A stretch of 64,000 nt of DNA, taken from positions 54,064-118,063 of the forward strand of contig JADFRY010000002.1 of NCBI GenBank assembly GCA_022561055.1, given 5' to 3'. How positions within the stretch are numbered: the first letter of the stretch is position 1; each line of letters starts with the position of its first letter. Under the pieces are notes generated by a model. That model had not been told where the DNA came from. It did not search any database and saw only the letters and a list, made by a program, of their open reading frames with translations. This document shows, piece after piece, positions 1 to 64,000 of the stretch. The translations under genes and the position numbers were made by a program. Source of the stretch: Nanobdellota archaeon. GTDB taxonomy: Archaea > Nanobdellota > Nanobdellia > Pacearchaeales > GW2011-AR1.

Positions 1-2
1 CA

Positions 3-587
3 CTAGGGAGATTATCTGGATTAGATTATCTTGTTTTTGGGCCGCTATACAATGATAATATTTCTGCATCAACAATTCAAGCATTTTCTAGACAGGTTGG
101 AAACTCTGGTACAAGACAAGTGTTGGCTCCTCAAGGTTTGATTAGATATCTGAAAGGAGAAAAAATTGTATGGAGAAATCCTGAGAATGTGCGTGATTCA
201 TTACCTTATGTGGACTATGTATTATTTGACGACAGAGAATTGGAATTTGTTAGTGGAAGGGATAAAATAATAGATGGAGTGCATTGTTTACAAGGAGAAT
301 ATGGGGCAAAAAATGTTATTGTTACGCAAGGCAGACAGGGATCTCGGCTTTTTCTTAGAGATAAAACATATAGAATAAGGGCTTTTCCACCAAGAGAATT
401 AGTTGATACGACTGGAGCAGGGGATTCGTATATGGCAGGATTTCTAAAAGCTCAAGAATTATTTGAGGGCCCTCCAGAACAAGGAGAGTTTGCTGCAATG
501 ACGGCAACAATGGCTATAGAAAGAAGGGGCCCATTTAATGGAACAGTGAAAGAGGTTTTGAAAAGATTGCAGTTAGAGAAGCTATAA
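3..587 (+). CDS. PfkB-family sugar/nucleoside kinase, C-terminal part (5' end outside window)
   Basis: The reading frame is open from the window edge (no stop between 3 and the listed GTG at 120). DTTGAGDSYMAGFL matches the PfkB DTxGAGD motif. Confidence 0.7.
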   Translation, partial: LGRLSGLDYLVFGPLYNDNISASTIQAFSRQVGNSGTRQVLAPQGLIRYLKGEKIVWRNPENVRDSLPYVDYVLFDDRELEFVSGRDKIIDGVHCLQGEYGAKNVIVTQGRQGSRLFLRDKTYRIRAFPPRELVDTTGAGDSYMAGFLKAQELFEGPPEQGEFAAMTATMAIERRGPFNGTVKEVLKRLQLEKL

Positions 588-739
588 AAAGAAGGGGAGG
601 TTCTGTGAGAATTTTAACCTGCGACATTGTTCAAAGAGCGTTACCCCAATATTTAGAATATGTTCAATACCAAGCTGATATTTCTAGAAGAGTATTAGAG
701 TATGAACATAGAGGAATTTAGAATAAATCTGCTTTCCAA

Positions 740-1282
740 TTATATAAAATCACTAATTTTATGCTTTAACTCTAACCATATGAGCCAAAGAAAGAAAAGA
801 ATTGCGTCTAAGGAAGGGATAAATATTTCATTCAAAGGATAAGGTAAAAGGTTAATTAGATTTAATCCGAATTCGAAAAAGGACACTGGATAGAAAGGCA
901 TTATAAGTCCTATGAAAAGGGCATCTAATGCTAAATGTACTATATAACCTAAAGCAATCATTAGGAAAATCACATTCAATCTTAATTTATGTCTTCCAAG
1001 TTTTTTCATTCTTACATTTTGGAAGACGAAAAACATCAGTAAAAAAGCTAAAGGTATGAAAATATTGTGTGTGAATGTTCTATGAACTTCTGATATTGTG
1101 TATCCAAGAAAGTGTAAACCCCAGAAGACGACTATATCTAGGTCAGGAAGTAAACCGGCGAGTCCGGCGATTAAAACATAATGTAATGAAAAGAATCTTT
1201 TTTTCTTTTTTCCTTCATAGATGTCTTTAAACAAAGACATGATTACTAATGGTAATAAAATGTGCAATACTGCTAGTGGCAT
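740..1282 (-). CDS. membrane-bound metal-dependent hydrolase, YdjM/DUF457-like
   Basis: Polytopic hydrophobic protein with LLPDLD and His-rich HRTFTH segments typical of this family. Confidence 0.5.
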   Translation of the reverse strand: MPLAVLHILLPLVIMSLFKDIYEGKKKKRFFSLHYVLIAGLAGLLPDLDIVVFWGLHFLGYTISEVHRTFTHNIFIPLAFLLMFFVFQNVRMKKLGRHKLRLNVIFLMIALGYIVHLALDALFIGLIMPFYPVSFFEFGLNLINLLPYPLNEIFIPSLDAILFFLWLIWLELKHKISDFI

Positions 1283-1327
1283 AAATGTAATGGGAAAAAG
1301 AAGTTTATATTTTTATTCCTTAAATTT

Positions 1328-1732
1328 TTATCTATCAATTTTCGTTATTAGTTCTCTAACTTTTTTCTCAATAATATCTCGCGCTTTTATAAATTCAGAA
1401 TAGAGATATTCATCTGTTTCTTTTGCTACCACATCAGGAATATTCCATACCTCTACTTTTTTATTAATATGAAAGCTTTCCTTTAGCTCAGGATCTATTA
1501 AAATAATCAAATCTGCCTTATTAATCATTTTAGTAGTAACTTTTTTAGAAATATTTTTACTAATGTCAATACCTTTTTCTTTCATTGCTCTAACAACAAA
1601 TTTGTGCATTTTATCTTGGGATTTAATTAAAGCTGCACTTTCGGCTTTACTATTTTTTGAATATTTATTAAAAAAAGCCTCTGCCATTTGGCTTCTAAAA
1701 ACATTAGATTTACATAAAAATAATATTCCCAT
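1328..1732 (-). CDS. low-molecular-weight phosphotyrosine phosphatase / ArsC-type reductase family
   Basis: N-terminal ILFLCKSNVFRSQMAE is the CX5R(S) P-loop of the family. Size is 134 aa. Confidence 0.7.
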   Translation of the reverse strand: MGILFLCKSNVFRSQMAEAFFNKYSKNSKAESAALIKSQDKMHKFVVRAMKEKGIDISKNISKKVTTKMINKADLIILIDPELKESFHINKKVEVWNIPDVVAKETDEYLYSEFIKARDIIEKKVRELITKIDR

Positions 1733-1762
1733 GATGATAAATTTGTATTTAGGTTTATATTT

Positions 1763-2644
1763 TTATTCTCTTTTGTATTTTTTTCCTCTTATTCCCCACT
1801 GGAATCTTAACAACCAACTAAGTAATGCACGATAGCTTTCTGGTTTTGTTTCATTCTCAAATTTTCCTAATTTTAATACCTTTCCGATATCTGTAAAGAG
1901 AGCTCTTTCGCTAGATTCGTCTAGTCTCTCATTGGAAATTATATTAGACATGCCTGCGCTCTCAATCCAATGAGCATTTGAAATAGCTATCCAACACATG
2001 TCATTATCTTCTGCGAATTTTTGGGCTAAGTCATTTGCTTCCATGCTGTATTGACCTATTTTAGGGAGCCGCGATAAGCGCCTTGGTAATATCATCTGAG
2101 CATCATATCCTTCTATTGCATGAATCTGGTCTCCAAATTCCTTTAATAGCTCTTGCGCTCTTTTTAACCCAACTCCAAAATGGCTTTCTAAACCTACATT
2201 TCCGAGAAGTTGTATAAGGCCACGACGTGAAGCATAATCTATCGTGTGTTCAAAATCCTCTCCGTTGGGAACTTGATTTGAACCTATCACGACATGGGTA
2301 AATCTTTTTCCATTTTCTTTAACTATAACTGCCTGCGCATTTAGAAATTTTACTTTTCTTTGTCCTTTTTTAACAGAGATAATATTTTCTCCTACCTCTG
2401 GTTCATAATCTTCTGGAAGAGACTCGGCATAACTGGCAAGACACCCAAACCTATCTGCTGGACAAGATGGGATGAGTTTTGGGATATGAAAATCTTCGCT
2501 TGTTATTGCACATAAATCTATTCTTCTTTCTAAACAAATATCTGTATGAAGCTGCAACAGGTTTTTTCCTTTGTAGCCTTGACTTCTTAACCAATATGGA
2601 TGATACCCTATTGGTCCATGCATATGTAAGTCTATTTTTACCAT
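1763..2644 (-). CDS. putative metal-dependent phosphoesterase (PHP-like), tentative
   Basis: N-terminal KIDLHMHG metal-binding-type motif. The remainder is not recognised. Confidence 0.35.
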   Translation of the reverse strand: MVKIDLHMHGPIGYHPYWLRSQGYKGKNLLQLHTDICLERRIDLCAITSEDFHIPKLIPSCPADRFGCLASYAESLPEDYEPEVGENIISVKKGQRKVKFLNAQAVIVKENGKRFTHVVIGSNQVPNGEDFEHTIDYASRRGLIQLLGNVGLESHFGVGLKRAQELLKEFGDQIHAIEGYDAQMILPRRLSRLPKIGQYSMEANDLAQKFAEDNDMCWIAISNAHWIESAGMSNIISNERLDESSERALFTDIGKVLKLGKFENETKPESYRALLSWLLRFQWGIRGKKYKRE

Positions 2645-2682
2645 AAAAAACCAACCTATAATCAGTTTATAAATATTATGGT

Positions 2683-3216
2683 TTACCCAACCAATCCTCT
2701 TAATAAGTAACCAACAAGAAACGCTAACGTTGCAGCGATTCCTCCAATTAACAGAGTCTCAAATGCAGACTTAAAATAGTTCTTTTGTACAATCCTACCT
2801 TTGACTCCGCCAACTATCAATAATGCTATTCCTGTTAAGACGGCAGAGTAAAGAAATTTGTTCGCGTCTATAAATGGCACTGCCAACGCAAGCACAAAAG
2901 AAATCAAGGGAATAAATCCTATTATGAAAAAAGAAATAAAAGTTGCAAATGCTGTTTTTGTAGCATTGACGTTGCCATAATATCTATGTTTGTGTTTTAT
3001 ATGTAATTCTTTTTGTGATTTTGTTGATAAATAATTTGAAACAGCCATTGAGAACCCGTCTGCAAAAAGATTTGCAAATCCTAGAATTAAGACAATTGAT
3101 GAGCTTAAAGATGCACCAACTACTCCTGCAACTACTGCAAAGGTTGTTATTGCTCCGTCAATACCTCCATAGACAAATTCCGGCAGATATTTTCTTTCAA
3201 TATGTTGCTTGGGCAT
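2683..3216 (-). CDS. VIT1/CCC1-family iron/manganese transporter
   Basis: VYGGIDGAITTFAVVAGVVGA N-terminal signature followed by several TM helices. Confidence 0.7.
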   Translation of the reverse strand: MPKQHIERKYLPEFVYGGIDGAITTFAVVAGVVGASLSSSIVLILGFANLFADGFSMAVSNYLSTKSQKELHIKHKHRYYGNVNATKTAFATFISFFIIGFIPLISFVLALAVPFIDANKFLYSAVLTGIALLIVGGVKGRIVQKNYFKSAFETLLIGGIAATLAFLVGYLLRGLVG

Positions 3217-3283
3217 GTTTTATAGAATAGAAAGAGAGTTTTATAAAGGTTAATTTTAAAAACCCTCAAAAAGTAGTTTTCTT

Positions 3284-5077
3284 ATGGTAGAAGAAAAACC
3301 CAAGAATCTTGGTCTTAGCGGGCAGATATCATCTCCAACTAAGTATACTCCTCCTAGTGAGATGCCTATTCCATCTGAGGCTCTTAAAGAAACAGATAAA
3401 GTAAAGAAAGAGCTGGAAGATTTTAAGAAAAAAGTTATTAAGAAATTTCCTTTTACAATTTCTTTGAGCATTTTACCTGCTCATTCATTTAAGTTATTTG
3501 AAGAGGATGAGGGTTTGCTTCCTGAAGAAATTAAAAGAAAGCCTTTACATTTGATATTTATCATACCAGAAGATGAATTTAAAAACATCTCTAAGAAAAT
3601 AAAACCGGAGATTATAAAACTCATTCAAGAAACTAAACAGAATTTATGGGTTCATATTAAAACTCCAGTTGATGTTTGGAATTATGGGCTTGACAGCAAG
3701 TTTGAGTTTATTGATGCAATTGGAGGAAGCTTTCCTCTTTATGACAAGGGACTGTTAGGATCATTAAGGGTTGCTACAATCCATAAGTCTTTAGTTTTAA
3801 GAAAGTTTGAGAAGTATGTAGCAAGTTATATTATTGGAGGAAGTCTTGTGCGAGGGACGGCTGATAAAGACAGCGATGTTGATACTTTTATTATTATTGA
3901 TGACACTGATGTCAAAAGAATGCCACGCTTACAACTTCTTGAGAAACTTAGAGGAATTATTTATGATTATATAAGAGAAGCAACTGCTCTCTCAGGCGTG
4001 AAAAACATTCTGAATGTTCAGGTTTATCTCTTGACTGACTTCTGGGATAATGTGAAAGACGCAAATCCAGTTATGTTTACTTTTATTAGAGACGGAATTC
4101 CTATGTATGACAGGGGAACATTCTTACCTTGGAAACTTCTTCTGCAAATGGGAAAAATCAAGCCAAGCCCTGAGTCAATTGATAAATTCATGAAGTACGG
4201 AGAACAAAATGAATCTCTTGTGAATAGAAGACTAATAGATGCGATGATTGATATTTATTGGGGAGTTATCACTCCGACACAAGCTTTAATGATGCTGGCA
4301 GGACACGCTCCACCTACACCTAAAACCATTGTTCAAGATGTTAAGAAATTATTTGTTGATAAAGAAAAAATTATGGGCTTGCGGGAATTGAAAATCCTGG
4401 AGAAAGTTGTTAAACTATACAAAGACTATGAGCACGGTAAATTAAAAAGAATCCCTGGAAAAGATGTTGACCTTATATTAAAAGAAGCAAATGAATATGA
4501 TAAGAAATTAAAAGAAATAAGGAAAAAACTTGAGGGGCGCTTGATTGAACATACTGCTGAAAATCTTGACAGTGAGATTTTCGGTCTTCTGAAAACCGTT
4601 TTAGGAAACAAAGGCAAGGAAGCTCTAATCAAAGATTTTGAAAATGAATTAGTTAAAAAGGGTAAAATGCAGAAAAGATTTTTGTCTGTCTTAAGAGAAG
4701 TTGCCACAATTAAACAAAAAGTAAAATCAGGAAAAGTAAGCCAGACAGAGATGGATAATTTAAGAAGAGACGCCTCTGAATTAATTAGAGAGTTGATAGA
4801 TTACTCGCAAAGAAAAGAATTGATTGCAACAGAAAAAGGAGTTATTCAGGTTTCTTTTAGCGACAAGACGGGCGAGCTTGTTTTAACTGACTTGGGCATA
4901 TTCTTTATTGAAGCAGGAAGAATTATGAAAGTTGGCAAGAGCAGATTTGATATTTCTAACAGAAAAGAATTAGAAGAAGCAATATCAGAGACAAAAGACA
5001 GAGTGAAATTGAAACTCAATTCTAATGTTTTTGAAGTTTTGAAGAAAGAGTTAGGAGAGTTTAGTTTGAGTGTTTAG
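3284..5077 (+). CDS. nucleotidyltransferase-domain protein with long helical C-terminal region (paralog of 12158..13147)
   Basis: GGSLVRGTADKDSDVDTFIIIDD is the minimal NTase GS...DxD motif. It shares the GKIKPSPE and HAPPTP motifs with the 12158..13147 protein. Confidence 0.6.
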   Translation: MVEEKPKNLGLSGQISSPTKYTPPSEMPIPSEALKETDKVKKELEDFKKKVIKKFPFTISLSILPAHSFKLFEEDEGLLPEEIKRKPLHLIFIIPEDEFKNISKKIKPEIIKLIQETKQNLWVHIKTPVDVWNYGLDSKFEFIDAIGGSFPLYDKGLLGSLRVATIHKSLVLRKFEKYVASYIIGGSLVRGTADKDSDVDTFIIIDDTDVKRMPRLQLLEKLRGIIYDYIREATALSGVKNILNVQVYLLTDFWDNVKDANPVMFTFIRDGIPMYDRGTFLPWKLLLQMGKIKPSPESIDKFMKYGEQNESLVNRRLIDAMIDIYWGVITPTQALMMLAGHAPPTPKTIVQDVKKLFVDKEKIMGLRELKILEKVVKLYKDYEHGKLKRIPGKDVDLILKEANEYDKKLKEIRKKLEGRLIEHTAENLDSEIFGLLKTVLGNKGKEALIKDFENELVKKGKMQKRFLSVLREVATIKQKVKSGKVSQTEMDNLRRDASELIRELIDYSQRKELIATEKGVIQVSFSDKTGELVLTDLGIFFIEAGRIMKVGKSRFDISNRKELEEAISETKDRVKLKLNSNVFEVLKKELGEFSLSV

Positions 5078-5093
5078 AGAATAGCGTGTAAAA

Positions 5094-5423
5094 ATGAATG
5101 ATCTTTATATTATTGCGAATGATTTTAGCAATCAAGTAGATATTGGGTATGATATTAGAGTTATTATTTATACTCTTGCGTTGTTTTCAGTCCCTATTGT
5201 TTCTTATCTTGGATTTAAAGCATATAAAGAGGAAAAAAGAAAAAATCTAAAACATCTTAAATTTCTGGCAGATAGTGCAATTGAGAGGGTTAGACGAAAT
5301 TATGTTGTAGATGGAGATATTAGAATTATCGACAGAGCTATACGCAAAAGAGTTATAGATGAAGAGGAATATAATCTAGCTCTCATGGAACAAAGAGGAA
5401 AAAGGCTTTTGTTTGATTATTAA
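5094..5423 (+). CDS. small membrane-anchored hypothetical protein
   Basis: ORF with one hydrophobic segment (IIYTLALFSVPIVSYLGF) and a charged tail. It is followed by a hairpin plus T-run. Confidence 0.4.
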   Translation: MNDLYIIANDFSNQVDIGYDIRVIIYTLALFSVPIVSYLGFKAYKEEKRKNLKHLKFLADSAIERVRRNYVVDGDIRIIDRAIRKRVIDEEEYNLALMEQRGKRLLFDY

Positions 5424-5434
5424 ATCTTTTGTTT

Positions 5435-5457
5435 AAAAATCCTGTAAGGATTTTTTT
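5435..5457 (+). terminator. hairpin plus oligo-T after 5094..5423
   Basis: aaaaatcc / tgtaa / ggattttt stem-loop running into a T7 tract. Confidence 0.45.
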
Positions 5458-5557
5458 GTTTAAACCCTGATAAGCTCAAGAACCAGTATGAATGATAAGG
5501 ATCGAAACATCAAATTCTAGATAATTTGTTACCTTTCTTAAATTACTACATTAGAAA

Positions 5558-5569
5558 GATTTATATATT
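5558..5569 (+). promoter_or_regulatory. TATA box (gatttatatatt)
   Basis: The centre of the tttatata 8-mer lies 25.5 nt upstream of ATG 5589. The same spacing recurs at many genes in this window. Confidence 0.5.
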
Positions 5570-5588
5570 TGTCAAGGCATGATTTTTC

Positions 5589-6032
5589 ATGGTAAAATAT
5601 GACCCTTTATCTGGTTATTCTACGGATGCTATTGAAGCAGAACTTGATAGAAGAAAATCAGTATATGCAGAATCACCGCGCGTTTTGGGTGATGCTGCGA
5701 AGGTAATTCTTTCTTATAATGATTCTAGGTCAGCAAAAAGCTTACACGAGCTAGCTGAACATTTAGAAAGGCTTTCTGGAGCAGAAAATATTGGAGCCCT
5801 TATAAAAAAAGTAAATAATAGGCTTGATCAATTTGAATTGACTAGTAACAGGGCTGGAAGTGGCAAAGGAAGGTCTAGGAAAAAACAATACGATGATCCT
5901 TTCGGTGAACTTGTTAAGAGAATGGAAAAAAGCCCTAACGCAGACCCGGGTAAAATCCTTGATAGAATGAGAATAACTGGAAGACAAAGAGGAGGTATTC
6001 TATCTTCTTATGCTAGATATTACTCAAAATAG
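5589..6032 (+). CDS. hypothetical protein
   Basis: ORF with a well-placed TATA box. No family recognised. Confidence 0.4.
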   Translation: MVKYDPLSGYSTDAIEAELDRRKSVYAESPRVLGDAAKVILSYNDSRSAKSLHELAEHLERLSGAENIGALIKKVNNRLDQFELTSNRAGSGKGRSRKKQYDDPFGELVKRMEKSPNADPGKILDRMRITGRQRGGILSSYARYYSK

Positions 6033-6074
6033 ACTTTCCTAAACTTTAAAAATCTAGATTGGAATAACTTATTC

Positions 6075-6338
6075 TCATATATCTCCATTCTCTTCTTTCT
6101 TTTTATCTTCGTAAGGGGAAACTTGCATTCTGTAAAATTCCTGTTTAATACACTCTAACAATCCGACAGCTTTGTTGTAATTGTGATAAGACGGTTTATA
6201 AGTTTCCTTGAGCAACTTGCTTATGAGATAGTTCAGCTCGCCTTCAAGTTTGTCCTCTGGAATGTCCTTTATCAATTCTTTTATTTTAGACAAGGTTTCA
6301 TCCCATTTTCCTCTCTCTTCCTTTTGTATGTAAGGCAT
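6075..6338 (-). CDS. small conserved-looking hypothetical protein
   Basis: 87-aa ORF with GELNYLISKLL ... EFYRMQVSPYEDKKKEENGD. The motif pattern resembles small proteins seen in phage/prokaryote genomes. Function unknown. Confidence 0.4.
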   Translation of the reverse strand: MPYIQKEERGKWDETLSKIKELIKDIPEDKLEGELNYLISKLLKETYKPSYHNYNKAVGLLECIKQEFYRMQVSPYEDKKKEENGDI

Positions 6339-6389
6339 TAATATTATCAGAAATATAATGTTATAAAGTTTACTATATCAAAAGCTGAA

Positions 6390-6400
6390 GATTTAAAAAG
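6390..6400 (+). promoter_or_regulatory. TATA box (gatttaaaaag)
   Basis: The 8-mer centre lies 25.5 nt upstream of ATG 6421. Confidence 0.5.
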
Positions 6401-6420
6401 CTAATTTTCTAAAAGAACTT

Positions 6421-6780
6421 ATGGTTAAAGGAATAGTCGTTCAATTCAGACGTGGTAGACACAGAATTCATGAAAAGCATTATTTACTAGACTTAAATCT
6501 GGGAAGTCGGGATGACGCCAAGAAAATGGCTGGAAAAGAAGTTGAATGGAAAAGCCCTTCAGGCAAAATAATTAAAGGAAAGATTTCAGACGCTCATGGT
6601 AACAATGGTTTAGTTAGAGCAATTTTTGAAAAGGGTTTGCCAGGACAAGCAATGACAACTGAGATTGAGGTTAAAGGAGAAACTCCAAAGCCGGTAGAGA
6701 AAACAGAAAAGCCAGCTGAGAAGAAAGATGAAAAGAAAGAAGTTAAGGAGAAGAAAGATGAGACTAGCAACAAAGAGTGA
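6421..6780 (+). CDS. rpl35ae: ribosomal protein L35Ae with Lys/Glu-rich C-terminal extension
   Basis: VEWKSPSGKIIKGKISDAHGNNGLVRAIFEKGLPGQAM matches the archaeal L35Ae core. About 40 extra K/E-rich residues follow. Confidence 0.75.
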   Translation: MVKGIVVQFRRGRHRIHEKHYLLDLNLGSRDDAKKMAGKEVEWKSPSGKIIKGKISDAHGNNGLVRAIFEKGLPGQAMTTEIEVKGETPKPVEKTEKPAEKKDEKKEVKEKKDETSNKE

Positions 6781-7057
6781 AATGACATCCCAGGGCGCCC
6801 TAGCAATCCTTGTTAATTTGGATAGATATGTTGGAGGAGAACTAGTTCGAAGTGATGAAATTTCATTTTGGAGACTTGATAGAAATAAGGTATATTCCAT
6901 GGTGGGATTATTAGACGATGGGATTGGTGGCAGACGCATCATTATACATGGTTATGGGAAACCAAACGAGATTGGTGGCCTTGTCAAGGAAGCTAAAGTA
7001 ATTGGATGCAGTATACATGTTCAAGATCGTGGTTATGATAGGAGAAGAAATAGATAA
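6758..7057 (+). CDS. hypothetical protein in r-protein operon (alternative start 6728)
   Basis: The ORF overlaps the L35Ae tail and ends in a TAATG overlap with the next ORF. Confidence 0.4.
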   Translation: MRLATKSEMTSQGALAILVNLDRYVGGELVRSDEISFWRLDRNKVYSMVGLLDDGIGGRRIIIHGYGKPNEIGGLVKEAKVIGCSIHVQDRGYDRRRNR

Positions 7058-7347
7058 TGGAAACGGCAACACGGACTGAAAGAATAACTGTTTATTTCTC
7101 GGCAAGTTTTAAGTCCTGTTCTGATTTAAAACTAATAGAATTTACTAAAATACGTAAGGATGTAGATTACAATATCAGAATTATTAACTCTGATGACTCA
7201 ACAGTTGTTAGTCGTAATGGTCTAGATAGAGATGAGTTAAAAGGGATAGTTTCATCTTGGAGACTAACACCAGAAATGAGAGGTGCACAGTTTTATGTTG
7301 ATCATCCGGATAATAATGTATCTGCAAAACGTGAGGGAAGGTTATAA
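7057..7347 (+). CDS. hypothetical protein in r-protein operon
   Basis: Bounded on both sides by 1-nt TAATG stop/start overlaps (7055-7059 and 7345-7349). Confidence 0.4.
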   Translation: METATRTERITVYFSASFKSCSDLKLIEFTKIRKDVDYNIRIINSDDSTVVSRNGLDRDELKGIVSSWRLTPEMRGAQFYVDHPDNNVSAKREGRL

Positions 7348-7886
7348 TGGCATCATTAAGAAAGGCATCAGCATATTCTAAGAAGAAGGCCAGGCCTTAT
7401 ACTCGGAAGTCCAAGAAGAAGTCAAAGTCTTACATTAAAGTTATCCCGCAAAATAAAATTGTCAAATATAATTTAGGAAATATAAAATCTTATCAAGAAG
7501 GAAAATTCAAGTATGTTGTTAGATTTATCGCGAATGAGAAAGTGCAGATTAGGGACAACGCTATTGAGGCATGCAGACAACTTTTAAACAAAACACTCGA
7601 AAGAAAAATTCCAAATCAATATTATTTTGGAATTAAAGTCTTTCCTCATCATATTTTAAGAAACAATAAAACTGCTGCCGGCGCAGGAGCTGACAGACTT
7701 TCTAGCGGAATGAAACATTCTTTCGGAATTATTGAAGGCCGCGCCGCTATAGTTAAACCAGGCAAAGAAATCTTTATTGTTGCTTGTGAAACAGAACAAG
7801 GCGCTCGTATTGCGCGACAAGCCATGACAATGATAAAGTCTAAGGTTCCATGTAAAAGCATAATAAGATTCCAAAAAATTCCTTAA
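7347..7886 (+). CDS. rpl10e: ribosomal protein L10e (uL16)
   Basis: MASLRKASAYSKKKARPYTRKS... and GADRLSSGMKHSFG are typical of archaeal L10e/L16. Confidence 0.85.
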   Translation: MASLRKASAYSKKKARPYTRKSKKKSKSYIKVIPQNKIVKYNLGNIKSYQEGKFKYVVRFIANEKVQIRDNAIEACRQLLNKTLERKIPNQYYFGIKVFPHHILRNNKTAAGAGADRLSSGMKHSFGIIEGRAAIVKPGKEIFIVACETEQGARIARQAMTMIKSKVPCKSIIRFQKIP

Positions 7887-7933
7887 AAGGAATTTTTGGG
7901 CGTTCAAGAATTCTAGTTAAAGAATTCTTGACG
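7871..7933. repeat. two adjacent hairpin modules, related to modules of the 17.3 kb and 61.6 kb elements
   Basis: ccaaaaaattcc/ttaaaa/ggaatttttgg is followed by cgttcaagaattct/agttaa/agaattcttgacg. The site lies between convergent genes. Confidence 0.55.
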
Positions 7934-7979
7934 TGAGAAAGTTGAGTGATTCTTCTTTTTTAGTGTTAATATAACAACC

Positions 7980-8483
7980 TTATTGTTCTTCTAAAACTCT
8001 AACGCCATTATCTAGTGTGTTTCTTTCGAAATATTCAGCATCTGTGTTTATGCCTGTAAAAAGTTTGCCGGAAGGGTGTGGTTTTTCCATAACAGCGTTA
8101 AGTGTATTAGCATACTCTCCTCCACCTAATGGAATTTCTCTAAAAATTACAACTCTCACGTCATCATCATATCCAGTCCTGTGAGAGTCTGCTCCTCTAG
8201 CTTCTCTAACAGCTTCTCTTCTGCTTCTTTCTTCAAGTTGGTCTGAAGCTCCTCTAATTCTGTCCTGGAGTTCTTCTTTCTTTAGGTAATTCCTTAAAGT
8301 TGATTTGTGGTATATTCTTCCAAGAGCCCTATTCACATTAGCACCGAACTCTTTATTTCCATATCTAAGAGCTGCTTCTGTTAAAAGCCTTGGATGTCTC
8401 TCAGCCTCTTCATAAATAAGGCCCCCGCTAGCAGAATCATATACTTTTCTTGCTGCTCTTTCAATTAATCCTTCTGATACCAT
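7980..8483 (-). CDS. hypothetical protein
   Basis: 167-aa ORF, visibly more GC-rich than its surroundings. No family recognised. Confidence 0.4.
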   Translation of the reverse strand: MVSEGLIERAARKVYDSASGGLIYEEAERHPRLLTEAALRYGNKEFGANVNRALGRIYHKSTLRNYLKKEELQDRIRGASDQLEERSRREAVREARGADSHRTGYDDDVRVVIFREIPLGGGEYANTLNAVMEKPHPSGKLFTGINTDAEYFERNTLDNGVRVLEEQ

Positions 8484-8607
8484 TTTGTTAATCTAATAAA
8501 TAATTTTAAGGTTATAAACCTTTCTATTGTTATTATTTCTTAGTAGTTACATAATCGAAGGGTTTAAATACCCTCTGAGTAAATTATTACTATATAGTGA
8601 TAATAAA

Positions 8608-8922
8608 ATGAGATTCGGAAGATGCATGTCGAAGGAGGAAGCAAAGCGAATGAAGAGAACTGGAGTATTAGGTGACCCCAGCGGTGATCTTGTTCCGGTT
8701 TTTGATAGCCCTGGGTCTGTAGAACAGAGAATTTATGGTATGGGTAAAGAGGCTCTAAGAAACATGTTCCGTGGTTTAGGAGTAAGAGATCCTTATTCTG
8801 TCGCCTTTTTTGAAACTGGCGAACCAGCTGTTGGCCCTATACCTCAAAGGGCCGGTGGTTTAAGGGAATATAAGTTGGAACCAGGAACACCTATAAGGGT
8901 TTGTTCAACTAAAAGAGTTTAA
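8608..8922 (+). CDS. hypothetical protein (start uncertain: 8527/8608/8626)
   Basis: ORF. MSKEEAKRMKRTGVLGD...VPVF...YSVAFFE...GGLREYKLEPGTPIRV loosely resembles small toxin-type C-terminal domains. This is unverified. Confidence 0.35.
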   Translation: MRFGRCMSKEEAKRMKRTGVLGDPSGDLVPVFDSPGSVEQRIYGMGKEALRNMFRGLGVRDPYSVAFFETGEPAVGPIPQRAGGLREYKLEPGTPIRVCSTKRV

Positions 8923-9002
8923 ATTTATTTTTATACCAAGATTGCTAATTACTCATAGAACAATAGAACAATATTTATTAACTCTATCCTCTTTTTTATT
9001 TC

Positions 9003-10547
9003 ATGGCAGAAAAAGAGGTTCAAAAAAAGACAAACAATAATGGTTTTGTCAAATGGTTTTCTGAGTTAAGCAGCAAAGATGTTGCAATTGCTGGAAACAA
9101 AGGTGTTATTCTAGCAGAAATGTATAATAACAATTTTCCTGTGCCGCCGGGATTTGTCATAACATCGAACGCTTACAAATATTTTATTGAAAAAAATTCT
9201 CTCAATAAAACAATCTCTGAGATTTTGAATAGCATAGATATCAAAGACAAAAATGCTTTAGAGAAAAATGCTAAAAAGATAAGAGAGATGATAATAAACG
9301 CCAACATCCAAGATGAAATGCGAGAAGAGATTCTCGAGTCTTATGAGGTTTTAGACGTAGATAAGAAAAAGTTTGTTAGTGCCAGTTCCAGAGCATTAGA
9401 TATTTTAAAAGCCTCCCATGAGCAACCATTTGTCGCAGTCAGAAGTTCTGCAACAATATTGGATAATGGAAAGACTCTCTTAAATGTAAAAGGAAATGAA
9501 AACTTAATTGAAAATATCAAGAAATGTTTTGCTTCTTTATTCACAGAGGAAGCAATCTATGAACGTGAAAAAAAAGAAATTCAACATGACGAATCTGAGA
9601 TGGCTGTCGTCGTGCAATGCATGGTTGACTCTGGTAAATCAGGAGTTATTTTCTCTAAAAACCCTTCAAAAGACGATGGCAATATCATAATAAAAGCTGT
9701 TTTTGGTTTAGGTCACGGAATTATTTCTGAAAGAATTTCTCCAGACTATTATGTTATTAATCCTAAAGAAGATTTCAAAATTATTGAAAGAAAGGTTTCT
9801 GATAAAAAATTTGCTTTAGCAAGAAATTCTTCAGGAAAGATTGGGGCTATTGAATTGGATGATGATTTAAGAAAGAAAAATGTTTTATCTGGCTACCAAA
9901 TTAAAATGCTTGCTCAGCTTGCGGCAGAAATTGACGAACATTTTGGAGAACCACAAGACATACAGTTTGCAATAAAAGAAAATGAGATTTATATTATTAA
10001 TTCGCGACCGATAGAAATTAAGTACGAAGAGGATGAAGAAATAAAAGAAGAAACAGAAAAAAAACCTGAAGAGAAAGAAGCGGAAGTGTCGAAGACTGAG
10101 AAGGAGGAAAAAAAGACGGCTCCTATTGTAACTGCGCCTTCTATCCCAGAAATGCAACCCGGCCAACTAGAAGACATAAACGAAGAAGAATTAATTTTAA
10201 AAGCCTTAGAAGAGGATGAGCAATCAGGAGATGTTCCAATACTTTTTTCTATGTCTGAAATAGAGTCTTTTTTTAAAAAAGATGAGTATCTGCCTGGATT
10301 AGAGAAAAAGGACGACGTTCCACCTTTGAATGAAGCAATACCTGTCAGCTCTGAAGATTTTCAGGATGAGGAAGAAGAGGAAATACTGGAAATTAAAAAA
10401 GATGAAATTGATGAAGAGCCAGAAGCGAATCCAGAATCAGGAGGACAACCAGACGAAATAGATGAGGTAGATGAAATGCTCGGCGATGCTGAAGTTAATG
10501 GCGATAGTCACGAAAAAGAAGAAGATGAAGTCTTAGATGTTTTTTAA
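9003..10547 (+). CDS. PEP/pyruvate-binding (PPDK_N, ATP-grasp) domain protein with about 180-aa acidic tail
   Basis: GNKGVILAEMYNNNFPVPPGFVITSNAYKYF is the N-terminal signature of PEP synthase/PPDK. No phospho-His or TIM-barrel domains follow. The C-terminus is E/D-rich. Confidence 0.65.
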   Translation: MAEKEVQKKTNNNGFVKWFSELSSKDVAIAGNKGVILAEMYNNNFPVPPGFVITSNAYKYFIEKNSLNKTISEILNSIDIKDKNALEKNAKKIREMIINANIQDEMREEILESYEVLDVDKKKFVSASSRALDILKASHEQPFVAVRSSATILDNGKTLLNVKGNENLIENIKKCFASLFTEEAIYEREKKEIQHDESEMAVVVQCMVDSGKSGVIFSKNPSKDDGNIIIKAVFGLGHGIISERISPDYYVINPKEDFKIIERKVSDKKFALARNSSGKIGAIELDDDLRKKNVLSGYQIKMLAQLAAEIDEHFGEPQDIQFAIKENEIYIINSRPIEIKYEEDEEIKEETEKKPEEKEAEVSKTEKEEKKTAPIVTAPSIPEMQPGQLEDINEEELILKALEEDEQSGDVPILFSMSEIESFFKKDEYLPGLEKKDDVPPLNEAIPVSSEDFQDEEEEEILEIKKDEIDEEPEANPESGGQPDEIDEVDEMLGDAEVNGDSHEKEEDEVLDVF

Positions 10548-11182
10548 TTAGGTCCCCTAGCATAATTTTCTTGATGATCAACTTGTTGTTCTAAAGTCTG
10601 CTGATAATTTGTATTTTCTCTATTAGGAGTTAAAGCATATATCCCAGCAGTGAGACCTATAGCTCCTGCCGCTAATAGACTTGCTAATCCTTTTTTCACC
10701 TTAGAATTTCTTTCTCTTACTAATTCAGGAACTCTTTGGGATTTTTTCAATCCAGTTAAATCACGAAAAGTATCTATAGTATATCCTGCAGGTCCTCCTA
10801 TAACTGCTCCCAAGCCAATTCCTACAAGAGTGCCAATAACTATTTCTTTTGTATCCCTCGCTCCTGCAATATAATAAAATATTGGTAAAGCTACTAATTG
10901 AAGTGTTGCGGCATATGCTGCATCAATGGCGTGCTGAATTTTTCCTTTTGTCTCATCTGTAATACGAAATAATTTTCTCAATCCATCTCTACCTCTTGCA
11001 ATTAACCCTCCAAATCCTGCGTAAGCTAAACCAGCATTAATTAATCTTGCATTTAGAGAAACATCATCAGACATTCCTACAACAAAAGTTTCTAAAGTGG
11101 CTGAAATTGGAGTGGATATTGATAGCAAAGCTGTTGAATCCACAAAATTATATTTTAACCAATTTGGAGCTTTAACTTTCAT
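10544..11182 (-). CDS. AlaE-like (L-alanine exporter family) membrane protein
   Basis: VDSTALLS...ETFVVGMSDDVSLNARL...RGRD and later ...GAVIGGPAGYTIDTFRDL align with the E. coli AlaE pattern (DT..E.F..GMS...S..RL...RD). Confidence 0.55.
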   Translation of the reverse strand: MKVKAPNWLKYNFVDSTALLSISTPISATLETFVVGMSDDVSLNARLINAGLAYAGFGGLIARGRDGLRKLFRITDETKGKIQHAIDAAYAATLQLVALPIFYYIAGARDTKEIVIGTLVGIGLGAVIGGPAGYTIDTFRDLTGLKKSQRVPELVRERNSKVKKGLASLLAAGAIGLTAGIYALTPNRENTNYQQTLEQQVDHQENYARGPN

Positions 11183-11295
11183 GCCTCTTCTTATAATTTG
11201 GTCTTTTTAAATCTTCCCACTATGTTACCCCTAACTAGTTTATACAAAACAGGAAGGTTTATAAATGACTGTTTTCTAGGCTAAGTAAGATAAAA

Positions 11296-12156
11296 ATGGC
11301 AGAAAATGATTACGAAAAAGTAGGAAGAGAGTATAAAATAGCTCAAGAGATAGATGATTATCTTAGCCAAAGGTCTCAGGATGATAGAACTGAAATAAAA
11401 GAAAGAGCTAAAGGAAAATTAAGAAAGATAGGTCATGATTATGCAGTCGCAAAGGGATTTATAGATGGGGATAGAGTTGGTCCCCGAGATATTGAAGAGA
11501 GAAACTTACTAGAGTTTCTTAAAGGAGCACAAAGAGAAACACTGACAAATTCTGCTAACAGACTTTATGATAATCTTGAAAGTATTGTTGATGAGCTTCC
11601 AGAGAGCAAGCTTGAAGACTTAATTAAGAGTGATGATGTTCTCAAGTTTACAGAAGGTAATGAGAGAAAGGTTCTTGCTAGTTATAGATTCTATAAAGAT
11701 ATTGAAAGTTTTGCTAGAAGATATCAAGATAGTGGAGAGATAAGAGATGAGAAAGAGAGAAAGCTTGTAGAGCAAGCTTCTAAGGCTGGTGAGGGAATAT
11801 ATCTTGAAGAGCAAAGAAAGAAAGCAATGGATGCTGAAATTGAGAGACAAAAGGAAGAAGGTTATAGTGTTGTAGACGAAGATCTTACAAATCTTGCTGG
11901 AAATTTGATGGTTATTTCAGTTAAATCTGGATATTCTGCAAGCCCAGAGGAAAGAATAAAAGAATACACTGTCAAGGCCCTTAGTGAAACAGCAGGAGAG
12001 CTTAAGAAAGCTTATGAAAATCTAACCGAAGAGTCTGGAATAGATGCCAAGGGTGCTGTAAAAGCAACCCTTAAGAGACTAGGTAGGAAGGGAAGTTCTA
12101 CAAATGATTTCAAAACTATGGCAAAACTTATTTATGATTTACCTAGTGGTGAGTAA
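11296..12156 (+). CDS. hypothetical protein (charged, helical)
   Basis: 286-aa ORF with TATA (ggtttataaatg, 11257..11268) upstream. No family recognised. Confidence 0.4.
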   Translation: MAENDYEKVGREYKIAQEIDDYLSQRSQDDRTEIKERAKGKLRKIGHDYAVAKGFIDGDRVGPRDIEERNLLEFLKGAQRETLTNSANRLYDNLESIVDELPESKLEDLIKSDDVLKFTEGNERKVLASYRFYKDIESFARRYQDSGEIRDEKERKLVEQASKAGEGIYLEEQRKKAMDAEIERQKEEGYSVVDEDLTNLAGNLMVISVKSGYSASPEERIKEYTVKALSETAGELKKAYENLTEESGIDAKGAVKATLKRLGRKGSSTNDFKTMAKLIYDLPSGE

Positions 12157-12157
12157 T

Positions 12158-13147
12158 TTAGTTAGATAGTTTCCTCTTTTCATCTAGTAATTTGTCAATA
12201 ATATCAGTCATTTTTTTCATGAATAATCTTGCGCGGTCTTGCCATTGGTCTATTTCAACACCTTTAATACTACTTATATCTCTGTGAACTATGCTTTTGT
12301 GCAAAACATAAATGTCTCTATACCAAATTACATATTCCATTTTTAGCATTTTTGTATCGACAAAGTTCTCTTTTAACATTGGTGCGACGTGTTCTGGAGA
12401 AGGTGGTAATTTTCCTAAAGTGATTAAAGCTGCTTGCGCAGAATCAATCATCGTCCAGTAAATGCCTTCGATTGCTCCCATTTGAGCAGCTTTGCTTCGA
12501 GCCAAATGCAACGGTGCTCTTTGCAAAGCAGCATATACCGCCTCCGGAGTCGAATGTATTTTTCCTTGAGCAAGCAAAGCTTTCAATGGATTAAAGAAGC
12601 CAGCTATATCAATTAATACCTCGCCATATCTCAATATATTTATGACAACAGAATCGCCATGCATTAAGTCATTCCACCAGGTTGTTAACTTTATTGTGTT
12701 AACATGAAGCTCACGTGAATATCTGCTTACGGCAATCAACTTCCCAAGTTCTTCTCTATACCAAGCAATTAACTCCAAGTCCCAATCTATAGAAGCATCA
12801 TCGACTATTATTATCATATCTATATCTGAAGATGAAGTTGCTTTATTTTTTGCCTGGCTCCCAAAAAGAATTGTCGCTTTTACTATTGTATCAAACTTTT
12901 TATGCACTTTAGCAGCAAAATCCATGGCAATCTCTTTTTCACTTCTTAAAAGTCTGGGGGGAGCCATTTTTTTTATTATAACTTTTCTCTTAGAAGACTT
13001 CTCTTCAGTTTTCTTCTTTTCAGTTTTCTTTTTTTCAATTTTTTTCTTCGAAGTTTTTTCTCGAGATGGTTTCTTAGACACTGACAACTTCAATTCAGGA
13101 AGATTAGAACTTCCTTTTTCAATTTCCCTCTTTTTTGCCATTCTCAC
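12158..13147 (-). CDS. nucleotidyltransferase-domain protein with Lys-rich N-terminus (paralog of 3284..5077)
   Basis: FGSQAKNKATSSSDIDMIIIVDD NTase motif. It shares GKIHSTPE and KLPPSPE motifs with the 3284..5077 protein. Confidence 0.6.
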   Translation of the reverse strand: MRMAKKREIEKGSSNLPELKLSVSKKPSREKTSKKKIEKKKTEKKKTEEKSSKRKVIIKKMAPPRLLRSEKEIAMDFAAKVHKKFDTIVKATILFGSQAKNKATSSSDIDMIIIVDDASIDWDLELIAWYREELGKLIAVSRYSRELHVNTIKLTTWWNDLMHGDSVVINILRYGEVLIDIAGFFNPLKALLAQGKIHSTPEAVYAALQRAPLHLARSKAAQMGAIEGIYWTMIDSAQAALITLGKLPPSPEHVAPMLKENFVDTKMLKMEYVIWYRDIYVLHKSIVHRDISSIKGVEIDQWQDRARLFMKKMTDIIDKLLDEKRKLSN

Positions 13148-13246
13148 TATCCTCTTAATTCTAAAGAAACTCTATTTTTTAAATGTTTAGTAACTTGTAG
13201 CTTATTGTGATGCCCTATAACTACTTTTTAACTAAAGATTTTTAAC

Positions 13247-15091
13247 CTACTCCATCGGAGCACCCGATAATCTGTTTCTTCCGCCCATTTGTCCTCCCAA
13301 CTCTGTAGGAAGATTTGAAAACCCTGCGCCATATGTTGAGAAGTGAACATCTGGCAATACACGACCAAAACCAACAGAATATTCTCCTGTTGTCGCGGCT
13401 GCTTGATTCCAATAAGGAGCCTGCATTGAAAAAACAGGAGAACCAAACGCTTCTAAAGTCTGTCTAAAGGGTGTTTGAGTGCCAAAAGCTTGCGGACCAA
13501 ACCATGTTCCGGTTTCTGCAATTTTTTTTACTTGCTTATTATATTTCGAAATCAAATCCAACATTTTCTTTGTCGGAACATTGCCCATGCCCATCGGTAA
13601 CTCTGTATGCTCCATTCCAAAATTATCTGATAAATGGACGTGTTTTACATAAGGAGCTATTTTTTCAGTTTCTTTTACGATATCTGACTCGTCGTAACCA
13701 AATTTTCTAATCATATTAATATGACCAATATCCCATGTTACACCAATTAGTTTTTCAGACTGTTTTCTAGCTTCGCTTCCCGACATGCCTAATTCTTCTT
13801 TTGCCTTTTTAACAAATTTGTCTCTTGTCGTATCGATTAATTTCCTTATATCTTCTGCACGAGTAATGCCCATGCCGGCAGGAGGATTTTCTATGCTTAT
13901 GATTGGTGCAGTATCTTTAAATTTTTTATAACCTTGCAAAGCTAAATTAGAAAATGTTTCGGCCGCCTTGTCGTTTGCGAATTTTTCTAAGGGTTGAAAG
14001 ACCTGAGGAGATTGAATTGAGTCGAGGACTCTAACACCTCTCGTTATTTCATCTGCTAATTCAGCAACCTTTGTGGGGTCAGTTTTCCATTTTTCCAGTT
14101 TTTTAGATACTTCTTTTTGATATTCATCTAATTTCATTATGTCTACTTTCCTGTCTGACCCCAATGCTGCATCGTAAGCCTGGTCAAATAATTGTTGTAA
14201 GTCTGAATATGCCTCCCTGACCGCAACAGCCCCATAATCAATATTATTAATAATCTCTTGTGCGAATTTTTGTGAATTAGGATTTAGGTTTTCAATAAAT
14301 TTCTGCCCTTCTGATGTTTTCGATAAATTATACAATTCCATCACATTTTTTTCTTTTAATTCTACTGGAAGTTCTTGCATTCTTTGTTTTCTTTCTAAGT
14401 CATTTATTGTCTCACGAATTGCGTTCCTGCCTCGATTAACTATGAAGTTTAAGTTGCCTAAAGACCTCGCCCAGTTTTCTTCATTTAGCCTCTTGAGTTC
14501 TTCATCTACGCTCGCTTTTCTTCCTAAGAAATGCTCTTCTTTTGGTTTTGGCATTGCTCCGAAACGACCTGTTCTTTCATCGATGACTGCCAATCCTGTG
14601 CTTATTATTTTTCCATCTTTTGTTTTCACTCTTGTCCTTGGTTCTGGAAGGCCATTGCTTGTGTGGAATGTCACGACAATATTTCCATCTGGCTCTAACT
14701 CGTGACTTCTTTCTAAAGCAGACCACATTTGTCTTTCTGCAAATTCTCTTTGCTCTTCAGTCCAATTGTCCCGACCAACGCCAGTAGGTTCGATAAGAGG
14801 ACCGTGAAACGTTAAATTAACTCCTGTTAATTTCTTCAATCTGTTGATTTCTTTAAGATGTTGTTTTGGAATATTTTCTAAGACTTGCGGTGTAACTCCT
14901 GAAACTTCAATTGTTTTTGCACCAGTGGAAAGTTTGTCAGAAACTGCTTTTATTTGGTTTGCAGTCCGTGGGTCGGTAGGGATACCGAACTGTTCAGTAG
15001 GAAATCTATAGCCAAACCCGAGAAATGATTCTCCATAATCTGAGTCCAAACCATAGTCTGCTCCTGCATAAAAATTCTCATAACTTACCAT
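13247..15091 (-). CDS. xylose-isomerase-like TIM-barrel (AP endonuclease 2 family-like) protein with large helical insertion
   Basis: The ordered motifs LTFHGP, VVTFH, ISIENPP, WDIGH and HVHLSDN resemble the sugar-phosphate isomerase/Endo IV TIM-barrel metal ligands. A coiled insert of roughly 230 aa sits between them. Confidence 0.45.
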   Translation of the reverse strand: MVSYENFYAGADYGLDSDYGESFLGFGYRFPTEQFGIPTDPRTANQIKAVSDKLSTGAKTIEVSGVTPQVLENIPKQHLKEINRLKKLTGVNLTFHGPLIEPTGVGRDNWTEEQREFAERQMWSALERSHELEPDGNIVVTFHTSNGLPEPRTRVKTKDGKIISTGLAVIDERTGRFGAMPKPKEEHFLGRKASVDEELKRLNEENWARSLGNLNFIVNRGRNAIRETINDLERKQRMQELPVELKEKNVMELYNLSKTSEGQKFIENLNPNSQKFAQEIINNIDYGAVAVREAYSDLQQLFDQAYDAALGSDRKVDIMKLDEYQKEVSKKLEKWKTDPTKVAELADEITRGVRVLDSIQSPQVFQPLEKFANDKAAETFSNLALQGYKKFKDTAPIISIENPPAGMGITRAEDIRKLIDTTRDKFVKKAKEELGMSGSEARKQSEKLIGVTWDIGHINMIRKFGYDESDIVKETEKIAPYVKHVHLSDNFGMEHTELPMGMGNVPTKKMLDLISKYNKQVKKIAETGTWFGPQAFGTQTPFRQTLEAFGSPVFSMQAPYWNQAAATTGEYSVGFGRVLPDVHFSTYGAGFSNLPTELGGQMGGRNRLSGAPME

Positions 15092-15156
15092 GTTTGATGA
15101 TAGACAATAGTTTATTTAAATATATTGAAGTGCCATGAGCCATCTAACTACATAAC

Positions 15157-15705
15157 CTATCCTCTCGACCCGCTTCTTCTTTTTGTTCTAAGTTCTTCTC
15201 TTTCTTCTCTAGCTGTGTAATCTTGTCCTCTCTCGCCTCTTTCTGACCCTACAGCCCCTGTCATTGGTTCCTCACCTTGTTGTGAGGGTTGTATCAATGG
15301 AGACCTATCTCTTGAGAGTGCCGACTCTGTTGGATTTTGAGTGTTTTCTTCTGGCAGTCCTAATGAAACCGGAGCTTCATATCTTGTTCGTTCGTCTTCG
15401 GTGGAAATGCCCGCTGCAACGTCGTATGCTGTTCTTCGTCCGCCTTCTTCATATATTTGTGTTGCAGTCTCCTCGGGAGCTGTTTGAACTTCTTCCATGT
15501 CCTCAATTCTTTCCGGCAGTTGCCCTGTTTCTAAAACTGGCGCAATATCTGCTGAAGTTGTTCCAGTCAAAAATTCCTTAAATTCTTCTGATGCAGATTC
15601 TTCAATTTCTTCTTCTAAGTCTTCATGACCAATTTCTTCTTTGCTTTCTTCTTTGATTTCCTTTATCTTTGAAGAAATTTCTCTTATTTTTTTTAGTTTT
15701 GGCAT
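15157..15705 (-). CDS. acidic, low-complexity (likely disordered) protein
   Basis: 182-aa ORF rich in E/T/P/G, packed 6 nt after the upstream gene on the same strand. Confidence 0.4.
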   Translation of the reverse strand: MPKLKKIREISSKIKEIKEESKEEIGHEDLEEEIEESASEEFKEFLTGTTSADIAPVLETGQLPERIEDMEEVQTAPEETATQIYEEGGRRTAYDVAAGISTEDERTRYEAPVSLGLPEENTQNPTESALSRDRSPLIQPSQQGEEPMTGAVGSERGERGQDYTAREEREELRTKRRSGSRG

Positions 15706-15711
15706 TTTTCT

Positions 15712-17247
15712 TTAGCTATATGGCTCAAAAGGAGTGGTGTAAGAGGGCATTGCATGGGCCTTTTTGTATATATCAAATACTAAAAAGCATTTATCTCTTG
15801 CAGCTATAATTGCCTGAGAGCGAATTATTTTTTCATATTCATTGTCGGGTTTTATCACTTTTGGCAACTCTTCTTCAGGATGTTTCTCCTTTTCTGTTTT
15901 TAAGAAAGAGAACAAAGCTGTAAATGGGTTCACGTCTCCGGTTTTCTTTTTTTCTTTTTTATCTTCAGTTTTTTTATCTTCAAGAATTTCTTCTATATCT
16001 TTTTCTATTTGCTCTAAACTTTCGGTTGTCGCTCCTTCAATTAATTTCATCACCTCTCCAAAGTCATCTTTTTCCATTTCTTCTTTTAAAACTTTCAATT
16101 CCTGGTCATTCAGTGCGTAACTTGTGAATTTTATTTCTGTTCTGCCGCCGAACGTGTAATGCTGGCCTGCTCTATGAGGAATTCCTCTGAATTTAAGCTC
16201 GACAACGACAAAAGGCATGTATTTTCTTTTTTTAATTTTCTCAAATGATTTTGGCAGAATTCCTTTTTCTATATCTTCTTCTAATTTGTATTCGTCTTTA
16301 GCTAATAATGTTAATTCTAAAATAATTGTGTTGAATGCTGTGACAAGCGCTGATTGCATTGATGTGGTGCTTTGCTCTAATTTTCTAGCAGATTTAAGAT
16401 ATGGTTTTATCCAGCGAGAGTATAATTTTACAGTATTGACCTGACTCTTCAAATAATTTTTTTCTATCTTAAATCTTTTGTTTAATTCTTGCTCTGACTC
16501 TTCTATCCATTTAAGAAATTCTCCGACTCTTTGTTCTAAAATTCTTTTAACTCTATCGTTTAAATCCAGCTTTTTAACATCAGCTAAAGAATTAGCTATC
16601 ATGAATGCGTCAATAATTGTTACATAATCAAATTGGGCAGCCAGATTTTTTAGACTCGTAGTGCCTCTTTTTGGAAAGTCAACTTGGTCCATCCAGATTT
16701 GTTTTAGTGAAAGCATTGCAGAACTTTTTTTTTCTGGGATTTTTGATTTTAAGTCTTCATAATTACCGAGTCTTAATTTGAATTCCTTTAAATCGTAAAC
16801 AATATTAAGTATGGATTTTATTACTGTGTTAACTGTGCCGAGCATTTTCATTGCTTCTTCTTGCATTCGTGTTGCTTTTCCGGTCAATTCAGAAAAGTGT
16901 CCTGAGCCTGGCGAAGAGATAAAGTTATCTGTTATTTTTTCTACTTCTTTAGATGAGTTATTTAAGAAATCCAAAATCCAGAAATATAGGGGTTCGAGGC
17001 CTTCGGTTGTTGAGTCGTAGATAATTTCATGTTCTTCTGAAGGGGCTTTGAGGCCCCATTTTGCAAACGGCTCTTTGTAAGCTTCATCGTAGTCAAATAC
17101 GATATCGCTCTTGAATGGTTTCGCTTTTTCTGCTGCTTTTAGAAAACCCTGGGTCTTCACAAGTTTCTTTACTTCTGCTTTCACTTCTGGAGCGCAATAA
17201 ACATCAGGGTTAATCGCGGCTATTAGATTGTGTATACTCACTGCCAT
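15712..17247 (-). CDS. large hypothetical protein (511 aa from internal ATG)
   Basis: I placed the start at MAVSIHNLIAAINPD. The 45-codon extension to 17382 in the ORF track runs through a TATA-like site (17277..17289) and into the structured repeat. Confidence 0.5.
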   Translation of the reverse strand: MAVSIHNLIAAINPDVYCAPEVKAEVKKLVKTQGFLKAAEKAKPFKSDIVFDYDEAYKEPFAKWGLKAPSEEHEIIYDSTTEGLEPLYFWILDFLNNSSKEVEKITDNFISSPGSGHFSELTGKATRMQEEAMKMLGTVNTVIKSILNIVYDLKEFKLRLGNYEDLKSKIPEKKSSAMLSLKQIWMDQVDFPKRGTTSLKNLAAQFDYVTIIDAFMIANSLADVKKLDLNDRVKRILEQRVGEFLKWIEESEQELNKRFKIEKNYLKSQVNTVKLYSRWIKPYLKSARKLEQSTTSMQSALVTAFNTIILELTLLAKDEYKLEEDIEKGILPKSFEKIKKRKYMPFVVVELKFRGIPHRAGQHYTFGGRTEIKFTSYALNDQELKVLKEEMEKDDFGEVMKLIEGATTESLEQIEKDIEEILEDKKTEDKKEKKKTGDVNPFTALFSFLKTEKEKHPEEELPKVIKPDNEYEKIIRSQAIIAARDKCFLVFDIYKKAHAMPSYTTPFEPYS

Positions 17248-17299
17248 TTTCTCTTTATAGTAATTAGGACGAGAGTTATTTAAATGTTGTCTGAATATC

Positions 17300-17434
17300 A
17301 AAAAGTCTTTGCGTTTTTTGTTTGGACTTTTGGATGCAAGAAAATTCCTCCTGAAAGTAATTTTCTGCACAGAGAATTGCAATTGTCAGCAATTCTCTTG
17401 TGTTCAAGATGCTCTTTTGCAAGCATCTTGACAT
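17300..17434 (+). repeat. structured intergenic element, copy A (four consecutive hairpins)
   Basis: About 70 nt are near-identical to 61584..61661 (ggatgcaagaaaattcc...aattttctgcacagagaattgc...gcaattctcttgtg.tcaaga). The flanking stems differ but stay complementary. Confidence 0.6.
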
Positions 17435-17495
17435 AGATCAAGAATTTTCTCTATGATTTTTGATGAAGAAACTTTTGTATTAGCATCTATGAGTC

Positions 17496-17909
17496 TTACT
17501 TCTCCCCATAATTTTCAACCATTTCTTTTTCACTTTTATTTAGTTTGTTTAACTCGTAATCTCCTCCTTTACACCATATTTCTGGTTTGAGTTTATTCAA
17601 AATTGCAGATATATTCACATCGTCAAATAAAAAAACATAATCAACATATCTTATAGATGAGAGAATTTCTGCTCTTTCATTTTCAGGAATAATTGGCTTT
17701 TTCTCACATTTATATTCTTTAACAGAAGAGTCTGAGTTTATGCCAATAATTAAAATGTCTCCTAACATCTTTGCTTTTTCTAGATATCTCGTGTGCCCTA
17801 TATGAACTAAGTCAAAAACACCATTAGTAAAAACAACTTTTTTATTATCCTTGCGTGCTTTTTCGACTATTTCTTTTATTTCTGCAAAGGTCTTTATTTT
17901 CTGATACAT
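17496..17909 (-). CDS. cytidylyltransferase-family nucleotidyltransferase (RfaE domain II / RibL-like)
   Basis: FTNGVFDLVHIGHTRYLEKAKMLGDILIIGINSD contains the (T/H)xGH motif of the family. Confidence 0.7.
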   Translation of the reverse strand: MYQKIKTFAEIKEIVEKARKDNKKVVFTNGVFDLVHIGHTRYLEKAKMLGDILIIGINSDSSVKEYKCEKKPIIPENERAEILSSIRYVDYVFLFDDVNISAILNKLKPEIWCKGGDYELNKLNKSEKEMVENYGEK

Positions 17910-18003
17910 ATTAATAGGCTCATAGAATGGTTAAAGTAATTTTCTATATTGACAACTTAAACAACAAAATTTTTAAGATTTTGACTCGGGGATTGTGTAG
18001 TAA

Positions 18004-18015
18004 TCTTTAAATAAA
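18004..18015 (+). promoter_or_regulatory. TATA box (tctttaaataaa)
   Basis: The 8-mer centre lies 25.5 nt upstream of ATG 18035. Confidence 0.5.
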
Positions 18016-18034
18016 ACAGCTTCTTTTCTAATTT

Positions 18035-18427
18035 ATGGGTTTGTTCAGAAGAAAAAAAGGTTCAGAAGTAATTGATTTTACTAATTTATATAACAGGGAG
18101 CTGATTAAACAATCAGGAGAAAGCGCAGAGAATGATGTCGTTGATCTAAGCACTAATCAGAGTCAGGATACATTCTCAAATTCAGATGATTTTTTGAGTG
18201 GGCTTGCCGGTGTTGGTGCTGTCGCAGATACACAAGTTCAAACATCTGAACGCATAGGAGCAGGGCCTATAACTTCTTCTTTGAGAAAAGCCAGGCAAGA
18301 ATCAAATATTCATGCGAAGTTTAATGAAATAAAATTGAAGATAGATGATACTGACTATAAATTAAATAATTTAATTGAGAAAGTCAAGGAAATTGAACAT
18401 AGGGTTAGGAAGTTTAAAGGAATCTAG
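18035..18427 (+). CDS. hypothetical protein
   Basis: 130-aa ORF with a well-placed TATA box. C-terminal coiled-coil-like segment. Confidence 0.4.
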   Translation: MGLFRRKKGSEVIDFTNLYNRELIKQSGESAENDVVDLSTNQSQDTFSNSDDFLSGLAGVGAVADTQVQTSERIGAGPITSSLRKARQESNIHAKFNEIKLKIDDTDYKLNNLIEKVKEIEHRVRKFKGI

Positions 18428-19071
18428 CGTTGGGCATCTATCAGGGAAGTTAGCATGACTCTCAATCCTCTTTCATATCCTGGTGTGGAGCTTGGAGCTG
18501 GCATAATTAATGGAACACCTTCACTCGGGTCTGAATCCAATATTTCTTCTAATGGCATGAACTTTATTTCTGATATCTCTTCAGTTTGGTATTTCATATC
18601 TTCAGCTTTCCTAGATTCAAAAAGCAAATAAAATTGCTGCAATTGTCTTTCGGGTGGACGCAAGCTGCCTTCCTCTCTCTTAAATTCTACGAAGACACTT
18701 CTTTCTAGATCATCTAAGTCATCCTGACAAATCTTTGTATAGAATTCTTCTTCGTAACATCTTCGTGCAGTCTCTCTTGAATTTTCTCCGTATTGCTGAT
18801 GTTCTGATGGAATTGACCATTTACCCGGATAAAAGCCAACATTATCACTTCTTTTCACAACTAAGAGTTTTAGATTTTCTTTAAGCACTCTTTTATCCTG
18901 AATCCCTTTTGGCTCATAAACTACTATTAAGCACGAAACAGGATGCCAAAGACCCTCTCGATGAACTATTCTTCTTGAAGCACTTCCGCAAATCACTCCA
19001 CTTCCTCTATCTATAAAAGGAAGTATTTCATCTTTAGTTTTAGTTTTAGTATATTGTGTTGCTACAACCAT
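18424..19071 (-). CDS. Nudix/IDI-like hydrolase fold protein (degenerate Nudix box)
   Basis: GLWHPVSCLIVV...LLVVKRSDNVGFYPGKWS...GENSRETARRCYEEEF follows the Nudix-fold pattern. Confidence 0.45.
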   Translation of the reverse strand: MVVATQYTKTKTKDEILPFIDRGSGVICGSASRRIVHREGLWHPVSCLIVVYEPKGIQDKRVLKENLKLLVVKRSDNVGFYPGKWSIPSEHQQYGENSRETARRCYEEEFYTKICQDDLDDLERSVFVEFKREEGSLRPPERQLQQFYLLFESRKAEDMKYQTEEISEIKFMPLEEILDSDPSEGVPLIMPAPSSTPGYERGLRVMLTSLIDAQR

Positions 19072-19151
19072 AAAAAAATAGACAACTTTACCTTTAAATA
19101 ATTAACTATCTTAGAATAACAAATTCGTAAGATTATAAAAGCTCTTCAAGA

Positions 19152-19164
19152 AACTTTAAATAAT
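19152..19164 (+). promoter_or_regulatory. TATA box (aactttaaataat)
   Basis: The 8-mer centre lies 25.5 nt upstream of ATG 19184. This supports ATG 19184 over the TTG at 19169. Confidence 0.5.
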
Positions 19165-19183
19165 TGGCTTGAATATATTAACC

Positions 19184-20845
19184 ATGAGAGATTTTTCAAA
19201 AGAGGTTATGGCTTATTCATTGCAAAACGCGATTGATTTTGGTAAAGCTAATCCTGAGAAAATTTTGCCTAAGTTGTTTCAGCACGAGTTAGAGAAAAAG
19301 GATATAGGAAAAGTTATGCCTTTGGTAAAAGAGACTGTGAAGAAAGTTAATTCAATGAGTGTGAAGGAAAGAGTTACGGCTTTTTCTAAATTAAAAAAAT
19401 TAGTTAAAAAACGAGAAGAGCAAGAAAGAGATTTGGTTGAGCTTCCTGGGAGTGCGATGAAGAGAAAATTGATTTTCAGACTTGCGCCGTTTCCGTCAGG
19501 AGCTTTACATATTGGCAATGCAAAAACTTACATTTTGAATGCTTTATATGCCGAAAGGTATAAGGGAGATTTGCTTCTTGTTATGGATGATACTATAGGA
19601 AGTGCTGAAAAACCTTTGATTGAAGAGGGCTATCAATTAATTGAGGAAGATCTTGAGTTGGTTGGCATTAAATACAAAAAACCAATTATTTACAAGTCAG
19701 ACCGATTAAAGATTTATTATAAATATGCTAAAGACTTAATTGAAAAAAATAAGGCATATGTTTGTTATTGTTCTCAAGAAGAGCTAAGGGAAAACAGGGA
19801 GAAGGGAGTTGAATGCAGTTGCAGGCAGTTTCCCGTTAAGATTCAATTATTAAGATGGAAAGAGATGTTTAAAGCGAAAGAAGGGCATGCAACTCTTAGG
19901 ATTAAAACAAGCATGTTTCATCCTAATCCTGCGTTCAGGGACAGGGTTTTGTTTAAAATTTCAGAGAGAGAACATCCAAGAGTTGAAAAAAAATACAGAG
20001 TTTGGCCTTCTCTGGAAATGAGCTGGGCTATCGACGACCATTTGCTAGGTATTACGCATATTATTAGAGGAAATGACTTAATGATTGAAACTGAGATGGA
20101 AAAATACATCTGGGATATTTTTCATTGGAAAGGCGCGGAAACAATTCATACTGGTTTGATTAGAATTGAGAAGACTGGCGCTAAAATTTCTAAAGCAAAA
20201 TCGCAGAAAGAAGTTTTATCCGGAGAATTTTTGGGATGGGATGACCCTAGAACATGGAGCATCCGAAGTTTGATAAGAAGAGGAATAACAAAAGAGGCTA
20301 TTAGAGAGTTTGTTAAAGAGATCGGCCTAAACAAACAAGACATTACTGTTCCTATTGAAACTCTTTATGCGATTAACAGAGGAATCATAGATTATACTTC
20401 TGAAAGATATTCTTTTATTGAAAATCCTAAAAAGATAGAGATTGAGAAAAATCCTGGGATAAAGGAGCCTTTTGTGCCGATTCATCCTGATAAACCAAAA
20501 AAGACAAGAAAAGTTAAATTGACAAATAATATTTTTATTTCGGGAAAAGATTTTGAGAAGTATAAAGGTAAAGAAATTAGACTCTTGTACTTGTTTAATT
20601 TGAGGTTGGGCGAAAAATCAAAGTTTACTTCGCTGAAAAATAAGAAAATTCCGAAATTAAATTGGGTGTCTGTGGATGTGCCTGCAAGAATCCTGATGCC
20701 TAATGGCGATTGGATTTCAGGAATTGCCGAAGAGGGAATAAATAAGTTATATATTGGGCAAATAATACAGTTTGAGAGATTTGGCTTTTGTAGGTATGAT
20801 GGAAAAAGAAAAAATATCTATGAATTCTGGTTTGCTCATAAGTAA
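19184..20845 (+). CDS. gltX: glutamyl-tRNA synthetase (archaeal type)
   Basis: RLAPFPSGALHIGNAKTYILNALYAE (HIGH region), class Ic layout, about 550 aa. Confidence 0.85.
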   Translation: MRDFSKEVMAYSLQNAIDFGKANPEKILPKLFQHELEKKDIGKVMPLVKETVKKVNSMSVKERVTAFSKLKKLVKKREEQERDLVELPGSAMKRKLIFRLAPFPSGALHIGNAKTYILNALYAERYKGDLLLVMDDTIGSAEKPLIEEGYQLIEEDLELVGIKYKKPIIYKSDRLKIYYKYAKDLIEKNKAYVCYCSQEELRENREKGVECSCRQFPVKIQLLRWKEMFKAKEGHATLRIKTSMFHPNPAFRDRVLFKISEREHPRVEKKYRVWPSLEMSWAIDDHLLGITHIIRGNDLMIETEMEKYIWDIFHWKGAETIHTGLIRIEKTGAKISKAKSQKEVLSGEFLGWDDPRTWSIRSLIRRGITKEAIREFVKEIGLNKQDITVPIETLYAINRGIIDYTSERYSFIENPKKIEIEKNPGIKEPFVPIHPDKPKKTRKVKLTNNIFISGKDFEKYKGKEIRLLYLFNLRLGEKSKFTSLKNKKIPKLNWVSVDVPARILMPNGDWISGIAEEGINKLYIGQIIQFERFGFCRYDGKRKNIYEFWFAHK

Positions 20846-20883
20846 TTCGGAAACTTTATATACTAAATTCAATTTAATAGAGC

Positions 20884-21348
20884 ATGAACTTAAAGAAAAG
20901 AGGTATTAGTACAGTCGTTGCTAATGTTCTAATTATACTCTTAGTCCTTGCCGCAGTCGCAATTATCTGGGCTTTTATCAGGCCTGTTATCACAAGCACT
21001 AGTGAACAAATCAGTGCTGATTGCCTGACAATTGACTTGGAGATTGAGAGCTGTCAGGTTTCTGGGACTTGTACAGGTGGTGAATCAAATTGTTATGACA
21101 TTCGAGTAAAAAGAAATGCTGGTAAAGGAGATTTGCGAGAATTAAGATTTATTTTTGAATTAACTGACGAAAGTTCTAGAGTAGTACCGAATCCATCTTC
21201 TTTAGGTGAATTAGAATCACTTACTTACACCCTCCTTTATGGAGGAGGAATAATAGCCGCCACTTCTGTTGACGTTGCTGCTGTTATTAAGGGAGAAATT
21301 GTTTGTAATCCAATAAAGGCTATTGTGTCTTGTGGCCCTGGTGGCTAA
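20884..21348 (+). CDS. archaeal type IV pilin-like protein (class III signal peptide)
   Basis: MNLKKRGISTVVANVLIILLVLAAVAIIWAF is the KRG/ISxV prepilin-peptidase-type N-terminus plus hydrophobic helix. Confidence 0.6.
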   Translation: MNLKKRGISTVVANVLIILLVLAAVAIIWAFIRPVITSTSEQISADCLTIDLEIESCQVSGTCTGGESNCYDIRVKRNAGKGDLRELRFIFELTDESSRVVPNPSSLGELESLTYTLLYGGGIIAATSVDVAAVIKGEIVCNPIKAIVSCGPGG

Positions 21349-21409
21349 TAATTACATTTTTCCTTGAGAAAGACTTATAAAATAATTTCAATTGATGTAT
21401 TTGTTTAAA

Positions 21410-21964
21410 ATGAGTTGGATAGAAGTTGAGTCAAAGATTAGAGTTCATGATGTGAATCAAGCTAGAAAGAGAATTAGGGAGATTGCGAAGTTTGTTAAAA
21501 TAGAAAATAAAGTCGATGATTATTACTCTTTAAAGCACGACGTATATCCTAAAAGGAGTTTGAGAATCAGGAGAAAGGGAAAAAAAGTTGAAGTTAATTT
21601 TAAGCAATGGCTTTCTTATGTTAATGGTGTGCATGCTAAAAGGGAGGTGGAATTTGAAGTTTCTGATTTAAAAGGTTTTTTTGATTTGCTCGATGATTTT
21701 GGATTTAAAAAATGGCTTAGTAAAGAAAAGAGAACAGAGCTTTATAAGACGAGGGACGGCACTAAGATTGAATTGAATCATGTTAAAGGACTCGGATGGT
21801 TTATAGAGATTGAGATTTTATGTCAGCCAAAAAATATTGCGAGCGCGAGAAAAAGAATTATGAATATTCGCAGGAAGTTAGCATTGCCAAGAAAAGATAT
21901 TCCAAGGAAAGATATTAAGAAGATAGGATATACGAAGGATTTATGGAATTTGCGGAAGAGGTGA
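21410..21964 (+). CDS. CYTH-domain protein (CyaB-like class IV adenylyl cyclase / triphosphatase)
   Basis: It starts WIEVESKIRV (ExExK motif). Size and charged beta-strand pattern fit CYTH. The start could also be 21392/21395. Confidence 0.6.
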   Translation: MSWIEVESKIRVHDVNQARKRIREIAKFVKIENKVDDYYSLKHDVYPKRSLRIRRKGKKVEVNFKQWLSYVNGVHAKREVEFEVSDLKGFFDLLDDFGFKKWLSKEKRTELYKTRDGTKIELNHVKGLGWFIEIEILCQPKNIASARKRIMNIRRKLALPRKDIPRKDIKKIGYTKDLWNLRKR

Positions 21965-21970
21965 AATTAA

Positions 21971-22408
21971 TTAGAGCTTCATTAGTTCAAATGCCTGGAG
22001 AGCTATATGCTTAACGTCCGACGGGATTGAATCGTCATGCAAATCTGACTTTGAAACCCATTTAGAGCCTCTTAGTTCGTCATTAATTTTAAGTTGCGCT
22101 GGATTTAATGCTTTGCAGATGTAAAAAAATGAGCAGTGGTCGTGGTCGCCGACTGAATGAACATTAACGTAAAAAGGTGTGGAAAGATTCTTTTTTGTAT
22201 TGCCTTCTAAAGGAATTTTAGATTTATTTAAGATTTCTATATCTAAATTAGTTTCTTCTTTTATTTCTCTTGCAAGGGCTTCATCTGGAGTTTCGTCTTT
22301 TTCTATGTGCCCACCGACTGGAAGCCATTTGTTTAATTTATTATGATGAATCAGAAGCAATTTGTCTTTATCAAATATGTAGCCTGTAACTACCAGATCT
22401 GTTTTCAT
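21971..22408 (-). CDS. Nudix hydrolase
   Basis: GGHIEKDETPDEALAREIKEETNL is the canonical Nudix box GX5EX7REUXEEXGU. Confidence 0.8.
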   Translation of the reverse strand: MKTDLVVTGYIFDKDKLLLIHHNKLNKWLPVGGHIEKDETPDEALAREIKEETNLDIEILNKSKIPLEGNTKKNLSTPFYVNVHSVGDHDHCSFFYICKALNPAQLKINDELRGSKWVSKSDLHDDSIPSDVKHIALQAFELMKL

Positions 22409-22429
22409 ATTAGTTTATTCTTTTTTCTA

Positions 22430-23047
22430 TTATTCTTCCTCTTTTTTTTCTAACTCTACTTCTTCTTTCTTTAAAGCTTCCTTCATTTTGTCAAGTTGTT
22501 CAAGCTCTTTCTCTATATCCTCTTTTGTTGGTTTTTTTGGCTGCATTGTTGCGCTGGGGAATTTTTTCATGTAATCCAGGACAGAGGCTTTTTCCATCTT
22601 GAGGACTGTTTGTGATTCATCATCAACATGCGCTTTTAAAACTCCCATACCTGAAAGTATGCAATTGAGAATCCAAATTTTCTTGCCTTCGATTGTCTGA
22701 ATTACTGCCACTATTTTTCTGATTTCTTCTGTTATGTTTCTGTTTTTCATTTCGTCATCAAGAATTCCTTTCAATGCGTCAAGGTCAATTTTTGTTTTCA
22801 TTTCAAGTTTTTCCGGGACCTTTTCATTTACAGTGTCAAGAAGTTGAACAACTACTTTATCATCGAGAGTGAATGCGGCAACTTTCTTTTCTGATGGAAC
22901 ATAATAGTCAATTTGGTGGATGTTTTGCCCTGTCTCAAAATCCAAGACAAAGAATCCTGCTACAAGAAAAGCATCTTTGTATTTTTGTTGAAATTCTTTA
23001 TAAGTTTTAGATGCACTTAATTTTTCTACATATGGTTGTATTTTCAT
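22430..23047 (-). CDS. hypothetical protein with K/E-rich C-terminal tail
   Basis: 205-aa ORF. No family recognised. Confidence 0.4.
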   Translation of the reverse strand: MKIQPYVEKLSASKTYKEFQQKYKDAFLVAGFFVLDFETGQNIHQIDYYVPSEKKVAAFTLDDKVVVQLLDTVNEKVPEKLEMKTKIDLDALKGILDDEMKNRNITEEIRKIVAVIQTIEGKKIWILNCILSGMGVLKAHVDDESQTVLKMEKASVLDYMKKFPSATMQPKKPTKEDIEKELEQLDKMKEALKKEEVELEKKEEE

Positions 23048-23084
23048 TTTATTAAGAGATATATTGATTTAAGTTTATAAAGAT

Positions 23085-23699
23085 TTATATTCGCGAATAT
23101 TTATTATTATCTATGATATGTCTATCTGGTAAGGAAAAGAAAGAAATAGAAGATTTTTTTAGCTTGCTACTTATTATCTGAATAATTTCTGGGAATTTCA
23201 GTTTATTAACATCACTTCCAAAATGCCCTTCATCATCATATTCATAATACTCTGCATCTAATTTATCCCTAATATATCTCGCTTCTTTTATTGGTATATA
23301 AGGGTCATCGGTTGAAGCAAAAATAACTATCCAGTCTGAATTCTCTTTTATCTTGTTCCATTGCCATTCGGTATCAAAATATCCACTTTCCTTCTCCTTC
23401 TCATCTCCAAGATGGGTGTAATAAGAACCAACAAGAATAGCCCCCTTAATTTTATGTGTTTCTAAATATCTTAAAATTGCCACTGTTCCAGAAGAGTGCC
23501 CTACTAAAATTGCTTCTTCATCTCTCCCCAATTTCTTTTCAATAAAAGACAGCCAATATTCTTTTCTCGCTAAATCTGGATCAGGCATATTTTCTGCTAT
23601 TACATTTATTCCTATTTTTTCTAATTCTTCTTTTACATAGGGAAACCAATTCTCTGAAATATCTGTGTTACCGTTTCCCGGGATAATCATGGCTTTCAT
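23085..23699 (-). CDS. alpha/beta serine hydrolase (YdeN/RBBP9-like)
   Basis: MIIPGNGNT... and LVGHSSGTVA (GxSxG nucleophile elbow). About 200 aa. Confidence 0.65.
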   Translation of the reverse strand: MKAMIIPGNGNTDISENWFPYVKEELEKIGINVIAENMPDPDLARKEYWLSFIEKKLGRDEEAILVGHSSGTVAILRYLETHKIKGAILVGSYYTHLGDEKEKESGYFDTEWQWNKIKENSDWIVIFASTDDPYIPIKEARYIRDKLDAEYYEYDDEGHFGSDVNKLKFPEIIQIISSKLKKSSISFFSLPDRHIIDNNKYSRI

Positions 23700-23721
23700 A
23701 AAAAAACAAATAAATATATCT

Positions 23722-25443
23722 TTAAATATTCTTATATGGTTCCTGCAATTCTTTTTTTAAATTATCTATAAAGAACTGTCTTTTGACGCCGAACTTTGGT
23801 TTTTTTCCGCCGGGCCTTACAGCAAGTGTTTTGGAGCGTTCTTCTCTGTCTCCGATAACGATTATGTAATTTACTTTCATTAATTCTGCATCTCTTACTC
23901 TCGATTGCACAGTGTCTGAGCGGAAGTCAATATCTGCCCTTATCTCTGGAATTTCTTTTTTCAATTCGTTAAAGAATTTTTCACAAGCTTTTTCATTTTT
24001 TTCTGTGAAGTTAATAATGCGGACTTGTCTTGGGGAAAGCCATAAAGGAAGAGCTCCGTTTAAGTGTTCTAATAAAACACCAATAAATCTTTCTAACGAA
24101 CCGAATATTGCTCTATGAATGACTAATGGTGTTTTTTCTTTGTTGTCTTTATCAATATAAGTTATTTCAAACCTTTTTGGCATTTGCATATCTAATTGTA
24201 TTGTAGCACATTGCCAGGTTCTTCCTAAAGAATCTTTAATATGCAAGTCAATTTTTGGACCATAAAACGCACCCTCTCCTTTGATAATTTTATATTTTAC
24301 TTTAGATTTTTTTAATGCTTCTTTTAATACTTTTTCTGAATAATCCCAATCCTCTTTAAGGCCCATAAATTTTTCTGGGCGAGTCGATAATTCTAAAGAA
24401 TAAGAAAAATTAAAAGTGTCTTTGTAAACTATTTTTATTATTTTTAGTAGGTCTGCTATCTCTTTGCTTAGCTGCTCTTTAGTACAAAATATGTGAGCAT
24501 CATCTTGTGTCATTTTTATTACTCTAAATAAGCCTGCCAAAACTCCTGAAAGTTCATGTCGATGCACAATACCCATTTCAGCAAGTCTTAAAGGCAGATC
24601 CTTATAGCTTTTTGGAGTTGTTTTATACACTAACATAGCTCCAGGACAATTCATTGGCTTGACACCAAAGTCTCTTTTTTCATATTCTGTTATAAACATA
24701 TTTTCTCGAAAATGTTCCCAATGGCCTGAAACTTTCCACAATTTATTATCTAGTAGAAAGGGCGTTGATATTTCTTGATAGTCAAATTTTCTCAATAATT
24801 TTCTCATAAATTCTATCAATTGATTGTAAATGAATAAGCCAGAGTCGTGCCAAAAAACAGAGCCAGAAGAGACTTCATTAAAGCTAAATAAATCTAATCT
24901 TTGCCCTAAAATTCTGTGGTCGTTTTCTCTTAATTTTGAAGTGTCAAGTTTTGTCTTTGAAATTTCTCTGAGCAATTGTTTTATGTCGTAGTCTTCTTCT
25001 AGCACTTCTCCTGAAACTATCTTGGATTGGGGTCTGAATTCTTTTGATAATTCTGAAAGAGGATGTCCTTTGACTTTCAATTCTAAAGATTTGTAATAAC
25101 CGAAGGGAGCTCTTATCACTCTGAATTTCTTTGACAAAAGTTTTTCAGCTTTTTTTAAATATTCTAAAGCTAATATAGGAGTCGCTAGATTTGATGATAA
25201 ATGTGCGTAAGGGTAAAGCACTATTTTTTTTGCTTTTACTTCTTTTGCTGTTTTCTCAACTGCAGAAATAAGTTGTTTTAGAGTTTCTTTGTTATCTCCT
25301 TGCTCAATTGCTGTTAAAACAACGAGAGCTTCTTTTACTTCTACTTCTTTTTGATTTTTATTTGAGAGCTCTTCAGCATCTTTTAGGGCTTTTTTTAGTG
25401 GTTTAAAGCGAATGTAGTCGCAATGGAGTGTTATGATTCTCAT
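23722..25443 (-). CDS. thrS: threonyl-tRNA synthetase (archaeal type with N-terminal archaeal editing-like domain)
   Basis: Class II core motifs (FRHELSG-like HRHELSGVLAGLFRV, GAFYGPKID, TIQLD) plus a C-terminal anticodon-binding domain. Confidence 0.9.
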   Translation of the reverse strand: MRIITLHCDYIRFKPLKKALKDAEELSNKNQKEVEVKEALVVLTAIEQGDNKETLKQLISAVEKTAKEVKAKKIVLYPYAHLSSNLATPILALEYLKKAEKLLSKKFRVIRAPFGYYKSLELKVKGHPLSELSKEFRPQSKIVSGEVLEEDYDIKQLLREISKTKLDTSKLRENDHRILGQRLDLFSFNEVSSGSVFWHDSGLFIYNQLIEFMRKLLRKFDYQEISTPFLLDNKLWKVSGHWEHFRENMFITEYEKRDFGVKPMNCPGAMLVYKTTPKSYKDLPLRLAEMGIVHRHELSGVLAGLFRVIKMTQDDAHIFCTKEQLSKEIADLLKIIKIVYKDTFNFSYSLELSTRPEKFMGLKEDWDYSEKVLKEALKKSKVKYKIIKGEGAFYGPKIDLHIKDSLGRTWQCATIQLDMQMPKRFEITYIDKDNKEKTPLVIHRAIFGSLERFIGVLLEHLNGALPLWLSPRQVRIINFTEKNEKACEKFFNELKKEIPEIRADIDFRSDTVQSRVRDAELMKVNYIIVIGDREERSKTLAVRPGGKKPKFGVKRQFFIDNLKKELQEPYKNI

Positions 25444-25461
25444 ACATGAAGTATGAGAAGA

Positions 25462-25499
25462 GGATATTTAAAATTGTTGTTGGAAAGCTTTAAAAAGGG
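25462..25499. promoter_or_regulatory. back-to-back divergent TATA boxes (thrS on minus strand, SLT gene on plus strand)
   Basis: tatttaaa (25465..25472) lies 25.5 nt from the thrS ATG at 25443. ctttaaaaag (25488..25497) lies about 28 nt before ATG 25521. Confidence 0.5.
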
Positions 25500-25520
25500 T
25501 TTTTTCTCTTGGCAGATACA

Positions 25521-26132
25521 ATGAAAAGAAAAAATATGAGAAATTTGGCTATTATTGTTGCAAGCTTGGGAATATTGGCATACTGTACAATTCCTAATTT
25601 GCTTAGCAGTGTGAGAAATGCAAGGCAAGATACTCAAGGAAGATTAGAGACTGTTGTTGAAAAATCCAAATCTAGTGTTTTACCTACACCACGACTAACT
25701 AATGAAAATTATCAAAAAATCCAAGATATAATATCTCCAGAATATATTGATAATATCATACAAATAGAGTCTTCTGGAAGAGCAGATGCCGTAAGTTATG
25801 CTGGTGCAAGAGGACTCATGCAGTTAATGCCTGAAACCTGGGCAGAAGAAACAAGAAGGCTTTATGGAAGGGAATTGGATTTTGATTTAGCATTTGATCC
25901 TAAAATAAGTAAAGAAGTAGGAACTGCATATTTGAAAAGAATTGAAAAATATTTATCAGGGAGAATAGATGGATGGGAAAGTATGGATATTAAACAAAAA
26001 CAAGAACTGATGGCTGCTGCCTATAACGGTGGCATGGGAAGATTAGTTAGAAATAGAGGTGATATCTTAAAGATGCCTGAAGAAACTAGAAATTATATAA
26101 ATAAGCTGAAAACATTAAGAAATAAAAACTAA
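25521..26132 (+). CDS. membrane-anchored/secreted lytic transglycosylase (SLT domain)
   Basis: IQIESSGRADAVSYAGARGLMQLMPETW is the SLT catalytic Glu-Ser motif plus GLMQ block. N-terminal hydrophobic anchor NLAIIVASLGILAYC. Confidence 0.75.
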   Translation: MKRKNMRNLAIIVASLGILAYCTIPNLLSSVRNARQDTQGRLETVVEKSKSSVLPTPRLTNENYQKIQDIISPEYIDNIIQIESSGRADAVSYAGARGLMQLMPETWAEETRRLYGRELDFDLAFDPKISKEVGTAYLKRIEKYLSGRIDGWESMDIKQKQELMAAAYNGGMGRLVRNRGDILKMPEETRNYINKLKTLRNKN

Positions 26133-26262
26133 TCACTAGATAAATTATTTAAACACGATTATTGTCGTGTATGTATGTGGGTTATGAAATTAAGGATTCC
26201 TTGCTTCATTTAACTCTCCAATGCTAAATTAAAAAATCGCATAACACGCTGATTAAACGAAA

Positions 26263-26299
26263 TTGCTGAAAATATTTTCTTCTAAAAAATGTGCTAACG
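26263..26299. repeat. left arm of inverted repeat flanking the GNAT gene
   Basis: ttgctgaaaat[11 nt]aaaatgtgctaacg is the reverse complement of 26766..26791 (cgttagcacatttt a attttcagcaa). Confidence 0.6.
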
Positions 26300-26333
26300 A
26301 TAACTTAATAAAACTTCTTCACAATATAATTTT

Positions 26334-26771
26334 ATGAGATTTAGAAAAGCAAAAAAAGAGGATATTTCTAAGATGTTTGAGATTTTAAAAATCAATAGTC
26401 CAAAATATCCAAAGAAATTAGCTTTTCAAGAATTGAATGAAATGTTTTCTAAATCTCTTCTTAAGCCTACTTATATTGTTGCAGAAGATAAAAAAGAAAT
26501 TTTCGCATTTGGAGGATTTATTTCTTCGTGGATAGATAATCTGGTTTTCAATATCTTTTGGGTCAATACAAATCCAAAATATGAAAGCCAAGGAATTGGC
26601 TCCAAACTAATGAAGGATTTGATTGATAGGATAAAGAAAACAAAAAACATTAAAGCAAAAATGATTCTTATCTCCACGAATAAACCTACTTTTTATAAAA
26701 AATTTGGGTTCAAAAAAGTAGCCTCCAAATATGATAGAGATTATATTTTAATGTCTCTAAATTTGCGTTAG
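26334..26771 (+). CDS. GNAT-family N-acetyltransferase
   Basis: VNTNPKYESQGIGSKLMKDL is the acetyl-CoA binding motif A (Q/RxxGxG/A). 145 aa. Confidence 0.75.
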   Translation: MRFRKAKKEDISKMFEILKINSPKYPKKLAFQELNEMFSKSLLKPTYIVAEDKKEIFAFGGFISSWIDNLVFNIFWVNTNPKYESQGIGSKLMKDLIDRIKKTKNIKAKMILISTNKPTFYKKFGFKKVASKYDRDYILMSLNLR

Positions 26772-26791
26772 CACATTTTAATTTTCAGCAA
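26766..26791. repeat. right arm of inverted repeat flanking the GNAT gene
   Basis: It overlaps the GNAT stop codon and is complementary to 26263..26273 plus 26286..26299. Confidence 0.6.
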
Positions 26792-27038
26792 CTACACTAA
26801 GAAATCGGTCGTGGGCAAATTTCAACTCATGAGGTCTCAATATTTGAAGTTGCTCCTCTAGTGCCCCGCTGCGCTTTCGCTCACAATATCCCTTGTTCGC
26901 TCATGTCGTTGAACACAGATTTAAAGGTTCGCTCCTGCCGTCGCTCCCCAAAATTCTTTCACCAGCTCTGAAAATTTTTCTTTACACTAAATTAAAATTT
27001 TCGAGGGCTCAAGAACTTCTTTAAATCAAATGATAAAA

Positions 27039-28157
27039 TTAATCACTATAAACAAACCTCTTGATTTGCCTCTCGGCTCGCTTTCTCTTTCTTTGATGGT
27101 CTTTTAAAAATGAATTTATTTTTTTAATTAAGATTTCTTTTAATTCTGAGGTAAGTAGTTTGCCTGATTTGTAATCGTCGTGTATTTTTTGTAATTTTTT
27201 GTCATCTGGCTCAAAAAGCATTCTTAAATATTGATATGAAATGTCAACTTCTGGATTGCCGCCTAGTTTTCTGTGCTCTTCTAGCGTGTCTTTGCCGCCG
27301 GAAAAAGCATATTTTTTTATTTTGTGTTCGACTGTTTTTTCGTTGTCAGATAAATAAATTAAATTTGTTTCTTCCTCATCTGTAGCAGACATTTTTGTTG
27401 AGCCTTTTAAACCGGGAATAAATTTTGCATGTATTGCGGCTGGCTTTTGGAATTTTATAGAGGAATGTGATGCTATGTCCCTCGTTAGTCTTATGAAAGG
27501 GTCTTGGTCTATGCCTACCGGGACAAGTGTCTTGTGAGGGCCTTCTAAAAATTGAGGCAGTAAAATATGTGCCGCCTGAACAGCTGGATAAAAAGACCAA
27601 CCGATGTTATTCTCTGGCTTTAGACCAAATATTGCTTTTACTTCTGAATAAGTTATTAGTTTTGCAATTTGTGCTGCCCAGTTATACAAAGGAGGATAAG
27701 AAAAATCCTTCATTATAAAAGTTTTTCTAGGTTTGAAATCGAGCGCAATTAAATCTAAAATATTGTCATCTGCAAATTTTTTTGCATCTTTGTAAGATAG
27801 AGCTGGATTTACGAAGAATTTTTCATCTTCTGAAATTGGTATATAAATATTACACTTGTATAAATCTTGGAGTGATTTTGCTGCTAAAAACGGGACTAAA
27901 TGACCAAGATGCATTTTTTCTGAGGGGCCTCTTCCTGTAAGTATAGAGACTTTTTTCCTTGATTCTGCATCTTTTAACCAGACGTCAAATTCTCTATGAG
28001 AAAAGTAAACTCCTCTTCTTAACAATGGATGGGCTTTTTTTAACTTTGAAAGGATAGAATCAGGTATTTTTTCTGTGCCAAATTGTCTTATTAGCTTTTT
28101 GTAATTAACCTCTCCGGTGACTTTCCAGGGAGTAATTTTAAAATCCTCTTTTGCCAT
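27039..28157 (-). CDS. trpS: tryptophanyl-tRNA synthetase (archaeal/eukaryotic type)
   Basis: TGRGPSEKMHLGHLVPF (HIGH-type) and KMSAT (KMSKS-type). The N-terminal ITPWKV...YKKLIRQFG block is typical of archaeal TrpRS. Confidence 0.9.
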   Translation of the reverse strand: MAKEDFKITPWKVTGEVNYKKLIRQFGTEKIPDSILSKLKKAHPLLRRGVYFSHREFDVWLKDAESRKKVSILTGRGPSEKMHLGHLVPFLAAKSLQDLYKCNIYIPISEDEKFFVNPALSYKDAKKFADDNILDLIALDFKPRKTFIMKDFSYPPLYNWAAQIAKLITYSEVKAIFGLKPENNIGWSFYPAVQAAHILLPQFLEGPHKTLVPVGIDQDPFIRLTRDIASHSSIKFQKPAAIHAKFIPGLKGSTKMSATDEEETNLIYLSDNEKTVEHKIKKYAFSGGKDTLEEHRKLGGNPEVDISYQYLRMLFEPDDKKLQKIHDDYKSGKLLTSELKEILIKKINSFLKDHQRKRKRAERQIKRFVYSD

Positions 28158-28239
28158 GTTACTTTATGGAAAGGGGAATTTATAAAGATTCTCTGTGATT
28201 TTTATGACCTATGAATAGACAAATTTGATTTCTCTGGTA

Positions 28240-28251
28240 AAGTTTATATAC
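28240..28251 (+). promoter_or_regulatory. TATA box (aagtttatatac)
   Basis: The 8-mer centre lies 25.5 nt upstream of ATG 28272. Confidence 0.5.
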
Positions 28252-28271
28252 AAAAAACACATGATTTATAC

Positions 28272-30191
28272 ATGGAAATGAGGTTGACTCTATTATTTGG
28301 CGTTTTACTTTTATTGCCATTGGTATCAGCAGAAATATTAATTAGCCAGCCAGAGAACATTTATAATCTTGATGATGAACTTTCTATTAGTATAACTTTG
28401 AATCCAAATAATAGAGTCATAGATGAATTAATTGTAGATATTGTGTGTGATAATAGAACCGTCAAGATTTATGAGGTGCAACATAATCTTAATGTTGGAG
28501 AGGTAAGAGAAGTTAATATTGATTATATTTTAACAAGATCTAAAATTGGCTTTTTGGTAGGAGAATGTCGTCTTGCGGCGGATTATGGAGTTGACAGAGC
28601 TTTCAGCCAGAATTTTGAGCTTAGTGATGGAATAGATATTGACTTAGATTTAAAAATTGGAAGGTTTAACCCTGGAGATGAAGTGAGAGTTAGTGGCGAT
28701 GCATTAAAACTAAACGGAGAAAAAGTTGTCGGTTTCATAGAAATTAGAGTTGATGATGTAGGCGTTGCAATTTCAAAAACAGTTTATGAAGGCGAGTTTA
28801 CATTTAACTTCACACTTCCTGAAGACTCCCCTGCCGGAAAGCATTTGATGAATGTCAGAGTTTATGAAAAGGATTCTTCCGGAGAAACCAGTAATGAGGG
28901 AAATATAACTAAGTCAATTGAAATAAATCAAATCTTAAAAAAATTAGAGATAAATACGGCGTTCCTTAGCGTCTCGCCTGGAGAAGAGTTGACTTTTTCC
29001 GTTACACCATATGACCAAGCGGAATATGAAATTAAAAGGGAGATTAGTATTATAATCTACGAGCCCGGGGATTTTGTTTTTTTAAAAAAGTTAATTAATG
29101 CAGGAGAAGAAAACACTATAAAGATTAATTTAGGCGATGCTCCTGGATACTGGAAAATTGAAGCCAGGGCTGGAGATGTTAGTGTGAGGAAATTATTTTA
29201 TGTTGAAGATAATGAAGAGGCTCTTTTTAGTTTAATCAATAATACTCTCATCATAACAAATGTTGGAAATGTTTTGTATAAAAAAGCTGTGGAAATTTCA
29301 ATCGGTTCTGCTGTCGAAATAAAACATCTCAGTTTAGATGTAGGCGAAACACAAAAATTTAGGTTGTTTGCGCCTGATGGAACTTATTTAATTAGAGTAA
29401 AAGATGGCGATAAGGAAGCTGTTCTCGGGAATACTTTGTTAACAGGAAAAGTAATAGGAGTCACTGAGGTCAGGGAAGGGATTCTTGCAAGCTTTTCTAA
29501 TCCTTTACTTTGGATTTTAGGAATATTTTTATTAACTTTAATCATTGTTTATGTATATTTAAAAAAAATAAAGGGTAAATTTAAATTAAATTTAGGAAAA
29601 TCTAAAATCAAAAAAGAAACTTCTTCTGATCACCCTGTTTTAACATCTGGAGGAGCAATTGCAGGAGGAAAAGAAGAAGCCAGTGTTATTGCTTTAAAAC
29701 TTAACAATAAGATCTCTTCACGTTATGCATCGTCTTATCTTGAAAAAGCTCTTATGACTGCTAAGAGTGCTGGAGCGAAAATTTATGTAGATGAGAATTA
29801 TAGGATTATACTTTTCTCTACTTCTTTAACAAAGAAAAAAGATAATGAGCTTATAGCAGTCAAGGTATCGAAGAAGATAGAGGGAATTTTGAGTGAGTAT
29901 AATAAGCAGTTTAAGGAGAAAATCTATTTTGGATTAGGTATCAGTAATGGACAGATTATTATTGAAACAGCCGAAGGTAAATTTAAATTTACTTCTGTTG
30001 GTAAAGTAATTAGTGTAGCGAAAAAACTTGCTAATTTATCTGAGATGGAAGTATTGCTCTCTGACACTATGCACAGAAGAGTTATCACTGTCGTTAAAAC
30101 AAAGAAAGTAAAAAAAGATGCTTGGAAAGTAATAAAGATAACTGAAAGAGACAAACATAAAAACTTTCTTAGTAGGTTTAGTAATAAATGA
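28272..30191 (+). CDS. single-pass surface protein with cytoplasmic cyclase-homology-like domain
   Basis: Signal peptide (LLLLPLVSAEIL), about 400-aa beta-rich ectodomain, TM (LLWILGIFLLTLIIVYVYL). The C-terminal YFGLGISNGQIIIE...FTSVGKVISVAKKLANLSEMEVLLSD resembles the class III cyclase core. Confidence 0.45.
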   Translation: MEMRLTLLFGVLLLLPLVSAEILISQPENIYNLDDELSISITLNPNNRVIDELIVDIVCDNRTVKIYEVQHNLNVGEVREVNIDYILTRSKIGFLVGECRLAADYGVDRAFSQNFELSDGIDIDLDLKIGRFNPGDEVRVSGDALKLNGEKVVGFIEIRVDDVGVAISKTVYEGEFTFNFTLPEDSPAGKHLMNVRVYEKDSSGETSNEGNITKSIEINQILKKLEINTAFLSVSPGEELTFSVTPYDQAEYEIKREISIIIYEPGDFVFLKKLINAGEENTIKINLGDAPGYWKIEARAGDVSVRKLFYVEDNEEALFSLINNTLIITNVGNVLYKKAVEISIGSAVEIKHLSLDVGETQKFRLFAPDGTYLIRVKDGDKEAVLGNTLLTGKVIGVTEVREGILASFSNPLLWILGIFLLTLIIVYVYLKKIKGKFKLNLGKSKIKKETSSDHPVLTSGGAIAGGKEEASVIALKLNNKISSRYASSYLEKALMTAKSAGAKIYVDENYRIILFSTSLTKKKDNELIAVKVSKKIEGILSEYNKQFKEKIYFGLGISNGQIIIETAEGKFKFTSVGKVISVAKKLANLSEMEVLLSDTMHRRVITVVKTKKVKKDAWKVIKITERDKHKNFLSRFSNK

Positions 30192-30197
30192 GGTTAA

Positions 30198-30827
30198 ATG
30201 TCTATAAAGCTTCTGATTTTTGATTTTGATGGAACTTTAGTCGATACTAGAAATCTGATTTTAAAAATAGTTAGAACTCATCTTGGAAAATTTAATTATG
30301 CGTTAACTAAAGAAGCCTTACAGAAATTTGGTGATACTCCACTTGAAAAATTTATTGAAACAATAGGTGTTGAAAAAAAGATAATTAAAATTATTTCGAA
30401 ATTAATTAAGAGAGATTTTTTTAAAGAATACAACAAAGTAAAAGCTTGTAAAAATCTTGATAAGATTAAGAAAATAAAAAAAAGAAAAATAATTTTATCT
30501 GACAACACGAAAAAATTTATAACTGATTCATTGGAGCACCTTAAATTAAATTTTTTTGATGATATCTATGGGGCAGATGATTTTAAGAATAAAACTACCG
30601 GTATGAAAAAAATAATGAGAAAATATAAATTGAATCCTAAGGAAGTAGTTTATATTGGGGATAGAGTTATTGGTGTTAGGGTTTCTAAGGATGTGGGTTG
30701 TTTCTCAGTTGTAGTTTATAATAAATGTTCTTGGGGAAATAAAAAGGATTTATTAGAAGCGAACCCTGACTTTATTATTAATGATCTAAAAAAATTAAAA
30801 AAAATTATTCATAAGTTAGATAAATAG
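30198..30827 (+). CDS. HAD-superfamily phosphatase
   Basis: LLIFDFDGTLVDT (motif I, DxDGT) and a later GDRVIG-type motif. Confidence 0.75.
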   Translation: MSIKLLIFDFDGTLVDTRNLILKIVRTHLGKFNYALTKEALQKFGDTPLEKFIETIGVEKKIIKIISKLIKRDFFKEYNKVKACKNLDKIKKIKKRKIILSDNTKKFITDSLEHLKLNFFDDIYGADDFKNKTTGMKKIMRKYKLNPKEVVYIGDRVIGVRVSKDVGCFSVVVYNKCSWGNKKDLLEANPDFIINDLKKLKKIIHKLDK

Positions 30828-30845
30828 TTATTGTCTTGTGTGATT

Positions 30846-31859
30846 ATGAAAAGAATGTTTTTTATACTTATTTTGTTTATTTTTATTATGGGACTTGTAT
30901 CAGCTGAGGAGATTAATATTTCTGAGATGAATATAGAACAAAAAGTTGCTCAGATGGTAATAGTTAGTGGAGATAAGTTTGATTCTAGATTTTTAGACTT
31001 GGGTGTTGGAGGAATATTTTTAACTAAACAAAAATCAAAAGAAGATTATAAAAAATTAATTTCAAAATACCAAACAAATAGCAAAATAAAATTATTTGTC
31101 GCTACAGATATGGAAGGTTATTGGAATCCTTTCGATGATTTTTATAAAAGTAAAAATTTTGCTCAGATTAATAATGGAGAGGAAGCTTATGCATTAGGAA
31201 AAGAGCATGGCAACATATTGAAGGAATTAGGATTTAATATTGATTTTTCTCCTGTTGTGGAAGTTAGAAATAGCGTATGGCCTGGAAGGAGTTTTACTGG
31301 CAGTAATGAAGAAGTGAAAGAGAAAATTAAAAGTTATATAAAAGGTTTGCAAGAACAAGAAATTTTAGCAACTGCTAAGCATTATCCAGGAGGAAGTATG
31401 ATAAAAAATCCCCATATTTTTAAAGTAAGAGCGAAAATTTATCCTCAAGATTTAGAGCTTTTTGATTTTGCAATAAAAAATAAAGTTGATGCTATAATGG
31501 TTGGGCATTCTATTGTTTATGGCGCAATGGACTCTAAAGGAAAACAAAGTTCTGTCTCTGGTGAAATAATTATGGATTTAAGAGATAAGTTTAATGGTTT
31601 GATTATAACTGATGCAATAACTATGATGGGCCTAAGGTGGTCTTATTTGTTCAGTTTTAATAGAAAGGTTTATGTGGATGCAATAAATGCAGGAAATGAT
31701 ATTATTCTCGATGTATGGAAGTATTCTGGATATAAAAAAGTTAAGAAAAGAATAAATAATGTTATTAAAGCTATTGAAAAGGGTGAGATTTCTGAGGAGA
31801 GGATTGATGAAAGTTTGAAGAGGATTTTAGAGAAAAAAGGTTATAAAGTTGTTGAGTAG
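30846..31859 (+). CDS. secreted glycoside hydrolase family 3 N-terminal domain protein (NagZ-like)
   Basis: Signal peptide, then KHYPGGS and GLIITDAITM (GH3 KH(F/Y)PG and nucleophile-Asp blocks). ATG 30846 preferred over TTG 30831. Confidence 0.7.
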   Translation: MKRMFFILILFIFIMGLVSAEEINISEMNIEQKVAQMVIVSGDKFDSRFLDLGVGGIFLTKQKSKEDYKKLISKYQTNSKIKLFVATDMEGYWNPFDDFYKSKNFAQINNGEEAYALGKEHGNILKELGFNIDFSPVVEVRNSVWPGRSFTGSNEEVKEKIKSYIKGLQEQEILATAKHYPGGSMIKNPHIFKVRAKIYPQDLELFDFAIKNKVDAIMVGHSIVYGAMDSKGKQSSVSGEIIMDLRDKFNGLIITDAITMMGLRWSYLFSFNRKVYVDAINAGNDIILDVWKYSGYKKVKKRINNVIKAIEKGEISEERIDESLKRILEKKGYKVVE

Positions 31860-31868
31860 ATTATACAG

Positions 31869-32150
31869 ATGAAAATTATTTTTGAAACAATAGATAAGAC
31901 AAACAGAAAGATACATTTATCTAGAGAAAGATTAAAGCATATATCAAAGCACCCACATATGCATGAGCCAATTGATAATATTGAATTAACATTAAAAAAT
32001 CCAACAACTATAAGATATTTTGAAGATGATGAAAATATACGATATTTTTATAAAGAATTTAAGCATATGGACTCATCGGAGAGATATTTATTAGTCGCAG
32101 TTAATTATTTTAAACGGAAAGGGGTTCGTAATTACATCATTTTTTACTAA
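31869..32150 (+). CDS. small toxin-like protein paired with DUF2283-like gene, possibly frameshifted near its 3' end
   Basis: 93-aa ORF. The +1 frame from about 32113 reads NGKGFVITSFFTNKITGLKWQMK, which looks like a more typical C-terminus. Confidence 0.4.
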   Translation: MKIIFETIDKTNRKIHLSRERLKHISKHPHMHEPIDNIELTLKNPTTIRYFEDDENIRYFYKEFKHMDSSERYLLVAVNYFKRKGVRNYIIFY

Positions 32151-32168
32151 TAAAATAACTGGCTTAAA

Positions 32169-32414
32169 ATGGCAAATGAAATGAATATTTATTATGATGA
32201 AGAAGGAGATTTCTTAGAGATAACTTCTGGCGATATTGCTAATTGTTATTTTGACAATCTTGGAAATGGAATTTTTGAAATTATTGACAGGGAAACAAAA
32301 GAAGTAAAAGGTATTGCTATATTCAGTTTTAAAGCGAGAACAAAAAGTTTGGAAGAAATTAAGCTTTCTCTCCCGTTTAAGTTTAATATTACTCAGGAAT
32401 CAAGTGAAGTCTAA
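32169..32414 (+). CDS. DUF2283-like small protein (putative antitoxin partner)
   Basis: NIYYDEEGDFLEI...GIAIFSF matches the DUF2283 pattern (YD.E.D.L.I ... G.E.L). Confidence 0.55.
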   Translation: MANEMNIYYDEEGDFLEITSGDIANCYFDNLGNGIFEIIDRETKEVKGIAIFSFKARTKSLEEIKLSLPFKFNITQESSEV

Positions 32415-32429
32415 TAATTAGTGACAAAA

Positions 32430-33335
32430 TCACATCCTCTCCAACTTCTTTATTCTTTCATTTATGTCTGGATGGGTTGAGAAAAGTCCTTTGATTTTTC
32501 TTTTAAATGGATCTGAAATAAACAAGGGAGCAAGAGCTTTGGCAAATTTATGTTTTTCTTTCGAGGAAATATGTTCTTGTTTTATTTTTTTTAATGCGGA
32601 AGTAAGGCCGGGAGGATAGCGGGTTAGTTTGACAGCTGTCGCATCTGCTCCAAACTCGCGTTTTCTTGAGATTGCTAAAGAAACTAATTGGGCAGCTATT
32701 GGTGCAAGAATTGCAAATAATATTCCAATTAAAATTAAAAATATTTGTACTCTGCCATCCCTACCGCGTCCCCTCATACTTGAAAACCATAGACTTCTTA
32801 GAAAAATTTGGGCAATAATTGAAATCATTCCTACAAGCACTGCTGTCAATGTAATAAATCTTATATCATAATTTGCAACATGAGACATTTCGTGGGCAAT
32901 TACTCCTTCTAACTCTTGCTTGCTTAATTTTTGTAGGCAGCCTGTTGTGACACATATTACTGCATTTTTCGGGTTTCTTCCAGAAGCAAATGCGTTTATT
33001 TCTGATGATTCCATAATGTAGAGTTTCGGCATTGGTAGACCCGAAGCTATAGCCATTCCCTCTGCGGCGTGGTAAAACTCTCTGTGTTCAGTTTGGGAGG
33101 CTGGCTTTGCTTTCACGGAAGCCAGGGCAATCTTATCTGAGTTGTAATAACTAATTAAAACATAGGACATAGAAAAAATTATCGAGATAATCATTATGAT
33201 AAAAAAATAGCTCGGGTCTAGAATTAGTGAGATTATGAAGCCAAGAATTAAAAAGAAAATAAATATTACTATTATTAACAAAAAAGATTTTATTTTGTTA
33301 TTTCTGATCTGGTCGTGGAAGGATAGTCTTTGCAT
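32430..33335 (-). CDS. htpX: HtpX-type M48 zinc metalloprotease
   Basis: HEMSHV zinc motif, four TM segments, C-terminal FSTHPDINERI. Confidence 0.85.
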   Translation of the reverse strand: MQRLSFHDQIRNNKIKSFLLIIVIFIFFLILGFIISLILDPSYFFIIMIISIIFSMSYVLISYYNSDKIALASVKAKPASQTEHREFYHAAEGMAIASGLPMPKLYIMESSEINAFASGRNPKNAVICVTTGCLQKLSKQELEGVIAHEMSHVANYDIRFITLTAVLVGMISIIAQIFLRSLWFSSMRGRGRDGRVQIFLILIGILFAILAPIAAQLVSLAISRKREFGADATAVKLTRYPPGLTSALKKIKQEHISSKEKHKFAKALAPLFISDPFKRKIKGLFSTHPDINERIKKLERM

Positions 33336-33423
33336 GTGTTATTTAAAGATTTGTGATTTTTAAGGGTTTGGGCATAAACACGGTTAAGGAAAAATTATTA
33401 AATTAAAGACTGTATGAGTATTT

Positions 33424-33579
33424 ATGGCAAATATTTGTATGGTTTGTGGCCAAGAATTAATAAAGATTGTGTGCACTGGAAGAATAGGTAATATGGAAGT
33501 TGATTTTTGTGACGAGCATGCTGAATACTGTGATAATTGCGAGAAGGTTATATGTAGGATTATAAAAAACAATTACTAA
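33424..33579 (+). CDS. 51-aa Cys-rich zinc-ribbon-like peptide (not in ORF track)
   Basis: MANICMVCGQ...VCTG...FCDEH...YCDNCEKVIC carries CxxC and CxxC-type pairs. It is convergent with the tandem-HTH gene. Confidence 0.35.
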   Translation: MANICMVCGQELIKIVCTGRIGNMEVDFCDEHAEYCDNCEKVICRIIKNNY

Positions 33580-33599
33580 AACTCAACTCTGGGTATGTC

Positions 33600-34337
33600 T
33601 TATGTTTTCCTTGATTCTATTAATCCATCTACATATGTAGCGCGTTCTTGAGCTTGAGGGTCTTCTTGCATTGCTTTGTTTACATAAGTTGTATATCTTC
33701 TTACAGCAACCATGACACCTGTATCGTCTCCGTATCCTAAGACGTCGGCAATATCTTGAAAAGGAATCTTTCCTCCACAACAAGGAACATGATTTAGATC
33801 TCTCAACCAAAAAGCGCATGCATCTCTGAGTTTCATAATTTTAGTATCCTTATATAAATCTCTTCTACCATCGTACTGTCTAATTCTTCGGAGCATATCT
33901 TCAGGATTTTCTATTTGCATTTCCTTTAATATACCTAAACAAATATTTACAAGAGATGGAGTTTGCTTCATTGGGTGTTGTGGTTCCATGAATAAATCTT
34001 TAATTGGGTCTTCTTTCATTACTTTGTCTACATAAACTGTATATCTTCTTACAGCGTCCACAGCACTTGCATGGCTTCTGTATCCTAAGACGTTAGCAAT
34101 ATCTGGAAAAGAAATCTTTCCTCCACAACAAGGAACATGATTTAGATCTCTCAACCAAAAAGCGCATGCATCTCTGAGTTTTACAGTTTTAGTATCCCTA
34201 TATAAAGCATTTCCACCATCGCGCTGTCTAATTCTTTGGAGCATATCTTCAGGATTTTCTATTTGCATTTCCTTTAATATACCTAAACAAATATTTACAA
34301 GAGATGGAATTTGTCTCCTTTGGTGTTGTGGTTTCAT
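33600..34337 (-). CDS. protein with two tandem DnaA-domain-IV-like (Bac_DnaA_C) HTH domains
   Basis: Each half has KLRDACAFWLRDL...ISFPDIANVLGYRSHASAVDAVRRY, which parallels DnaA RPRQ.AMYL...L.EIG..FGGRDHTTV.HA.RKI. TATA lies 25.5 nt upstream of the ATG. Confidence 0.55.
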   Translation of the reverse strand: MKPQHQRRQIPSLVNICLGILKEMQIENPEDMLQRIRQRDGGNALYRDTKTVKLRDACAFWLRDLNHVPCCGGKISFPDIANVLGYRSHASAVDAVRRYTVYVDKVMKEDPIKDLFMEPQHPMKQTPSLVNICLGILKEMQIENPEDMLRRIRQYDGRRDLYKDTKIMKLRDACAFWLRDLNHVPCCGGKIPFQDIADVLGYGDDTGVMVAVRRYTTYVNKAMQEDPQAQERATYVDGLIESRKT

Positions 34338-34352
34338 GAATAAATCTTTAAT
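33657..34352. repeat. head-to-tail tandem duplication, 2 x 348 bp
   Basis: Identical runs are offset by exactly 348 nt: 33765..33833 = 34113..34181 (69 nt) and 33890..33960 = 34238..34308 (71 nt). The unit includes 15-16 nt of the former 5' UTR. Confidence 0.85.
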
Positions 34353-34391
34353 TTTTTATTTATAAAAATTTAGGTTCTAATAGGGAGATCA

Positions 34392-34949
34392 CTAGAACTC
34401 AATTTTAGGAACTGCTCTGGCTTCTGTTGGAATTTGTAAGAATTTCTTTGGCGATTTACCGTAGATTCTGGCGAAGAAAATTCCAGGAAATGATTTGCAA
34501 GTGTTGTTATATGTTAAGATTGAGTCATTATAAAACTGCCTTGAATAAGATATTTTGTCCTCTATGGCTGCCAGTTCTTTTTGTAAATGTAAAAAGTTTT
34601 CATTCGCTTTTAATTGGGGATAGTTCTCAGCAATTGCAAAAATAGACTTTAGAGCATTTTGTAATTCAGAACCCGCTTTCATCTTCTTTTCTATAGTTTT
34701 AGCGCCAAGTAAAACTTTTCTCGCATCAGTTACTTCTTTCATAATTTTACTTTCGTGTTTTGCATACCCTTTTACTGTACTTATTAGAGTTGGGACTAGA
34801 TCTGCTCTTTTTCTTAGCTGAACATCTATCTGAGATAAAGAATTGTCTATTCTATTACCAAGAACGATAAATCTGTTGAAGTAATATATTAAAATTAGGA
34901 CTACTAAGATAGCTAGTACAATGACTGTCCAGATTAATCCTGTTGGCAT
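34392..34949 (-). CDS. lemA: LemA family protein
   Basis: N-terminal TM plus IDVQLRKRADLVP...ENYPQLKANENF...Y..SRQFYND are LemA signature blocks. Confidence 0.85.
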   Translation of the reverse strand: MPTGLIWTVIVLAILVVLILIYYFNRFIVLGNRIDNSLSQIDVQLRKRADLVPTLISTVKGYAKHESKIMKEVTDARKVLLGAKTIEKKMKAGSELQNALKSIFAIAENYPQLKANENFLHLQKELAAIEDKISYSRQFYNDSILTYNNTCKSFPGIFFARIYGKSPKKFLQIPTEARAVPKIEF

Positions 34950-35070
34950 TGTTAGAACTAGAAAAAGAGTTTTATAAATATTGCTATTGGAATCTTTAAT
35001 TCACTTTGGATTAATAATTTATAGATAAAAGGATAAAAAGGATTAAAAGGTTTGAATTTCTTATTTTATT

Positions 35071-35445
35071 ATGAAACCAAGAACCAGAGTTTTTGTTACT
35101 TTCTCTATTTTAGTAATGATTATTGTGGGCTTGTATTTTTTTACTGACTGGTTCTCTAAAGTTACTGGTTATGTTTTAGGAGAGGACGAAAAAATAAAAT
35201 TAGCTCAATGTCTTGACGGTAAAAATGCTGTCTTGTACATTTCTTCAACATGTCCTGACTGTGATAAGCAGAGAGAGCTTTTTGGAGAGGAGGCTTTTAA
35301 GTTTATTAGCTATTTTGAATGCAAAAGTATTGAAGAATGTCCTGACCTTAAGGGAGTTCCTGCCTGGAAAATTAATGGAGAGTTTTATTATGGTAAGAAA
35401 TCGCTGGGAAGCTTGCAGAAGATTAGTGGGTGTGGGGTGGAGTAA
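35071..35445 (+). CDS. membrane-anchored thioredoxin-fold protein (CxxC)
   Basis: N-terminal TM, then LYISSTCPDCDKQRELFG ... GVPAWKINGEFYYG, like the Trx-like domains partnered with VKOR/Dsb systems. Confidence 0.5.
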   Translation: MKPRTRVFVTFSILVMIIVGLYFFTDWFSKVTGYVLGEDEKIKLAQCLDGKNAVLYISSTCPDCDKQRELFGEEAFKFISYFECKSIEECPDLKGVPAWKINGEFYYGKKSLGSLQKISGCGVE

Positions 35446-35543
35446 TATTTGATTTTCATTCAATTTTAGTTAACAATGGTAAACGGTGTTCTCGAAACAT
35501 TTAAATAATAAGTTAACAATAGTTAACTATTGGAGGTTATAAT

Positions 35544-35924
35544 ATGTATAGTTTACCACAAGAAATTGAGGTTTGGTATATAATTCCCGCTATAAGAAGA
35601 GAGTTTGCTAAACTTTTAACTGAAAAATATGGACTAAGTTATGATAAAGCAGGAAATATTTTAGGAATTAGCAAAGCTGCTATTTCTCAGTATAATAAAA
35701 ATAAAAGGGCTTCTAAAATTAAATTACATAATCGGGCTTTAAAAGAGATTGAAAAATCTGCAAAAATAATTAGTAAGGATAAAGAAAGAACTATTAAAGA
35801 AATAATGAGAATTTTGGCATTTATGAGAGATAAAAATCTTTCTTTTGAAATTTGCAAGGACAGATTTGATGAGGATGAAGATTGTAAAGAAGTCATGTTA
35901 ACTTATGAGAAGTATTGGAAATAG
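35544..35924 (+). CDS. putative HTH transcriptional regulator
   Basis: LSYDKAGNILGISKAAISQY is a classic helix-turn-helix segment. Confidence 0.5.
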   Translation: MYSLPQEIEVWYIIPAIRREFAKLLTEKYGLSYDKAGNILGISKAAISQYNKNKRASKIKLHNRALKEIEKSAKIISKDKERTIKEIMRILAFMRDKNLSFEICKDRFDEDEDCKEVMLTYEKYWK

Positions 35925-35965
35925 ATTTATCCTATAAATTATTAAATCTTTGAGTTCAGACTTGA

Positions 35966-36208
35966 TTATTGTTTGAAGACTCTATATAAACCATATACTG
36001 CAATTAATAACCAAAAAAGATTAATCGTAAATGATGGGTATGCCCTATTAAGCAATGCATTTGTTCCTACTAATAATGAACCTACAAGATTCATCCATTA
36101 ATAAAATTTTTATCTACCTGTTAGATCACGATGTGTAAGAAGGAAATATGCAAGAAGAATCAAGATTGCTCCAATCCATCCAAGGACTTCAATTAAGAGA
36201 ATAGCCAT
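35966..36208 (-). pseudogene. small two-TM membrane protein gene interrupted by two in-frame TAA codons (or two separate 32-aa and 42-aa peptides)
   Basis: MAILLIEVLGWIGAILILLAYFLLTHRDLTGR * KFY * W MNLVGSLLVGTNALLNRAYPSFTINLFWLLIAVYGLYRVFKQ. One frame throughout, stops at 36110..36112 and 36098..36100. TATA at 36229..36242. Confidence 0.4.
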
Positions 36209-36382
36209 ACGATTAAATAATTTTACACATTAATAAATATATCCCGCTGAATTTCATCTAATCGGTGTTAAACTCCTATAAGGGTCGACCAAAAGTAGAA
36301 GTTCGGGCTGTGATATTATTATTAATTTAAAAGTGACATCTAAAACGAAAGGTTTATAAACATTCTATTTATTCCTTTGTAT

Positions 36383-36733
36383 ATGGATCCACAAACTGTG
36401 AGCACACTTGAAGAAGTATTAAATTCCGTTGGAGGAATTGGAATTGCTAATATACTTGAAGCAGGAGTATATTCTTTTGGAGCAGTTGGAGTAGCTTACA
36501 CAATTGCTAAACATCGGTACCTTAAAAGAAAATCTGATAATGAAACGCATCCTGCAAGAATGCAAGCTGTCAGAGAATTAATGGAAACTGAGGGCTTTCA
36601 GGCTTATCTACAAACGAGAAGAGATTTAACTGAAAAAATTGCTAGTGGAGACTCCAATCATAATGCCGGTTACGTTGATTCAATAGTAAAAAATTCTTTG
36701 GGCAAGTTTCCCTCGTTAAGGATTGATTCTTAG
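36383..36733 (+). CDS. hypothetical protein
   Basis: ORF. tttataaa (36353..36360) lies about 26 nt upstream of ATG 36383, which favours that start over TTG 36377. Confidence 0.35.
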   Translation: MDPQTVSTLEEVLNSVGGIGIANILEAGVYSFGAVGVAYTIAKHRYLKRKSDNETHPARMQAVRELMETEGFQAYLQTRRDLTEKIASGDSNHNAGYVDSIVKNSLGKFPSLRIDS

Positions 36734-36788
36734 TGCAGTGTTCATCTTGCAAGTCTGAATATGATAAATATTAAAAGCACACTTTTTC

Positions 36789-37628
36789 CTATTTGTTTGC
36801 TGTAAAGATATTATAACGAATTAATCCTTTTTCAGCCATTTTATAAAATTCAACAGCTGCTGAAGCATTAGGGAATTTTTCTTGTAAACCAAATGGTTTT
36901 ACAAATAAATAATAGGGTACAATTGCAAACTTTCTCAATCTTGCAAGTGAGGGTTTTGTGTTTTGGCTTATATCTTCTACCTTTACACTTGTAAAACCTG
37001 CCTTGAGGAGAATATTTTGAAATTTATCATGTCTAAAATCTTTTAATCTATCCGTTGCTGTCCCTCTTGTAATTTTATTTAAAATTTTCATTTCATATTT
37101 TGAAAAATCTTTATCCTCGGCGAGCGTATATTCAAAAAAAGCAACTCTTCCTCCTTTTTTCAAAACCCTAAAAAATTCCTTGAGAGTTTTTTGAACATCT
37201 ATGGAATGTGATAAAGTTTCAGTTGTATAAATACAATCAAAATAACTATTGTTAAACTTCATTTTGTTATAATTCATCAAAGAATAATTTACCTTATCAC
37301 TTACATTTAATTTCTTAGCTAGAAGATTTGCCTTATTAATTTCAAAAGGAACAATAGTTATGCCCTCAATTTTACAACCATTCCTTTTTGCTAAAAATAC
37401 CGAAACAACTCCTTGGCCACAACCCGCATCAAGAACAACATCTTTTGAAACCAATCTTAGTTTTTTGGCAACTAATTCCTGCATTAAAACCTGTGCTTCT
37501 TTTTCGGTGATATTCTTACCTTCTGGATAAAATCCAAAATGTTTAGCGCCCCATAAAGCTATATCATAACCTAATTTTGATTTCTCATAATACTTATTCA
37601 ATCTTTCAAAATGTTCTTTTTCATCCAT
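36789..37628 (-). CDS. class I SAM-dependent methyltransferase
   Basis: VLDAGCGQGVVSVFLA is SAM-binding motif I. Confidence 0.8.
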   Translation of the reverse strand: MDEKEHFERLNKYYEKSKLGYDIALWGAKHFGFYPEGKNITEKEAQVLMQELVAKKLRLVSKDVVLDAGCGQGVVSVFLAKRNGCKIEGITIVPFEINKANLLAKKLNVSDKVNYSLMNYNKMKFNNSYFDCIYTTETLSHSIDVQKTLKEFFRVLKKGGRVAFFEYTLAEDKDFSKYEMKILNKITRGTATDRLKDFRHDKFQNILLKAGFTSVKVEDISQNTKPSLARLRKFAIVPYYLFVKPFGLQEKFPNASAAVEFYKMAEKGLIRYNIFTANK

Positions 37629-37705
37629 ATATGTTTTTGTTTTTTAAACTTTAAAAGTTATTCTGATATGGCAAATCTTAAAAGCACGTTTTTTCTTAGT
37701 TACCT

Positions 37706-38830
37706 ATGGCAAGGAAACAAATTTACCTTGATTATGCTGCTACGACTCCTGTGGATAAGGAAGTTGTAAAGGAAATGCAGAAATATTTTTTAGAAGAATA
37801 TGGTAATCCTAGTTCTTTACATGAATTAGGAGAAAAAGCTTTTGATGAGATCAACAAAGCAAGAGAGAAACTGGCTAAAGAGATTGATGCGAGAAGCTGG
37901 GAAATCATTTTTACTTCTGGTGGAACAGAATCTGATAATTTAGCCATACAGGGTCTTGCAAGAGCTTACACAAAGAAAAAGATAATTATTTCTGCTATAG
38001 AACATCCTGCTATTATGGATGTGTGTAATCATATGGAAGGACAGGGATATGAAATTAAAAAAATTAAAGTTGATAAGAGTGGTTTATTAGATATGGCAAA
38101 ATTGGAAAACGAGATTGATGATAATACTTTATTAGTTTCTATTATACATGTTAATAATATTATAGGAACTATTCAGGATTTAGGTAAAATAGGGGAATTA
38201 TGCAGGAAGAAAGATGTGCTATTTCATACCGACGCTGTTCAAAGTTTTGGAAAGTTGAAAATTGATGTTGAAAAAATGAATATTGATTTGTTATCTGCCT
38301 CTGGCCACAAACTTGGCGGACCAAAAGGAATCGGATTTTTATATGTTCGCGAGGGAGTTAAAATTAGTCCTTTAATATACGGGGGTGGTCAAGAAAAAGG
38401 TTTGAGAAGCGGGACAGAAAATGTTCCTGGTATTGTTGGTTTTGCAAAAGCATTGGAGTTGAGTAAGAAAATAAATAAGGAAAAAGTAAGAAAGTTGAGG
38501 GACAGATTGATAGAAGGATTGGGGGATATTGATGGAAGAATAAATGGCTCGTCGGAAAAAAGAATTTATAATAATGTCCATGTTTCTTTTCAAGGCATAG
38601 AATCGGAAAGTTTAGTTTATTATTTGTCAAAAAAAGGAATTTATGTTTCTGCCGGCAGTGCATGTGACAGCAAAAAAGAAAAAGAAGAGCATGTATTGAA
38701 AGCGATTGGTTTAAAAGAAAAGGATATTGGTGGCTCATTAAGGATAAGTTTGAGCCAGGAACTAACGAGTAAAGATATTGATTTTGTTGTTAAAGAGATT
38801 AAGAAATCTGTGGAGAAGTTGAGAGTTTAG
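37706..38830 (+). CDS. cysteine desulfurase (class V aminotransferase, NifS/IscS-like)
   Basis: SASGHKLGGPKGIGFLY (PLP-Lys) and SAGSACDS (catalytic Cys loop). Confidence 0.85.
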   Translation: MARKQIYLDYAATTPVDKEVVKEMQKYFLEEYGNPSSLHELGEKAFDEINKAREKLAKEIDARSWEIIFTSGGTESDNLAIQGLARAYTKKKIIISAIEHPAIMDVCNHMEGQGYEIKKIKVDKSGLLDMAKLENEIDDNTLLVSIIHVNNIIGTIQDLGKIGELCRKKDVLFHTDAVQSFGKLKIDVEKMNIDLLSASGHKLGGPKGIGFLYVREGVKISPLIYGGGQEKGLRSGTENVPGIVGFAKALELSKKINKEKVRKLRDRLIEGLGDIDGRINGSSEKRIYNNVHVSFQGIESESLVYYLSKKGIYVSAGSACDSKKEKEEHVLKAIGLKEKDIGGSLRISLSQELTSKDIDFVVKEIKKSVEKLRV

Positions 38831-38888
38831 AAAGTAGTGAAAAATTTTAGAAACATTTTTTAATATTAGATATGTAATTAATTTAAAA

Positions 38889-39800
38889 ATGAGAGCTTTA
38901 GTAACAGGAGCAACAGGATTTATTGGCTCTAATTTGGCAAAAGAGTTAGACAAAAAAGGATGGGAAGTTATTGCGCTAGGAAAAGATAACGAACAGCCAT
39001 TGAATAATTTTTCTGGAAAACTGATTAAAAAACCATTTCATGAAATTGATTGGAATGAAATTGGAAACATTGATATTTTATTTCATCAAGCTGCAATTGT
39101 TAATACTGTTTTTAATGATGAAAAAGAAATGTTTTTTGTTAATGTTGAAACTGCTATAAAGTTATTTAAAAGGGCAATTATTCACGATTGTAATAAGATA
39201 ATTTATGCATCCTCAACTGCTGTTTATGGTAATACTCCCTCTCCTTTTGTTGAAGGAAAGAGTGAAGAGCCGCTAAATATTTATGGTAAATCAAAATTAC
39301 TTTTAGATAGGATGGCAATGAAACTTGCTGAAAAAAATCCAGATATAAAAATTGTTGGTTTACGTTATTGCAATGTTTTTGGTCCTGGCGAGAATCACAA
39401 AGGAAAAATGGCAAACATGGTATATCAGCTTGCGCAGCAAATCTTATATGATAAACCCGAAGTCTTTAAGTATGGTGAGCAAAAAAGAGATGAAATTTAT
39501 GTTAAAGATGTTGTAAAAGCAAACTTATGTGCATTGAATGCGAAAGAAAGTTGTGTTGTTAATTGCGGTACAGGAAAACCAGTAAGTTTTAATGAAATAA
39601 TTGCGATATTGAATGAAATATTAGGAAAAAATAAAGAAACAATTTATATTGATAACCCCTATCCTTTCTTTCAAACTCATACTGAATGTGATATGAAAAA
39701 AGCAAAAGAAACTATTGGATTTGTGCCAGAGTATAGTTTTGAAGAAGGGGTTAAAGATTATTATAAAACTGGATGGTTGACGAAACCTCCTATTAAGTAG
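38889..39800 (+). CDS. NAD-dependent sugar-nucleotide epimerase/dehydratase (SDR, RfaD/GalE-like)
   Basis: LVTGATGFIGSNL Rossmann motif and YGKSK (YxxxK) catalytic motif. Confidence 0.8.
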   Translation: MRALVTGATGFIGSNLAKELDKKGWEVIALGKDNEQPLNNFSGKLIKKPFHEIDWNEIGNIDILFHQAAIVNTVFNDEKEMFFVNVETAIKLFKRAIIHDCNKIIYASSTAVYGNTPSPFVEGKSEEPLNIYGKSKLLLDRMAMKLAEKNPDIKIVGLRYCNVFGPGENHKGKMANMVYQLAQQILYDKPEVFKYGEQKRDEIYVKDVVKANLCALNAKESCVVNCGTGKPVSFNEIIAILNEILGKNKETIYIDNPYPFFQTHTECDMKKAKETIGFVPEYSFEEGVKDYYKTGWLTKPPIK

Positions 39801-39993
39801 TCTCCACAAGACTAAGTTCCAGGACGAAATAATTAAGGAACCAATATAATCCTCACTATAAAAGTTCGTTCGCTTTATTTGATAATTTTCACCAAAATAT
39901 AGGGATTTTGAGTAAATATTATATGGAATTTTCCAGTTGTTTAGATACTGCTAAGTAAGATATATTTAAAAATCACCTACTTCTAAACAGTTT

Positions 39994-40098
39994 ATGAAAA
40001 GACACGTTAGAAAATCACGTAGAAAGAGAAAGATGCTTAAGTTATTGCATAAAGGAAGGAAGAAAGTCAAAAGAATAACATCCAAAACACTTTTATAA
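39994..40098 (+). CDS. 34-aa highly basic peptide, possibly ribosomal protein eL41-like (not in ORF track)
   Basis: MKRHVRKSRRKRKMLKLLHKGRKKVKRITSKTLL. The extreme K/R content is typical of L41e-type peptides. Confidence 0.35.
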   Translation: MKRHVRKSRRKRKMLKLLHKGRKKVKRITSKTLL

Positions 40099-40119
40099 GC
40101 TATTTATTTCTCAACTTCT

Positions 40120-40881
40120 ATGGAGAAAGAAATATACTCTCATTCTAAGCTTTGGCTTTTTGAAAACTGTCCTGAGGCTTATAAAATAAAATACATTGAC
40201 AAAAAATTTCCTGAGTTACCGAAGAGTATTGAAGCTTTTTTAGGAGGAATGGTTCATAAAAGTTTGGAATGGCTATATAGAGAGGTAAAAGAAGAGAAAG
40301 AGGTTAACATGGATGATTTAATGAAAAATTTTGCAAATAATTGGATAAGTAATTTCTCTCATGATTTAAGAATTAATTGGGGCAAGTCAGAAGATTATTT
40401 TAATAAGGGAATAAAATTTTTAATTGATTATTATCAGAAGAACAAACCCTTTAATGATAATACAATTGAGATTGAAAAGAAAATTCTTTTTAATTTAGAT
40501 GAAGGTGCTGAATATAAAATTCGAGGATATATTGATAGAATTGTTTTAAATGAAAATGGCGAATATGAGGTGCATGATTATAAAACAAATGATTTTATGA
40601 AAACTCAGGAAGAGGTGGATGCAGATAGACAGCTTGCATTTTATCATTTGGGAATTAATGAACTCTTTGGGCAGCAGGCTAAAATAAAATTAATTTGGCA
40701 TTTTCTCGCCCACAATAAGACAATAGTTTCGAGGAGAAGTCAAGAACAATTAGAGCAGTTAAAAAAAGAAACTTTGGAGCTGATTAAAAAAATTGAAAAT
40801 ACAATAGAGTGGCCGGCGTGTGGAAAAAGATATTGCGATTGGTGCACGTATAAGAGAACTAATAGGATTGAGAATTATTAA
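40120..40881 (+). CDS. PD-(D/E)XK nuclease with Cas4/AddB-like cysteine cluster
   Basis: GYIDRIVLNENGEYEVHDYKT (D...(E/H)xK core), plus one N-terminal Cys (FENCPEAY) and C-terminal CGKRYCDWC. Confidence 0.7.
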   Translation: MEKEIYSHSKLWLFENCPEAYKIKYIDKKFPELPKSIEAFLGGMVHKSLEWLYREVKEEKEVNMDDLMKNFANNWISNFSHDLRINWGKSEDYFNKGIKFLIDYYQKNKPFNDNTIEIEKKILFNLDEGAEYKIRGYIDRIVLNENGEYEVHDYKTNDFMKTQEEVDADRQLAFYHLGINELFGQQAKIKLIWHFLAHNKTIVSRRSQEQLEQLKKETLELIKKIENTIEWPACGKRYCDWCTYKRTNRIENY

Positions 40882-40941
40882 TTGTTAATAAGTATTTTAG
40901 AGGATAATTATATTTAAATCCTGTTAATTGCACAAAACCTT

Positions 40942-42780
40942 ATGAGTCCTGACAGTAATAGAGGATATTGTTTAGTTTCTCAACAAATAAGAGATAAGAT
41001 TGAAAGGGGAGAGATAGTTATAAGAGGAGATTTCTCTAAAGACGAGAGGGGGTGGTTTAAAGATGATGATTTAGAGGGTAGAGTTCAACCCTCATCTTTT
41101 GAACCAATTATTGGAGATGAAGGATTTATTCTTGATACCGAGAGACTTGGAGGTTTCAGACCTCAAAGCAATCAAACTGTTTATAGGGCTTTATTGGAGT
41201 TACCTAGAAGACAGAGACTAAGAGTTAACATGTCTGGGGGGTTTATAGCACAGACTGGTTTTACTTATCTTTTTCCACTTGAAGAAAGAGTTACTCTTAA
41301 AAAAGGAGATAGAATGAAATCTTCTCCAAAAAGTAGCACTGGTAGACTATTCCCAAAAACTAGATTGATAGCAGACTATACTCCTAATTTTGACAGTGTT
41401 AATCATGTTGAAGGTGTTAATGATCCATTACAACTATGGCTTCTATTTCAGCCGACTTCATTTAACATTATTCTATATCCAGGAGATATATTAAACCAAT
41501 TAAGATTTTTTCAAGGTACGAATGCTTCATTAAGCCAGGAGGAAATTATTGAAGAATTTACGAAAAATCCTTTGCTTTATAAAAAAGTAGGAGATGACGA
41601 ACTTGTTCCTACCAAACCTGTAATTACTGATGATGGTTTACAAATAAATCTTGATTTAACTGGACAAAATACATATGGAATTGTAGGTTTACGGGCAAGA
41701 GACAATCCTAAACCTATAGAAATTGGTAAAGAACATGAGTTAGATCCTGAGGAATTTTTTGAACCTGTTACTGTAAAAAGAGGAAAAGTAAGATTTTATG
41801 AGGGAGAAAGATATTTGCTTGCTACTGCTGGTGTAATGAATATTCCCCCTCATCTTTGTGGTGAACTTAGAAGACATTTTGGTCTTGGGCTCAGAGCTGT
41901 TTGGGATGAGGCAGGTTACTTTGATAATGGGTTTAAGGGAAATGGAGTTCTTGAAGCGACTCCTCAAGAAGAAAAAGATATTGAGCTAGATCAAGGTGAT
42001 ACAATTCCATGCAGCGCACTAGAGCTTTTTCGAACTAGTGAAACTCCAGATAAACTTTATGGAACTAAAGAAGCTAAATCTCATTATTACGAACAGCTCG
42101 GACCTAAAGTATCAAAACACTTCAAACCGTTTGATTTTGCTCGTGCAGCAAAAGATTATCAAAAGCTTAATAGAGATGTGTTAGTACATGATGCTAGAGT
42201 ATTAATGAGTTTTAGAGAAGCCCGAGATGGATTTGAACCAATAAGGCCAGAAGTTGCTGAAAGAATTGTTAGAGAAATTGAAAGGAATGGTTTTTTCCAT
42301 TCAAGGTATGACTGTGAAGATGATGAAGAAGTTTTACAACCAATTCCTTATGTTTTGCTTTTTGGCTCCAATGGAACTGTTTTTACTTATGTAAGAGCAA
42401 CTAATATAAGAGATTATGGTGATGAAAGATTATTTGGAAAGTATTCAATTGGATTAGGAGGACATATTATTAGAGCAGACAGACCAAATTTTGTTATAAA
42501 CTGTTTAGAAAGAGAAGTAATAAGGGAAGAAGTTAAAATAGAAGGAGATCATTCTAAACCAAAACTTGTAGGAACTTTAATGGCTTATGATAAACCAGTA
42601 GACAGAGTTCATTTTGGTTTAATTTATACAATACATACTAATGGAAATATAATATCAAATGAGTCATCAATTACTTCTTTTGGAATGATGTCTTTTGATA
42701 AATTAGCTGAGAAGATTGATCCTTTTGAAACATGGAGTAGAGTTTTAGTTCCTCTTCTTCCTGAACTTTACAAGAGATAA
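40942..42780 (+). CDS. fusion protein: DCD-family dCTP deaminase-like N-domain plus YmaB-like Nudix-fold C-domain
   Basis: N-half: VQPSSFEPIIG, SSPKSSTGRLF, LNQLRFFQG (pattern of the roughly 360-aa 2'-deoxycytidine 5'-triphosphate deaminase family). C-half: LQPIPYVLLF...YVRA...GDERLFGKYSIGLGGHI...LEREVIREEV parallels B. subtilis YmaB. Confidence 0.6.
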   Translation: MSPDSNRGYCLVSQQIRDKIERGEIVIRGDFSKDERGWFKDDDLEGRVQPSSFEPIIGDEGFILDTERLGGFRPQSNQTVYRALLELPRRQRLRVNMSGGFIAQTGFTYLFPLEERVTLKKGDRMKSSPKSSTGRLFPKTRLIADYTPNFDSVNHVEGVNDPLQLWLLFQPTSFNIILYPGDILNQLRFFQGTNASLSQEEIIEEFTKNPLLYKKVGDDELVPTKPVITDDGLQINLDLTGQNTYGIVGLRARDNPKPIEIGKEHELDPEEFFEPVTVKRGKVRFYEGERYLLATAGVMNIPPHLCGELRRHFGLGLRAVWDEAGYFDNGFKGNGVLEATPQEEKDIELDQGDTIPCSALELFRTSETPDKLYGTKEAKSHYYEQLGPKVSKHFKPFDFARAAKDYQKLNRDVLVHDARVLMSFREARDGFEPIRPEVAERIVREIERNGFFHSRYDCEDDEEVLQPIPYVLLFGSNGTVFTYVRATNIRDYGDERLFGKYSIGLGGHIIRADRPNFVINCLEREVIREEVKIEGDHSKPKLVGTLMAYDKPVDRVHFGLIYTIHTNGNIISNESSITSFGMMSFDKLAEKIDPFETWSRVLVPLLPELYKR

Positions 42781-42830
42781 GTATTTTCTATTATAATAAT
42801 TTATTTAAAGAACTAACATTAAAATTGAAG

Positions 42831-43874
42831 ATGATAAAAATTGGGGTTACTGGAAAGTTATGTGCTGGAAAAGATACACTAGCTGAATATTTAAAAGAGA
42901 AAGGATTTGAACATATTTCTTTGTCAGATATGATTAGAGAGGAATGTAGAAAAAGAGGGTTAGAAGTGACCTTACAGAATTTAATAAGATTGGGCAATGA
43001 ACTGAGAAAAAAAGAAGGTAGCGATATCTTGGCTAAAATGGCTGTTGAAAAAATGAAGGAAGGAAATAATTATGTGGTGACTAGCATTAGAAATCCCTTG
43101 GAAGTTAAATATCTATCTAATTCTAAGAATTTTGTTCTGATTAATATTGAATCTCCTTTAGAAAAAAGATTTGAAAGAATGATTAAAAGAGGGAAGAAGG
43201 AAAGTGAGCCCAAGAGTCTTGAAGAATTTAAAAGAATTGAAGAGAGCCAATTAAGTTCTACTAATGAGAGTGACCAACAAATTAAAAATTGCATCGATAT
43301 GGCTAGACTGACGATTGTTAATGACGCTGATATAACTCTTTTTTTACAGAAGGTGGAAGAAAATTTTCTAAGAATTAAAGAAATGGCTTCTTTTGTTAGA
43401 CCTGGGTGGGATGAATATTTTGTAGGACTTATGAAGTCTGTTGGAAAAAGGGGAACGTGCGATAGAGGAAGAAGCGGATGTGTTATTGTTAAAGATAAGA
43501 GAATAATGGCTACCGGTTACGTCGGATCCCCGCCTGGACTCGCGCACTGTGATGATGTGGGACATTGGTTCAAGAAAGTGATTCATGAGGATGGGAGTAT
43601 CACTCAACATTGTATAAGAACCGTCCACTCAGAGGCAAATGCTATCGCGCAAGCAGCAAAAAACGGTATAAATATTGAAGGCTCAACTCTTTATTGTAAA
43701 CTAGAACCTTGCCTGGATTGCACAAAATTATTGATTAGCGCTGGAATAAAAAGAATCATCGCCGAAAAGAAATATCATGCATCGAAAGAATCTAGAGAGA
43801 TGTTAGAAGAAGCAGGGGTGGCATTAGAAGTTTTGGATGATGAGTTTGAGGGGTACGAAAGTGACGACAGCTAG
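42831..43874 (+). CDS. fusion protein: P-loop nucleotide-kinase-like N-domain plus dCMP/CMP-type zinc deaminase C-domain
   Basis: GVTGKLCAGKDT (Walker A), then HSEANAI and EPCLDCTKLL (HxE / PCxxC deaminase zinc motifs). TATA lies 25.5 nt upstream of ATG 42831. Confidence 0.75.
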   Translation: MIKIGVTGKLCAGKDTLAEYLKEKGFEHISLSDMIREECRKRGLEVTLQNLIRLGNELRKKEGSDILAKMAVEKMKEGNNYVVTSIRNPLEVKYLSNSKNFVLINIESPLEKRFERMIKRGKKESEPKSLEEFKRIEESQLSSTNESDQQIKNCIDMARLTIVNDADITLFLQKVEENFLRIKEMASFVRPGWDEYFVGLMKSVGKRGTCDRGRSGCVIVKDKRIMATGYVGSPPGLAHCDDVGHWFKKVIHEDGSITQHCIRTVHSEANAIAQAAKNGINIEGSTLYCKLEPCLDCTKLLISAGIKRIIAEKKYHASKESREMLEEAGVALEVLDDEFEGYESDDS

Positions 43875-43964
43875 CATAACCGAACTTTTATTTATAAATG
43901 GTTCGGATTTGTGTTGTGCGGAATATAAAACTTTAAATACCAATAAATTTTGTATAGCTTGTTA

Positions 43965-43980
43965 ACACAAGCTATTGTAT
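43965..43980 (+). promoter_or_regulatory. NrdR box 1 (ACACAAGCTATTGTAT)
   Basis: 13 of 16 matches to the 16-bp NrdR-box palindrome (approx acaCwAtATaTwGtgt). It sits upstream of nrdR. Confidence 0.5.
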
Positions 43981-43995
43981 TGTCGTCACAAAAAA

Positions 43996-44011
43996 ACACA
44001 ATATATTGTAG
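43996..44011 (+). promoter_or_regulatory. NrdR box 2 (ACACAATATATTGTAG)
   Basis: 14 of 16 matches to the NrdR-box consensus. Centre-to-centre spacing to box 1 is 31 bp, as in bacterial tandem boxes. It overlaps an AT-rich TATA-like core. Confidence 0.55.
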
Positions 44012-44045
44012 TGCTGTCGTAATTCAAAAGTTAAAAAGAGGTTAT

Positions 44046-44489
44046 ATGTTATGTCCATTTTGCTCTCATTCAGAAACAAAGGTTACAGATAAAAGGGATG
44101 CTGGCAGAATTACGAGAAGAAGAAGAGAGTGCTTAAAGTGTAGCAAGAGATTTTCCACGCATGAAAAGGTAGAGTGGAGCGAAATAAAAGTTATAAAGAA
44201 AGACGGAAAGAGAGAACCGTTCAGCCGAGAGAAAATTAAAATAGGCTTTATGAAGGCGTGTGAAAAAAGGCCTGTAAATGAGGAAAGAATTGAAAAGATG
44301 CTAAACTTTATTGAGGAAAAAGTGAGGAAGAGAGGAAAAGAGATTAATACGAGTGTTATTGGCGATTTGGTTTCTAAAGAATTAAAAAAAGTTGATAAGG
44401 TTGCATACATAAGATTTGCTTCTGTTTATATGGATTTCACAGATATTTCAGATTTTAAAAAAGAAGTAAGGGGGCTGTTGAAGAAATAA
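44046..44489 (+). CDS. nrdR: transcriptional repressor NrdR (zinc ribbon plus ATP-cone)
   Basis: MLCPFCSHSETKVTDKRD...RRRRECLKCSKRFSTHE plus an ATP-cone. The upstream extension to 43950 in the ORF track covers the NrdR boxes and is not credible. Confidence 0.9.
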   Translation: MLCPFCSHSETKVTDKRDAGRITRRRRECLKCSKRFSTHEKVEWSEIKVIKKDGKREPFSREKIKIGFMKACEKRPVNEERIEKMLNFIEEKVRKRGKEINTSVIGDLVSKELKKVDKVAYIRFASVYMDFTDISDFKKEVRGLLKK

Positions 44490-44697
44490 TACTCAATAAA
44501 AATTGTAAAAAGGGATTGAAAAAAGATGATGAAAAAAAGACGGCAAAGTAGAGTGTATGAAATTAGAAAAAATGAGAATCTTATTAAGAGTAGCACTTTT
44601 GAGAATAGTCGTATTGAAAATAGCTGTAATACTATATAGACAATAGAGAAGCAAAAATAATAAATATAAATAAAGATGAAAAAAAGGATGTGTTAAA

Positions 44698-47580
44698 ATG
44701 GCTGATATAAAAAAAGTAGAGGTTGATACCAATTCTCTAGATGGACTCGGTAGTGGTTTGGAACAAAAAGGTGTTGTGGGTGGCTTGCCAGAGTCAGACA
44801 CTGGATTAAAAATAGCAAGATATTTCACTAAACAGGGAATGAGTCCTTTTAATTTTGATGTAGAAAGAAAACCAATAAATTGGGTTTCTGAAGAAGTACA
44901 ATTTACTGATGATATGGGAAAAGTTATTTATACACAACCAAGTGTTAAGAAACCTGACTTCTGGAGCCCCCTGGCATTGAAAGTTGTGGCTAGTAGATAT
45001 TTCTGGGGTAATCAACAAAAAGGGGAGAGAGAAGATTCTGTAGAAAAATTGATTGATAGGGTTTCTAGGTTTTTTGAAAGGCAGGCATTAAAACAGAAAT
45101 ACTTTAATGAAGAAGAATCAAGAATCCTAAGAGATGAGATTGCTGCAATAACATTAAATCAATTATGCGTTTTCAATAGCCCAGTGTGGTTTAATGTTGG
45201 TATTCAGAAATATGATATTATAGCTGGAGGGGTTGCTCCTTGGAAATGGGATTCTGAAAAGGGAGAGGTTGTTGAATCAGAAAAAAATGAAGATAGACCA
45301 CAATGTTCAGCTTGTTTCATTCAAAGCATGGAAGATAATATGGACTCTATTATGGAAGTCCAGACAGCTGAAGCCATGTTATTTAAAGGCGGTTCTGGAA
45401 CAGGTTCAAACAGGTCTAATCTGAGAAGTTCTAAAGAAAGGCTTACGGGAGGAGGGATTTCTTCTGGTCCTGTGAGCTTTATGAGAGGTTATGATGCATA
45501 TGCTGGTGTTATCAAGTCAGGAGGTAAAACAAGAAGAGCAGCAAAAATGGAAATCTTAAATATGAACCATCCTGATATTATGGAGTTCATTGAAGCAAAA
45601 CAAAAAGAAGAGAAAAAAGCATGGGCTTTAATTGATGCAGGTTATGGTGGTGGCTTAAATGGGGAAGCATATAATAGTATCTCTTTCCAGAACAGTAATA
45701 TGAGTGCCAGGGCTTCTGATGAATTTATGGAGGCTATAAAAAAAGATGGTGACTGGCAGACTAAATATGTTTTAACAGGAGAAGTTTGTGAAACTTTAAA
45801 AGCTAAAGAAATGTTAAAGAAAATTGCTGAAGGGACTCATATTTGTGGGGACCCAGGCATGCAGTTTGATACAATAATCAATAAATATCATACTTGTAAG
45901 AACTCTGGAAGGATAAATGCTTCTAATCCTTGTTCGGAGTATATGTTTTTAGATGATACTGCATGTAACCTTGCTTCTCTCAATTTAATGAAATTTAGAA
46001 CAGAAGATGAAAAATTTGATGTGGAGAAGTTTAGAAAAGCTGTGAAGTTCTTTATTATTACAATGGAGCTCATTATTGATGGTGCTTCTTATCCTACCAA
46101 AAAAATAACACAGAGGTCACATGATTTTAGGACTCTTGGCTTGGGATATGCTAATCTTGGAGCTTTACTTATGTCTTTTGGTCTGCCTTATGATTCTGAT
46201 TCTGGCAGAGCTGTTGCTGCAGCAATAACTGCAATAATGTGTGGAGAGGCTTACAAAATTTCTGCACAATTAGCTTCTTTGGTTGGTACTTTTCCGAGAT
46301 ATGAAGAAAATAAAGAACCCATGTTAAAAGTTATGGAAATGCACCGAGACCATGTTAAAGATATAGAAGTTAATAAAATGCCTTCTGATTTGAGATATTT
46401 GGTTAATGATTCCTGGGATTCATGGAGTGAGGCTGTAAAATTAGGAGAAAAATATGGCTATAGAAATGCTCAAACAACTGTTATTGCTCCTACTGGAACA
46501 ATTGCATTCATGATGGATTGTGATACAACAGGAATTGAACCTGACATTGCATTAGTTAAGTACAAAGTTCTTGCTGGGGGAGGCATGTTAAAGATAGTAA
46601 ACAAAAGCGTGCCTTTGGCTTTGAGGGGTTTGGGTTATAATGAAGAACAAATAAAAGAGATTATTGATTATATTGACAAAAATGATATGATTGAGGGGAC
46701 TCCGCATTTGAAAGAAGATCATCTTGCGATTTTTGATTGTGCTTTCAAGCCTGCTAATGGTAAAAGGGCAATACAGTATAAAGCCCATATTAAGATGATG
46801 GGAGCATGTCAGCCTTTTGTTTCTGGAGCAATAAGCAAGACGATTAATATGCCTGAGCAATCAACAATTGATGAAATTGCCGATGCATATATTTTCTCTT
46901 GGGAACAGGGATTAAAATCTGTGGCAATTTATAGAGAAAACAGCAAGAGAAGCCAGCCTCTGAATACGCAGAAAACAGAAGGCGAGATGATAAGAAAAGA
47001 TGCAAAGATCCAAATGTCTCAGATGAGAATAAAACTTCCTCAAACAAGAAAATCCATAACTCACAAGTTTGACATTGGGGGACATGAGGGATACTTGACA
47101 GTTGGCTTATATGACGAAGGAAAACCTGGAGAGATTTTTATTACGATGCATAAGACTGGTTCTACAATCAGAGGCTTAATGGATGCGTGGGCAAATTCTA
47201 TTTCATTTAATTTACAATACGGGATTCCAGTCGAGTTTTTATTTAAGAAATTCAGACATCAGAAGTTTGAGCCTTCTGGATTTGTGAAGAACGTTAATGG
47301 AGGAAAACTGGATGAGAAAGGAAATAAGATAAAAACAGCATCGTCAATAGTTGATTATGTTGCACAGTTTATGCTAAATAACTTTGGTGAAGGCTCTGGT
47401 AATATAGAGTTTGAAGTTGAAACTTTGGGAAATCTAAAAGATGAGCAGAAAGCATTGGATGACTTCGGCGATGAAGGACTTATTTGTCCTTTGTGTGGAG
47501 GGACTGCAAAACGACTTGGAAATTGCACTATGATTTGCAATTCCTGTAAGCAGAAGACAACTGGTGGTTGTGGTGAGTGA
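44698..47580 (+). CDS. nrdJ: class II (adenosylcobalamin-dependent) ribonucleotide reductase
   Basis: NPCSEYMFLDDTACNLASLNL (active-site Cys/Glu block), TVIAPTGTI block, C-terminal CPLCGG...CNSC zinc-ribbon tail. Confidence 0.85.
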   Translation: MADIKKVEVDTNSLDGLGSGLEQKGVVGGLPESDTGLKIARYFTKQGMSPFNFDVERKPINWVSEEVQFTDDMGKVIYTQPSVKKPDFWSPLALKVVASRYFWGNQQKGEREDSVEKLIDRVSRFFERQALKQKYFNEEESRILRDEIAAITLNQLCVFNSPVWFNVGIQKYDIIAGGVAPWKWDSEKGEVVESEKNEDRPQCSACFIQSMEDNMDSIMEVQTAEAMLFKGGSGTGSNRSNLRSSKERLTGGGISSGPVSFMRGYDAYAGVIKSGGKTRRAAKMEILNMNHPDIMEFIEAKQKEEKKAWALIDAGYGGGLNGEAYNSISFQNSNMSARASDEFMEAIKKDGDWQTKYVLTGEVCETLKAKEMLKKIAEGTHICGDPGMQFDTIINKYHTCKNSGRINASNPCSEYMFLDDTACNLASLNLMKFRTEDEKFDVEKFRKAVKFFIITMELIIDGASYPTKKITQRSHDFRTLGLGYANLGALLMSFGLPYDSDSGRAVAAAITAIMCGEAYKISAQLASLVGTFPRYEENKEPMLKVMEMHRDHVKDIEVNKMPSDLRYLVNDSWDSWSEAVKLGEKYGYRNAQTTVIAPTGTIAFMMDCDTTGIEPDIALVKYKVLAGGGMLKIVNKSVPLALRGLGYNEEQIKEIIDYIDKNDMIEGTPHLKEDHLAIFDCAFKPANGKRAIQYKAHIKMMGACQPFVSGAISKTINMPEQSTIDEIADAYIFSWEQGLKSVAIYRENSKRSQPLNTQKTEGEMIRKDAKIQMSQMRIKLPQTRKSITHKFDIGGHEGYLTVGLYDEGKPGEIFITMHKTGSTIRGLMDAWANSISFNLQYGIPVEFLFKKFRHQKFEPSGFVKNVNGGKLDEKGNKIKTASSIVDYVAQFMLNNFGEGSGNIEFEVETLGNLKDEQKALDDFGDEGLICPLCGGTAKRLGNCTMICNSCKQKTTGGCGE

Positions 47581-47658
47581 TAGTAAATAATCAATTTCAA
47601 TTTTTATTCCTTTTTGTGAGTGCTATAGATTTAAATATAATATATTCCAGTTTCGTCT

Positions 47659-48168
47659 ATGACGAAACTACTTGACAGATTCAGAGATGCTGCACTTTTG
47701 AGAGGGAATTTTACTTTAAGAAGTGGAAGAACATCAGATTATTATATCAATGCTATGGATGCTTTTAAATTTCCAAGTTTGTTAAATGATTTAGCAGATG
47801 ATGTTTTTAATCTTTTTGATGAAAGGATTACTTGTGTAACTGCTACAGGTTTTGGAGGAACTCCATTGGCAACTACAATTTCTTCTAGGCATAACTTGCC
47901 TTTATGTTGTGTGAGAGATAAACCAAAGGTATATGGAACTAAAAGCCAAATTGAAGGGCATACTCCTACCAGAGAGGATTTTATTGCTTTGGTGGATGGT
48001 GTTTTTACAACTGGAGGCAGTTTAAGAGAAGCAACTGCTATTTTAGAAGAATTTCATCCTGCATCAATAGAATATGCTGTTATCCTTAATAGATCTGAAG
48101 AACAAAAACCAATGTTGCTCGATGGAGAAGTTAAGTATTTGTTTAGCGTGGCGGATATTTTGGAGTAG
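47659..48168 (+). CDS. orotate phosphoribosyltransferase-like type I PRTase
   Basis: LLRGNFTLRSGRTSDYYIN (PyrE-type N-terminus) and LVDGVFTTGGS (PRPP-binding loop, DG instead of DD). Confidence 0.65.
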   Translation: MTKLLDRFRDAALLRGNFTLRSGRTSDYYINAMDAFKFPSLLNDLADDVFNLFDERITCVTATGFGGTPLATTISSRHNLPLCCVRDKPKVYGTKSQIEGHTPTREDFIALVDGVFTTGGSLREATAILEEFHPASIEYAVILNRSEEQKPMLLDGEVKYLFSVADILE

Positions 48169-48208
48169 TTTTTAGTACTCCTTTTTCTTTTTATGAAATT
48201 CTTACTAA

Positions 48209-48472
48209 TTATGTGTTTTCTTCACCTTTTCCATAAACCTCTCTACGATGCCCGACATAATGAATAACAATTCCTTTAGGATGATGTGAATACATAACTC
48301 TATACTTTTTAAATCGAAAACTAAAAAATCCTTTTAATCTTCCCTTGAGTTGTTTGCCTTTAATTTTGCTTCTGAGCCTTTTCAATTCTTTTTTAATTTG
48401 TCTTTGATTACTTATGTGAAGCCCATGCAGGGTTCTTTTACCTTCTTCTGTAAATTGTATTGAAAAGTCCAT
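48209..48472 (-). CDS. RelE/ParE-family toxin
   Basis: LKG...FSFRFKKYRVMYSHHPKGIVIHYVGHRREVY follows the RelE/ParE C-terminal pattern (R.G.YR..Y......I..VGHR.E.Y). Confidence 0.7.
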   Translation of the reverse strand: MDFSIQFTEEGKRTLHGLHISNQRQIKKELKRLRSKIKGKQLKGRLKGFFSFRFKKYRVMYSHHPKGIVIHYVGHRREVYGKGEENT

Positions 48473-48714
48473 TAGACCTCATCAATAGAATAAAGTTTTC
48501 CTTTTTTCATATCTTTGATACTTTTTGCTAAGCTAGCCATAACGTCTGGATCCGAAAGTATCTCAATTGTTTCATAGAGTGAATCGTCTTGCATGTCTGT
48601 GTCGCCGGAAAGAATTCTCATGAGAACATCATTATACGATTCTCGTGGATGAGACTTGACTCTATCAAGTTTGGCTTTTACATTTCTATCCAAGGTTATT
48701 GTTGATATATTCAT
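48472..48714 (-). CDS. putative antitoxin
   Basis: 80-aa acidic protein immediately upstream of the toxin, with a 1-nt TAATG overlap at 48470..48474. Confidence 0.55.
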   Translation of the reverse strand: MNISTITLDRNVKAKLDRVKSHPRESYNDVLMRILSGDTDMQDDSLYETIEILSDPDVMASLAKSIKDMKKGKLYSIDEV

Positions 48715-48821
48715 GACTATTAATAGTTATTAATAGTATTTAAGGGTTTCGGTGTTCTTCAGTAGTATATTAATTAAGCTAACAAAAAACTTATAAAAGT
48801 TAGAATTTCTTTAAGAATGAG

Positions 48822-49262
48822 ATGGAATTAAAAAGTAGTGCATTTAATCAGGGGGAGAAAATACCTGTGAAATACACTTGTGACGGAGATGATTTTAGTC
48901 CGCCGTTAGAAATTAGCGGCGTTCCTGAAAATACAAAGAGCTTAGTGCTAATTGTTGATGACCCTGATGCTCCTGTTGGAACTTGGGTGCATTGGGTAGT
49001 ATGGAATATTCAGCCAAAGATAACAAAAATTGAAGAAAATACAGTTCCTGTAAATGCGATAGAAGGAATTAATGACTTTGGAAAACATAATTACGGTGGA
49101 CCTTGCCCTCCCTCTGGCACACATAGATATTTCTTTAAATCGTACGCATTAGATAAAACTTTAGAGCTTGATAATAATGCTAAGAAATCTGACGTTGAAA
49201 ATGCAATGCGGGGTCATGTTATAGAACAAGCAACTTTGATTGGAACTTATTCTAGGAGTTAA
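48822..49262 (+). CDS. PEBP-family protein (YbhB/YbcL-like)
   Basis: LIVDDPDAP...WVHWVVWNI...GPCPPSGTHRYFF are PEBP signature blocks. Confidence 0.85.
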   Translation: MELKSSAFNQGEKIPVKYTCDGDDFSPPLEISGVPENTKSLVLIVDDPDAPVGTWVHWVVWNIQPKITKIEENTVPVNAIEGINDFGKHNYGGPCPPSGTHRYFFKSYALDKTLELDNNAKKSDVENAMRGHVIEQATLIGTYSRS

Positions 49263-50480
49263 TTAAGCAGCTTTATCAAATAGTGCTAAGCCATCTCCAA
49301 TTAATTTTTCTAAGTCTTTGCTTTGCCCATGTTTTTTCTCTAAGCTTGCTCTTATTTCAGACCGTAACTGGGGATTAAATCCTCCTTTTGTTAAGATTTC
49401 TAAGATGCCAAGTGGTGCGAGCCAATCGTCTTCATGTTCCTTTTCTAATTTTTGCCATGATTCTCGAAGCCAATAGGTATTTCTTTTCTGTTCTCTGCAT
49501 TCCCTCATAGCCTTATATATTCTATTGAGTCTTTTTTGCTTTTCAGTTGGTCTAAATTTATGAGTCCGTTCTTCTGGTTTTATTATACTTTCGATGCCCA
49601 CATCACTTGTACCAGACATTGTCCCTCTAAATTTCTCTAAAATGTCAAGAATATTATCTAAACTTTCAGCTTCATAGAGTGTTTCTTGTTGTATGGTAAT
49701 ATTATACTGCGCCTCTGCTGTCTCAAGAGAAAGAGGACGTATAGTTCTATTAAGATAATTTCTTCCTTCGTCTATTGAGGAGATTAGAGCAGCTCCCCAA
49801 ATTCTTGATTCTCTATTATATTTTACAAGTCCAAACTCTACTGTAAACCAGTGTAAAGCAGAAAGTCTTCGCGCATCAGAAGCAGCATCATAGGCAGCTT
49901 TATTTGCTAATTTCCACCTTTCATTTGCTTCTTTTTTCTGTTCTTCGGTTGTTACAAAGTCTTCTTCTAAAATAGATAAATGGCGTGTAGCTTCATAATA
50001 CTCTTGATCTTCTGGAGCCGATACTGCCTTTATTCCAAGTTCACCAAATAATTGTAAAATTCTCCTAACTTCTAGATTAGCAAGCATTGTTGTATGCCCC
50101 AGACCTTCATGAACTATATCTGGAGAAGGAGTATATCCTATATTCGCAGGTATTCTCATATCAGTAGAAATTGGTGTTACTCCTCTATATTGAAGAGCCA
50201 TAAAAGCTCTGGGAGGAATAAAACCATTCACACCTATGGCGCCAAAGCTGACTTGACTTAATTTATCGTCTATGTGCGCTATTCTAGGTATTGTGTCTAT
50301 AGGGATATCTAATAATTCTATACTCTCTAGATATGATGGATGAGCATGTTCTAGGTAAAAAGGATGACTAACTTGTCTTATGTAGCGCCATGCTTCATGT
50401 TGCGCTGCTGTATATTTGGGTTGCACTTCTTTAAACTGTGCTAAGGGTGGTGGAAGATTTTTTACATGTTCGCTAACCAT
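49263..50480 (-). CDS. aromatic amino acid hydroxylase-like (phenylalanine-4-hydroxylase family) protein with insertion and C-terminal extension
   Basis: YTAAQHEAWRYI, PDIVHEGLGHTTML (two iron His retained), WFTVEFGL (iron Glu retained), GAALISS. Confidence 0.6.
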   Translation of the reverse strand: MVSEHVKNLPPPLAQFKEVQPKYTAAQHEAWRYIRQVSHPFYLEHAHPSYLESIELLDIPIDTIPRIAHIDDKLSQVSFGAIGVNGFIPPRAFMALQYRGVTPISTDMRIPANIGYTPSPDIVHEGLGHTTMLANLEVRRILQLFGELGIKAVSAPEDQEYYEATRHLSILEEDFVTTEEQKKEANERWKLANKAAYDAASDARRLSALHWFTVEFGLVKYNRESRIWGAALISSIDEGRNYLNRTIRPLSLETAEAQYNITIQQETLYEAESLDNILDILEKFRGTMSGTSDVGIESIIKPEERTHKFRPTEKQKRLNRIYKAMRECREQKRNTYWLRESWQKLEKEHEDDWLAPLGILEILTKGGFNPQLRSEIRASLEKKHGQSKDLEKLIGDGLALFDKAA

Positions 50481-50537
50481 TTTATATAAAAAATGAATTT
50501 GATGACTTAAATATTTTATTGTGTTTTGTGGATAGTA

Positions 50538-51143
50538 TCATTCATCGACTAAGGGCACAAAGACAAAGCCCGGGAATTCTTTAGTCGTTATTTTTCCTTT
50601 TTCCTTTTTTATTTTGAAGACAGACCATTTTACAGATGCGACGATAATTCCGTTTTCTTTTAATTGTTCGCAAAGTTTTTGAGCAGTGTTTAAATCTGGA
50701 CATGCGGCACTTATTAAGATTTTATCGTAAGGAGAAAACTTTGGCAATCCATTTTTGCCGCTTTGATGAACAATTATGATATCTTTATATTTTTTTAATG
50801 TTTTTCGCGAGCGCTCTGCTAATTCTTTTATAATTTCGACTCCATAGATTTTTCCTTTTGTTATTTCTGAGAGCAAAGCCAAAACATAGCCAGAGCCGGA
50901 GCCAATTTCGAGAACCTTTTGTTTGCTATTAGGTTTTAACTCAAGCTGATTAAGCATGAAAGCTGTTACATAAGGTTGAGATATAGTTGCACCATAATCT
51001 ATTGGTAAAGAAGTATCATCATAAACATATTCTTTATAATTTTCAGAAACGAAATCCTCTCTCTCGACTTTTTTAAATGCTCTTAGAATTTTTTCTGGAA
51101 ATCCTTGAAGTTTTAGATGTTTGATTAATTGTTGTTTATTCAT
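50538..51143 (-). CDS. pcm: protein-L-isoaspartate O-methyltransferase
   Basis: GATISQPYVTAFML and VLEIGSGSGY signature blocks. Confidence 0.85.
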   Translation of the reverse strand: MNKQQLIKHLKLQGFPEKILRAFKKVEREDFVSENYKEYVYDDTSLPIDYGATISQPYVTAFMLNQLELKPNSKQKVLEIGSGSGYVLALLSEITKGKIYGVEIIKELAERSRKTLKKYKDIIIVHQSGKNGLPKFSPYDKILISAACPDLNTAQKLCEQLKENGIIVASVKWSVFKIKKEKGKITTKEFPGFVFVPLVDE

Positions 51144-51276
51144 TATTATGAAAAATTAATTATATATTTAAGTTTGCTGATATTGGCCTTGATAATTAAG
51201 CTGTGTGTTTGGAACTATCCTTTCATAGTTAAGAGAGTTACAAAAACTTTATTAATGGTTTTTTGTAAAGTTAGTC

Positions 51277-51594
51277 ATGGCAGGAAATATTAAGGAATTG
51301 AATGCTAATAATTTTGATGATTTTATAAAAAAGGGTGATTGCATTGTGGATTTTTATGCTGATTGGTGTGGTCCTTGTAAAGCTATGGCTTCACATTTTG
51401 AGAAGGCTGTAGAGAAATTAAAAGATGTTAAATTTGGAAAGATTAATGTTGATGGCAACCAAAAATTAACTGGAAGATTTATGGTTATGTCAGTACCAAC
51501 GACTATCTTTTTCAAGAATAGAGAGCAAGTTGATAGGCATACTGGTGCAATGAGTTTTGAAGATATTAGAAATTTCTGTGAGAGAAATTTCTAA
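51277..51594 (+). CDS. trxA: thioredoxin
   Basis: DFYADWCGPCK active site. 105 aa. Confidence 0.85.
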   Translation: MAGNIKELNANNFDDFIKKGDCIVDFYADWCGPCKAMASHFEKAVEKLKDVKFGKINVDGNQKLTGRFMVMSVPTTIFFKNREQVDRHTGAMSFEDIRNFCERNF

Positions 51595-51597
51595 GCC

Positions 51598-51621
51598 AGA
51601 AAACAAAGGATATTGTTTTCT
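51598..51621 (+). terminator. 9-bp hairpin directly after trxA
   Basis: agaaaacaa / aggata / ttgttttct, starting 4 nt after the stop codon. Confidence 0.4.
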
Positions 51622-51658
51622 ATATTAGGAGGAGAGTTGAGGATAATTTCTAATAAAA

Positions 51659-51670
51659 GCATTTAAAAAC
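51659..51670 (+). promoter_or_regulatory. TATA box for tRNA-Lys (gcatttaaaaac)
   Basis: It lies about 28 nt upstream of the first tRNA nucleotide. Confidence 0.45.
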
Positions 51671-51692
51671 AATTTAATTCTTTTTCAGTTAT

Positions 51693-51767
51693 GGTCCCGT
51701 AGCTCAGCCTGGTCAGAGCACTGGGCTTTTAACCCAGGTGTCGCGGGTTCAAATCCCGTCGGGGCCA
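51693..51767 (+). tRNA. tRNA-Lys (anticodon UUU), no intron, CCA not encoded
   Basis: Hand-folded cloverleaf: acceptor GGUCCCG/CGGGGCC, D arm GCUC/GAGC, anticodon stem CUGGG/CCCAG with loop CU-UUU-AA, T arm GCGGG-UUCAAAU-CCCGU, discriminator A. Confidence 0.9.
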
Positions 51768-51887
51768 TTTTTGCAAAATCCGGGCAAAAGTTTATAAACC
51801 CACATTTATAATCTTTTATTATTACTAAGTTGTTAAAGGAATTTCAGCGTAATTTAAAACAATTAAATTAACTTCAAAAAAGCTCCC

Positions 51888-52094
51888 ATGCACATCCTAC
51901 AGCCAAAACACATTAAATTGAAGCCCGAAGAGGTCAAAGCTTTAGTTAAAAAATATAATATTTCTTTATCGCAATTGCCCAAGATAAAATCAACAGACGC
52001 AGGAGTTCCTGAAAACTGTGAATCGGGAGATGTTCTTAAAATTGAGAGAAAGCAAGAGGAAAAAATAAGAGCATGTTACAAAGTTATTGTATGA
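51888..52094 (+). CDS. rpoH: RNA polymerase subunit H (Rpo5)
   Basis: HILQPKHIKLKPEEVKALVKKYNISLSQLPKI...GDVLKIER matches the archaeal RpoH/Rpb5 C-domain. It sits directly before rpoB. Confidence 0.85.
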   Translation: MHILQPKHIKLKPEEVKALVKKYNISLSQLPKIKSTDAGVPENCESGDVLKIERKQEEKIRACYKVIV

Positions 52095-52115
52095 TAGAGT
52101 TGAAGAGAGTTTGAT

Positions 52116-55100
52116 ATGAAAGAAAATCACATTTTAGTCCAGAAATATTTAGAACAGCACTCATTAGTTGAATCTAATATTCTTAGTTTTAATGATTTCA
52201 TAAATAAAAGAATGCAACAAATTATCAATGAAATTAATGATGGACTTGAAAATGATGAGATGGAAATAAAATTTGGGAAGATTAGAATTAACAAACCAGA
52301 TGTTATAGAGGCTGATGGCAGTGTTAACTTTATTACGCCTACCGAAGCCAGATTACGAAGCCTGACTTATTCTGCACCTATTTTTGTAGAACTAACAGTA
52401 AAATATAGCGAGCAATCGGACAGTGCGGAAGTTGAAATAGGAAGGATTCCAATAATTGTTAGAAGCGATGTTTGCAACACAAGTAAAATGAGTAAGGAAG
52501 AATTGCGAGAAAATTATCTGGACCCGCTTGACCCTGGCGGATATTTTATAATTAATGGAAATGAAAGAATTATGGTAATGACAGAAGACCTTGCGCCGAA
52601 TCAGCCTTTCATAGAAGAGGGTAGGCAAGGTCTGACATTAAGACTTTTTTCCCAAAGAGGCCCTTACAGAATTCCAACTACTATTTCTGAAACAAATGAG
52701 GGCATTCTAGAATTGACATTCAGCAGGTTAAGAAATATTCCTGCAATTCCTTTGGTAAAAGCATTAGGAATAATAAAAGAATCTGATATTGCAAAACATA
52801 TTGGAAAAGAAGACGATTGTGTTATTGTCAATTTGTATGAATTTGCGAACATTCAAAATACAGAAGATGCGCTTTTATATCTTGCTGAGAAATCCAGCAT
52901 TCAAGGAACAAAAAAAGAAATTCTTGACAGAGTAAAACAGAGAATTGACGCTTATTTACTGCCTCATATTGGTTTAGATAAAAGTGCAAGAGTCGAGAAG
53001 GCATTGACCATATGTAAATTATTGAAACAATATTTGAATGCTAAAGATAATAAAAAAATCAGAACAGACAAAGACCATTACGCAAACAAAAGAATAAAAC
53101 TTTCAGGAGATTTGTTAGCTGATTTATTCAGAGTTAACATGAACATTCTTGTCAAAGATATACAATATTCTTTGCAGAAAATTGTTAAGAGAAAGAAATT
53201 TTATTCTATCAAAACAATTGCTAAATCTACTTTGTTTACTCATCGAGTTGAGAGCGCGATTGCTACAGGAAGTTGGATTGGCGAAAGGACAGGGGTTACT
53301 CAAAATATGGACAAGACTAATTATTTAGCTATTCTTTCCCAATTGCAGAGGATTTCGAGTATGCTGCCAGGAGAGCAAGAAAACTTCATGGCAAGAACTT
53401 TACATCCAACTCATTACGGAAGATTCTGTCCGACAGAGACACCTGAAGGAACTGAAATAGGCTTGAGGAAAAATCTGGCTCTTTTAGCAAGGATTTCAAC
53501 TTCTGTTGATTTTGATGAGCAAAAAGTTTTAAAGAAATTTGCAGAACTTGGTCTTGATAATGATAAAGAAAAAGATGTTTTCTTTAACGGGCGATTCATT
53601 GGGATGGTTGAAAATCCTGAAGAATTTGCTAAGAAAGTCAGAGAAGCGAGAAGAAAGGGAGAACTTCCTGTTGAATTAAGTGTTAGAAGCAAAAATGAAG
53701 CAGATGCTGTGATAATCTTGACTGAAGTTGGCAGAGTATTAAGACCTTTGATAGTTATTGAAAATGGTGTGAGCAAATTAAAAGATGAGCATCTTGTATT
53801 GTTAGAGCAAGATAAAATGTCATGGCAAGACTTGGTAAAAGAAGGAGTTATTGAATATCTCGATGCTTCTGAGGAAGAAGATGCTTTGGTTGCCTTAAAG
53901 CAAAATGAATTGAGTGATAAAAATACTCACCTTGAAATTGATTCTATTGATATTTTTGGTTTGATAACCTCATTAGTGCCTTATGGAAACCATGACCAAT
54001 CGTCTAGGCTGAATCGTGGGAGCAAAACTTTGAAACAAGCTCTTGGAATTTATGCTGCAAATTATTTGACGCGGCTTGATACAGATGTTTCAATATTACA
54101 TTATCCACAAAATCCTATTGTAAAAAGCTTTGTTTATGACACTCTTAATATTTATCCTGCAGGACAGAATTTGATTGTGGCAATTATGCCTTATGAAGGT
54201 TATAATGTGGAAGATGCTATTGTCCTGAGTAAGGCAAGTGTCGAAAGAGGAATGGGAAGAAGTACTTATTTTAGACCTTACAAGGCTACTGAACTGCATT
54301 ATGCTGGTGGGTTAAAAGATGAGATAACAATACCTGACAAAGATGTTTCTGGTTATAGGACAGAAGAGTCTTATAGATTTTTAGAAGATGACGGAATAGC
54401 ATACCCTGAAGCGAAAATAGAATCTGGCGAGGTTGTTATAGGCAGAGTAACTCCGCCAAAGTTCTTATCTGAAGCAAAGGACATTAGTATCCAGGCAAAG
54501 AAAGAAGGAAGCATGGCTATTAGGCAGGAAGAAAAAGGAACTGTCGACGCTGTTTTTGTTACTGCAGATAGAGAAGGAAATAAGATTGCTCAAGTAAGAA
54601 CAAGAGATTTAAGGATTCCAGAGCCAGGTGATAAATTTTCAACGCCGCATGGACAAAAAGGGGTTGTTGGACTTCTTGCAGATTCCAAAGATATTCCATT
54701 TACATCTAGAGGTATTAAACCTGATTTGATTTTTAATCCACATGGAATTCCGAGCAGATTGACTGTTGGGTATATGATTGAATTACTTGCAGGCAAAGTC
54801 GGGGCTATTACAGGAAAGTTTATTGACGGGACGCCATTTTCAGGACAAAAAGTTGAAGAACTTGAAGCTCAGCTGAGAGAGTTGGGTTTCAGCTACGATG
54901 GAAAAGAAACAATGTATGATGGCGTAACAGGAAAGAAAATGGATGTTAAAATTTATATTGGGAATATGTATTATTTAAAACTGAAATATATGGTAAGTAA
55001 TAGAATACATGCAAGAGCGTCTGGTAAAGTCACGTTATTGACTAGGCAACCTGTTGAAGGTAGAGCGAGGGGCGGTGCATTGCGTCTTGGAGAAATGGAG

Positions 55101-55358
55101 CAACAGGCTTTGGTTGCACACGGGGCATCATTATTATTAAAAGAAAGATATGACTCTGACAAAACAATAATTTATATCTGCTCAAAATGTGGAAACATTG
55201 CTATCAAAGACACACTTAGAAACAAAACCTATTGCGCATTTTGCGGAAGTAATGAAGTTGAATCTATTGAAGTTTCATATGCCTTTAAATTATTGATAGA
55301 AGAATTACTTGGATTACATATTTTAACAACTTTTGAGTTGAAGAATAAATATGAGTAG
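52116..55358 (+). CDS. rpoB: RNA polymerase subunit B (unsplit)
   Basis: Full set of Rpb2-type blocks (GYFIINGNERI, HPTHYGRFCPTETPEG, GDKFSTPHGQKG, RLGEMEQ) and C-terminal zinc ribbon CSKCG...CAFCG. Confidence 0.95.
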   Translation: MKENHILVQKYLEQHSLVESNILSFNDFINKRMQQIINEINDGLENDEMEIKFGKIRINKPDVIEADGSVNFITPTEARLRSLTYSAPIFVELTVKYSEQSDSAEVEIGRIPIIVRSDVCNTSKMSKEELRENYLDPLDPGGYFIINGNERIMVMTEDLAPNQPFIEEGRQGLTLRLFSQRGPYRIPTTISETNEGILELTFSRLRNIPAIPLVKALGIIKESDIAKHIGKEDDCVIVNLYEFANIQNTEDALLYLAEKSSIQGTKKEILDRVKQRIDAYLLPHIGLDKSARVEKALTICKLLKQYLNAKDNKKIRTDKDHYANKRIKLSGDLLADLFRVNMNILVKDIQYSLQKIVKRKKFYSIKTIAKSTLFTHRVESAIATGSWIGERTGVTQNMDKTNYLAILSQLQRISSMLPGEQENFMARTLHPTHYGRFCPTETPEGTEIGLRKNLALLARISTSVDFDEQKVLKKFAELGLDNDKEKDVFFNGRFIGMVENPEEFAKKVREARRKGELPVELSVRSKNEADAVIILTEVGRVLRPLIVIENGVSKLKDEHLVLLEQDKMSWQDLVKEGVIEYLDASEEEDALVALKQNELSDKNTHLEIDSIDIFGLITSLVPYGNHDQSSRLNRGSKTLKQALGIYAANYLTRLDTDVSILHYPQNPIVKSFVYDTLNIYPAGQNLIVAIMPYEGYNVEDAIVLSKASVERGMGRSTYFRPYKATELHYAGGLKDEITIPDKDVSGYRTEESYRFLEDDGIAYPEAKIESGEVVIGRVTPPKFLSEAKDISIQAKKEGSMAIRQEEKGTVDAVFVTADREGNKIAQVRTRDLRIPEPGDKFSTPHGQKGVVGLLADSKDIPFTSRGIKPDLIFNPHGIPSRLTVGYMIELLAGKVGAITGKFIDGTPFSGQKVEELEAQLRELGFSYDGKETMYDGVTGKKMDVKIYIGNMYYLKLKYMVSNRIHARASGKVTLLTRQPVEGRARGGALRLGEMEQQALVAHGASLLLKERYDSDKTIIYICSKCGNIAIKDTLRNKTYCAFCGSNEVESIEVSYAFKLLIEELLGLHILTTFELKNKYE

Positions 55359-55366
55359 GTAAGACT

Positions 55367-55666
55367 ATGAGAGAAGAAGAAATACTGGAAAGGGCAGGGA
55401 GAGTAATTAGAGAGTATGTGAAAGGGCACCAACGAGAGCTTAGAAGTAAATATGGAAATGATCAATTTTATATATTTATTACAGAAGAATATGAAATTAT
55501 AGATCATGGTAAAGATCTTCGTACTGTGCATGATAGAGGTTATAGAAGAGCAAAGAGGGGTACTCAACCTATGATAATTCATGGTACTGTTGATGACCTT
55601 ATAAATCCAGGAAAAAATCCAAGAAGAAGAGAAAGCCTGTTTTCAATAGAAGGAGTAATGAAATAA
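55367..55666 (+). CDS. hypothetical basic 99-aa protein inserted between rpoB and rpoA
   Basis: The ORF starts 8 nt after the rpoB stop. No family recognised. Confidence 0.45.
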   Translation: MREEEILERAGRVIREYVKGHQRELRSKYGNDQFYIFITEEYEIIDHGKDLRTVHDRGYRRAKRGTQPMIIHGTVDDLINPGKNPRRRESLFSIEGVMK

Positions 55667-55667
55667 A

Positions 55668-55865
55668 ATGGAAAGAAATTTAGAAGTATTGGAGTTTGAA
55701 TTGAATGATAAACAAATAGATGAGATGATATCAAAATTAAATGAATTAAAAGAAAGTCAAGAGCATATTCATTATGATTTACCAAATAAACAAATGAATG
55801 TTATTGGAGATAACATAGAAATTATGGAAATACTTATTCACCACGAAAAGGATGAGTTAAAATAA
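55668..55865 (+). CDS. hypothetical acidic 65-aa protein inserted between rpoB and rpoA
   Basis: The ORF starts 1 nt after the preceding stop and ends 3 nt before the rpoA ATG. Confidence 0.4.
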   Translation: MERNLEVLEFELNDKQIDEMISKLNELKESQEHIHYDLPNKQMNVIGDNIEIMEILIHHEKDELK

Positions 55866-55868
55866 AAA

Positions 55869-58800
55869 ATGCCAGAAATAATAAAAAAACAAGTTAAAGC
55901 TTTAAAATTTAGTTTGATTAGTCCGGCGCAGATAAAAAAAATTAGTGCTGCCAAGGTTGTTACTCCTGAGCTCTATGATATTGACGGTTTCCCTGTTGAT
56001 GGAGGTATTATGGACTTGCGTTTAGGAGCTATTGACCCTGGAGTCAGATGTAGAACCTGCGGCGGGAGATTAAAAGAATGTCTAGGACATGTTGGAAGTA
56101 TTGAACTTGCTCGGCCAGTTATTCATATAAAATATGTTCCTTTGATTGAATTATTTTTGAGAAGTTTTTGTCATAAGTGTGGAAAACTTATGTTGGAAGA
56201 AGAAAAACAGAAAAAATTTGGTCCTGCTGAGAGCGCTAAAAAGGCTAGAGATAAAAAAAGATGTCCATATTGTAATGAAGTCCAAGAGAAAATTAAACTT
56301 GAGAAGCCAAATTTATTCTCCATGGGGAAAAAAAGAATATTCCCTAATGAAATAAGAGAGATGCTTGTTACAATTCCTGATGAGGAAGCTAGGAAAATTG
56401 GAGTAAATCCTAAAACATGCAGACCAGAGTGGGCAATTCTTTCTCTGTTGTTAGTACCGAGTGTTATTGTAAGACCTTCAATTACTTTAGAAACAGGAGA
56501 AAGGAGCGAAGATGATCTAACCCATAAGTTATCTGATATTATTAGAGCTAATCAAAGATTGTGGGAAAATTTGAATGCTGGAGCGCCGGAAGTAATTATT
56601 GAAGACTTATGGGATTTATTACAGTATCATATTACAACATTTTTTGATAATAATATTTCTAGAATACCACCAGCAAGACACAGGTCAGGACAGCCATTGA
56701 AAACAATAACTGAAAGAATTAAAGGTAAAGAAGGGAGGATTAGAAAGAACTTAGCTGGAAAAAGAGTTAACTTTTCTGGCAGAACAGTCGTTTCTCCAGA
56801 GCCTGCTCTCAACATTAATGAAGTTGGAGTTCCATTAGAAGTTGCAAAAATTATTACTGTTGCTGAGGCAGTAACAACTACAAATTTAGAATTTATTAAA
56901 AAGATTATTATAAATGGACGTGAAAAACATCCTGGAGCCAACTATGTTATTAGACCGGATGGAAAGAGAAAGAGAATTACCGAAGATCTAAAAGAGGAGC
57001 TTTGTGATGAAATCCAGCCAGGATATAAAGTTGAAAGACATTTACGGGACGGCGACGTTGTTCTTTTCAATAGACATCCATCTTTGCACAAACAAAGTCT
57101 TATGGCTCATTATGTAAGAGTCCTACCAGATAGAACATTTAAAATACATCCAACTGCTGCTTTCCCTTATAACGCGGATTTTGATGGAGATGAAGTCAAT
57201 ATACACTCTCCTCAGACAGAAGAGGCAAGGTCTGAAGCAAAAATTCTTTTAGATATTAAAAATAATATTATTTCTTCTAAGAATAATATAAATCTTGTTG
57301 GATGTATTGCAGATGCTATAACCGGCTCTTACATTTTAGGAAAAGAAAAATTTGATAAGCCAGACGCAGATCAGTTACTGTTTTCTGCAGGAGTCATCAA
57401 TAGTTTGAAAGGTAAAGAAATCTCTGGTATAAATCTGTTTAGTCAAATATTACCTAAAGAAGCTAATATAAAAATGCCTTCGGAAATCTTAAGTAAAAAT
57501 ACATTAGGGTCGGAAGATGGCGAGATGGTTAAGATATTGGACAAAAATTGCGGAAGAGAAGCAACACTTGAATCTATAAGAAGAGCATTCTCCCTCGGGA
57601 CAATTTACTTATCTAGAAGAGGATATACGCTTTCGTTGAGAGATTTGGATGTTTCAGAAAAAGTCAAGAAAATAACTAGGGAAGTTATAGAAGAAGCTGA
57701 GAAAAAAACTAAAGAAATAATAAAAGATTCAGAAATTGGAAAATTAGAGATAATTCCAGGAAAAAGTATTGAAGAGTCAAGAGAAGTCAAGATTTCTAAA
57801 GTATTGAATGAGATAAGGTCAAATGTTGGTCAGATTGTTCAGAGTCATTTTCCAAAAGAAGGAAACGTTAGTAAAATGATTGCTGCCGGAGGAGGCGGAA
57901 GTATATTAAACATTACTCAAATTGGTTGTTGTGTTGGACAGCAAATTTTATGGAATGAACGAATTAGTTTTGGCTACACAGGAAGAACTCTTTCTTTTTT
58001 TGAGAAGGGAGATATAAAAGCGGAATCACGCGGGTTTATAAAATCGTCTTTTTTCGATGGTTTGAAGCCCAGTGAGTTTTTCTTCGGAGCCATTACAGGA
58101 AGAGATGCCCTCATGGACACTGCTTTAAGGACACCTAAATCAGGATATCTTTACAGGAGATTAGTTAGCGCCTTACAAGATTTGAAATTAGAGTATGATG
58201 AAACAGTAAGAGATGCTTCTGGCAACATAATCCAGTTCTTATACGGTGGTGATGGATTGGATGTATCCGCTTTGCATTTAAATAAAAAAGTTTGTCCCGG
58301 CGAAGCTGTTGGAGTTATCACAGCCCAATCATTTGGAGAAGCTTCAACACAAATGGTCTTAAATGTATTCCACTCTGCAGGTGTTGCTGAAATGCAGATT
58401 ACACTCGGATTGCCAAGGTTAATTGAGATTTTTGATGCAAGAAAACAACCATCTACTCCATCAATGGAAATTTATCTTGACAGAGAACATAATAATGAAA
58501 ATGATGCAAGAGTTATTGCAGAAAAAATTAAAGAAGTAAAAGTAGAAGGGATTGCTTCTGAAATAAAGATTGATTTTTCTGGAAAGAAGATTGAGATAGA
58601 GTTGGACAATGCTGCCTTAAAAACAGTTCACGTCGGGGTGCAAAAAATAGTTGACAGACTAAATGAAAAAGGATTTAAAGTTAAAAAGAGAAACATAAAG
58701 ATTAGTTTAAATGTTTTGGATATGGACTTTAAATCTATTTACAAATTAAAAGGAAAACTAAGAAAAACAATTATATCTGGAATTAAGAATATCAATCAAG

Positions 58801-59282
58801 TTATTGTTGCTAAGAGAGAAAAAGAGTTTGTTATTTTAACTTCGGGAAGTAATTTGCGAGATATTATGGAAATAAAGGGGGTCAATAAAGATAGAGTGGT
58901 TACGAATAATATTCATGAAGTTGCAGATGTTCTCGGTATTGAGGCGGCAAGACAAGCGATTGTAAATGAAGTAAAAAAAGTTCTTGAAACTCAAGGTTTA
59001 GATATTAATTTTAGACATCTTGATTTGATTGCCGATGCAATGACGTCTTCTGGAGTTGTTAGAGGGGTTACACGAATGGGAATTATATCTCATAAATCGA
59101 GTATTTTTGCACGGGCTGCATTCGAAACTCCTGATAAACAATTTATTAATGCAACTATACAAGGAAAAAAAGATGAGTTGGCTTCAGTGATTGAAAATAT
59201 TATACTTAATCAACCGGTTCCCGTCGGTACAGGCTTGCCCGGCTTGCTTGTTAAAGTCACAGGTCCTTTGGTTAGGAAGTGA
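55869..59282 (+). CDS. rpoA: RNA polymerase subunit A, single polypeptide covering A' and A'' regions
   Basis: One ORF contains the N-terminal zinc motif (CRTCGG...CLGH), NADFDGDE, the bridge helix (GRDALMDTALRTPKSGY) and the trigger-loop block normally at the A'' N-terminus (PGEAVGVITAQSFGEASTQMVLNVFHSAGV). Confidence 0.95.
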   Translation: MPEIIKKQVKALKFSLISPAQIKKISAAKVVTPELYDIDGFPVDGGIMDLRLGAIDPGVRCRTCGGRLKECLGHVGSIELARPVIHIKYVPLIELFLRSFCHKCGKLMLEEEKQKKFGPAESAKKARDKKRCPYCNEVQEKIKLEKPNLFSMGKKRIFPNEIREMLVTIPDEEARKIGVNPKTCRPEWAILSLLLVPSVIVRPSITLETGERSEDDLTHKLSDIIRANQRLWENLNAGAPEVIIEDLWDLLQYHITTFFDNNISRIPPARHRSGQPLKTITERIKGKEGRIRKNLAGKRVNFSGRTVVSPEPALNINEVGVPLEVAKIITVAEAVTTTNLEFIKKIIINGREKHPGANYVIRPDGKRKRITEDLKEELCDEIQPGYKVERHLRDGDVVLFNRHPSLHKQSLMAHYVRVLPDRTFKIHPTAAFPYNADFDGDEVNIHSPQTEEARSEAKILLDIKNNIISSKNNINLVGCIADAITGSYILGKEKFDKPDADQLLFSAGVINSLKGKEISGINLFSQILPKEANIKMPSEILSKNTLGSEDGEMVKILDKNCGREATLESIRRAFSLGTIYLSRRGYTLSLRDLDVSEKVKKITREVIEEAEKKTKEIIKDSEIGKLEIIPGKSIEESREVKISKVLNEIRSNVGQIVQSHFPKEGNVSKMIAAGGGGSILNITQIGCCVGQQILWNERISFGYTGRTLSFFEKGDIKAESRGFIKSSFFDGLKPSEFFFGAITGRDALMDTALRTPKSGYLYRRLVSALQDLKLEYDETVRDASGNIIQFLYGGDGLDVSALHLNKKVCPGEAVGVITAQSFGEASTQMVLNVFHSAGVAEMQITLGLPRLIEIFDARKQPSTPSMEIYLDREHNNENDARVIAEKIKEVKVEGIASEIKIDFSGKKIEIELDNAALKTVHVGVQKIVDRLNEKGFKVKKRNIKISLNVLDMDFKSIYKLKGKLRKTIISGIKNINQVIVAKREKEFVILTSGSNLRDIMEIKGVNKDRVVTNNIHEVADVLGIEAARQAIVNEVKKVLETQGLDINFRHLDLIADAMTSSGVVRGVTRMGIISHKSSIFARAAFETPDKQFINATIQGKKDELASVIENIILNQPVPVGTGLPGLLVKVTGPLVRK

Positions 59283-59366
59283 CTGGTGAAAGAAGAAAGT
59301 TCTTATTAAAATTTCAACTAAATCAAACATAAGTTTATAAACTTCTTTAATAAATGAATTCTAAAG

Positions 59367-59606
59367 ATGGTGCATGAACTAAAGCAACATATTTTGGCTA
59401 GAAAAGTTTTTTTTGGAATAAAACAGTCCTTAAAAAATTCTAAAAATCTAAATAAGGCATTATTGTCTTCTGATTGTAGAGAAGAAATTATGGATTTATT
59501 GGAAAAAAATAAAATAGATATAGAAATAATGGACTTTTCTAAACAAGAGTTAGCTGATAAATTAGAGCTAGATTTTAAATGTGAAGTTTTTGGTTTGAGA
59601 AAATAA
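59367..59606 (+). CDS. rpl30e: ribosomal protein L30e (short form)
   Basis: GIKQSLKNSKNLNKALLSSDCREEI...ELADKLELDFKCEVFGL follows the L30e/L7Ae-fold pattern. The position after rpoA is the conserved archaeal order. Confidence 0.65.
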   Translation: MVHELKQHILARKVFFGIKQSLKNSKNLNKALLSSDCREEIMDLLEKNKIDIEIMDFSKQELADKLELDFKCEVFGLRK

Positions 59607-59611
59607 AGAAA

Positions 59612-60025
59612 ATGACGACGATAAATATGCAAATTATGAGATATATTAATCTTTTGAATAAAATTTCTAGAGTTAGGACTAAAAAATGTTTTATCTATAA
59701 TAACACAATTATATTCGCTGTTCATCCGAGATTTGTCTCGAGGGCTATTGGTCCTGCAGGAAAAAATATAAAGTCAATTCAAGAAAAGCTTGGGAAAAGA
59801 GTCAGAGTAATTAAAGAAGCAGACGGAATAAATGATGCTAAACGATTTGTTGAAGATATTGTTGAGCCAGTTAGTTTTAGGTCTTTAGAAGTTAGAGGAG
59901 ATGATTTTATCCTTGTTGCAGGTATAAGAAATAAAGCCGCCCTTATAGGAAGAAATAAAAGAAGATTTGGAGAATTAAATAAAATACTAAATGATTATTT
60001 CGGAAAGGATTTGAGGATAGTTTAG
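59612..60025 (+). CDS. nusA: archaeal NusA-like KH-domain protein
   Basis: AIGPAGKNIKSIQEKLGKRVRVI (KH GxxG motif). Conserved position between rpl30e and rps12. Confidence 0.8.
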   Translation: MTTINMQIMRYINLLNKISRVRTKKCFIYNNTIIFAVHPRFVSRAIGPAGKNIKSIQEKLGKRVRVIKEADGINDAKRFVEDIVEPVSFRSLEVRGDDFILVAGIRNKAALIGRNKRRFGELNKILNDYFGKDLRIV

Positions 60026-60096
60026 GTTTTTGCTCAGGATGTAGAGCTATTGTTAAAATGTTTAGTTTATAATTTGACTAGAATTGTGAAATTCTA

Positions 60097-60300
60097 CTAA
60101 TTCTCTTTCTTTGGTTTGTTCTTATCAGAAGCACTCCAACTAATACCTCCTGCTTCATCTAATTGTTCTATTATCTTTTTCTTTCTAAACTCTAAATGTG
60201 TCAAAGCTACAGATAATTCTTGAAATGTCGCTTTATTAGTTGTGGTTTCACTACTTGCATTTTTATCTTTCACATGTATGACAATCTTTACCTCTCCCAT
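60097..60300 (-). CDS. small hypothetical protein, opposite strand, between nusA and rps12
   Basis: 67-aa ORF only. No family recognised. Coding status uncertain. Confidence 0.3.
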   Translation of the reverse strand: MGEVKIVIHVKDKNASSETTTNKATFQELSVALTHLEFRKKKIIEQLDEAGGISWSASDKNKPKKEN

Positions 60301-60406
60301 GTAAGAGAATTTATAATAGAATATAAAAGCTTTATGGATATCCTTGGACAGTTAAAGAAAAAGTGGGACATACTAGGACTTTAGGGACTGTGTTATGATT
60401 AAGACA

Positions 60407-60419
60407 ACATTTAAAAACG
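60407..60419 (+). promoter_or_regulatory. TATA box (acatttaaaaacg) for rps12-rps7
   Basis: The 8-mer centre lies about 26.5 nt upstream of ATG 60439. Confidence 0.5.
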
Positions 60420-60438
60420 TATTTTTCTCTAGACTTTT

Positions 60439-60861
60439 ATGGGACTAATGAATGCTAAGAAATTGATAAAGAATAGGAAAAAATTTAGATGGAAGCAGAG
60501 AGCTTACAAAGTTAGAATGAAAAAACTTAAAGAGAAGTCTGATCCTCTTGGAAGGGCGTGGCAAGCTAAGGGAATAGTTATTGAGAAATTTCAAAAAGAA
60601 GCTGCACAGCCAAACTCTGCTATGAGAAAGTGTTGCAAAGTCCAATTGATAAAGAATAGTATTCAGGTTGGTGCGTTTATTCCTGGGAATTTGGCGCAGA
60701 GATTTATCGATGAACACGATGAGGTTATTATTGAAAGAATAGGTGGAAAACAGGGCAGGTCAAAAGGCGATATTAGAGGAATAAGATTCCAAGTAATTAA
60801 AGTAAATGACCAGCCGTTGCATTTGCTTGTTAAGGGTAAGATTGAGAAGGGGAGGAGATAA
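60439..60861 (+). CDS. rps12: ribosomal protein S12 (uS12)
   Basis: [30 protein letters not shown]...IPG...[10 protein letters not shown] are archaeal S12/S23e blocks. Confidence 0.9.
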
Positions 60862-60862
60862 A

Positions 60863-61456
60863 ATGAAATTCAAAGTATTTGATTTATACGACATGGATGA
60901 AGTTGAGCTTAGTGATGTTGCGTTAAAGCCATACATCAATTTGGAATCAAAACTTTTGATAAAATCACAAGGAAGAAATCTTTGGAAATTTTCAAGTGCA
61001 AAGGTCCATATTCTTGAGAGAATGGCAAATAGAATTGCTGTGCCCGGACACGTCGGTAAAAAACATAAAATAATTACTTCCTGGGGGTCTGGCAAATATG
61101 AGAGCAATATGAAAATTGTCTTGGATGTTTTAGAGATGATTAAAAAAAGAAAAAAAGAAAATCCTATCCAAGTTTTGATAAGGGCAATTGAGAATTGCTC
61201 TCCGAGAGACGAGACTACGACAATTGAATATGGTGGAGCAAGATATCCTCAAGCAGTTGATGTTAGTCCGTTAAGAAGAATCAATCTTGCTATTAGATGG
61301 TTAATTCAAGGATCTTATCAAAAATGTTTTGGAAAAAAGAAAAAAATGTATGAAAGTCTGGCTAATGAGATCATGTTCGCTTCCGATGGTAATATGGAAA
61401 GTTATGCAATGCAAAAAAAGAACGAATCTGAAAAGCAAGCAGATGCTGCCAGATAA
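60863..61456 (+). CDS. rps7: ribosomal protein S7 (uS7)
   Basis: It starts at MKFKVFDLYD, 1 nt after the S12 stop and behind a GGGGAGGAG Shine-Dalgarno (60849..60857). C-terminal ...AMQKKNESEKQADAAR is typical of S7. Confidence 0.9.
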   Translation: MKFKVFDLYDMDEVELSDVALKPYINLESKLLIKSQGRNLWKFSSAKVHILERMANRIAVPGHVGKKHKIITSWGSGKYESNMKIVLDVLEMIKKRKKENPIQVLIRAIENCSPRDETTTIEYGGARYPQAVDVSPLRRINLAIRWLIQGSYQKCFGKKKKMYESLANEIMFASDGNMESYAMQKKNESEKQADAAR

Positions 61457-61527
61457 TTTTAATTAATAAGTAGATTAAACTTAATTTTATTTAACTATTT
61501 AAATTTTGATTTTACTTTTGCATAATC

Positions 61528-61719
61528 AAAAAAACGATGCGCCACCACGCCTTGAAAGGCTGGTTTGACGGCGCTCGTTTTTAGGATGCAAGAAAATTCC
61601 GCCAACTTGGAATTTTCTGCACAGAGAATTGCAAAATCAGGCAATTCTCTTGTGCTCAAGAACAGTGCTTCATCCATTGGCTAAAGCCAATGGTTTTCGC
61701 ACTCGACTGTTCTTGACAT
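61528..61719 (+). repeat. structured intergenic element, copy B (four hairpins; candidate ncRNA or MITE-like repeat)
   Basis: H0 61528..61582, linker ggatgcaag, H1 61588..61620, H2 61618..61655, H3 61656..61716 with inner ccattggc/gccaatgg hairpin. The core is near-identical to 17332..17409. Confidence 0.6.
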
Positions 61720-61788
61720 AAACATTTTTCCAAACCTTTAAATACAATAAACTGTTAACAGTATTAACTTAAAAGGAGGTGTTAAACA

Positions 61789-61932
61789 ATGGCTGGATGG
61801 AAAGCTTGGCTTGTAATTGTTGGTGGAGTATTGGCTTTAATCGGTCAATGGTGGGGAATGAACTTTTATCTTCCTGCAATCGGCGGTGTTCTTGCAATAA
61901 TTGGTGGTATCGGTAGTATGACTGGTAGATAA
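61789..61932 (+). CDS. 47-aa Gly-rich two-helix membrane peptide (not in ORF track)
   Basis: MAGWKAWLVIVGGVLALIGQWWGMNFYLPAIGGVLAIIGGIGSMTGR, preceded by AAAGGAGGTG 8 nt upstream. Confidence 0.4.
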   Translation: MAGWKAWLVIVGGVLALIGQWWGMNFYLPAIGGVLAIIGGIGSMTGR

Positions 61933-62010
61933 ATTAAGAATAAATAGTCTTTTTATTTATTTGAAATCTTATTTAGTAAAGTTTAAAAAGGAATAATTTA
62001 ATTTATTTTT

Positions 62011-62367
62011 ATGGTTAGAGTTTTGTATGCTGATAATTATAGAATACCCTTGATTGGTTTAGGTGCTATACTAGAACAACAAGGTTTTAATGTTGACTGT
62101 ACAAATAGCGAGAATGCAGAAAAAGAATTTAATGAGAAATTTCGCGATCGCTTGGGAGATTATGATGTATTAATTGCTCATTTAGGAGTTGAATTTAATG
62201 GAGAAGTGAGGAAGTTATTGACTGACTTTCCTAATTTAAGTATAGCTCTTGTTTCTGAATTCCCTAAACATTATTCAGAGCATAGTGATCACAAGAGAGT
62301 TCTTGTTTGTGATTACGACGCGCCAGAACTAATTTATTTCATTAAAAGAAGAATTCAAGCAGCTTAA
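62011..62367 (+). CDS. hypothetical protein, possibly a degenerate receiver (CheY-like) fold
   Basis: 118-aa ORF with TATA 25.5 nt upstream. The alternating beta/alpha pattern (VRVLYADN ... YDVLIAHLG ... IALVSE) is only suggestive. Confidence 0.35.
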   Translation: MVRVLYADNYRIPLIGLGAILEQQGFNVDCTNSENAEKEFNEKFRDRLGDYDVLIAHLGVEFNGEVRKLLTDFPNLSIALVSEFPKHYSEHSDHKRVLVCDYDAPELIYFIKRRIQAA

Positions 62368-62428
62368 TTTTTCTAAGTTGCATAGCAACTTTTAAAAACC
62401 TAATTTATTATCAGAGTTTATTCTCGGC

Positions 62429-62566
62429 AAAAACAGAAAAGGCAGAAGAAAAAGTTCAGGAAAAACATAGAGTAAAAATGGCAGACGATAAAAACAGGAA
62501 ATTTTTAAGCCTGACATTTTCAGGAAAAACATAGAGTAAAAATGGCAGACGATAAAACAGAAAAGG
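62429..62566 (+). repeat. about 64-nt tandem repeat (about 2.2 copies) covering the EF-2 translation start
   Basis: ttcaggaaaaacatagagtaaaaatggcagacgataaaa occurs at 62455 and again at 62519. aaaacagaaaagg occurs at 62429 and 62554. Confidence 0.85.
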
Positions 62567-64000
62567 TCAAAAAATTGATGGGAAATGTTGAAAAAATAAG
62601 AAATATAGCTATTGCTGCGCACATTGACCACGGAAAGACTACTTTTTCTGATAATCTTTTGGCAGGGGCAGGAATGATGTCTGAAGAACTTGCAGGCAAA
62701 CAATTATTATTAGACTTTCATGAAGATGAACAAACCAGAGGAATTACAATTGATGCAGCTAATGTTAGTATGGTTCATGCTGTTGATAATGAAGATTATT
62801 TAATTAACTTGATTGACACTCCAGGACATGTTGATTTTGGAGGAGATGTTACAAGAGCTATGAGGGCTGTTGATGGTTGTATTGTTTTAATTTGTGCGAG
62901 TGAAGGAATAATGCCTCAAACTGAAACAGTTTTAAGACAAGCTTTAAGAGAAAGAGTCAAGCCAATTTTATTTATCAATAAAGTTGACCGTCTTATTAAG
63001 GAAGTTAAGTTGAGTCCTGAGGAAATGCAAAATAGATTTATGAATATAATAAATAAAATTAATGACTTAATCGATGACCTTGCAGAGCCTGAATTCAAAG
63101 ACAAATTCAAAGTTAATGTTCAGGAAGGAAGCGTTGCATTTGGCTCAGCATATCATAAATGGGCGTTGTCTGTTCCTTTCATGAAAAAAAGCAACATTAC
63201 TTTTAAAGATATTGTTGAAGCTTATAATAATGGTGAAGATTATAAAGAATTAACTAAGAAAGCTCCTCTTCATAAAGTTATTCTTGATATGGTGAGTAAA
63301 CATCATCCAAATCCAAAACAAGCTCAAGCATATAGAATTCCTAAAATTTGGCATGGTGATTTAGAAAGTGAAATTGGAAAAGACCTTCTTTCTTGTAGTG
63401 CTAAGGGAGAGCCTAGTTTTATCTGCACAAAAATAGTAATAGACAAAAACGCTGGTGAGATCGCTGCAGGAAGATTATTTTCTGGAGAGCTAAATCAAGG
63501 GGATGAAGTTTATATGAATCTTGCTAAAAGGAAAGTGAGTCTTCAACAAGTCTTTATTTATCGAGGAGCTCAGAGAATTCAAGTAGACAAAGTCAAGGCA
63601 GGGAACATTGTTGGTCTTGTTGGTTTGAAAGGAGTTTTTGCAGGAGAAACTGTCAGTAGACATGAGATGGAACCGTTTGAAGCTATCAAACATATTTTTG
63701 AGCCAGTTGTTACTAAAAGTATTGAAGCAACAAAAGCTGCTGACTTGCCAAGACTAGTTGAAGTTTTAAGACAAATAGCTAAAGAAGTTCCAGACATAAG
63801 AATTGAAATTAATGAAGAGACTGGAGAGAGCTTGATGTCAGGAATGGGGGAATTACATTTAGAAGTTATAGAAAATAGGATAAAGACAGAAAAAAATCTT
63901 GATGTCAAAACCGGAAACCCAATTGTTGTATACAGAGAGACAATTTCAAAACAAAGTGGTGTGGTTGAGGTAAGAACACCAAATGGACATAATATTTTTA
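62542..64000 (+). CDS. fusA: translation elongation factor 2 (aEF-2), N-terminal about 486 aa; 3' end outside window
   Basis: [40 protein letters not shown]...[21 protein letters not shown]...NKVDRL. The ORF is open to the window edge, which is why it is absent from the ORF track. Confidence 0.9.

Follow-up and report, generated by a model that had tools for sequence, protein, structure and literature searches.

Do six consecutive plus-strand genes of a Nanobdellota archaeon, among them a nuclease, two deaminase fusions, a ribonucleotide reductase (RNR) and a phosphoribosyltransferase (PRTase), form one nucleotide-converting system, and does that system supply DNA precursors or deprive viruses of them? 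The earlier note on this DNA had offered both readings. We find that the block, examined within the window (the whole 64-kb stretch of DNA analysed) and against related loci, is ordinary chromosome with genes that make and balance DNA building blocks, and that it holds no antiviral system. Its functional core consists of four genes only: B (DCD-Nudix), C (kinase-dCMP-deaminase), NrdR and the class II RNR NrdJ. The best explanation of the whole, to which we give a probability of about 0.68, is a standard NrdR-repressed nrdR-nrdJ unit adjoining two enzymes that convert C to U in pyrimidine deoxynucleotides.

All six open reading frames lie where the earlier note had placed them, with the start codons of NrdR and C revised, and every domain that it named holds. 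The assignments, supported by profile matches, sequence similarity and fold comparison, are as follows.

40120..40881, plus strand: gene A, PD-(D/E)XK (RecB/Cas4-like) nuclease with four Cys (Pfam PDDEXK_1, E = 4e-28)
40942..42126, plus strand: gene B residues 1-395, long (tandem two-barrel) dCTP-deaminase module (Pfam DCD_N + DCD_C, PDB 2r9q)
42127..42780, plus strand: gene B residues 396-612, YmaB/TM1382-type (COG4112) Nudix domain (PDB 3e57)
42831..43385, plus strand: gene C residues 1-185, NMP-kinase-like P-loop domain (Pfam AAA_18, AAA_17; fold)
43398..43874, plus strand: gene C residues 190-347, zinc dCMP deaminase of ComEB/T4-Cd type (Pfam dCMP_cyt_deam_1, 5e-22)
43965..43980, no strand assigned: NrdR box 1, ACACAAGCTATTGTAT, match to ACACWATATATWGTGT
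43996..44011, no strand assigned: NrdR box 2, ACACAATATATTGTAG, 15 bp past box 1 and 35-50 bp upstream of the nrdR ATG
44046..44489, plus strand: nrdR, Zn-ribbon + ATP-cone repressor, 147 aa (TIGR00244; Pfam Zn_ribbon_NrdR, ATP-cone)
44698..47580, plus strand: nrdJ, class II (B12-dependent) ribonucleotide reductase, 960 aa (NF005122, TIGR02504)
47659..48168, plus strand: gene F, OPRT-like type I phosphoribosyltransferase (PDB matches OPRTs; pyrE profile below cutoff)
51277..51594, plus strand: thioredoxin (Pfam Thioredoxin), 3.7 kb downstream

The block, which comes from a metagenome-assembled genome, is a stretch of vertically inherited DPANN (Nanoarchaeota) chromosome. We read its context as housekeeping because Pfam gene tables place genes for RNA polymerase subunits, ribosomal proteins, EF-2 and aminoacyl-tRNA synthetases around it and because GC content across the block (0.33-0.36) equals that of the remainder of the window. 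The block is followed, after 40 bp, by a ParE/VapB toxin-antitoxin pair. Each of the six genes had been credited with its own TATA-like site. Such hexamers do occur 11-45 nt upstream of the starts of five of the six genes. Random 35-nt windows carry them in 14% of cases and the other plus-strand gene starts in the window in 15 of 29, so the sites are real but typical of this genome.

The identities of NrdR and NrdJ are secure: NrdR scores 173 bits against TIGR00244 (cutoff 124.65), and NrdJ scores 1220 against NF005122 (cutoff 859) and 584 against TIGR02504 (cutoff 400). NrdR begins at ATG 44046 rather than at TTG 43950, and the NrdR boxes fall inside the longer reading frame. When ACACWATATATWGTGT was searched for with up to three mismatches, boxes 1 and 2 were the sole two matches in the 64-kb window and lay 31 bp apart, compared with a chance expectation of 1.07 unpaired matches per window. 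Tandem pairs spaced by 31-32 bp also precede nrdR in seven related loci (L005, L020, L028, L034, L042, L048 and L083), and no pair was found away from nrdR upstream regions in about 1.9 Mb of related loci searched. The arrangement agrees with the literature (PMC13584703, PMC9110341), in which tandem boxes with a 15-16 bp linker are a published architecture (PMC13584703) and NrdR is already recorded in "some archaea" (PMC9110341). A canonical operator (two 16-bp boxes, 15-bp linker) is thus placed directly upstream of nrdR, with nrdJ next. At high dATP, NrdR would bind the boxes and repress nrdR-nrdJ; the one TATA-like sequence that precedes nrdR lies in box 2, which would overlap the likely TATA element. 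Because 208 bp with a TATA-like site separate nrdR from nrdJ, we only infer their co-transcription and the control of nrdJ by NrdR. In relatives, thioredoxin repeatedly neighbors B and RNR (8 of the 44 loci have it no more than 5 kb from B), and the thioredoxin encoded here is probably the reductant of the RNR.

Gene B (40942-42780, plus strand) encodes a long-type dCTP deaminase (DCD) and a YmaB/TM1382-type Nudix domain in a single chain, as the earlier note had proposed. DCD_N and DCD_C cover residues 12-395, and the module resembles PDB 2r9q in sequence (1.7e-26) and fold (TM 0.87-0.89). Its motifs (K130-S131-S132-x-G134-R135 in the N-half; A324-G325-x-F326-D328...E338 in the C-half) are invariant in 72 homologues and are the sole motifs universal among long DCDs. 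Against NF005734 the module scores 129 bits (cutoff 283), and it belongs to a DPANN-specific "WLLxQP" subfamily that occurs in Nudix-fused (about 600 aa) and unfused (about 385-400 aa) forms. A Pfam search of residues 396-612 gave no match, PF00293 included; the Nudix domain was recognized through TM1382 (PDB 3e57), both by sequence (E = 1.1e-11) and by fold (TM 0.87; AF2 model, pLDDT 93). Its variant Nudix box, G507-x5-D513-x10-R524-E525-V-xx-E529-E530, has a one-residue insertion (REVxxEE) and keeps the family invariants. Across the 72 homologues K130, S131, R135, D328, E338, R524 and E530 are invariant, and E525 and E529 are conserved in at least 90%. JGI labels B homologues "dCTP deaminase/predicted NUDIX family phosphoesterase," and DCD-Nudix-NDK triple fusions also exist (P0029, P0039).

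The other fusion also matches its earlier description. With its start revised to ATG 42831, as in its homologues, gene C has 347 aa. The P-loop domain carries G13-K14-D15 and the arginines R36, R59, R87, R113 and R120, invariant in the homologue alignment, and shares its fold (TM 0.83) with PDB 3lw7 and 3h0k (a Sulfolobus AdkA-like protein bound to AMP). The deaminase domain has the motifs H266-x-E268 and P293-C294-xx-C297 and matches the Streptococcus mutans dCMP deaminase 2hvv (2.5e-28, 38% identity, TM 0.86). Two-domain homologues of 316-377 aa form at least about 60 deep clusters, kinase and deaminase are separate adjoining genes in about 12 loci, and in L023 the gene immediately preceding B joins the same kinase domain to a canonical long DCD. 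B and C both represent large, length-conserved families with invariant catalytic motifs; we regard the two fusions as uncharacterised variants of known enzymes, unusual but widespread.

B most likely turns dCTP into dUTP and then dUMP, and C most likely turns dCMP into dUMP, both feeding thymidylate synthesis downstream of an RNR under NrdR repression. RNR and thioredoxin would provide dCDP and dCTP. In B, the N-half KSSxGR and the C-half AGFxDxGF...LE would together form a single composite site that deaminates dCTP to dUTP, and the Nudix domain of B is predicted to split dUTP into dUMP and PPi, so that its two domains together may do the job done in one site by bifunctional DCD-DUT enzymes. 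The predicted reaction of the C deaminase is dCMP to dUMP, and its kinase domain may either phosphorylate a (d)NMP at the dCMP branch point or bind dCTP/dTTP effectors. The resulting dUMP would pass to ThyX and then Tmk, both presumably encoded elsewhere; thyX, thyA, tmk, ndk and dut are all absent from the 64-kb window.

Does the block nevertheless reflect pure chance adjacency of six unrelated same-strand housekeeping genes, with no module past nrdR-nrdJ? We surveyed up to 5 kb around B in 44 species-level related loci. The six-gene order is not conserved among these relatives, and B-C adjacency is absent even in the closest one (L083). Of the 44 loci, 21 have one or more dNTP genes in the surveyed 5 kb and 23 have none, most C loci have unrelated neighbors, and the TATA-like elements of the block genes also fit chance adjacency. 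Against it, 25% of loci have NrdR no more than 5 kb from B, where about 1% would be expected (an estimate for any single gene among the ~1000 of a genome). RNR is found there in 23%, thioredoxin in 18%, a kinase or kinase-deaminase in 7 loci, ThyX in 3 and Tmk in 2. Gene order in L083 (C-NrdR-NrdJ) equals that of the window, and other loci show Tmk-ThyX-C (L089), B-C-Trx (L096) and NrdR-RNR-C (L107). B and C thus recur in relatives by NrdR-RNR, thioredoxin, ThyX, thymidylate kinase and each other, and many different combinations of B, C, the kinase as a separate gene, ThyX, Tmk, Trx and NDK are seen, as recurring neighbors or as fusions. We therefore consider chance adjacency of the whole block unlikely.

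Chance does account for the two flanking genes. Gene A (C17, C234, C239 and C242; D139 / D153-x-K155 / Q171xxxY175, all read from the sequence) has a homologue close to B in only 1 of the 44 loci (L007). Gene F, whose best PDB matches are all OPRTs (5e-13 and weaker) and which scores 89.4 against pyrE TIGR00336 (cutoff 106.8), has a weak homologue close to B in only one (L048). Because each recurs in a single locus, the nuclease and the PRTase are chance neighbors with their own promoters and not conserved parts of a module. In the neighborhood comparison set beforehand, the four-gene core is co-conserved and the six-gene island as a unit is not. The proposed dNTP-balancing module, with RNR under NrdR control, accordingly survives for the four middle genes through the conserved NrdR boxes and the neighbors of B, and the DNA-degradation step assigned to A falls away, as does F.

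Slightly less probable than chance adjacency is the reading that B is not a two-step dCTP-to-dUMP enzyme. One of its modules would then be a non-catalytic nucleotide sensor, or its Nudix domain would use another dNTP (dCTP to dCMP, feeding C, or dATP to dAMP, as proposed for YmaB; PMC5960316), and nucleotide pools or RNR allostery would be tuned differently. B is a diverged paralogue adjoining canonical long DCDs in L036 and L023, and because of these neighbors it may not simply be "the" dCTP deaminase. Moreover, the Nudix box is a variant and appears degenerate in divergent members (L042, L070), and next to B in L028 and L008 there are separate YmaB-like paralogues whose box is the canonical REUxEE. 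The invariant catalytic residues of both modules and the retention of all universal long-DCD motifs speak for the two-step enzyme, and the triple fusions with NDK are consistent with a chain from dCDP via dCTP to dUTP.

Antiviral nucleotide depletion, in which C would be a DcdV/Tal-type anti-phage dCTP deaminase starving a virus of dC with the Cas4-like nuclease adding defence context, is very improbable. C does match the PADLOC dCTPase profile PDLC02373 over both domains (8.6e-44, 148 bits), the NF041025 match spans its kinase domain, the kinase plus Zn-deaminase architecture is common to C, DcdV and the Tal et al. enzyme, and the toxin-antitoxin pair is close by. However, C reaches 109 bits against NF041025, whose cutoff is 400, and its 347 aa compare with 532-576 aa in the defence prototypes and a published family filter of >350 aa. 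The 50-bp gap between B and C leaves no space for a DifV-like regulator. C-family genes, with their many clusters of short homologues, neighbor RNR, NrdR, ThyX, Tmk and Trx in archaea and PurE, LOG, MTA nucleosidase, TadA and Der in bacteria, with no recurrent defence gene among the loci examined. Nuclease A scores 35.5 against Cas4 TIGR00372 (cutoff 65), and the window contains no tandem array of CRISPR-like period and, in its Pfam gene tables, no cas or restriction-modification families. A plasmid search returned no full-length match and a phage search none for B.

How, then, does the proposed NrdR-controlled unit with its two predicted C-to-U enzymes compare with known systems? C shares with the anti-phage dCTP deaminases (Vibrio cholerae DcdV; Tal et al.; NF041025; PADLOC dCTPase) an N-terminal P-loop kinase and a C-terminal zinc cytidine-nucleotide deaminase, both detectably homologous. 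It differs in being about 200 aa shorter, in scoring a quarter of the family cutoff, in a deaminase closest to housekeeping ComEB-type dCMP deaminases, and in belonging to a broadly conserved family with housekeeping synteny instead of defence islands or an upstream regulator locus. B has the tandem DCD_N + DCD_C fold and the PKSSxGR and AGFxDxGF..LE motifs of the long-type dCTP deaminase (PRK07559; PDB 2r9q, Agrobacterium tumefaciens), from which its DPANN-specific subfamily, under the equivalog cutoff, sets it apart. Bacillus subtilis YmaB, encoded in the nrdI-nrdE-nrdF-ymaB operon and active as a dNTP pyrophosphohydrolase (PMC5960316), belongs to the same Nudix subfamily and is likewise linked to RNR; the Nudix domain of B, in contrast, is fused to a dCTP deaminase, has the inserted box residue and is linked in archaea to a class II, NrdR-controlled RNR. 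Bifunctional DCD-DUT enzymes share with B the dUTPase-superfamily fold of its deaminase and the predicted net conversion of dCTP to dUMP without release of dUTP to the pool, but they use one trimeric active site, whereas B would use two fused, unrelated folds. A further parallel is the bacterial NrdR regulon. Shared with it are a Zn-ribbon + ATP-cone protein that exceeds the equivalog cutoff, a pair of palindromic 16-bp boxes separated by 15 bp, and an operator in autoregulatory position immediately upstream of nrdR-nrdJ; the host here is an archaeon, so these boxes must act on a TBP/TFB promoter.

The window contains six consecutive ORFs on one strand, as the earlier note had claimed, and every domain named there was confirmed by profile searches. 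The starts of two genes were corrected, that of nrdR because its predicted operator sits within a longer TTG ORF.

40120-48168 (+), six ORFs, in order gene A (PD-(D/E)XK nuclease), gene B (DCD-Nudix fusion), gene C (kinase-dCMP-deaminase fusion), nrdR, nrdJ (class II RNR) and gene F (OPRT-like PRTase)
42831 (+), corrected ATG start of gene C
44046 (+), corrected ATG start of nrdR

A TATA-like site had been assigned to each gene; we found such hexamers 11-45 nt upstream of five of the six. For comparison, they occur in 14% of random 35-nt windows and before about half of the other plus-strand gene starts in the window. Each gene of the block seems to have its own promoter, the usual situation in this genome. 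GC content is even across the block. A sigma-70 promoter scan of the window was uninformative (37 sites, 32.8 expected), and an Rfam scan at gathering thresholds returned only a tRNA-Lys, with no riboswitch or sRNA in the 171-bp and 208-bp gaps.

To evaluate neighborhood conservation, we scanned genomes with an alignment of B. The scan gave 79 loci, of which 44 carried the fusion at full length with 6 kb or more of flanking sequence.

Genes found within 5 kb of B in the 44 retained loci
NrdR, 11 loci (25%)
Class II RNR, 10 loci (23%)
Thioredoxin, 8 loci (18%)
Kinase or kinase-deaminase, 7 loci
ThyX-like, 3 loci
Tmk, 2 loci
NDK, 1 locus
Nuclease A, 1 locus
PRTase F, 1 locus

At least one dNTP-related neighbor of B is present in 21 of the 44 loci. 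These counts indicate that B, C, NrdR and RNR are loosely but significantly linked and that A and F are not. The proposed six-gene "island" therefore survives as a four-gene association, and the island framing should be dropped. In the nearest relatives (loci L005, L007, L028, L048 and L083), cysteine desulfurase, PCMT, thioredoxin and RNA polymerase genes recur around nrdR-nrdJ, which indicates vertical synteny and not a mobile island.

The two unlinked genes have general assignments. Gene A is a PDDEXK_1 nuclease (Pfam, E = 4e-28) with four cysteines (C17, C234, C239 and C242) and the motifs D139, D153-x-K155 and QxxxY; a sequence search of the PDB gave no match to it. A role as a Cas4 CRISPR adaptation nuclease is not supported: A scores 35.5 bits against the TIGR00372 cutoff of 65, which leaves only PDDEXK_1 superfamily membership, and the window shows no cas family in its gene tables and no array of CRISPR-like period. 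Gene F is predicted to be OPRT-like: it scores 89.4 bits against the pyrE TIGR00336 cutoff of 106.8, and its PDB matches are all OPRTs, at 5e-13 or weaker.

Proteins B and C have 100% identical counterparts in a Nanoarchaeota MAG, on a contig of 141 kb, and outside the block the window is ordinary archaeal chromosome. The first three lines below are from the Pfam gene tables.

Elsewhere in the window, RNA polymerase subunits H, B and A
Elsewhere in the window, ribosomal proteins, EF-2 and three aminoacyl-tRNA synthetases
Elsewhere in the window, thioredoxin and PCMT
18424-19071 (-) and 21971-22408 (-), two canonical NUDIX (PF00293) genes about 20 kb upstream of the block, accompanied by a CYTH-domain gene, amid aminoacyl-tRNA synthetase genes
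33658-34353, two tandem copies of a 348-bp unit (89% match) inside a 245-aa ORF (33600-34337, -) with no Pfam match; the repeat looks like an internal duplication within a protein of unknown function
48209-48714 (-), a ParE/RelE-like toxin (87 aa) and VapB-type antitoxin (80 aa) pair, just past gene F on the opposite strand

The toxin-antitoxin pair is the sole defense-like item in the window: its Pfam gene tables hold no cas or restriction-modification families, and tandem-repeat finding revealed no arrays of CRISPR-like period. Queries with relatives' proteins, run on the window and on the flank at either end, recovered thioredoxin but no thyX, tmk or NDK gene.

We also observed an uncalled, extremely basic 34-aa ORF, MKRHVRKSRRKRKMLKLLHKGRKKVKRITSKTLL (39994-40098, +). 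A TATA-like site precedes it by about 25 nt, and its stop codon overlaps the TATA-like element of gene A. It has no Pfam match. Its N-terminal motif, M[KR][KR][HT][VI]R[KR]SRRxRK, recurs with the start codon aligned (tblastn, E = 0.05-0.2) at L028:3403-3462, L048:3776-3835 and L083:2979-3020, each a few kb upstream of nrdR. The ORF may encode an unannotated small ribosomal-like protein.

The NrdR-NrdJ unit is of a known kind. NrdR (Zn-ribbon plus ATP-cone) scores 173.2 bits on TIGR00244 (cutoff, 124.65), and NrdJ scores 1220 bits on NF005122 (cutoff, 859) and 584 on TIGR02504 (cutoff, 400). Scanning all 64 kb with the NrdR-box pattern ACACWATATATWGTGT, with up to three mismatches, gave two matches only, at 43965-43980 and 43996-44011, separated by a 15-bp linker and located 35-80 bp upstream of the nrdR ATG. 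Two 16-bp boxes with a 15-16 bp linker are the published operator architecture (PMC13584703), and the window thus has both marks of a bacterial NrdR regulon, an above-cutoff NrdR and such a box pair. The tandem pair also precedes nrdR in seven loci (L005, L020, L028, L034, L042, L048 and L083), where one box in L042 has no mismatches; the fetched loci, about 1.9 Mb in all, contain it at no other site. These observations place a predicted bacterial-type NrdR operator in front of an archaeal gene. Because 208 bp and a TATA-like site of its own separate nrdJ from nrdR, repression of nrdJ by NrdR is something we can only infer.

In L020, L034 and L042 (approximately 9200-10000), nrdR-RNR is divergent from the DCD-Nudix gene, with the boxes in the 200-280 bp between the two, and NrdR might also influence the fusion gene in those genomes. 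We considered, on this arrangement, that B is under NrdR control, but did not adopt this because the boxes are 150-200 bp from the B start in those loci and downstream of both B and C in the window. Overlapping the left half of box 1 is a perfect 9-bp inverted repeat, ATAGCTTGT-TAAC-ACAAGCTAT (43954-43975), which may serve gene C as a terminator-like element or may extend the operator. Separately, the RNR ORF of L034 (2886-9233, -) is 6.3 kb long, and a SufB-like ORF at L006:13860-16496 (+) has an intein-like insertion (CLTGDSKIF...). Because these two ORFs clustered via a shared insert, both genes probably contain inteins.

Gene B encodes 612 aa, of which residues 12-395 are covered by DCD_N (65.5 bits; gathering threshold, 21.4) and DCD_C (63.6; 22) in Pfam. 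In an AF2 model built from 72 homologues (pLDDT 93, pTM 0.83), residues 1-395 superpose on the Agrobacterium tumefaciens long dCTP deaminase 2r9q (TM 0.87-0.89), in agreement with the sequence match (1.7e-26). On the long-DCD equivalog NF005734, B scores 129 bits against a cutoff of 283; a canonical long DCD adjoining B in L036, upstream of it, scores 311. The active site of Escherichia coli Dcd comprises Glu138, Ser111 and Arg115. In the N-half of B, P-K130-S131-S132-x-G134-R135 is kept and Leu168 stands at the position of the 2r9q Glu, a residue that, in a comparison of 27 long DCDs, varies even among the bacterial members. In the C-half, A324-G325-x-F-D328-x-G-F...L-E338 is kept, and HFGLGL is found where Mtb Dcd:dut has KSSLGR. 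Only the N-half PKSSxGR and C-half AGFIDxGF..LE motifs are universal among the 27 long DCDs. Given that these are the only two universal motifs and that the dUTPase superfamily has its active sites at clefts between subunits (PMC4827122), we infer that each B chain has one composite deaminase site, formed by the N-half KSSxGR and the C-half E338, and that it is probably intact; the presumed subunit origin of these residues follows from that general statement on clefts. The DPANN-specific "WLLxQP" subfamily of long DCDs, to which B belongs, also has unfused members (about 385-400 aa; L053-L068, e.g., L053:9962-11122), some of them beside a separate gene for a PRK08356-like kinase (L053:11532-12119). 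This makes the Nudix fusion a derived state within the subfamily.

The C-terminal 217 aa of B, searched alone, match nothing in Pfam, PF00293 included. In the AF2 model, residues from about 400 to 612 superpose on TM1382 (3e57, a "putative Nudix hydrolase"; TM 0.87; sequence match, E = 1.1e-11), followed by YfcD, DR0079, MutT and NudI. Invariants of the YmaB/TM1382 family are retained (E459, Q466, P469, Y470, R485, R496, G507, H508, H557, E596 and W598). In place of the canonical Nudix box GX5EX7REUXEEXGU, B has the variant G507-x5-D513-x10-R524-E525-V-xx-E529-E530; across the 72 homologues R524 and E530 are invariant, and at least 90% keep E525 and E529. Stand-alone YmaB-like paralogues have canonical REUxEE boxes, and the boxes of two divergent fusions look degenerate. 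Two such 220-aa paralogues (L028:9285-9947, -; L008:9273-9932, -) adjoin the fusion gene in divergent orientation, so these genomes hold free and fused copies. More than 120 full-length members of the fusion family, at 47-61% identity, come from Pace-, Woese- and Nanoarchaeota. In a few, an NDK domain is added at the C terminus, as in the DCD-Nudix-NDK triple fusions P0029 and P0039 (about 765 aa). A tblastn search of phage genomes with B gave no match. JGI labels B homologues "dCTP deaminase/predicted NUDIX family phosphoesterase," the latter part being the COG4112/YmaB label.

Gene C combines an AAA_18/AAA_17 kinase-like domain (AAA_18, residues 6-133) with dCMP_cyt_deam_1 (195-313). Its kinase half is nearest to a Sulfolobus AdkA-like/UPF0200 protein bound to AMP (TM 0.83), followed by dephospho-CoA kinases and UMP/CMP kinases, and its deaminase half is nearest to the Streptococcus mutans dCMP deaminase 2hvv (2.5e-28, 38% identity, TM 0.86). 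In 28 homologues, the P-loop G13-K14, Arg36/59/87/113/120 and the zinc motifs H266-x-E268 and P293-C294-xx-C297 are invariant. The deaminase is a dCMP-deaminase-type domain; at 117 bits on the ComEB equivalog TIGR02571 (cutoff, 219), it is not a ComEB orthologue by that model. An exhaustive homologue search gave 302 cluster representatives at E ≤ 1e-30; among the best 150 of the 302, which were examined for architecture, about 60 are full-length two-domain proteins, all of 316-377 aa. Kinase and deaminase are separate adjoining genes in about 12 loci, which argues for functional coupling. The gene at L023:7959-9641 joins a C-type P-loop kinase domain to a canonical long dCTP deaminase, and the DCD-Nudix gene is next downstream.

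The earlier note had also offered a nucleotide-depletion antiviral reading, in which C would be the defense enzyme. The anti-phage dCTP deaminases (DcdV, Tal et al.) have the same architecture, an N-terminal P-loop kinase and a C-terminal zinc deaminase, and the PADLOC dCTPase profile matches C at 148 bits over profile positions 155-484 of 630. However, C scores only 109.4 bits on NF041025, whose curated NCBIfam cutoff is 400, and at 347 aa it is smaller than the prototypes (532 and 576 aa) and than the >350 aa expected of the family. It is separated from B by only 50 bp, and its family occurs in housekeeping surroundings and not in defense islands. No recurrent defense family was found near C-family genes across 80 metagenomic loci centered on C, and tblastn matches on plasmids cover the deaminase domain only, none being full length. 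The recurrent neighbors of C are housekeeping genes.

L083, NrdR-NrdJ beside C, in the order of the window
L089, Tmk-ThyX beside C
L096, B and Trx beside C
L107, NrdR-RNR beside C

In bacterial-looking C loci, the neighbors include PurE (12 loci), LOG (14), MTA/SAH nucleosidase (8), TadA (7) and also Der. The defense reading should be dropped. Because the PADLOC dCTPase profile cross-matches a housekeeping kinase-dCMP-deaminase, automated pipelines may over-call "nucleotide-depletion defense" in the genomes of archaea, CPR and some bacteria. Such a housekeeping relative also bears on the origin of DcdV-type defense enzymes.

In the mechanism that we consider most likely, RNR with thioredoxin would provide dCDP/dCTP; the DCD module of B would convert dCTP to dUTP, and its Nudix module would then convert dUTP to dUMP and PPi. 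This two-step role is consistent with the dNTP pyrophosphohydrolase activity of Bacillus subtilis YmaB, reported only as preliminary data, with the nrdIEF-ymaB operon of that bacterium (PMC5960316) and with the DCD-Nudix-NDK triple fusions. Caveats are the sub-cutoff long-DCD score, the co-occurring canonical DCDs and the non-canonical Nudix box, and the substrates are predicted.

Gene C would convert dCMP to dUMP, its kinase domain either phosphorylating a (d)NMP where the dCMP pathway branches or serving as a nucleotide-effector module. The dUMP would pass to ThyX and Tmk, which are absent from the window and are neighbors of B and C in other loci.

A bolder proposal, which we make tentatively and with a probability of roughly 0.3, is that dUMP for thymidylate is supplied in DPANN archaea by these two previously uncharacterized fusions. 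The DCD-YmaB-Nudix protein, sometimes with NDK, would be a two-domain dCTP-to-dUTP-to-dUMP enzyme replacing Dcd and Dut, and YmaB/COG4112 would gain a function, that of a pyrimidine dNTP pyrophosphatase tied to the RNR pathway. DcdV-type anti-phage enzymes would have been recruited from the kinase-dCMP-deaminase of approximately 345 aa, a widespread housekeeping protein whose kinase domain would be a dCMP branch-point kinase or a dCTP/dTTP sensor. Two large fusion families of small genomes of the DPANN/CPR type, and the YmaB/TM1382 Nudix family that has long lacked an assignment, are thus offered a concrete, testable function.

The earlier note did not recognize either fusion as described, and our search of the literature on TM1382/COG4112 and DPANN dCTP deaminase likewise found neither. 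Both belong to known enzyme superfamilies, in architectures that we did not find described and that databases annotate generically. The closest functional parallel to B would be the DCD-DUT enzymes, which carry out both steps at a single site where B would use two modules.

Follow-up and report, generated by a model that had tools for sequence, protein, structure and literature searches.

A two-lobed dCTP deaminase fused to a COG4112-type Nudix domain in a DPANN archaeon: a candidate single-chain route from dCTP to dUMP

DNA-based cells need dUMP for thymidylate and have to keep dUTP out of their DNA; Dut, bifunctional DCD-DUT, dimeric or MazG-type dUTPases and dCMP deaminase are the known solutions. 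The locus described here raises the question of how both demands are handled in a DPANN archaeon with a tiny genome (0.93 Mb, 86% complete). Within this assembly, at its 86% completeness, PF00692 gave no match and searches for MazG-type and dimeric dUTPases found neither, while ThyX is present. The only PF22769 matches are the two lobes of one 612-aa protein, and the genome has no other DCD/Dut-superfamily gene. The sequence-only reading of the window (the whole stretch of 64,000 nt that was analysed) had taken this protein for a dCTP deaminase fused to a YmaB-like Nudix domain, and had proposed that this single chain takes dCTP through dUTP to dUMP in place of separate Dcd and Dut. We consider this proposal probable, at roughly 0.6. 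The gene and its parts are as follows:

40942..42780, + strand: whole gene, two-lobed DCD followed by a COG4112/TM1382-type Nudix domain, 612 aa (ORF listing and translation)
40963..41556, + strand: DCD lobe 1, Pfam DCD_N, residues ~8-205 (PF06559, 6.7e-18; 2R9Q alignment)
41329..41346, + strand: motif II of lobe 1, K130-S131-S132-T-G134-R135 (S131, G134 and R135 invariant)
41557..42132, + strand: DCD lobe 2, Pfam DCD_C, residues 206-397 (PF22569, 1.9e-17; alignment to Mtb DCD-DUT 2QXX)
41911..41955, + strand: motif III and deaminase Glu of lobe 2, A324-G325-Y-F-D328-N-G-F331-K-G-N-G-V-L-E338 (alignment and conservation)
42058..42117, + strand: deaminase C-terminal lid, Y373-G374...Y382..Q385.G387...K392 (alignment with the 2R9Q and 2QXX lids; Y373, Y382, Q385 and G387 invariant)
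42154..42777, + strand: COG4112/TM1382-type Nudix-fold domain, residues ~405-612 (3E57 similarity, Foldseek, family motifs)
42457..42546, + strand: modified Nudix box, G506-G507-H508-x4-D513-x10-R524-E525-V-I-R528-E529-E530-x4-G535 (family conservation)

The ORF starts with ATG and its ends match 40942-42780 exactly. The motif strings read earlier from the translation are in place, namely VQPSSFEPIIG (residues 48-58), PKSSTGRLF (129-137) and QLRFFQG (186-192) in the DCD half, and QPIPYVLLF (466-474), GDERLFGKYSIGLGGHI (493-509) and LEREVIREEV (522-531) in the C-terminal half. Profile, sequence and fold all agree, far beyond chance, that an N-terminal DCD part and a C-terminal Nudix-type part form a real fusion, and relatives that span its full length (552-765 aa) share 46-61% identity with it. 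An AF2 model of the protein (pLDDT 92.5, pTM 0.85) and Foldseek searches support both the DCD and the Nudix fold. The earlier description had to be revised in its details: residues 1 to about 400 do belong to the DCD family, but as a tandem of two dUTPase-fold lobes instead of a single domain, and the Nudix-like part, which is indeed present, begins at about residue 405 and not at ~420, following the deaminase essentially without a linker. The fusion architecture is already annotated in databases. A literature search on YmaB, COG4112, TM1382, 2R9Q, 3E57, PRK07559 and dCTP deaminase plus Nudix in archaea turned up no publication about it, and we know of no enzymology for the two-lobed DCD family, TM1382 or the DCD-Nudix fusion.

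All Pfam models of the DCD group scored well above threshold: DCD_N with 65.5 bits (cut-off 21.4) over residues 45-192, DCD_C with 63.6 bits (cut-off 22) over residues 220-394, and DCD (PF22769; 2.8e-22) with 79.9 bits (cut-off 27), the last split into two stretches. The closest known system is the long-form DCD, composed of DCD_N and DCD_C (NCBIfam NF005734/PRK07559) and represented by 2R9Q of Agrobacterium tumefaciens, which has the same two dUTPase-fold lobes in tandem; its first lobe contains KSSTGR, its second Asp...Glu and the lid. The PDB sequence of 2R9Q aligned to residues 28-395 (1.7e-26) and Foldseek of the AF2 model returned it with a TM of 0.87-0.89. With 129.2 bits against an equivalog cut-off of 283 bits for NF005734, the fusion is a divergent relative and not an equivalog; it also differs by the additional 210-aa Nudix domain and by the loss of the lobe 1 Glu, which 2R9Q keeps. 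2R9Q comes from structural genomics, and to our knowledge no biochemistry has been published on it.

Catalytic residues are distributed unequally over the two lobes. Lobe 1 keeps the phosphate-binding motif, which by pattern identity, together with the 2QXX alignment of lobe 2, is the KSSxGR of canonical Dcd (Mtb K101, S102, R106) and holds the catalytic Ser/Arg pair (E. coli S111/R115, Mtb S102/R106), whereas the position of the deaminase Glu is occupied by Leu168, conserved in at least 90% of sequences (WLLFQP in the alignment, versus YLEISP in 2R9Q). Lobe 2 carries R311-H-F-G-L-G in place of the Ser/Arg motif. It aligned to residues 74-186 of the Mtb DCD-DUT 2QXX, with D328 and E338 on Mtb D119 and E129 and an Asp-to-Glu spacing of +10 in both; these are the motif III Asp and the deaminase Glu (E. 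coli D128/E138, Mtb D119/E129). A324, G325, D328, F331 and E338 are invariant in the family, as are Y373, Y382, Q385 and G387 of the lid, and S131, R135, D328, E338, Y373 and Q385 are identical in 46 of 46 readable fusion proteins. The two halves are thus complementary, lobe 1 alone having the Ser/Arg motif and lobe 2 alone the Asp...Glu motif and the lid, which suggests, at the level of sequence, one composite deaminase site per chain. In dCTP deaminases of the usual homotrimeric form, three active sites lie between the subunits. Profile-profile comparison of lobe 1 with lobe 2 by hhalign gave a weak match of 24 columns (probability 0.5%), so that the correspondence of the lobes rests on Pfam, 2R9Q and the motif patterns. 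Monomeric herpesvirus dUTPases, such as that of Epstein-Barr virus, likewise have a duplicated fold with partial motifs in each half and one site between the halves. They are unrelated to the fusion in sequence and have no deaminase Glu, and the shared split-motif duplicated fold is a matter of analogy.

For the C-terminal domain, PF00293 (NUDIX) had no match above threshold on the 612-aa protein. The same model does exceed threshold in the standalone paralogue of this genome (36.4 bits) and in a fusion homologue (P0044, 25.9 bits). TM1382 (3E57), a COG4112 protein, aligned to residues 429-609 (~180 residues, E=1.1e-11 to 2.3e-12) and shares the motifs R.(D/A)E.D...Q.IPY, RL.GK.S.G.GGH, RE..EE, VH.G and ETWS; an alignment of COG4112-type domains, fused and standalone, from archaea and bacteria, has 16 invariant columns. 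JGI labels the relatives 'predicted NUDIX family phosphoesterase'. Foldseek with this domain of the AF2 model ranked 3E57 first (TM 0.88), followed by YfaO/NudI, MutT and DR0079. The enterobacterial NudI/YfaO (3OGA, TM 0.80; 6DT3) is a Nudix enzyme hydrolysing dUTP, dTTP and dCTP, but it belongs to another Nudix subfamily, is standalone and has no Dcd link. Compared with the box GX5EX7REUXEEXGU, the fusion keeps RE and the i+4 Glu, has Arg at the i+3 Glu, presumably the counterpart of the Glu that matters least in MutT, and has a longer spacer, as also in TM1382. Many family members show a canonical box, RELxEEV or REVxEEEV. R524 is invariant and D513, E525, E529 and E530 are conserved in at least 90%; the metal-binding Glu residues of the Nudix domain are retained, and catalytic residues are kept in both halves of the protein as judged by family conservation. 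The fusion domain is distinguished from TM1382 and other COG4112 proteins by being joined to a deaminase and by the Arg in its box. We take B. subtilis YmaB, of the nrdI-nrdE-nrdF-ymaB operon, to belong to COG4112, while the likeness described above is to TM1382 and the JGI-named relatives; the link to ribonucleotide reductase (RNR) genes is also seen in the fusion. For YmaB a preliminary dNTP pyrophosphohydrolase activity has been mentioned (PMC5960316), and TM1382 has been entered as 'undetermined' (PMC5389931).

In the proposed single-chain conversion, the first 400 residues would act as a pseudo-dimeric deaminase, to which lobe 1 would contribute the phosphate-binding Ser/Arg motif and lobe 2 the sugar/base motif, the deaminase Glu338 and the closing lid. 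With dCTP as the presumed substrate and deamination as the presumed first reaction, the composite site would produce dUTP, and the Nudix domain directly after the lid would hydrolyse it to dUMP and pyrophosphate, possibly with channelling between the two. The dUMP would pass to ThyX and then Tmk toward dTTP, and the Nudix step would also hold dUTP low in a cell without Dut. The proposed net reaction, dCTP to dUMP, NH3 and PPi, is that of the DCD-DUT enzymes of Methanocaldococcus jannaschii (1OGH) and Mycobacterium tuberculosis (2QXX), which share the deaminase fold and the catalytic Ser, Arg, Asp and Glu, and the fusion would resemble them in supplying dUMP without free dUTP. However, these are single-lobe homotrimers with both steps in one site, whereas the fusion consists of a two-lobed chain and a Nudix domain, and its second step is proposed for this unrelated domain on the same chain.

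The surrounding genes are the following:

40120..40881, + strand: PD-(D/E)XK nuclease, upstream neighbour (PF12705, 4.2e-28)
42825..43874, + strand: P-loop kinase-like domain with zinc dCMP/CMP-type deaminase, downstream neighbour (PF00383, 5.1e-22; AAA_18, 5.3e-14)
44046..44489, + strand: NrdR, Zn ribbon and ATP-cone (PF22811, PF03477)
44698..47580, + strand: class II (B12) ribonucleotide reductase NrdJ (PF02867, 1.8e-137; PF08471)

The gene had been placed two genes upstream of nrdR-nrdJ; it does lie near this pair, with a single gene, that of the kinase-dCMP deaminase, intervening before nrdR. Among 57 related loci the kinase-deaminase adjoins the fusion in 7, and NrdR/NrdJ, the kinase-deaminase or ThyX/Tmk are found at a distance of ≤8 kb in 21, in varied order. 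The standalone COG4112 paralogue of the same genome lies tail-to-tail with ThyX and adjoins Tmk. NrdR-box-like palindromes were noticed ahead of nrdR at 43965 and 43996. Control of the fusion gene by NrdR was considered and rejected, as the only box-like sites in the window (≤3 mismatches) precede nrdR and none stands before 40942.

We found the fusion to be recurrent in related lineages and common in DPANN archaea. Dut is absent from 35 of 50 other genomes with the fusion and present in 15, compared with absence from 39 of the 193 genomes of the phylum without it (20%; Fisher 7e-11, a test that ignores phylogeny and includes the 50 additional fusion genomes without a completeness filter). Presence of a COG4112 domain, whatever its form, also shows an anticorrelation with Dut (p=1.6e-5). 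A stricter rule, that COG4112 is needed wherever Dut is absent, was discarded: RNR is still encoded in 15 of 16 genomes without Dut, DCD and COG4112, and COG4112 is therefore not the sole way to live without Dut. The box is degenerate in 3 of 46 fusions (L008, L051, L062), and Dut is present in all three of these genomes as against 11 of the 43 with an intact box (Fisher 0.022, ignoring phylogeny); phylogenetically independent pairs all point in the expected direction but, at 2-3, are too few for significance. Replacement of separate Dcd and Dut by the fusion fits these genomes, given ThyX without Dut in the source genome, the pattern of Dut loss and a reversed fusion in CPR bacteria.

The alternative that survives best, although we regard it as unlikely, is that the two-lobed DCD is itself a bifunctional dCTP deaminase-dUTPase and that the Nudix domain does another job in the dNTP pool, for example acting on dATP or other dNTPs or cleaning out non-canonical pyrimidine dNTPs. 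The single-lobe DCDs of archaea and mycobacteria are DCD-DUT enzymes with both activities, and it is the bifunctional Mtb enzyme 2QXX that gave the best alignment of lobe 2. Of 29 genomes whose two-lobed DCD is unfused, 10 (about a third) also have no Dut, and standalone COG4112 genes lie immediately beside RNR genes in three genomes (G076, G106, G086). A published speculation that YmaB hydrolyses dATP or other dNTPs, tied to NrdE (PMC5960316), would agree with such a division of labour. Against it, Dut is missing more often with fused proteins (6/8 and 35/50) than with the unfused two-lobed DCD, and Nudix-box decay is seen only where Dut is present. Variants of the fusion include DCD-COG4112-NDK triple fusions, in which a dNTPase of broad specificity would work futilely against the NDK of its own chain. 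That the domain was joined to a dCTP deaminase twice, independently, further points to sequential chemistry, with the product of the deaminase as the starting point of the next step.

That the Nudix-fold domain is non-catalytic, and instead senses nucleotides or mediates oligomerisation so as to regulate the deaminase (through feedback from dTTP or dUTP, for instance), appears improbable. The missing Pfam NUDIX match, the REVIREEV box with Arg for one canonical Glu and the retention of the domain in L051 and L062 despite box loss would be in line with it, but the conservation of R524, E525, E529, E530 and D513 and the canonical REUxEE of many members speak for catalysis, box loss is rare and confined to genomes with Dut, and the Arg stands at what is presumably the least critical Glu. 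Still less probable is a DCD-like part acting as a dUTPase or other (d)NTP pyrophosphatase that has no deaminase activity: dUTPases do have the same fold, yet the deaminase-specific E338 is invariant, exactly 10 residues past the motif III Asp, and so is the Dcd-typical Ser/Arg pair. An antiviral dNTP-depletion effector, akin to defence dCTP deaminases and not housekeeping, is hardly credible and was rejected, for although a PD-(D/E)XK nuclease lies upstream and the downstream kinase-deaminase weakly resembles an anti-phage dCTP deaminase model (109 bits, cut-off 400), PADLOC gave no meaningful match (DrmA only, E=0.022, noise), the nuclease accompanies the fusion in just 1 of 57 loci and is not a conserved partner, the fusion is the sole DCD/Dut-superfamily gene of its 0.93-Mb genome, and linkage to NrdR/NrdJ/ThyX/Tmk extends across many genomes.

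The conversion of dCTP to dUMP on one chain, which we prefer to these alternatives, would be a further solution to the dUMP problem, built from two unrelated folds; many ultra-small archaea would rely on it, as would CPR bacteria without Dut through the reversed arrangement. It would close a gap in metabolic reconstructions of DPANN and CPR lineages and would provide a first concrete, testable function for two orphan families, the long-form DCD (2R9Q) and COG4112 (3E57, YmaB). The reversed form consists of a COG4112 Nudix domain followed by a canonical single-lobe Dcd, with tmk and thyX next in the same operon (locus L085), and is conserved in Curtissbacteria and other Patescibacteria; it arose independently of the DPANN fusion. 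A wider generalisation can be offered only tentatively: the COG4112/TM1382/YmaB family may constitute a distinct, widespread class of dUTP pyrophosphatase, unrelated to Dut and displacing it, which became joined to dCTP deaminases on at least two independent occasions (behind the two-lobed DCD in DPANN, ahead of canonical Dcd in CPR), giving a two-site dCTP-to-dUMP machine with the lid tethered to the Nudix domain. If COG4112 is a dUTP pyrophosphatase, the place of ymaB in the Bacillus nrd operon would also be explained. A second independent fusion within DPANN (L063) was considered after a quick tree had put its C-terminal domain among standalone copies, but was not retained, as the AU test did not speak against a single clade: with all 47 fused domains constrained to one clade, the likelihood of the tree was higher (p-AU 0.77).

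The fusion gene is a 612-codon ORF with an ATG start, its coordinates are exactly 40942-42780 on the plus strand (ORF listing and translation), and all motifs quoted in the sequence-only reading were found in its translation. The fusion of a dCTP deaminase (DCD) to a Nudix domain proposed there was confirmed by Pfam, PDB-sequence matches, an AlphaFold2 model and Foldseek. The first half was rightly identified as DCD, but it consists of two dUTPase-fold lobes in tandem and not of a single domain; the general DCD model of Pfam matches the protein in two stretches.

Matches along the fusion protein
Residues 45-192: DCD_N (Pfam, 6.7e-18)
Residues 220-394: DCD_C (Pfam, 1.9e-17)
Residues 28-395: 2R9Q, the two-lobed Agrobacterium 'dCTP deaminase' (PDB sequences, 1.7e-26)
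Residues 285-397: M. tuberculosis (Mtb) DCD-DUT (PDB sequences)
Residues 429-609: TM1382/3E57, an uncharacterised Nudix-fold protein (PDB sequences, 1.1e-11)

The AlphaFold2 model, built from 57 homologues, is confident (pLDDT 92.5, pTM 0.85), and its top Foldseek structures are 2R9Q (TM 0.87-0.89) and 3E57 (TM 0.88), followed by canonical Dcd, DCD-DUT structures and Nudix enzymes including YfaO/NudI and MutT. In the model the deaminase lid leads directly into the C-domain, with a conserved beta-strand from about residue 412 and no low-confidence linker. NF005734 (NCBIfam, long-form dCTP deaminase) scored 129 bits, well under its equivalog cut-off of 283 bits; the fusion is thus a divergent relative of long-form DCD (2R9Q) and no equivalog. 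Nor is it a member of the DCD-DUT family, although the proposed outcome is similar, and its C-domain belongs to the TM1382/COG4112 family by sequence, motifs and fold. A TATA-like AT-rich element (ttatattt, about 40908-40915, within 40900-40941) lies about 30 nt 5' of the ATG, which suggests that the fusion has its own promoter and that co-transcription with the upstream nuclease gene is not obligatory.

We give a probability of roughly 60% to the reading that one chain converts dCTP through dUTP to dUMP and feeds ThyX and Tmk. dCDP, or dCTP from class II ribonucleotide reductase (RNR; with nucleoside-diphosphate kinase, NDK), would provide dCTP, which would be deaminated to dUTP in a composite DCD site; the tethered COG4112 domain would then split dUTP into dUMP and PPi, and the route would continue to dTTP through ThyX and Tmk. 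Substrates and reaction order are predicted, and any channelling would be likewise. The window's genome (0.93 Mb, 86% complete) encodes ThyX, Tmk and RNR; its only DCD-superfamily matches are the two lobes of the fusion, and at this completeness no PF00692 dUTPase, MazG or dimeric dUTPase was found in it. In an evenly drawn phylum sample of 201 genomes the fusion occurs in 8 and a standalone COG4112 gene in 23. A PF00692 match (Dut) was present in 156 of the 201 genomes, yet in only 2 of the 8 with the fusion, and a COG4112 domain of any kind anticorrelates with Dut (14/31 vs 142/170, Fisher 1.6e-5, phylogeny ignored). Among 50 further fusion genomes, taken without a completeness filter, Dut was absent from 35, compared with 39 of 193 non-fusion genomes (p=7e-11, Fisher, phylogeny ignored). 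Along the fusion tree at least 13 switches between presence and absence of Dut occur, so more than one clade underlies the pattern. Standalone COG4112 was found in 10 of the 26 sample genomes that have no DCD/Dut superfamily member, and these ten encode RNR in all cases and ThyX in eight. Other solutions exist, since RNR was present in 15 of 16 near-complete DPANN genomes with no DCD, Dut or COG4112 match (e.g. G001, G003, G016, G028 and G037). At least 29 of the 201 genomes carry an unfused two-lobed DCD, and Dut is also absent in 10 of the 29 listed; the DCD part may therefore itself have some dUTPase activity. This bears on the main alternative, a bifunctional DCD part with a Nudix domain that serves the dNTP pool in some other way, which we consider unlikely.

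On comparative grounds, the best case for a Nudix domain that would act on the deaminase product, as the dCTP-to-dUMP reading predicts, is made by a fusion in reversed order.

L085:7959-11575: reversed fusion COG4112::Dcd, tmk and tandem thyX

This 421-aa protein has COG4112 as its N-terminal domain (residues ~15-205, canonical REFAEE box), followed by a canonical single-lobe Dcd (PF22769, 129.5 bits) with KSSLARLG and FDPGW...LEL. Its gene overlaps tmk, and tandem thyX follows. More than 120 clusters, named 'dCTP deaminase', match the protein at 64-95% identity over full coverage; they derive from Candidatus Curtissbacteria, Blackburnbacteria and other Patescibacteria and merge into one cluster at 50% identity. 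The contig itself is labelled Gammaproteobacteria, whereas the protein family is annotated in Patescibacteria. In a quick tree with SH-aLRT support only, its Nudix copy does not fall into the clade formed by the fused DPANN copies. Domain order, deaminase type and tree position all differ, which makes this a second, independent fusion of the same two families.

The motifs R.(D/A)E.D...Q.IPY, RL.GK.S.G.GGH, RE..EE, VH.G and ETWS are common to the C-domain, TM1382 and standalone relatives from archaea and bacteria. The Nudix box of the C-domain reads GGH-x4-D513-x10-R524-E525-V-I-R528-E529-E530. Other fusion proteins have RELxEEV or REVxEEEV, i.e. the canonical REUxEE, and in that register the i+3 Glu is replaced by Arg in the window copy, which retains RE and the i+4 Glu. 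We take the replaced Glu to be the least critical of the three in MutT mutagenesis. Pfam NUDIX stayed below threshold on the window copy and reached it in the homologue P0044 and in the standalone COG4112 paralogue of the same genome. Three fusions have degenerate boxes with intact DCD catalytic residues.

L008:8001-9806: fusion gene, RQ..K
L051:8001-9794: fusion gene, RDKVLGD
L062:8001-9800: fusion gene, KDTINKE

A separate Dut is present in all three genomes, whereas fusions with an intact box coincide with one in 11 of 43 cases (Fisher 0.022, phylogeny ignored); a paired test of this association comprised 2-3 pairs only. A non-catalytic sensor role of the Nudix domain is a minor alternative.

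Residue conservation in the deaminase part was scored in alignments of 57-120 homologues. Invariant or near-invariant are Q49, S52, K130-S131-S132-x-G134-R135, R141, D145, Q170 and Q186 in lobe 1, A324-G325, D328, F331, E338 and E343 in lobe 2, and Y373-G374, Y382, Q385 and G387 in the lid of lobe 2. In the HMMER alignment D328 corresponds to D119 of Mtb DCD-DUT and E338 to E129, the deaminase glutamate, with identical +10 spacing, while H312 and G316 take the places of S102 and R106. Lobe 1 has the exact KSSxGR pattern, and Leu168 stands at the position of a Glu retained in 2R9Q (WLLFQP vs YLEISP). The motif set is thus divided between the lobes, half in each. Neighbouring subunits contribute these halves in trimeric dUTPase-fold enzymes, and by analogy we infer a single composite active site per chain, like that of monomeric herpesvirus dUTPases. 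A DCD part acting as dUTPase only is another minor alternative, to be set beside the conserved deaminase glutamate.

In the window the gene order is PD-(D/E)XK nuclease, fusion, kinase-deaminase, NrdR, class II RNR NrdJ and phosphoribosyltransferase.

42825-43874 (+): kinase-deaminase; P-loop kinase-like domain (AAA_18/AAA_17, weak (d)CMP kinase) and zinc dCMP-type deaminase
43950-44489: NrdR region

The kinase-deaminase scored 117 bits with ComEB (cut-off 219) and 109 bits with the 'anti-phage dCTP deaminase' model (cut-off 400), is again a neighbour of the fusion in 7 of 57 related loci and looks like a housekeeping partner; that the fusion is a defence effector is a minor alternative, against which PADLOC was negative. 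The mechanical NrdR ORF starts at TTG 43950, and the Zn ribbon begins at residue 33 (ATG 44046). Taking this ATG as the real start places the two NrdR-box-like palindromes in front of NrdR (43965 and 43996) upstream of it; the rest of the window contains no such sites. A dNTP-synthesis gene lies within 8 kb in 21 of the 57 loci, in varying order and orientation (NrdR and/or NrdJ in 15, ThyX and/or Tmk in 3), and the divergent fusion of locus L063 sits between kinase-deaminase and tmk. The standalone paralogue of the window's genome, which shares 33% identity with the fused domain and has a canonical RELKEE box, lies outside the window on contig C9, tail-to-tail with a tandem-ThyX gene.

C9:6262-11410: thymidylate cluster
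C9 6262-6735: canonical Nudix gene
C9 8231-8851: standalone COG4112 paralogue
C9 8837-10675 (minus): tandem-ThyX, 612-aa ORF with two ThyX domains, 15-bp overlap with the paralogue end
C9 10775-11410: tmk, divergent from the tandem-ThyX gene

In the phylum sample standalone COG4112 copies were also found immediately beside RNR genes (G076, G106, G086), beside ThyX (G055) and beside Dut (G068). RNR barrel matches that are split over open frames of 1309-2116 aa (G033:C22:19632-23717; G090:C3; G068:C16) suggest that class II RNR genes of relatives contain inteins.

The fusion is real and conserved, with a function predicted from its sequence. At least 1,154 relatives occur in a collection of 5.8 billion proteins, and the 120 best of them are without exception full-length fusions (552-765 aa, 46-61% identity) from Pace-, Woese- and Nanoarchaeota. 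Both halves are already annotated in databases: NCBI names these 120 '2'-deoxycytidine 5'-triphosphate deaminase' and JGI 'dCTP deaminase / predicted NUDIX family phosphoesterase'. Our literature search found no paper on a DCD-COG4112 fusion and no published biochemistry for long-form DCD or the TM1382/COG4112 family. TM1382 is listed as 'undetermined' in a Nudix clan survey (PMC5389931); for YmaB a preliminary dNTP pyrophosphohydrolase activity is mentioned and a dATP-to-dAMP role speculated (PMC5960316). With one genome per GTDB species we obtained 451 C-domain relatives, and 57 of the best 80 represent the full-length fusion, each on a DPANN-type contig. Contigs of seven loci (L018, L025, L037, L044, L062, L063, L009) are labelled 'uncultured Methanosarcinales', 'Methanobacteriota', 'Euryarchaeota' or 'bacterium', probably automatic MAG labels and not a truly wider range of the DPANN-type fusion. 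In the C-domain tree 46 of 47 fused copies form one clade, and a single clade of all 47 was not rejected by the AU test, which is compatible with one origin of the DPANN fusion. P0029 (765 aa) and P0039 (764 aa) are triple fusions, DCD_N-DCD_C-COG4112-NDK, with NDK at residues ~623-761. Further fusion partners were seen among the representatives P0425, P0371 and P0476, namely a COG4112 domain with a full transketolase (848 aa) and canonical Dcd joined to MtrA-like and pterin-binding DUF4346 domains (508 and 355 aa).

Follow-up and report, generated by a model that had tools for sequence, protein, structure and literature searches.

The operons of RNA polymerase (RNAP) and gyrase are among the most conserved gene arrangements. 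The 64,000-nucleotide stretch of DPANN archaeal DNA analysed here (the window) raises the question of what two small genes, ORF99 and ORF65, represent at the junction between rpoB and rpoA, and whether they belong together. NCBI lists the products as IIA87_01855 and IIA87_01860, both hypothetical proteins from the MAG of a 'Nanoarchaeota archaeon'. Sequence comparisons show ORF99 and ORF65 to be two independent small genes, of the families designated F99 and F65, residing in 'inter-subunit junctions' of essential operons, and not one unit.

Organization of the rpoB-rpoA junction

The genes of the RNAP operon and the insert are listed in Table 1. The order rpoB-ORF99-ORF65-rpoA on a common strand, with spacers of 8, 1 and 3 nt, had been reported in the initial annotation and matches the ORF list and the sequence exactly; the insert amounts to 510 nt in total. 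The same annotation assumed an rpoA'/rpoA'' pair, which is not found, rpoA being one gene with all five Rpb1 domains; in the relative L104 it is likewise unsplit (1144 aa). Downstream of rpoA follow, in order, an ORF at the L30e position, a NusA-like KH protein, S12, S7 and EF-2. The first of these, a 79-aa ORF (59367-59606) between rpoA and the NusA-like KH gene, occupies the usual place of rpl30e, has no Pfam match and possibly represents an L30e that is reduced or has diverged. On the other side of the operon, a 405-aa Biopterin_H (aromatic amino-acid hydroxylase) homologue is encoded at 49263-50480 (-) beside a PEBP-family gene, which is unusual for a reduced DPANN genome.

Table 1. Features of the RNAP operon around the insert (window positions)
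Feature	Position	Strand	Description
rpoH (Rpo5 C-terminal domain)	51888..52094	+	first gene of the RNAP operon; Pfam RNA_pol_Rpb5_C, E 8e-16
rpoB	52116..55358	+	unsplit, 1080 aa, stop TAG; Rpb2 domains 1-7; C-terminus complete (...ELKNKYE*), last 350 aa 74-84% identical to 80 related genomes
Spacer GTAAGACT	55359..55366	+	8 nt from rpoB stop to ORF99 start; AGGT motif spans the stop codon
ORF99	55367..55666	+	F99 family; DUF5678-like core, N-terminal helical hairpin, disordered basic tail
ORF65	55668..55865	+	acidic F65 family, whose usual site is the gyrB-gyrA junction
rpoA	55869..59282	+	single unsplit gene, 1137 aa; Rpb1 domains 1-5 in one product

The C-terminus of RpoB and the N-terminus of RpoA are both normal, so that ORF99 and ORF65 constitute additional material and not fragments of the polymerase. 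An assembly artefact, which had been named as a way to refute the locus, is unlikely, since two separate assemblies (ERZ23499870 and ERZ27267505) share this junction and differ at a single position in 14,762 nt. Both ORFs were claimed to be genuine and tightly coupled members of the RNAP operon, and this holds: homologues of both occur elsewhere, which distinguishes them from chance ORFs, and the spacers are minimal. Inspection of the insert revealed no T-run of five or more, and purine-rich AGGT or GGAG motifs lie upstream of its start codons; these features fit co-transcription and coupled translation. The stop codon of ORF65 (TAA), one AAA codon and the ATG of rpoA (55863-55871) share one reading frame, and read-through would give an ORF65-RpoA fusion; the frame match is probably coincidental, because the homologues at the gyrase junction overlap gyrA out of frame. 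The G+C content falls to 23-25% over ORF65 (55600-55900) versus 32-42% in rpoB and rpoA, a dip compatible with a K/E/N/I-rich composition or with a foreign origin. Within 54900-56400 an Rfam scan found no RNA family and a repeat search no credible flanking repeats; a 24-nt inverted match bracketing the insert (75%) is at chance level for AT-rich DNA and was discarded.

For comparison, the 3' region of rpoB was retrieved from GTDB species representatives with 74-84% identity to the window in the C-terminus of RpoB (80 loci); the gap between rpoB and rpoA was measurable in 79 of them, each from a different species. The following arrangements were found: (i) rpoB and rpoA adjacent or overlapping, with a gap of at most 12 nt, in 51 species; (ii) a short spacer of 27-125 nt in 5 species; (iii) an insert of 180-989 nt in 23 species, 10 with F99 and 13 with sequences unrelated to F99. 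Where no insert is present, rpoA begins at most 12 nt from the rpoB stop or overlaps it (e.g. TAAAATG, ATGA). Where an insert is present, the small ORF in most cases either uses the coupled start or begins a few nucleotides beyond the end of rpoB, and its stop usually re-forms a tight stop-start junction with rpoA, so that the coupling of rpoA is largely kept. The window, with spacers of 8, 1 and 3 nt, conforms to this pattern.

The 13 long inserts unrelated to F99 indicate that the junction is a permissive site with F99 as one dominant, site-specific tenant. Among the other tenants, L098 (4055-4393) encodes a bona fide tRNA_bind-domain protein (E 1.4e-15). A two-member family with the pattern DGYY...RAKADGL is found at the junction of L033 (4046-4384) and after the F99 gene of the metagenome contig L105 (932-1189), and a Cys-rich two-member family at the junctions of L084 (4283-4492) and L093 (4116-4421); the remainder are membrane-type ORFs and singletons. 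Because the same junction holds such unrelated genes, including tRNA-binding-domain and membrane proteins, position alone is no proof of a role in RNAP.

Two families with different home sites

A word-indexed protein search with ORF99 returned only ORF99 itself, and a complete HMMER search over 1.84 billion representative proteins added two weak relatives, P0024 and P0025 (E ~1e-4). An HMM built from the three sequences matched 8 junction ORFs (E 1.9e-16 to 2.3e-3) and nothing elsewhere among 4095 ORFs of the relatives' loci; iteration gained L037, L076 and a remnant in L043. By BLASTP single linkage the F99 cluster comprises 14 sequences (13 genes and the L043 remnant), and a metagenome scan with a five-sequence F99 alignment detected only two loci. 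In all 14 F99-bearing loci, namely the window, 10 of the 79 species representatives, L104, L105 and L106, the gene lies in the rpoB-rpoA junction or directly upstream of rpoA. L104, the home of P0025, shows the order rpoB-99 aa-rpoA; in L106, the home of P0024, the gene ends 2 nt before rpoA; in L105 it overlaps the end of rpoB. ORF99 thus matches the family profile and has the coupled, same-strand position between rpoB and rpoA.

The F99 proteins are 74-108 aa long, with a pairwise identity of 11-47%, and retain the core motif LR.KYG ... GVID.D.D ... T.D..NP. Of the selection check asked for both families, F99 offers pN < pS. The AlphaFold model of ORF99 (pLDDT 80) consists of a helical hairpin, a beta hairpin, a helix, a strand, a short helix and a disordered tail; a Foldseek search with it against PDB and BFVD yielded nothing at E <= 0.001. 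The window protein has no match to DUF5678 (PF18929) at E <= 10 and does not reach the gathering cut-off of that model. Six F99 relatives match it below threshold (13-17 bits versus a gathering value of 23.2; E 0.0065-0.08), which makes a remote relationship between F99 and DUF5678 plausible without establishing membership. ORF99 had been described as basic, and it is mildly so (pI 9.3, K+R 20, D+E 17). On these comparisons, F99 is a fast-evolving, undescribed family confined to the rpoB-rpoA junction in Pace-, Woese- and Nanoarchaeota, present there in 10 of 79 species (~13%, about one in eight).

In a neighbour-joining tree of RpoB and RpoA the presence of F99 is scattered. Sisters with and without the gene occur (L034 versus L039; L075 versus L070 and L071), as do sister pairs in which both carry it (L058 and L104; L043 and L074). 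The identity of F99 proteins shows no correlation with the distance between hosts (Spearman coefficient -0.06); F99 is near saturation, so loss and transfer are not separable by this value. The junction of L043 (4059-4500) contains a divergent full-length F99 gene and, starting 2 nt behind it, a 37-codon remnant, which matches the C-terminal half of the F99 protein of its sister L074 (46% identity, E 1e-9) and shows no match to its own neighbour. A full gene next to a sister-type remnant indicates in situ replacement of one F99 allele by another. Among the residues and indels of RpoB and RpoA, none tracks F99 presence beyond the multiple-testing expectation (minimum p 0.0017 in 1113 tests).

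A different picture emerges for ORF65. Among 5.8 billion proteins a word-indexed search detected three relatives, and a subsequent profile search extended the F65 family to 22 members. ORF65 matches the F65 profile with E 6.8e-30 and contains the motif LEFELNDKQID..LI.KL.ELK......LLIHHE; the residues L12, I17, L24, L27, K28 and H59 are invariant in the family. The pI lies between 4.05 and 6.1 in 20 of the 22 members, with long D/E tails in the most acidic subfamily. The earlier description of ORF65 as acidic and helical-looking stands for the charge (pI 4.6, K+R 7, D+E 17) and only partly for the helix: AlphaFold (pLDDT 81) predicts a short strand, a single helix (residues 14-30) that packs against beta strands, and a beta meander, a beta-alpha-beta arrangement. 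No match was obtained in PDB, by fold or by sequence profile, in Pfam or in NCBIfam. Where dS is unsaturated, dN/dS is 0.16 (L001 versus L007) and 0.07 (L017 versus L018), by which F65 is evidently under purifying selection, as the same selection check had anticipated.

In 7 of its 11 known contexts the F65 gene occupies the gyrase junction: in 5 it is enclosed by gyrB and gyrA, and in L017 and L018 it directly precedes gyrA, with a gyrB-type C-terminus further upstream or lost at the contig end. The four exceptions are the window, L004 (a 610-bp contig), L013-L015, where a stand-alone copy is located in a Woesearchaeota island, and L002. According to passages of PMC9348778, gyrase is present in most Woese- and Pacearchaeota; the 64-kb window contains no gyrase genes, so ORF65 is away from the usual location of its family. 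Since close and distant, very acidic subfamilies are both found at gyrB-gyrA, this junction is the ancestral home of F65. The window is the sole case of rpoB-rpoA placement among the 11 contexts, and ORF65 has relocated from a gyrase junction to its place beside ORF99. The synteny foreseen for both genes is thereby found for the ORF99 family, patchily, and not for that of ORF65.

The gyrB-gyrA site is a second crowded inter-subunit junction. In L016, F65 is the sole tenant of the junction. Downstream of F65 lies a Zn-ribbon protein in L001 (10263-10472) and an ACT_7 protein in L007-L012 (200 aa, one lineage). Upstream of F65, L019-L023 have a 91-aa Zn-ribbon protein (L019/L021 3724-3999), and L018 has two Zn-ribbon proteins (578-733, 755-1021) and a membrane protein. 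The Zn-ribbon proteins at gyrB-gyrA in DPANN contigs measure 51-91 aa and show a weak match to an Elf1-like Zn ribbon. Inteins were also observed, in gyrB of L010 (1529-3967) and, with a LAGLIDADG endonuclease, in gyrA of L017 (302-4102), and gyrase operons are thus also targets of true homing elements.

Accessory proteins or passengers of the operon

The initial annotation regarded the pair as a two-gene cassette, possibly a basic/acidic selfish module of toxin-antitoxin type, and recognised no family for either protein. Only the last statement is borne out. Neither the two ORFs nor the two family alignments produced a match above threshold in Pfam, NCBIfam, PADLOC and PHROGs, the only recurrent signal being the sub-threshold DUF5678 matches of F99, and PDB sequence-profile searches with both ORFs were negative. 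As to the cassette, none of the 13 other F99 loci carries a relative of ORF65, and no ORF65 relative has an F99 neighbour. An addiction module of a basic toxin and an acidic antitoxin is suggested by the small size, tight coupling and opposite charges of the pair in the window, and by the F65 homologue P0005, which adjoins a GNAT gene within a toxin-antitoxin-like array (L002). It is scarcely credible in view of the 13 F99 loci without F65 and about 10 other F65 contexts without F99, the lack of any toxin, antitoxin or defence match in Pfam, NCBIfam and PADLOC, and the unrelated F99 and F65 profiles (hhalign probability 0.2%). The charge argument itself fails, because F99 members span pI 4.5-9.3 and a basic charge is no family trait. 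A type II toxin-antitoxin module was accordingly rejected, neither a co-occurring pair nor similarity to a known family being present. A real toxin-antitoxin pair is located 7 kb upstream, at 48209-48714 (-), where the genes of a ParE/RelE-like toxin (87 aa) and a VapB/DUF7557-like antitoxin (80 aa) overlap at stop and start. The L002 array (1-12128, GCA_964407005.1) extends over 12 kb on one strand, with overlapping GNAT, NTP_transf_2 (MNT-like), 139-aa and NYN genes, and resembles stacked toxin-antitoxin or defence modules; P0005 lies immediately upstream of one GNAT gene.

Other identities were set aside as well. A free-standing homing endonuclease was rejected: the gene is optional, lies between conserved genes and is patchy (10 of 79 species, scattered on the tree), as for genes of the homing type, but no member has a nuclease domain in Pfam or PHROG (HNH, GIY-YIG, LAGLIDADG or PD-(D/E)xK), no fold match exists and the proteins are very small. 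Mobile-element cargo was likewise dismissed, as scans of viral contigs, PHROGs and plasmids (tblastn) detected no F99 or F65 relatives, and neither flanking repeats nor an RNA element were found. A divergent form of a known small RNAP subunit or factor (Rpo13, Rpo8, Rpo6, Spt4, Elf1-like), or an essential new core subunit, is highly unlikely. The location inside the RNAP operon speaks for it, as does the existence of lineage-restricted archaeal subunits such as Rpo13 and Rpo8 (PMC3479171). Against it, Foldseek detected no similarity at E <= 0.001 to PDB chains, RNAP structures included, nor did sequence searches; the best ORF65 match to Rpb2 has E 1.3 and an rmsd of 14 A; and F99, missing from 69 of 79 related species, is not a core subunit. 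The previously suggested lineage-specific RNAP accessory subunit or regulator therefore survives in part: the conserved junction of F99 fits a link to RNAP, whereas a core or known subunit does not agree with the distribution and the PDB searches.

The tentatively preferred explanation, held at somewhat short of even confidence, is that ORF99 and ORF65 are dispensable, translationally coupled, lineage-specific accessory proteins of the enzymes encoded by the flanking genes. An insert usually starts at an ATG coupled to the upstream stop and ends in a new stop-start junction, by which the host operon would transcribe the insert and the coupling of rpoA is largely kept. The F99 and F65 proteins would be made alongside the large subunits and would most likely bind the enzymes or the nascent subunits, modulating them or assisting their assembly. 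RNAP would be the target of F99, and F65 would serve as an acidic partner to the 'A' subunit whose gene follows. New alleles would arrive by recombination through the conserved flanks. The constant junction position of F99, its conserved core and pN < pS, the gyrase site of F65 in 7 of 11 contexts and its dN/dS of 0.07-0.16 agree with this, as do the stop-start coupling (TAAAATG or ATGA) retained on both sides of inserts and the allele replacement in L043. Against it stand the 69 of 79 species without F99 at the site and the 51 of 79 without any insert, sister genomes that often differ, the 4 of 11 F65 contexts outside gyrase operons (the window included), and the failure of residues and indels in RpoB and RpoA to co-vary with F99.

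The main alternative, a substantial though lesser possibility, is that the two genes are hitch-hikers in a permissive 'landing pad', with functions unrelated to RNAP and gyrase or with benefit only to themselves. The stop-start junction of two conserved essential genes would tolerate small promoterless cistrons spread by homologous recombination via the flanks, and the tenants would be protected from deletion because only precise excision leaves rpoA coupled. The variety of the inserts in 23 of 79 species (beyond F99, two two-member families, many singletons, a tRNA_bind protein and membrane-type ORFs) suits this alternative, as do the scatter of F99 on the RpoB and RpoA tree with a Spearman value that is uninformative at F99 saturation, the L043 replacement, the shift of F65 from the gyrase to the RNAP junction, the equally crowded gyrB-gyrA junction with its Zn-ribbon and ACT_7 genes, and the lack of a co-varying polymerase feature. 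It is opposed by the clear purifying selection on F65 and the conserved core of F99, which indicate that both proteins do something. Further points against it are the lack of nuclease, transposase or integrase domains and of flanking repeats, of relatives in viral contigs, PHROGs or plasmids, and of near-identical F99 alleles between species (maximum 47% identity), so that recent transfer is not demonstrated. Synteny alone does not decide between accessory protein and hitch-hiker, because a gene in an unbroken operon holds its place whatever its function. A bolder extension of the accessory explanation, which is improbable, would see in F99 (RNAP) and F65 (gyrase) a class of small, fast-evolving, exchangeable 'inter-subunit junction proteins' of the DPANN Pace-, Woese- and Nanoarchaeota, delivered co-translationally to the nascent enzyme and tuning or protecting it, e.g. 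against host or viral inhibitors. If this were true, supercoiling and transcription would be linked in their control through F65, which would serve the two junctions alike.

Significance and relation to known systems

Literature searches returned no description of the F99 or F65 families, nor of genes at the rpoB-rpoA or gyrB-gyrA junctions; the 12 of 31 passages of PMC9348778 covered by a keyword search mention none between the subunit genes. F99 and F65 are two undescribed families that vary known themes, namely small proteins associated with the polymerase in particular lineages, and optional genes flanked by conserved ones. The recurrence of family-specific small genes exactly between subunit genes in one large uncultured archaeal clade is an unexpected and reproducible comparative pattern. 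Proteins that do bind the enzymes would count as new, lineage-specific factors of RNAP and gyrase in organisms whose genomes are minimal. Without such binding, the junctions would be a clean natural case of essential operons that shelter and exchange passenger genes, which matters for annotation and for the use of rpoB and rpoA as phylogenetic markers.

By sequence, the closest known family is DUF5678, for which the literature searched gave no function. The six matching F99 members align with model positions 1-41 of 49, always at ELR.KYG..IAV...GVID.D.D. In contrast to DUF5678, F99 has an additional N-terminal helical hairpin and a C-terminal T.D..NP segment, and the window protein itself has no match.

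In arrangement, both families resemble free-standing homing endonuclease genes: a small optional gene separates two conserved subunit genes of a single essential enzyme, has a start coupled to the stop before it, occurs in some relatives only, and undergoes allele replacement. The differences relate to the lack of an HNH, GIY-YIG, LAGLIDADG or other nuclease, the length of 65-108 aa, and the cellular rather than phage host; homing is not demonstrated here.

Bacterial delta, epsilon and omega are small RNAP subunits. Like these, and like the archaeal Rpo13 and Rpo8 (PMC3479171), F99 proteins are small and non-universal; some of the known subunits are dispensable, and they modulate or help to assemble the large subunits, which by analogy is the model proposed for F99. 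There is no similarity of sequence or fold to them, F99 is far patchier (~13% of the species of its own clade), and its association with RNAP is putative.

Among small gyrase-binding regulators, YacG is a zinc-finger protein, and acidic DNA-mimic proteins exist. F65 has no homology to either, and in the window it is found in the RNAP operon. An interaction of F65 with gyrase may be supposed purely by analogy to these proteins, which F65 resembles in being small and strongly acidic, usually in the gyrase operon and often beside a Zn-ribbon protein.
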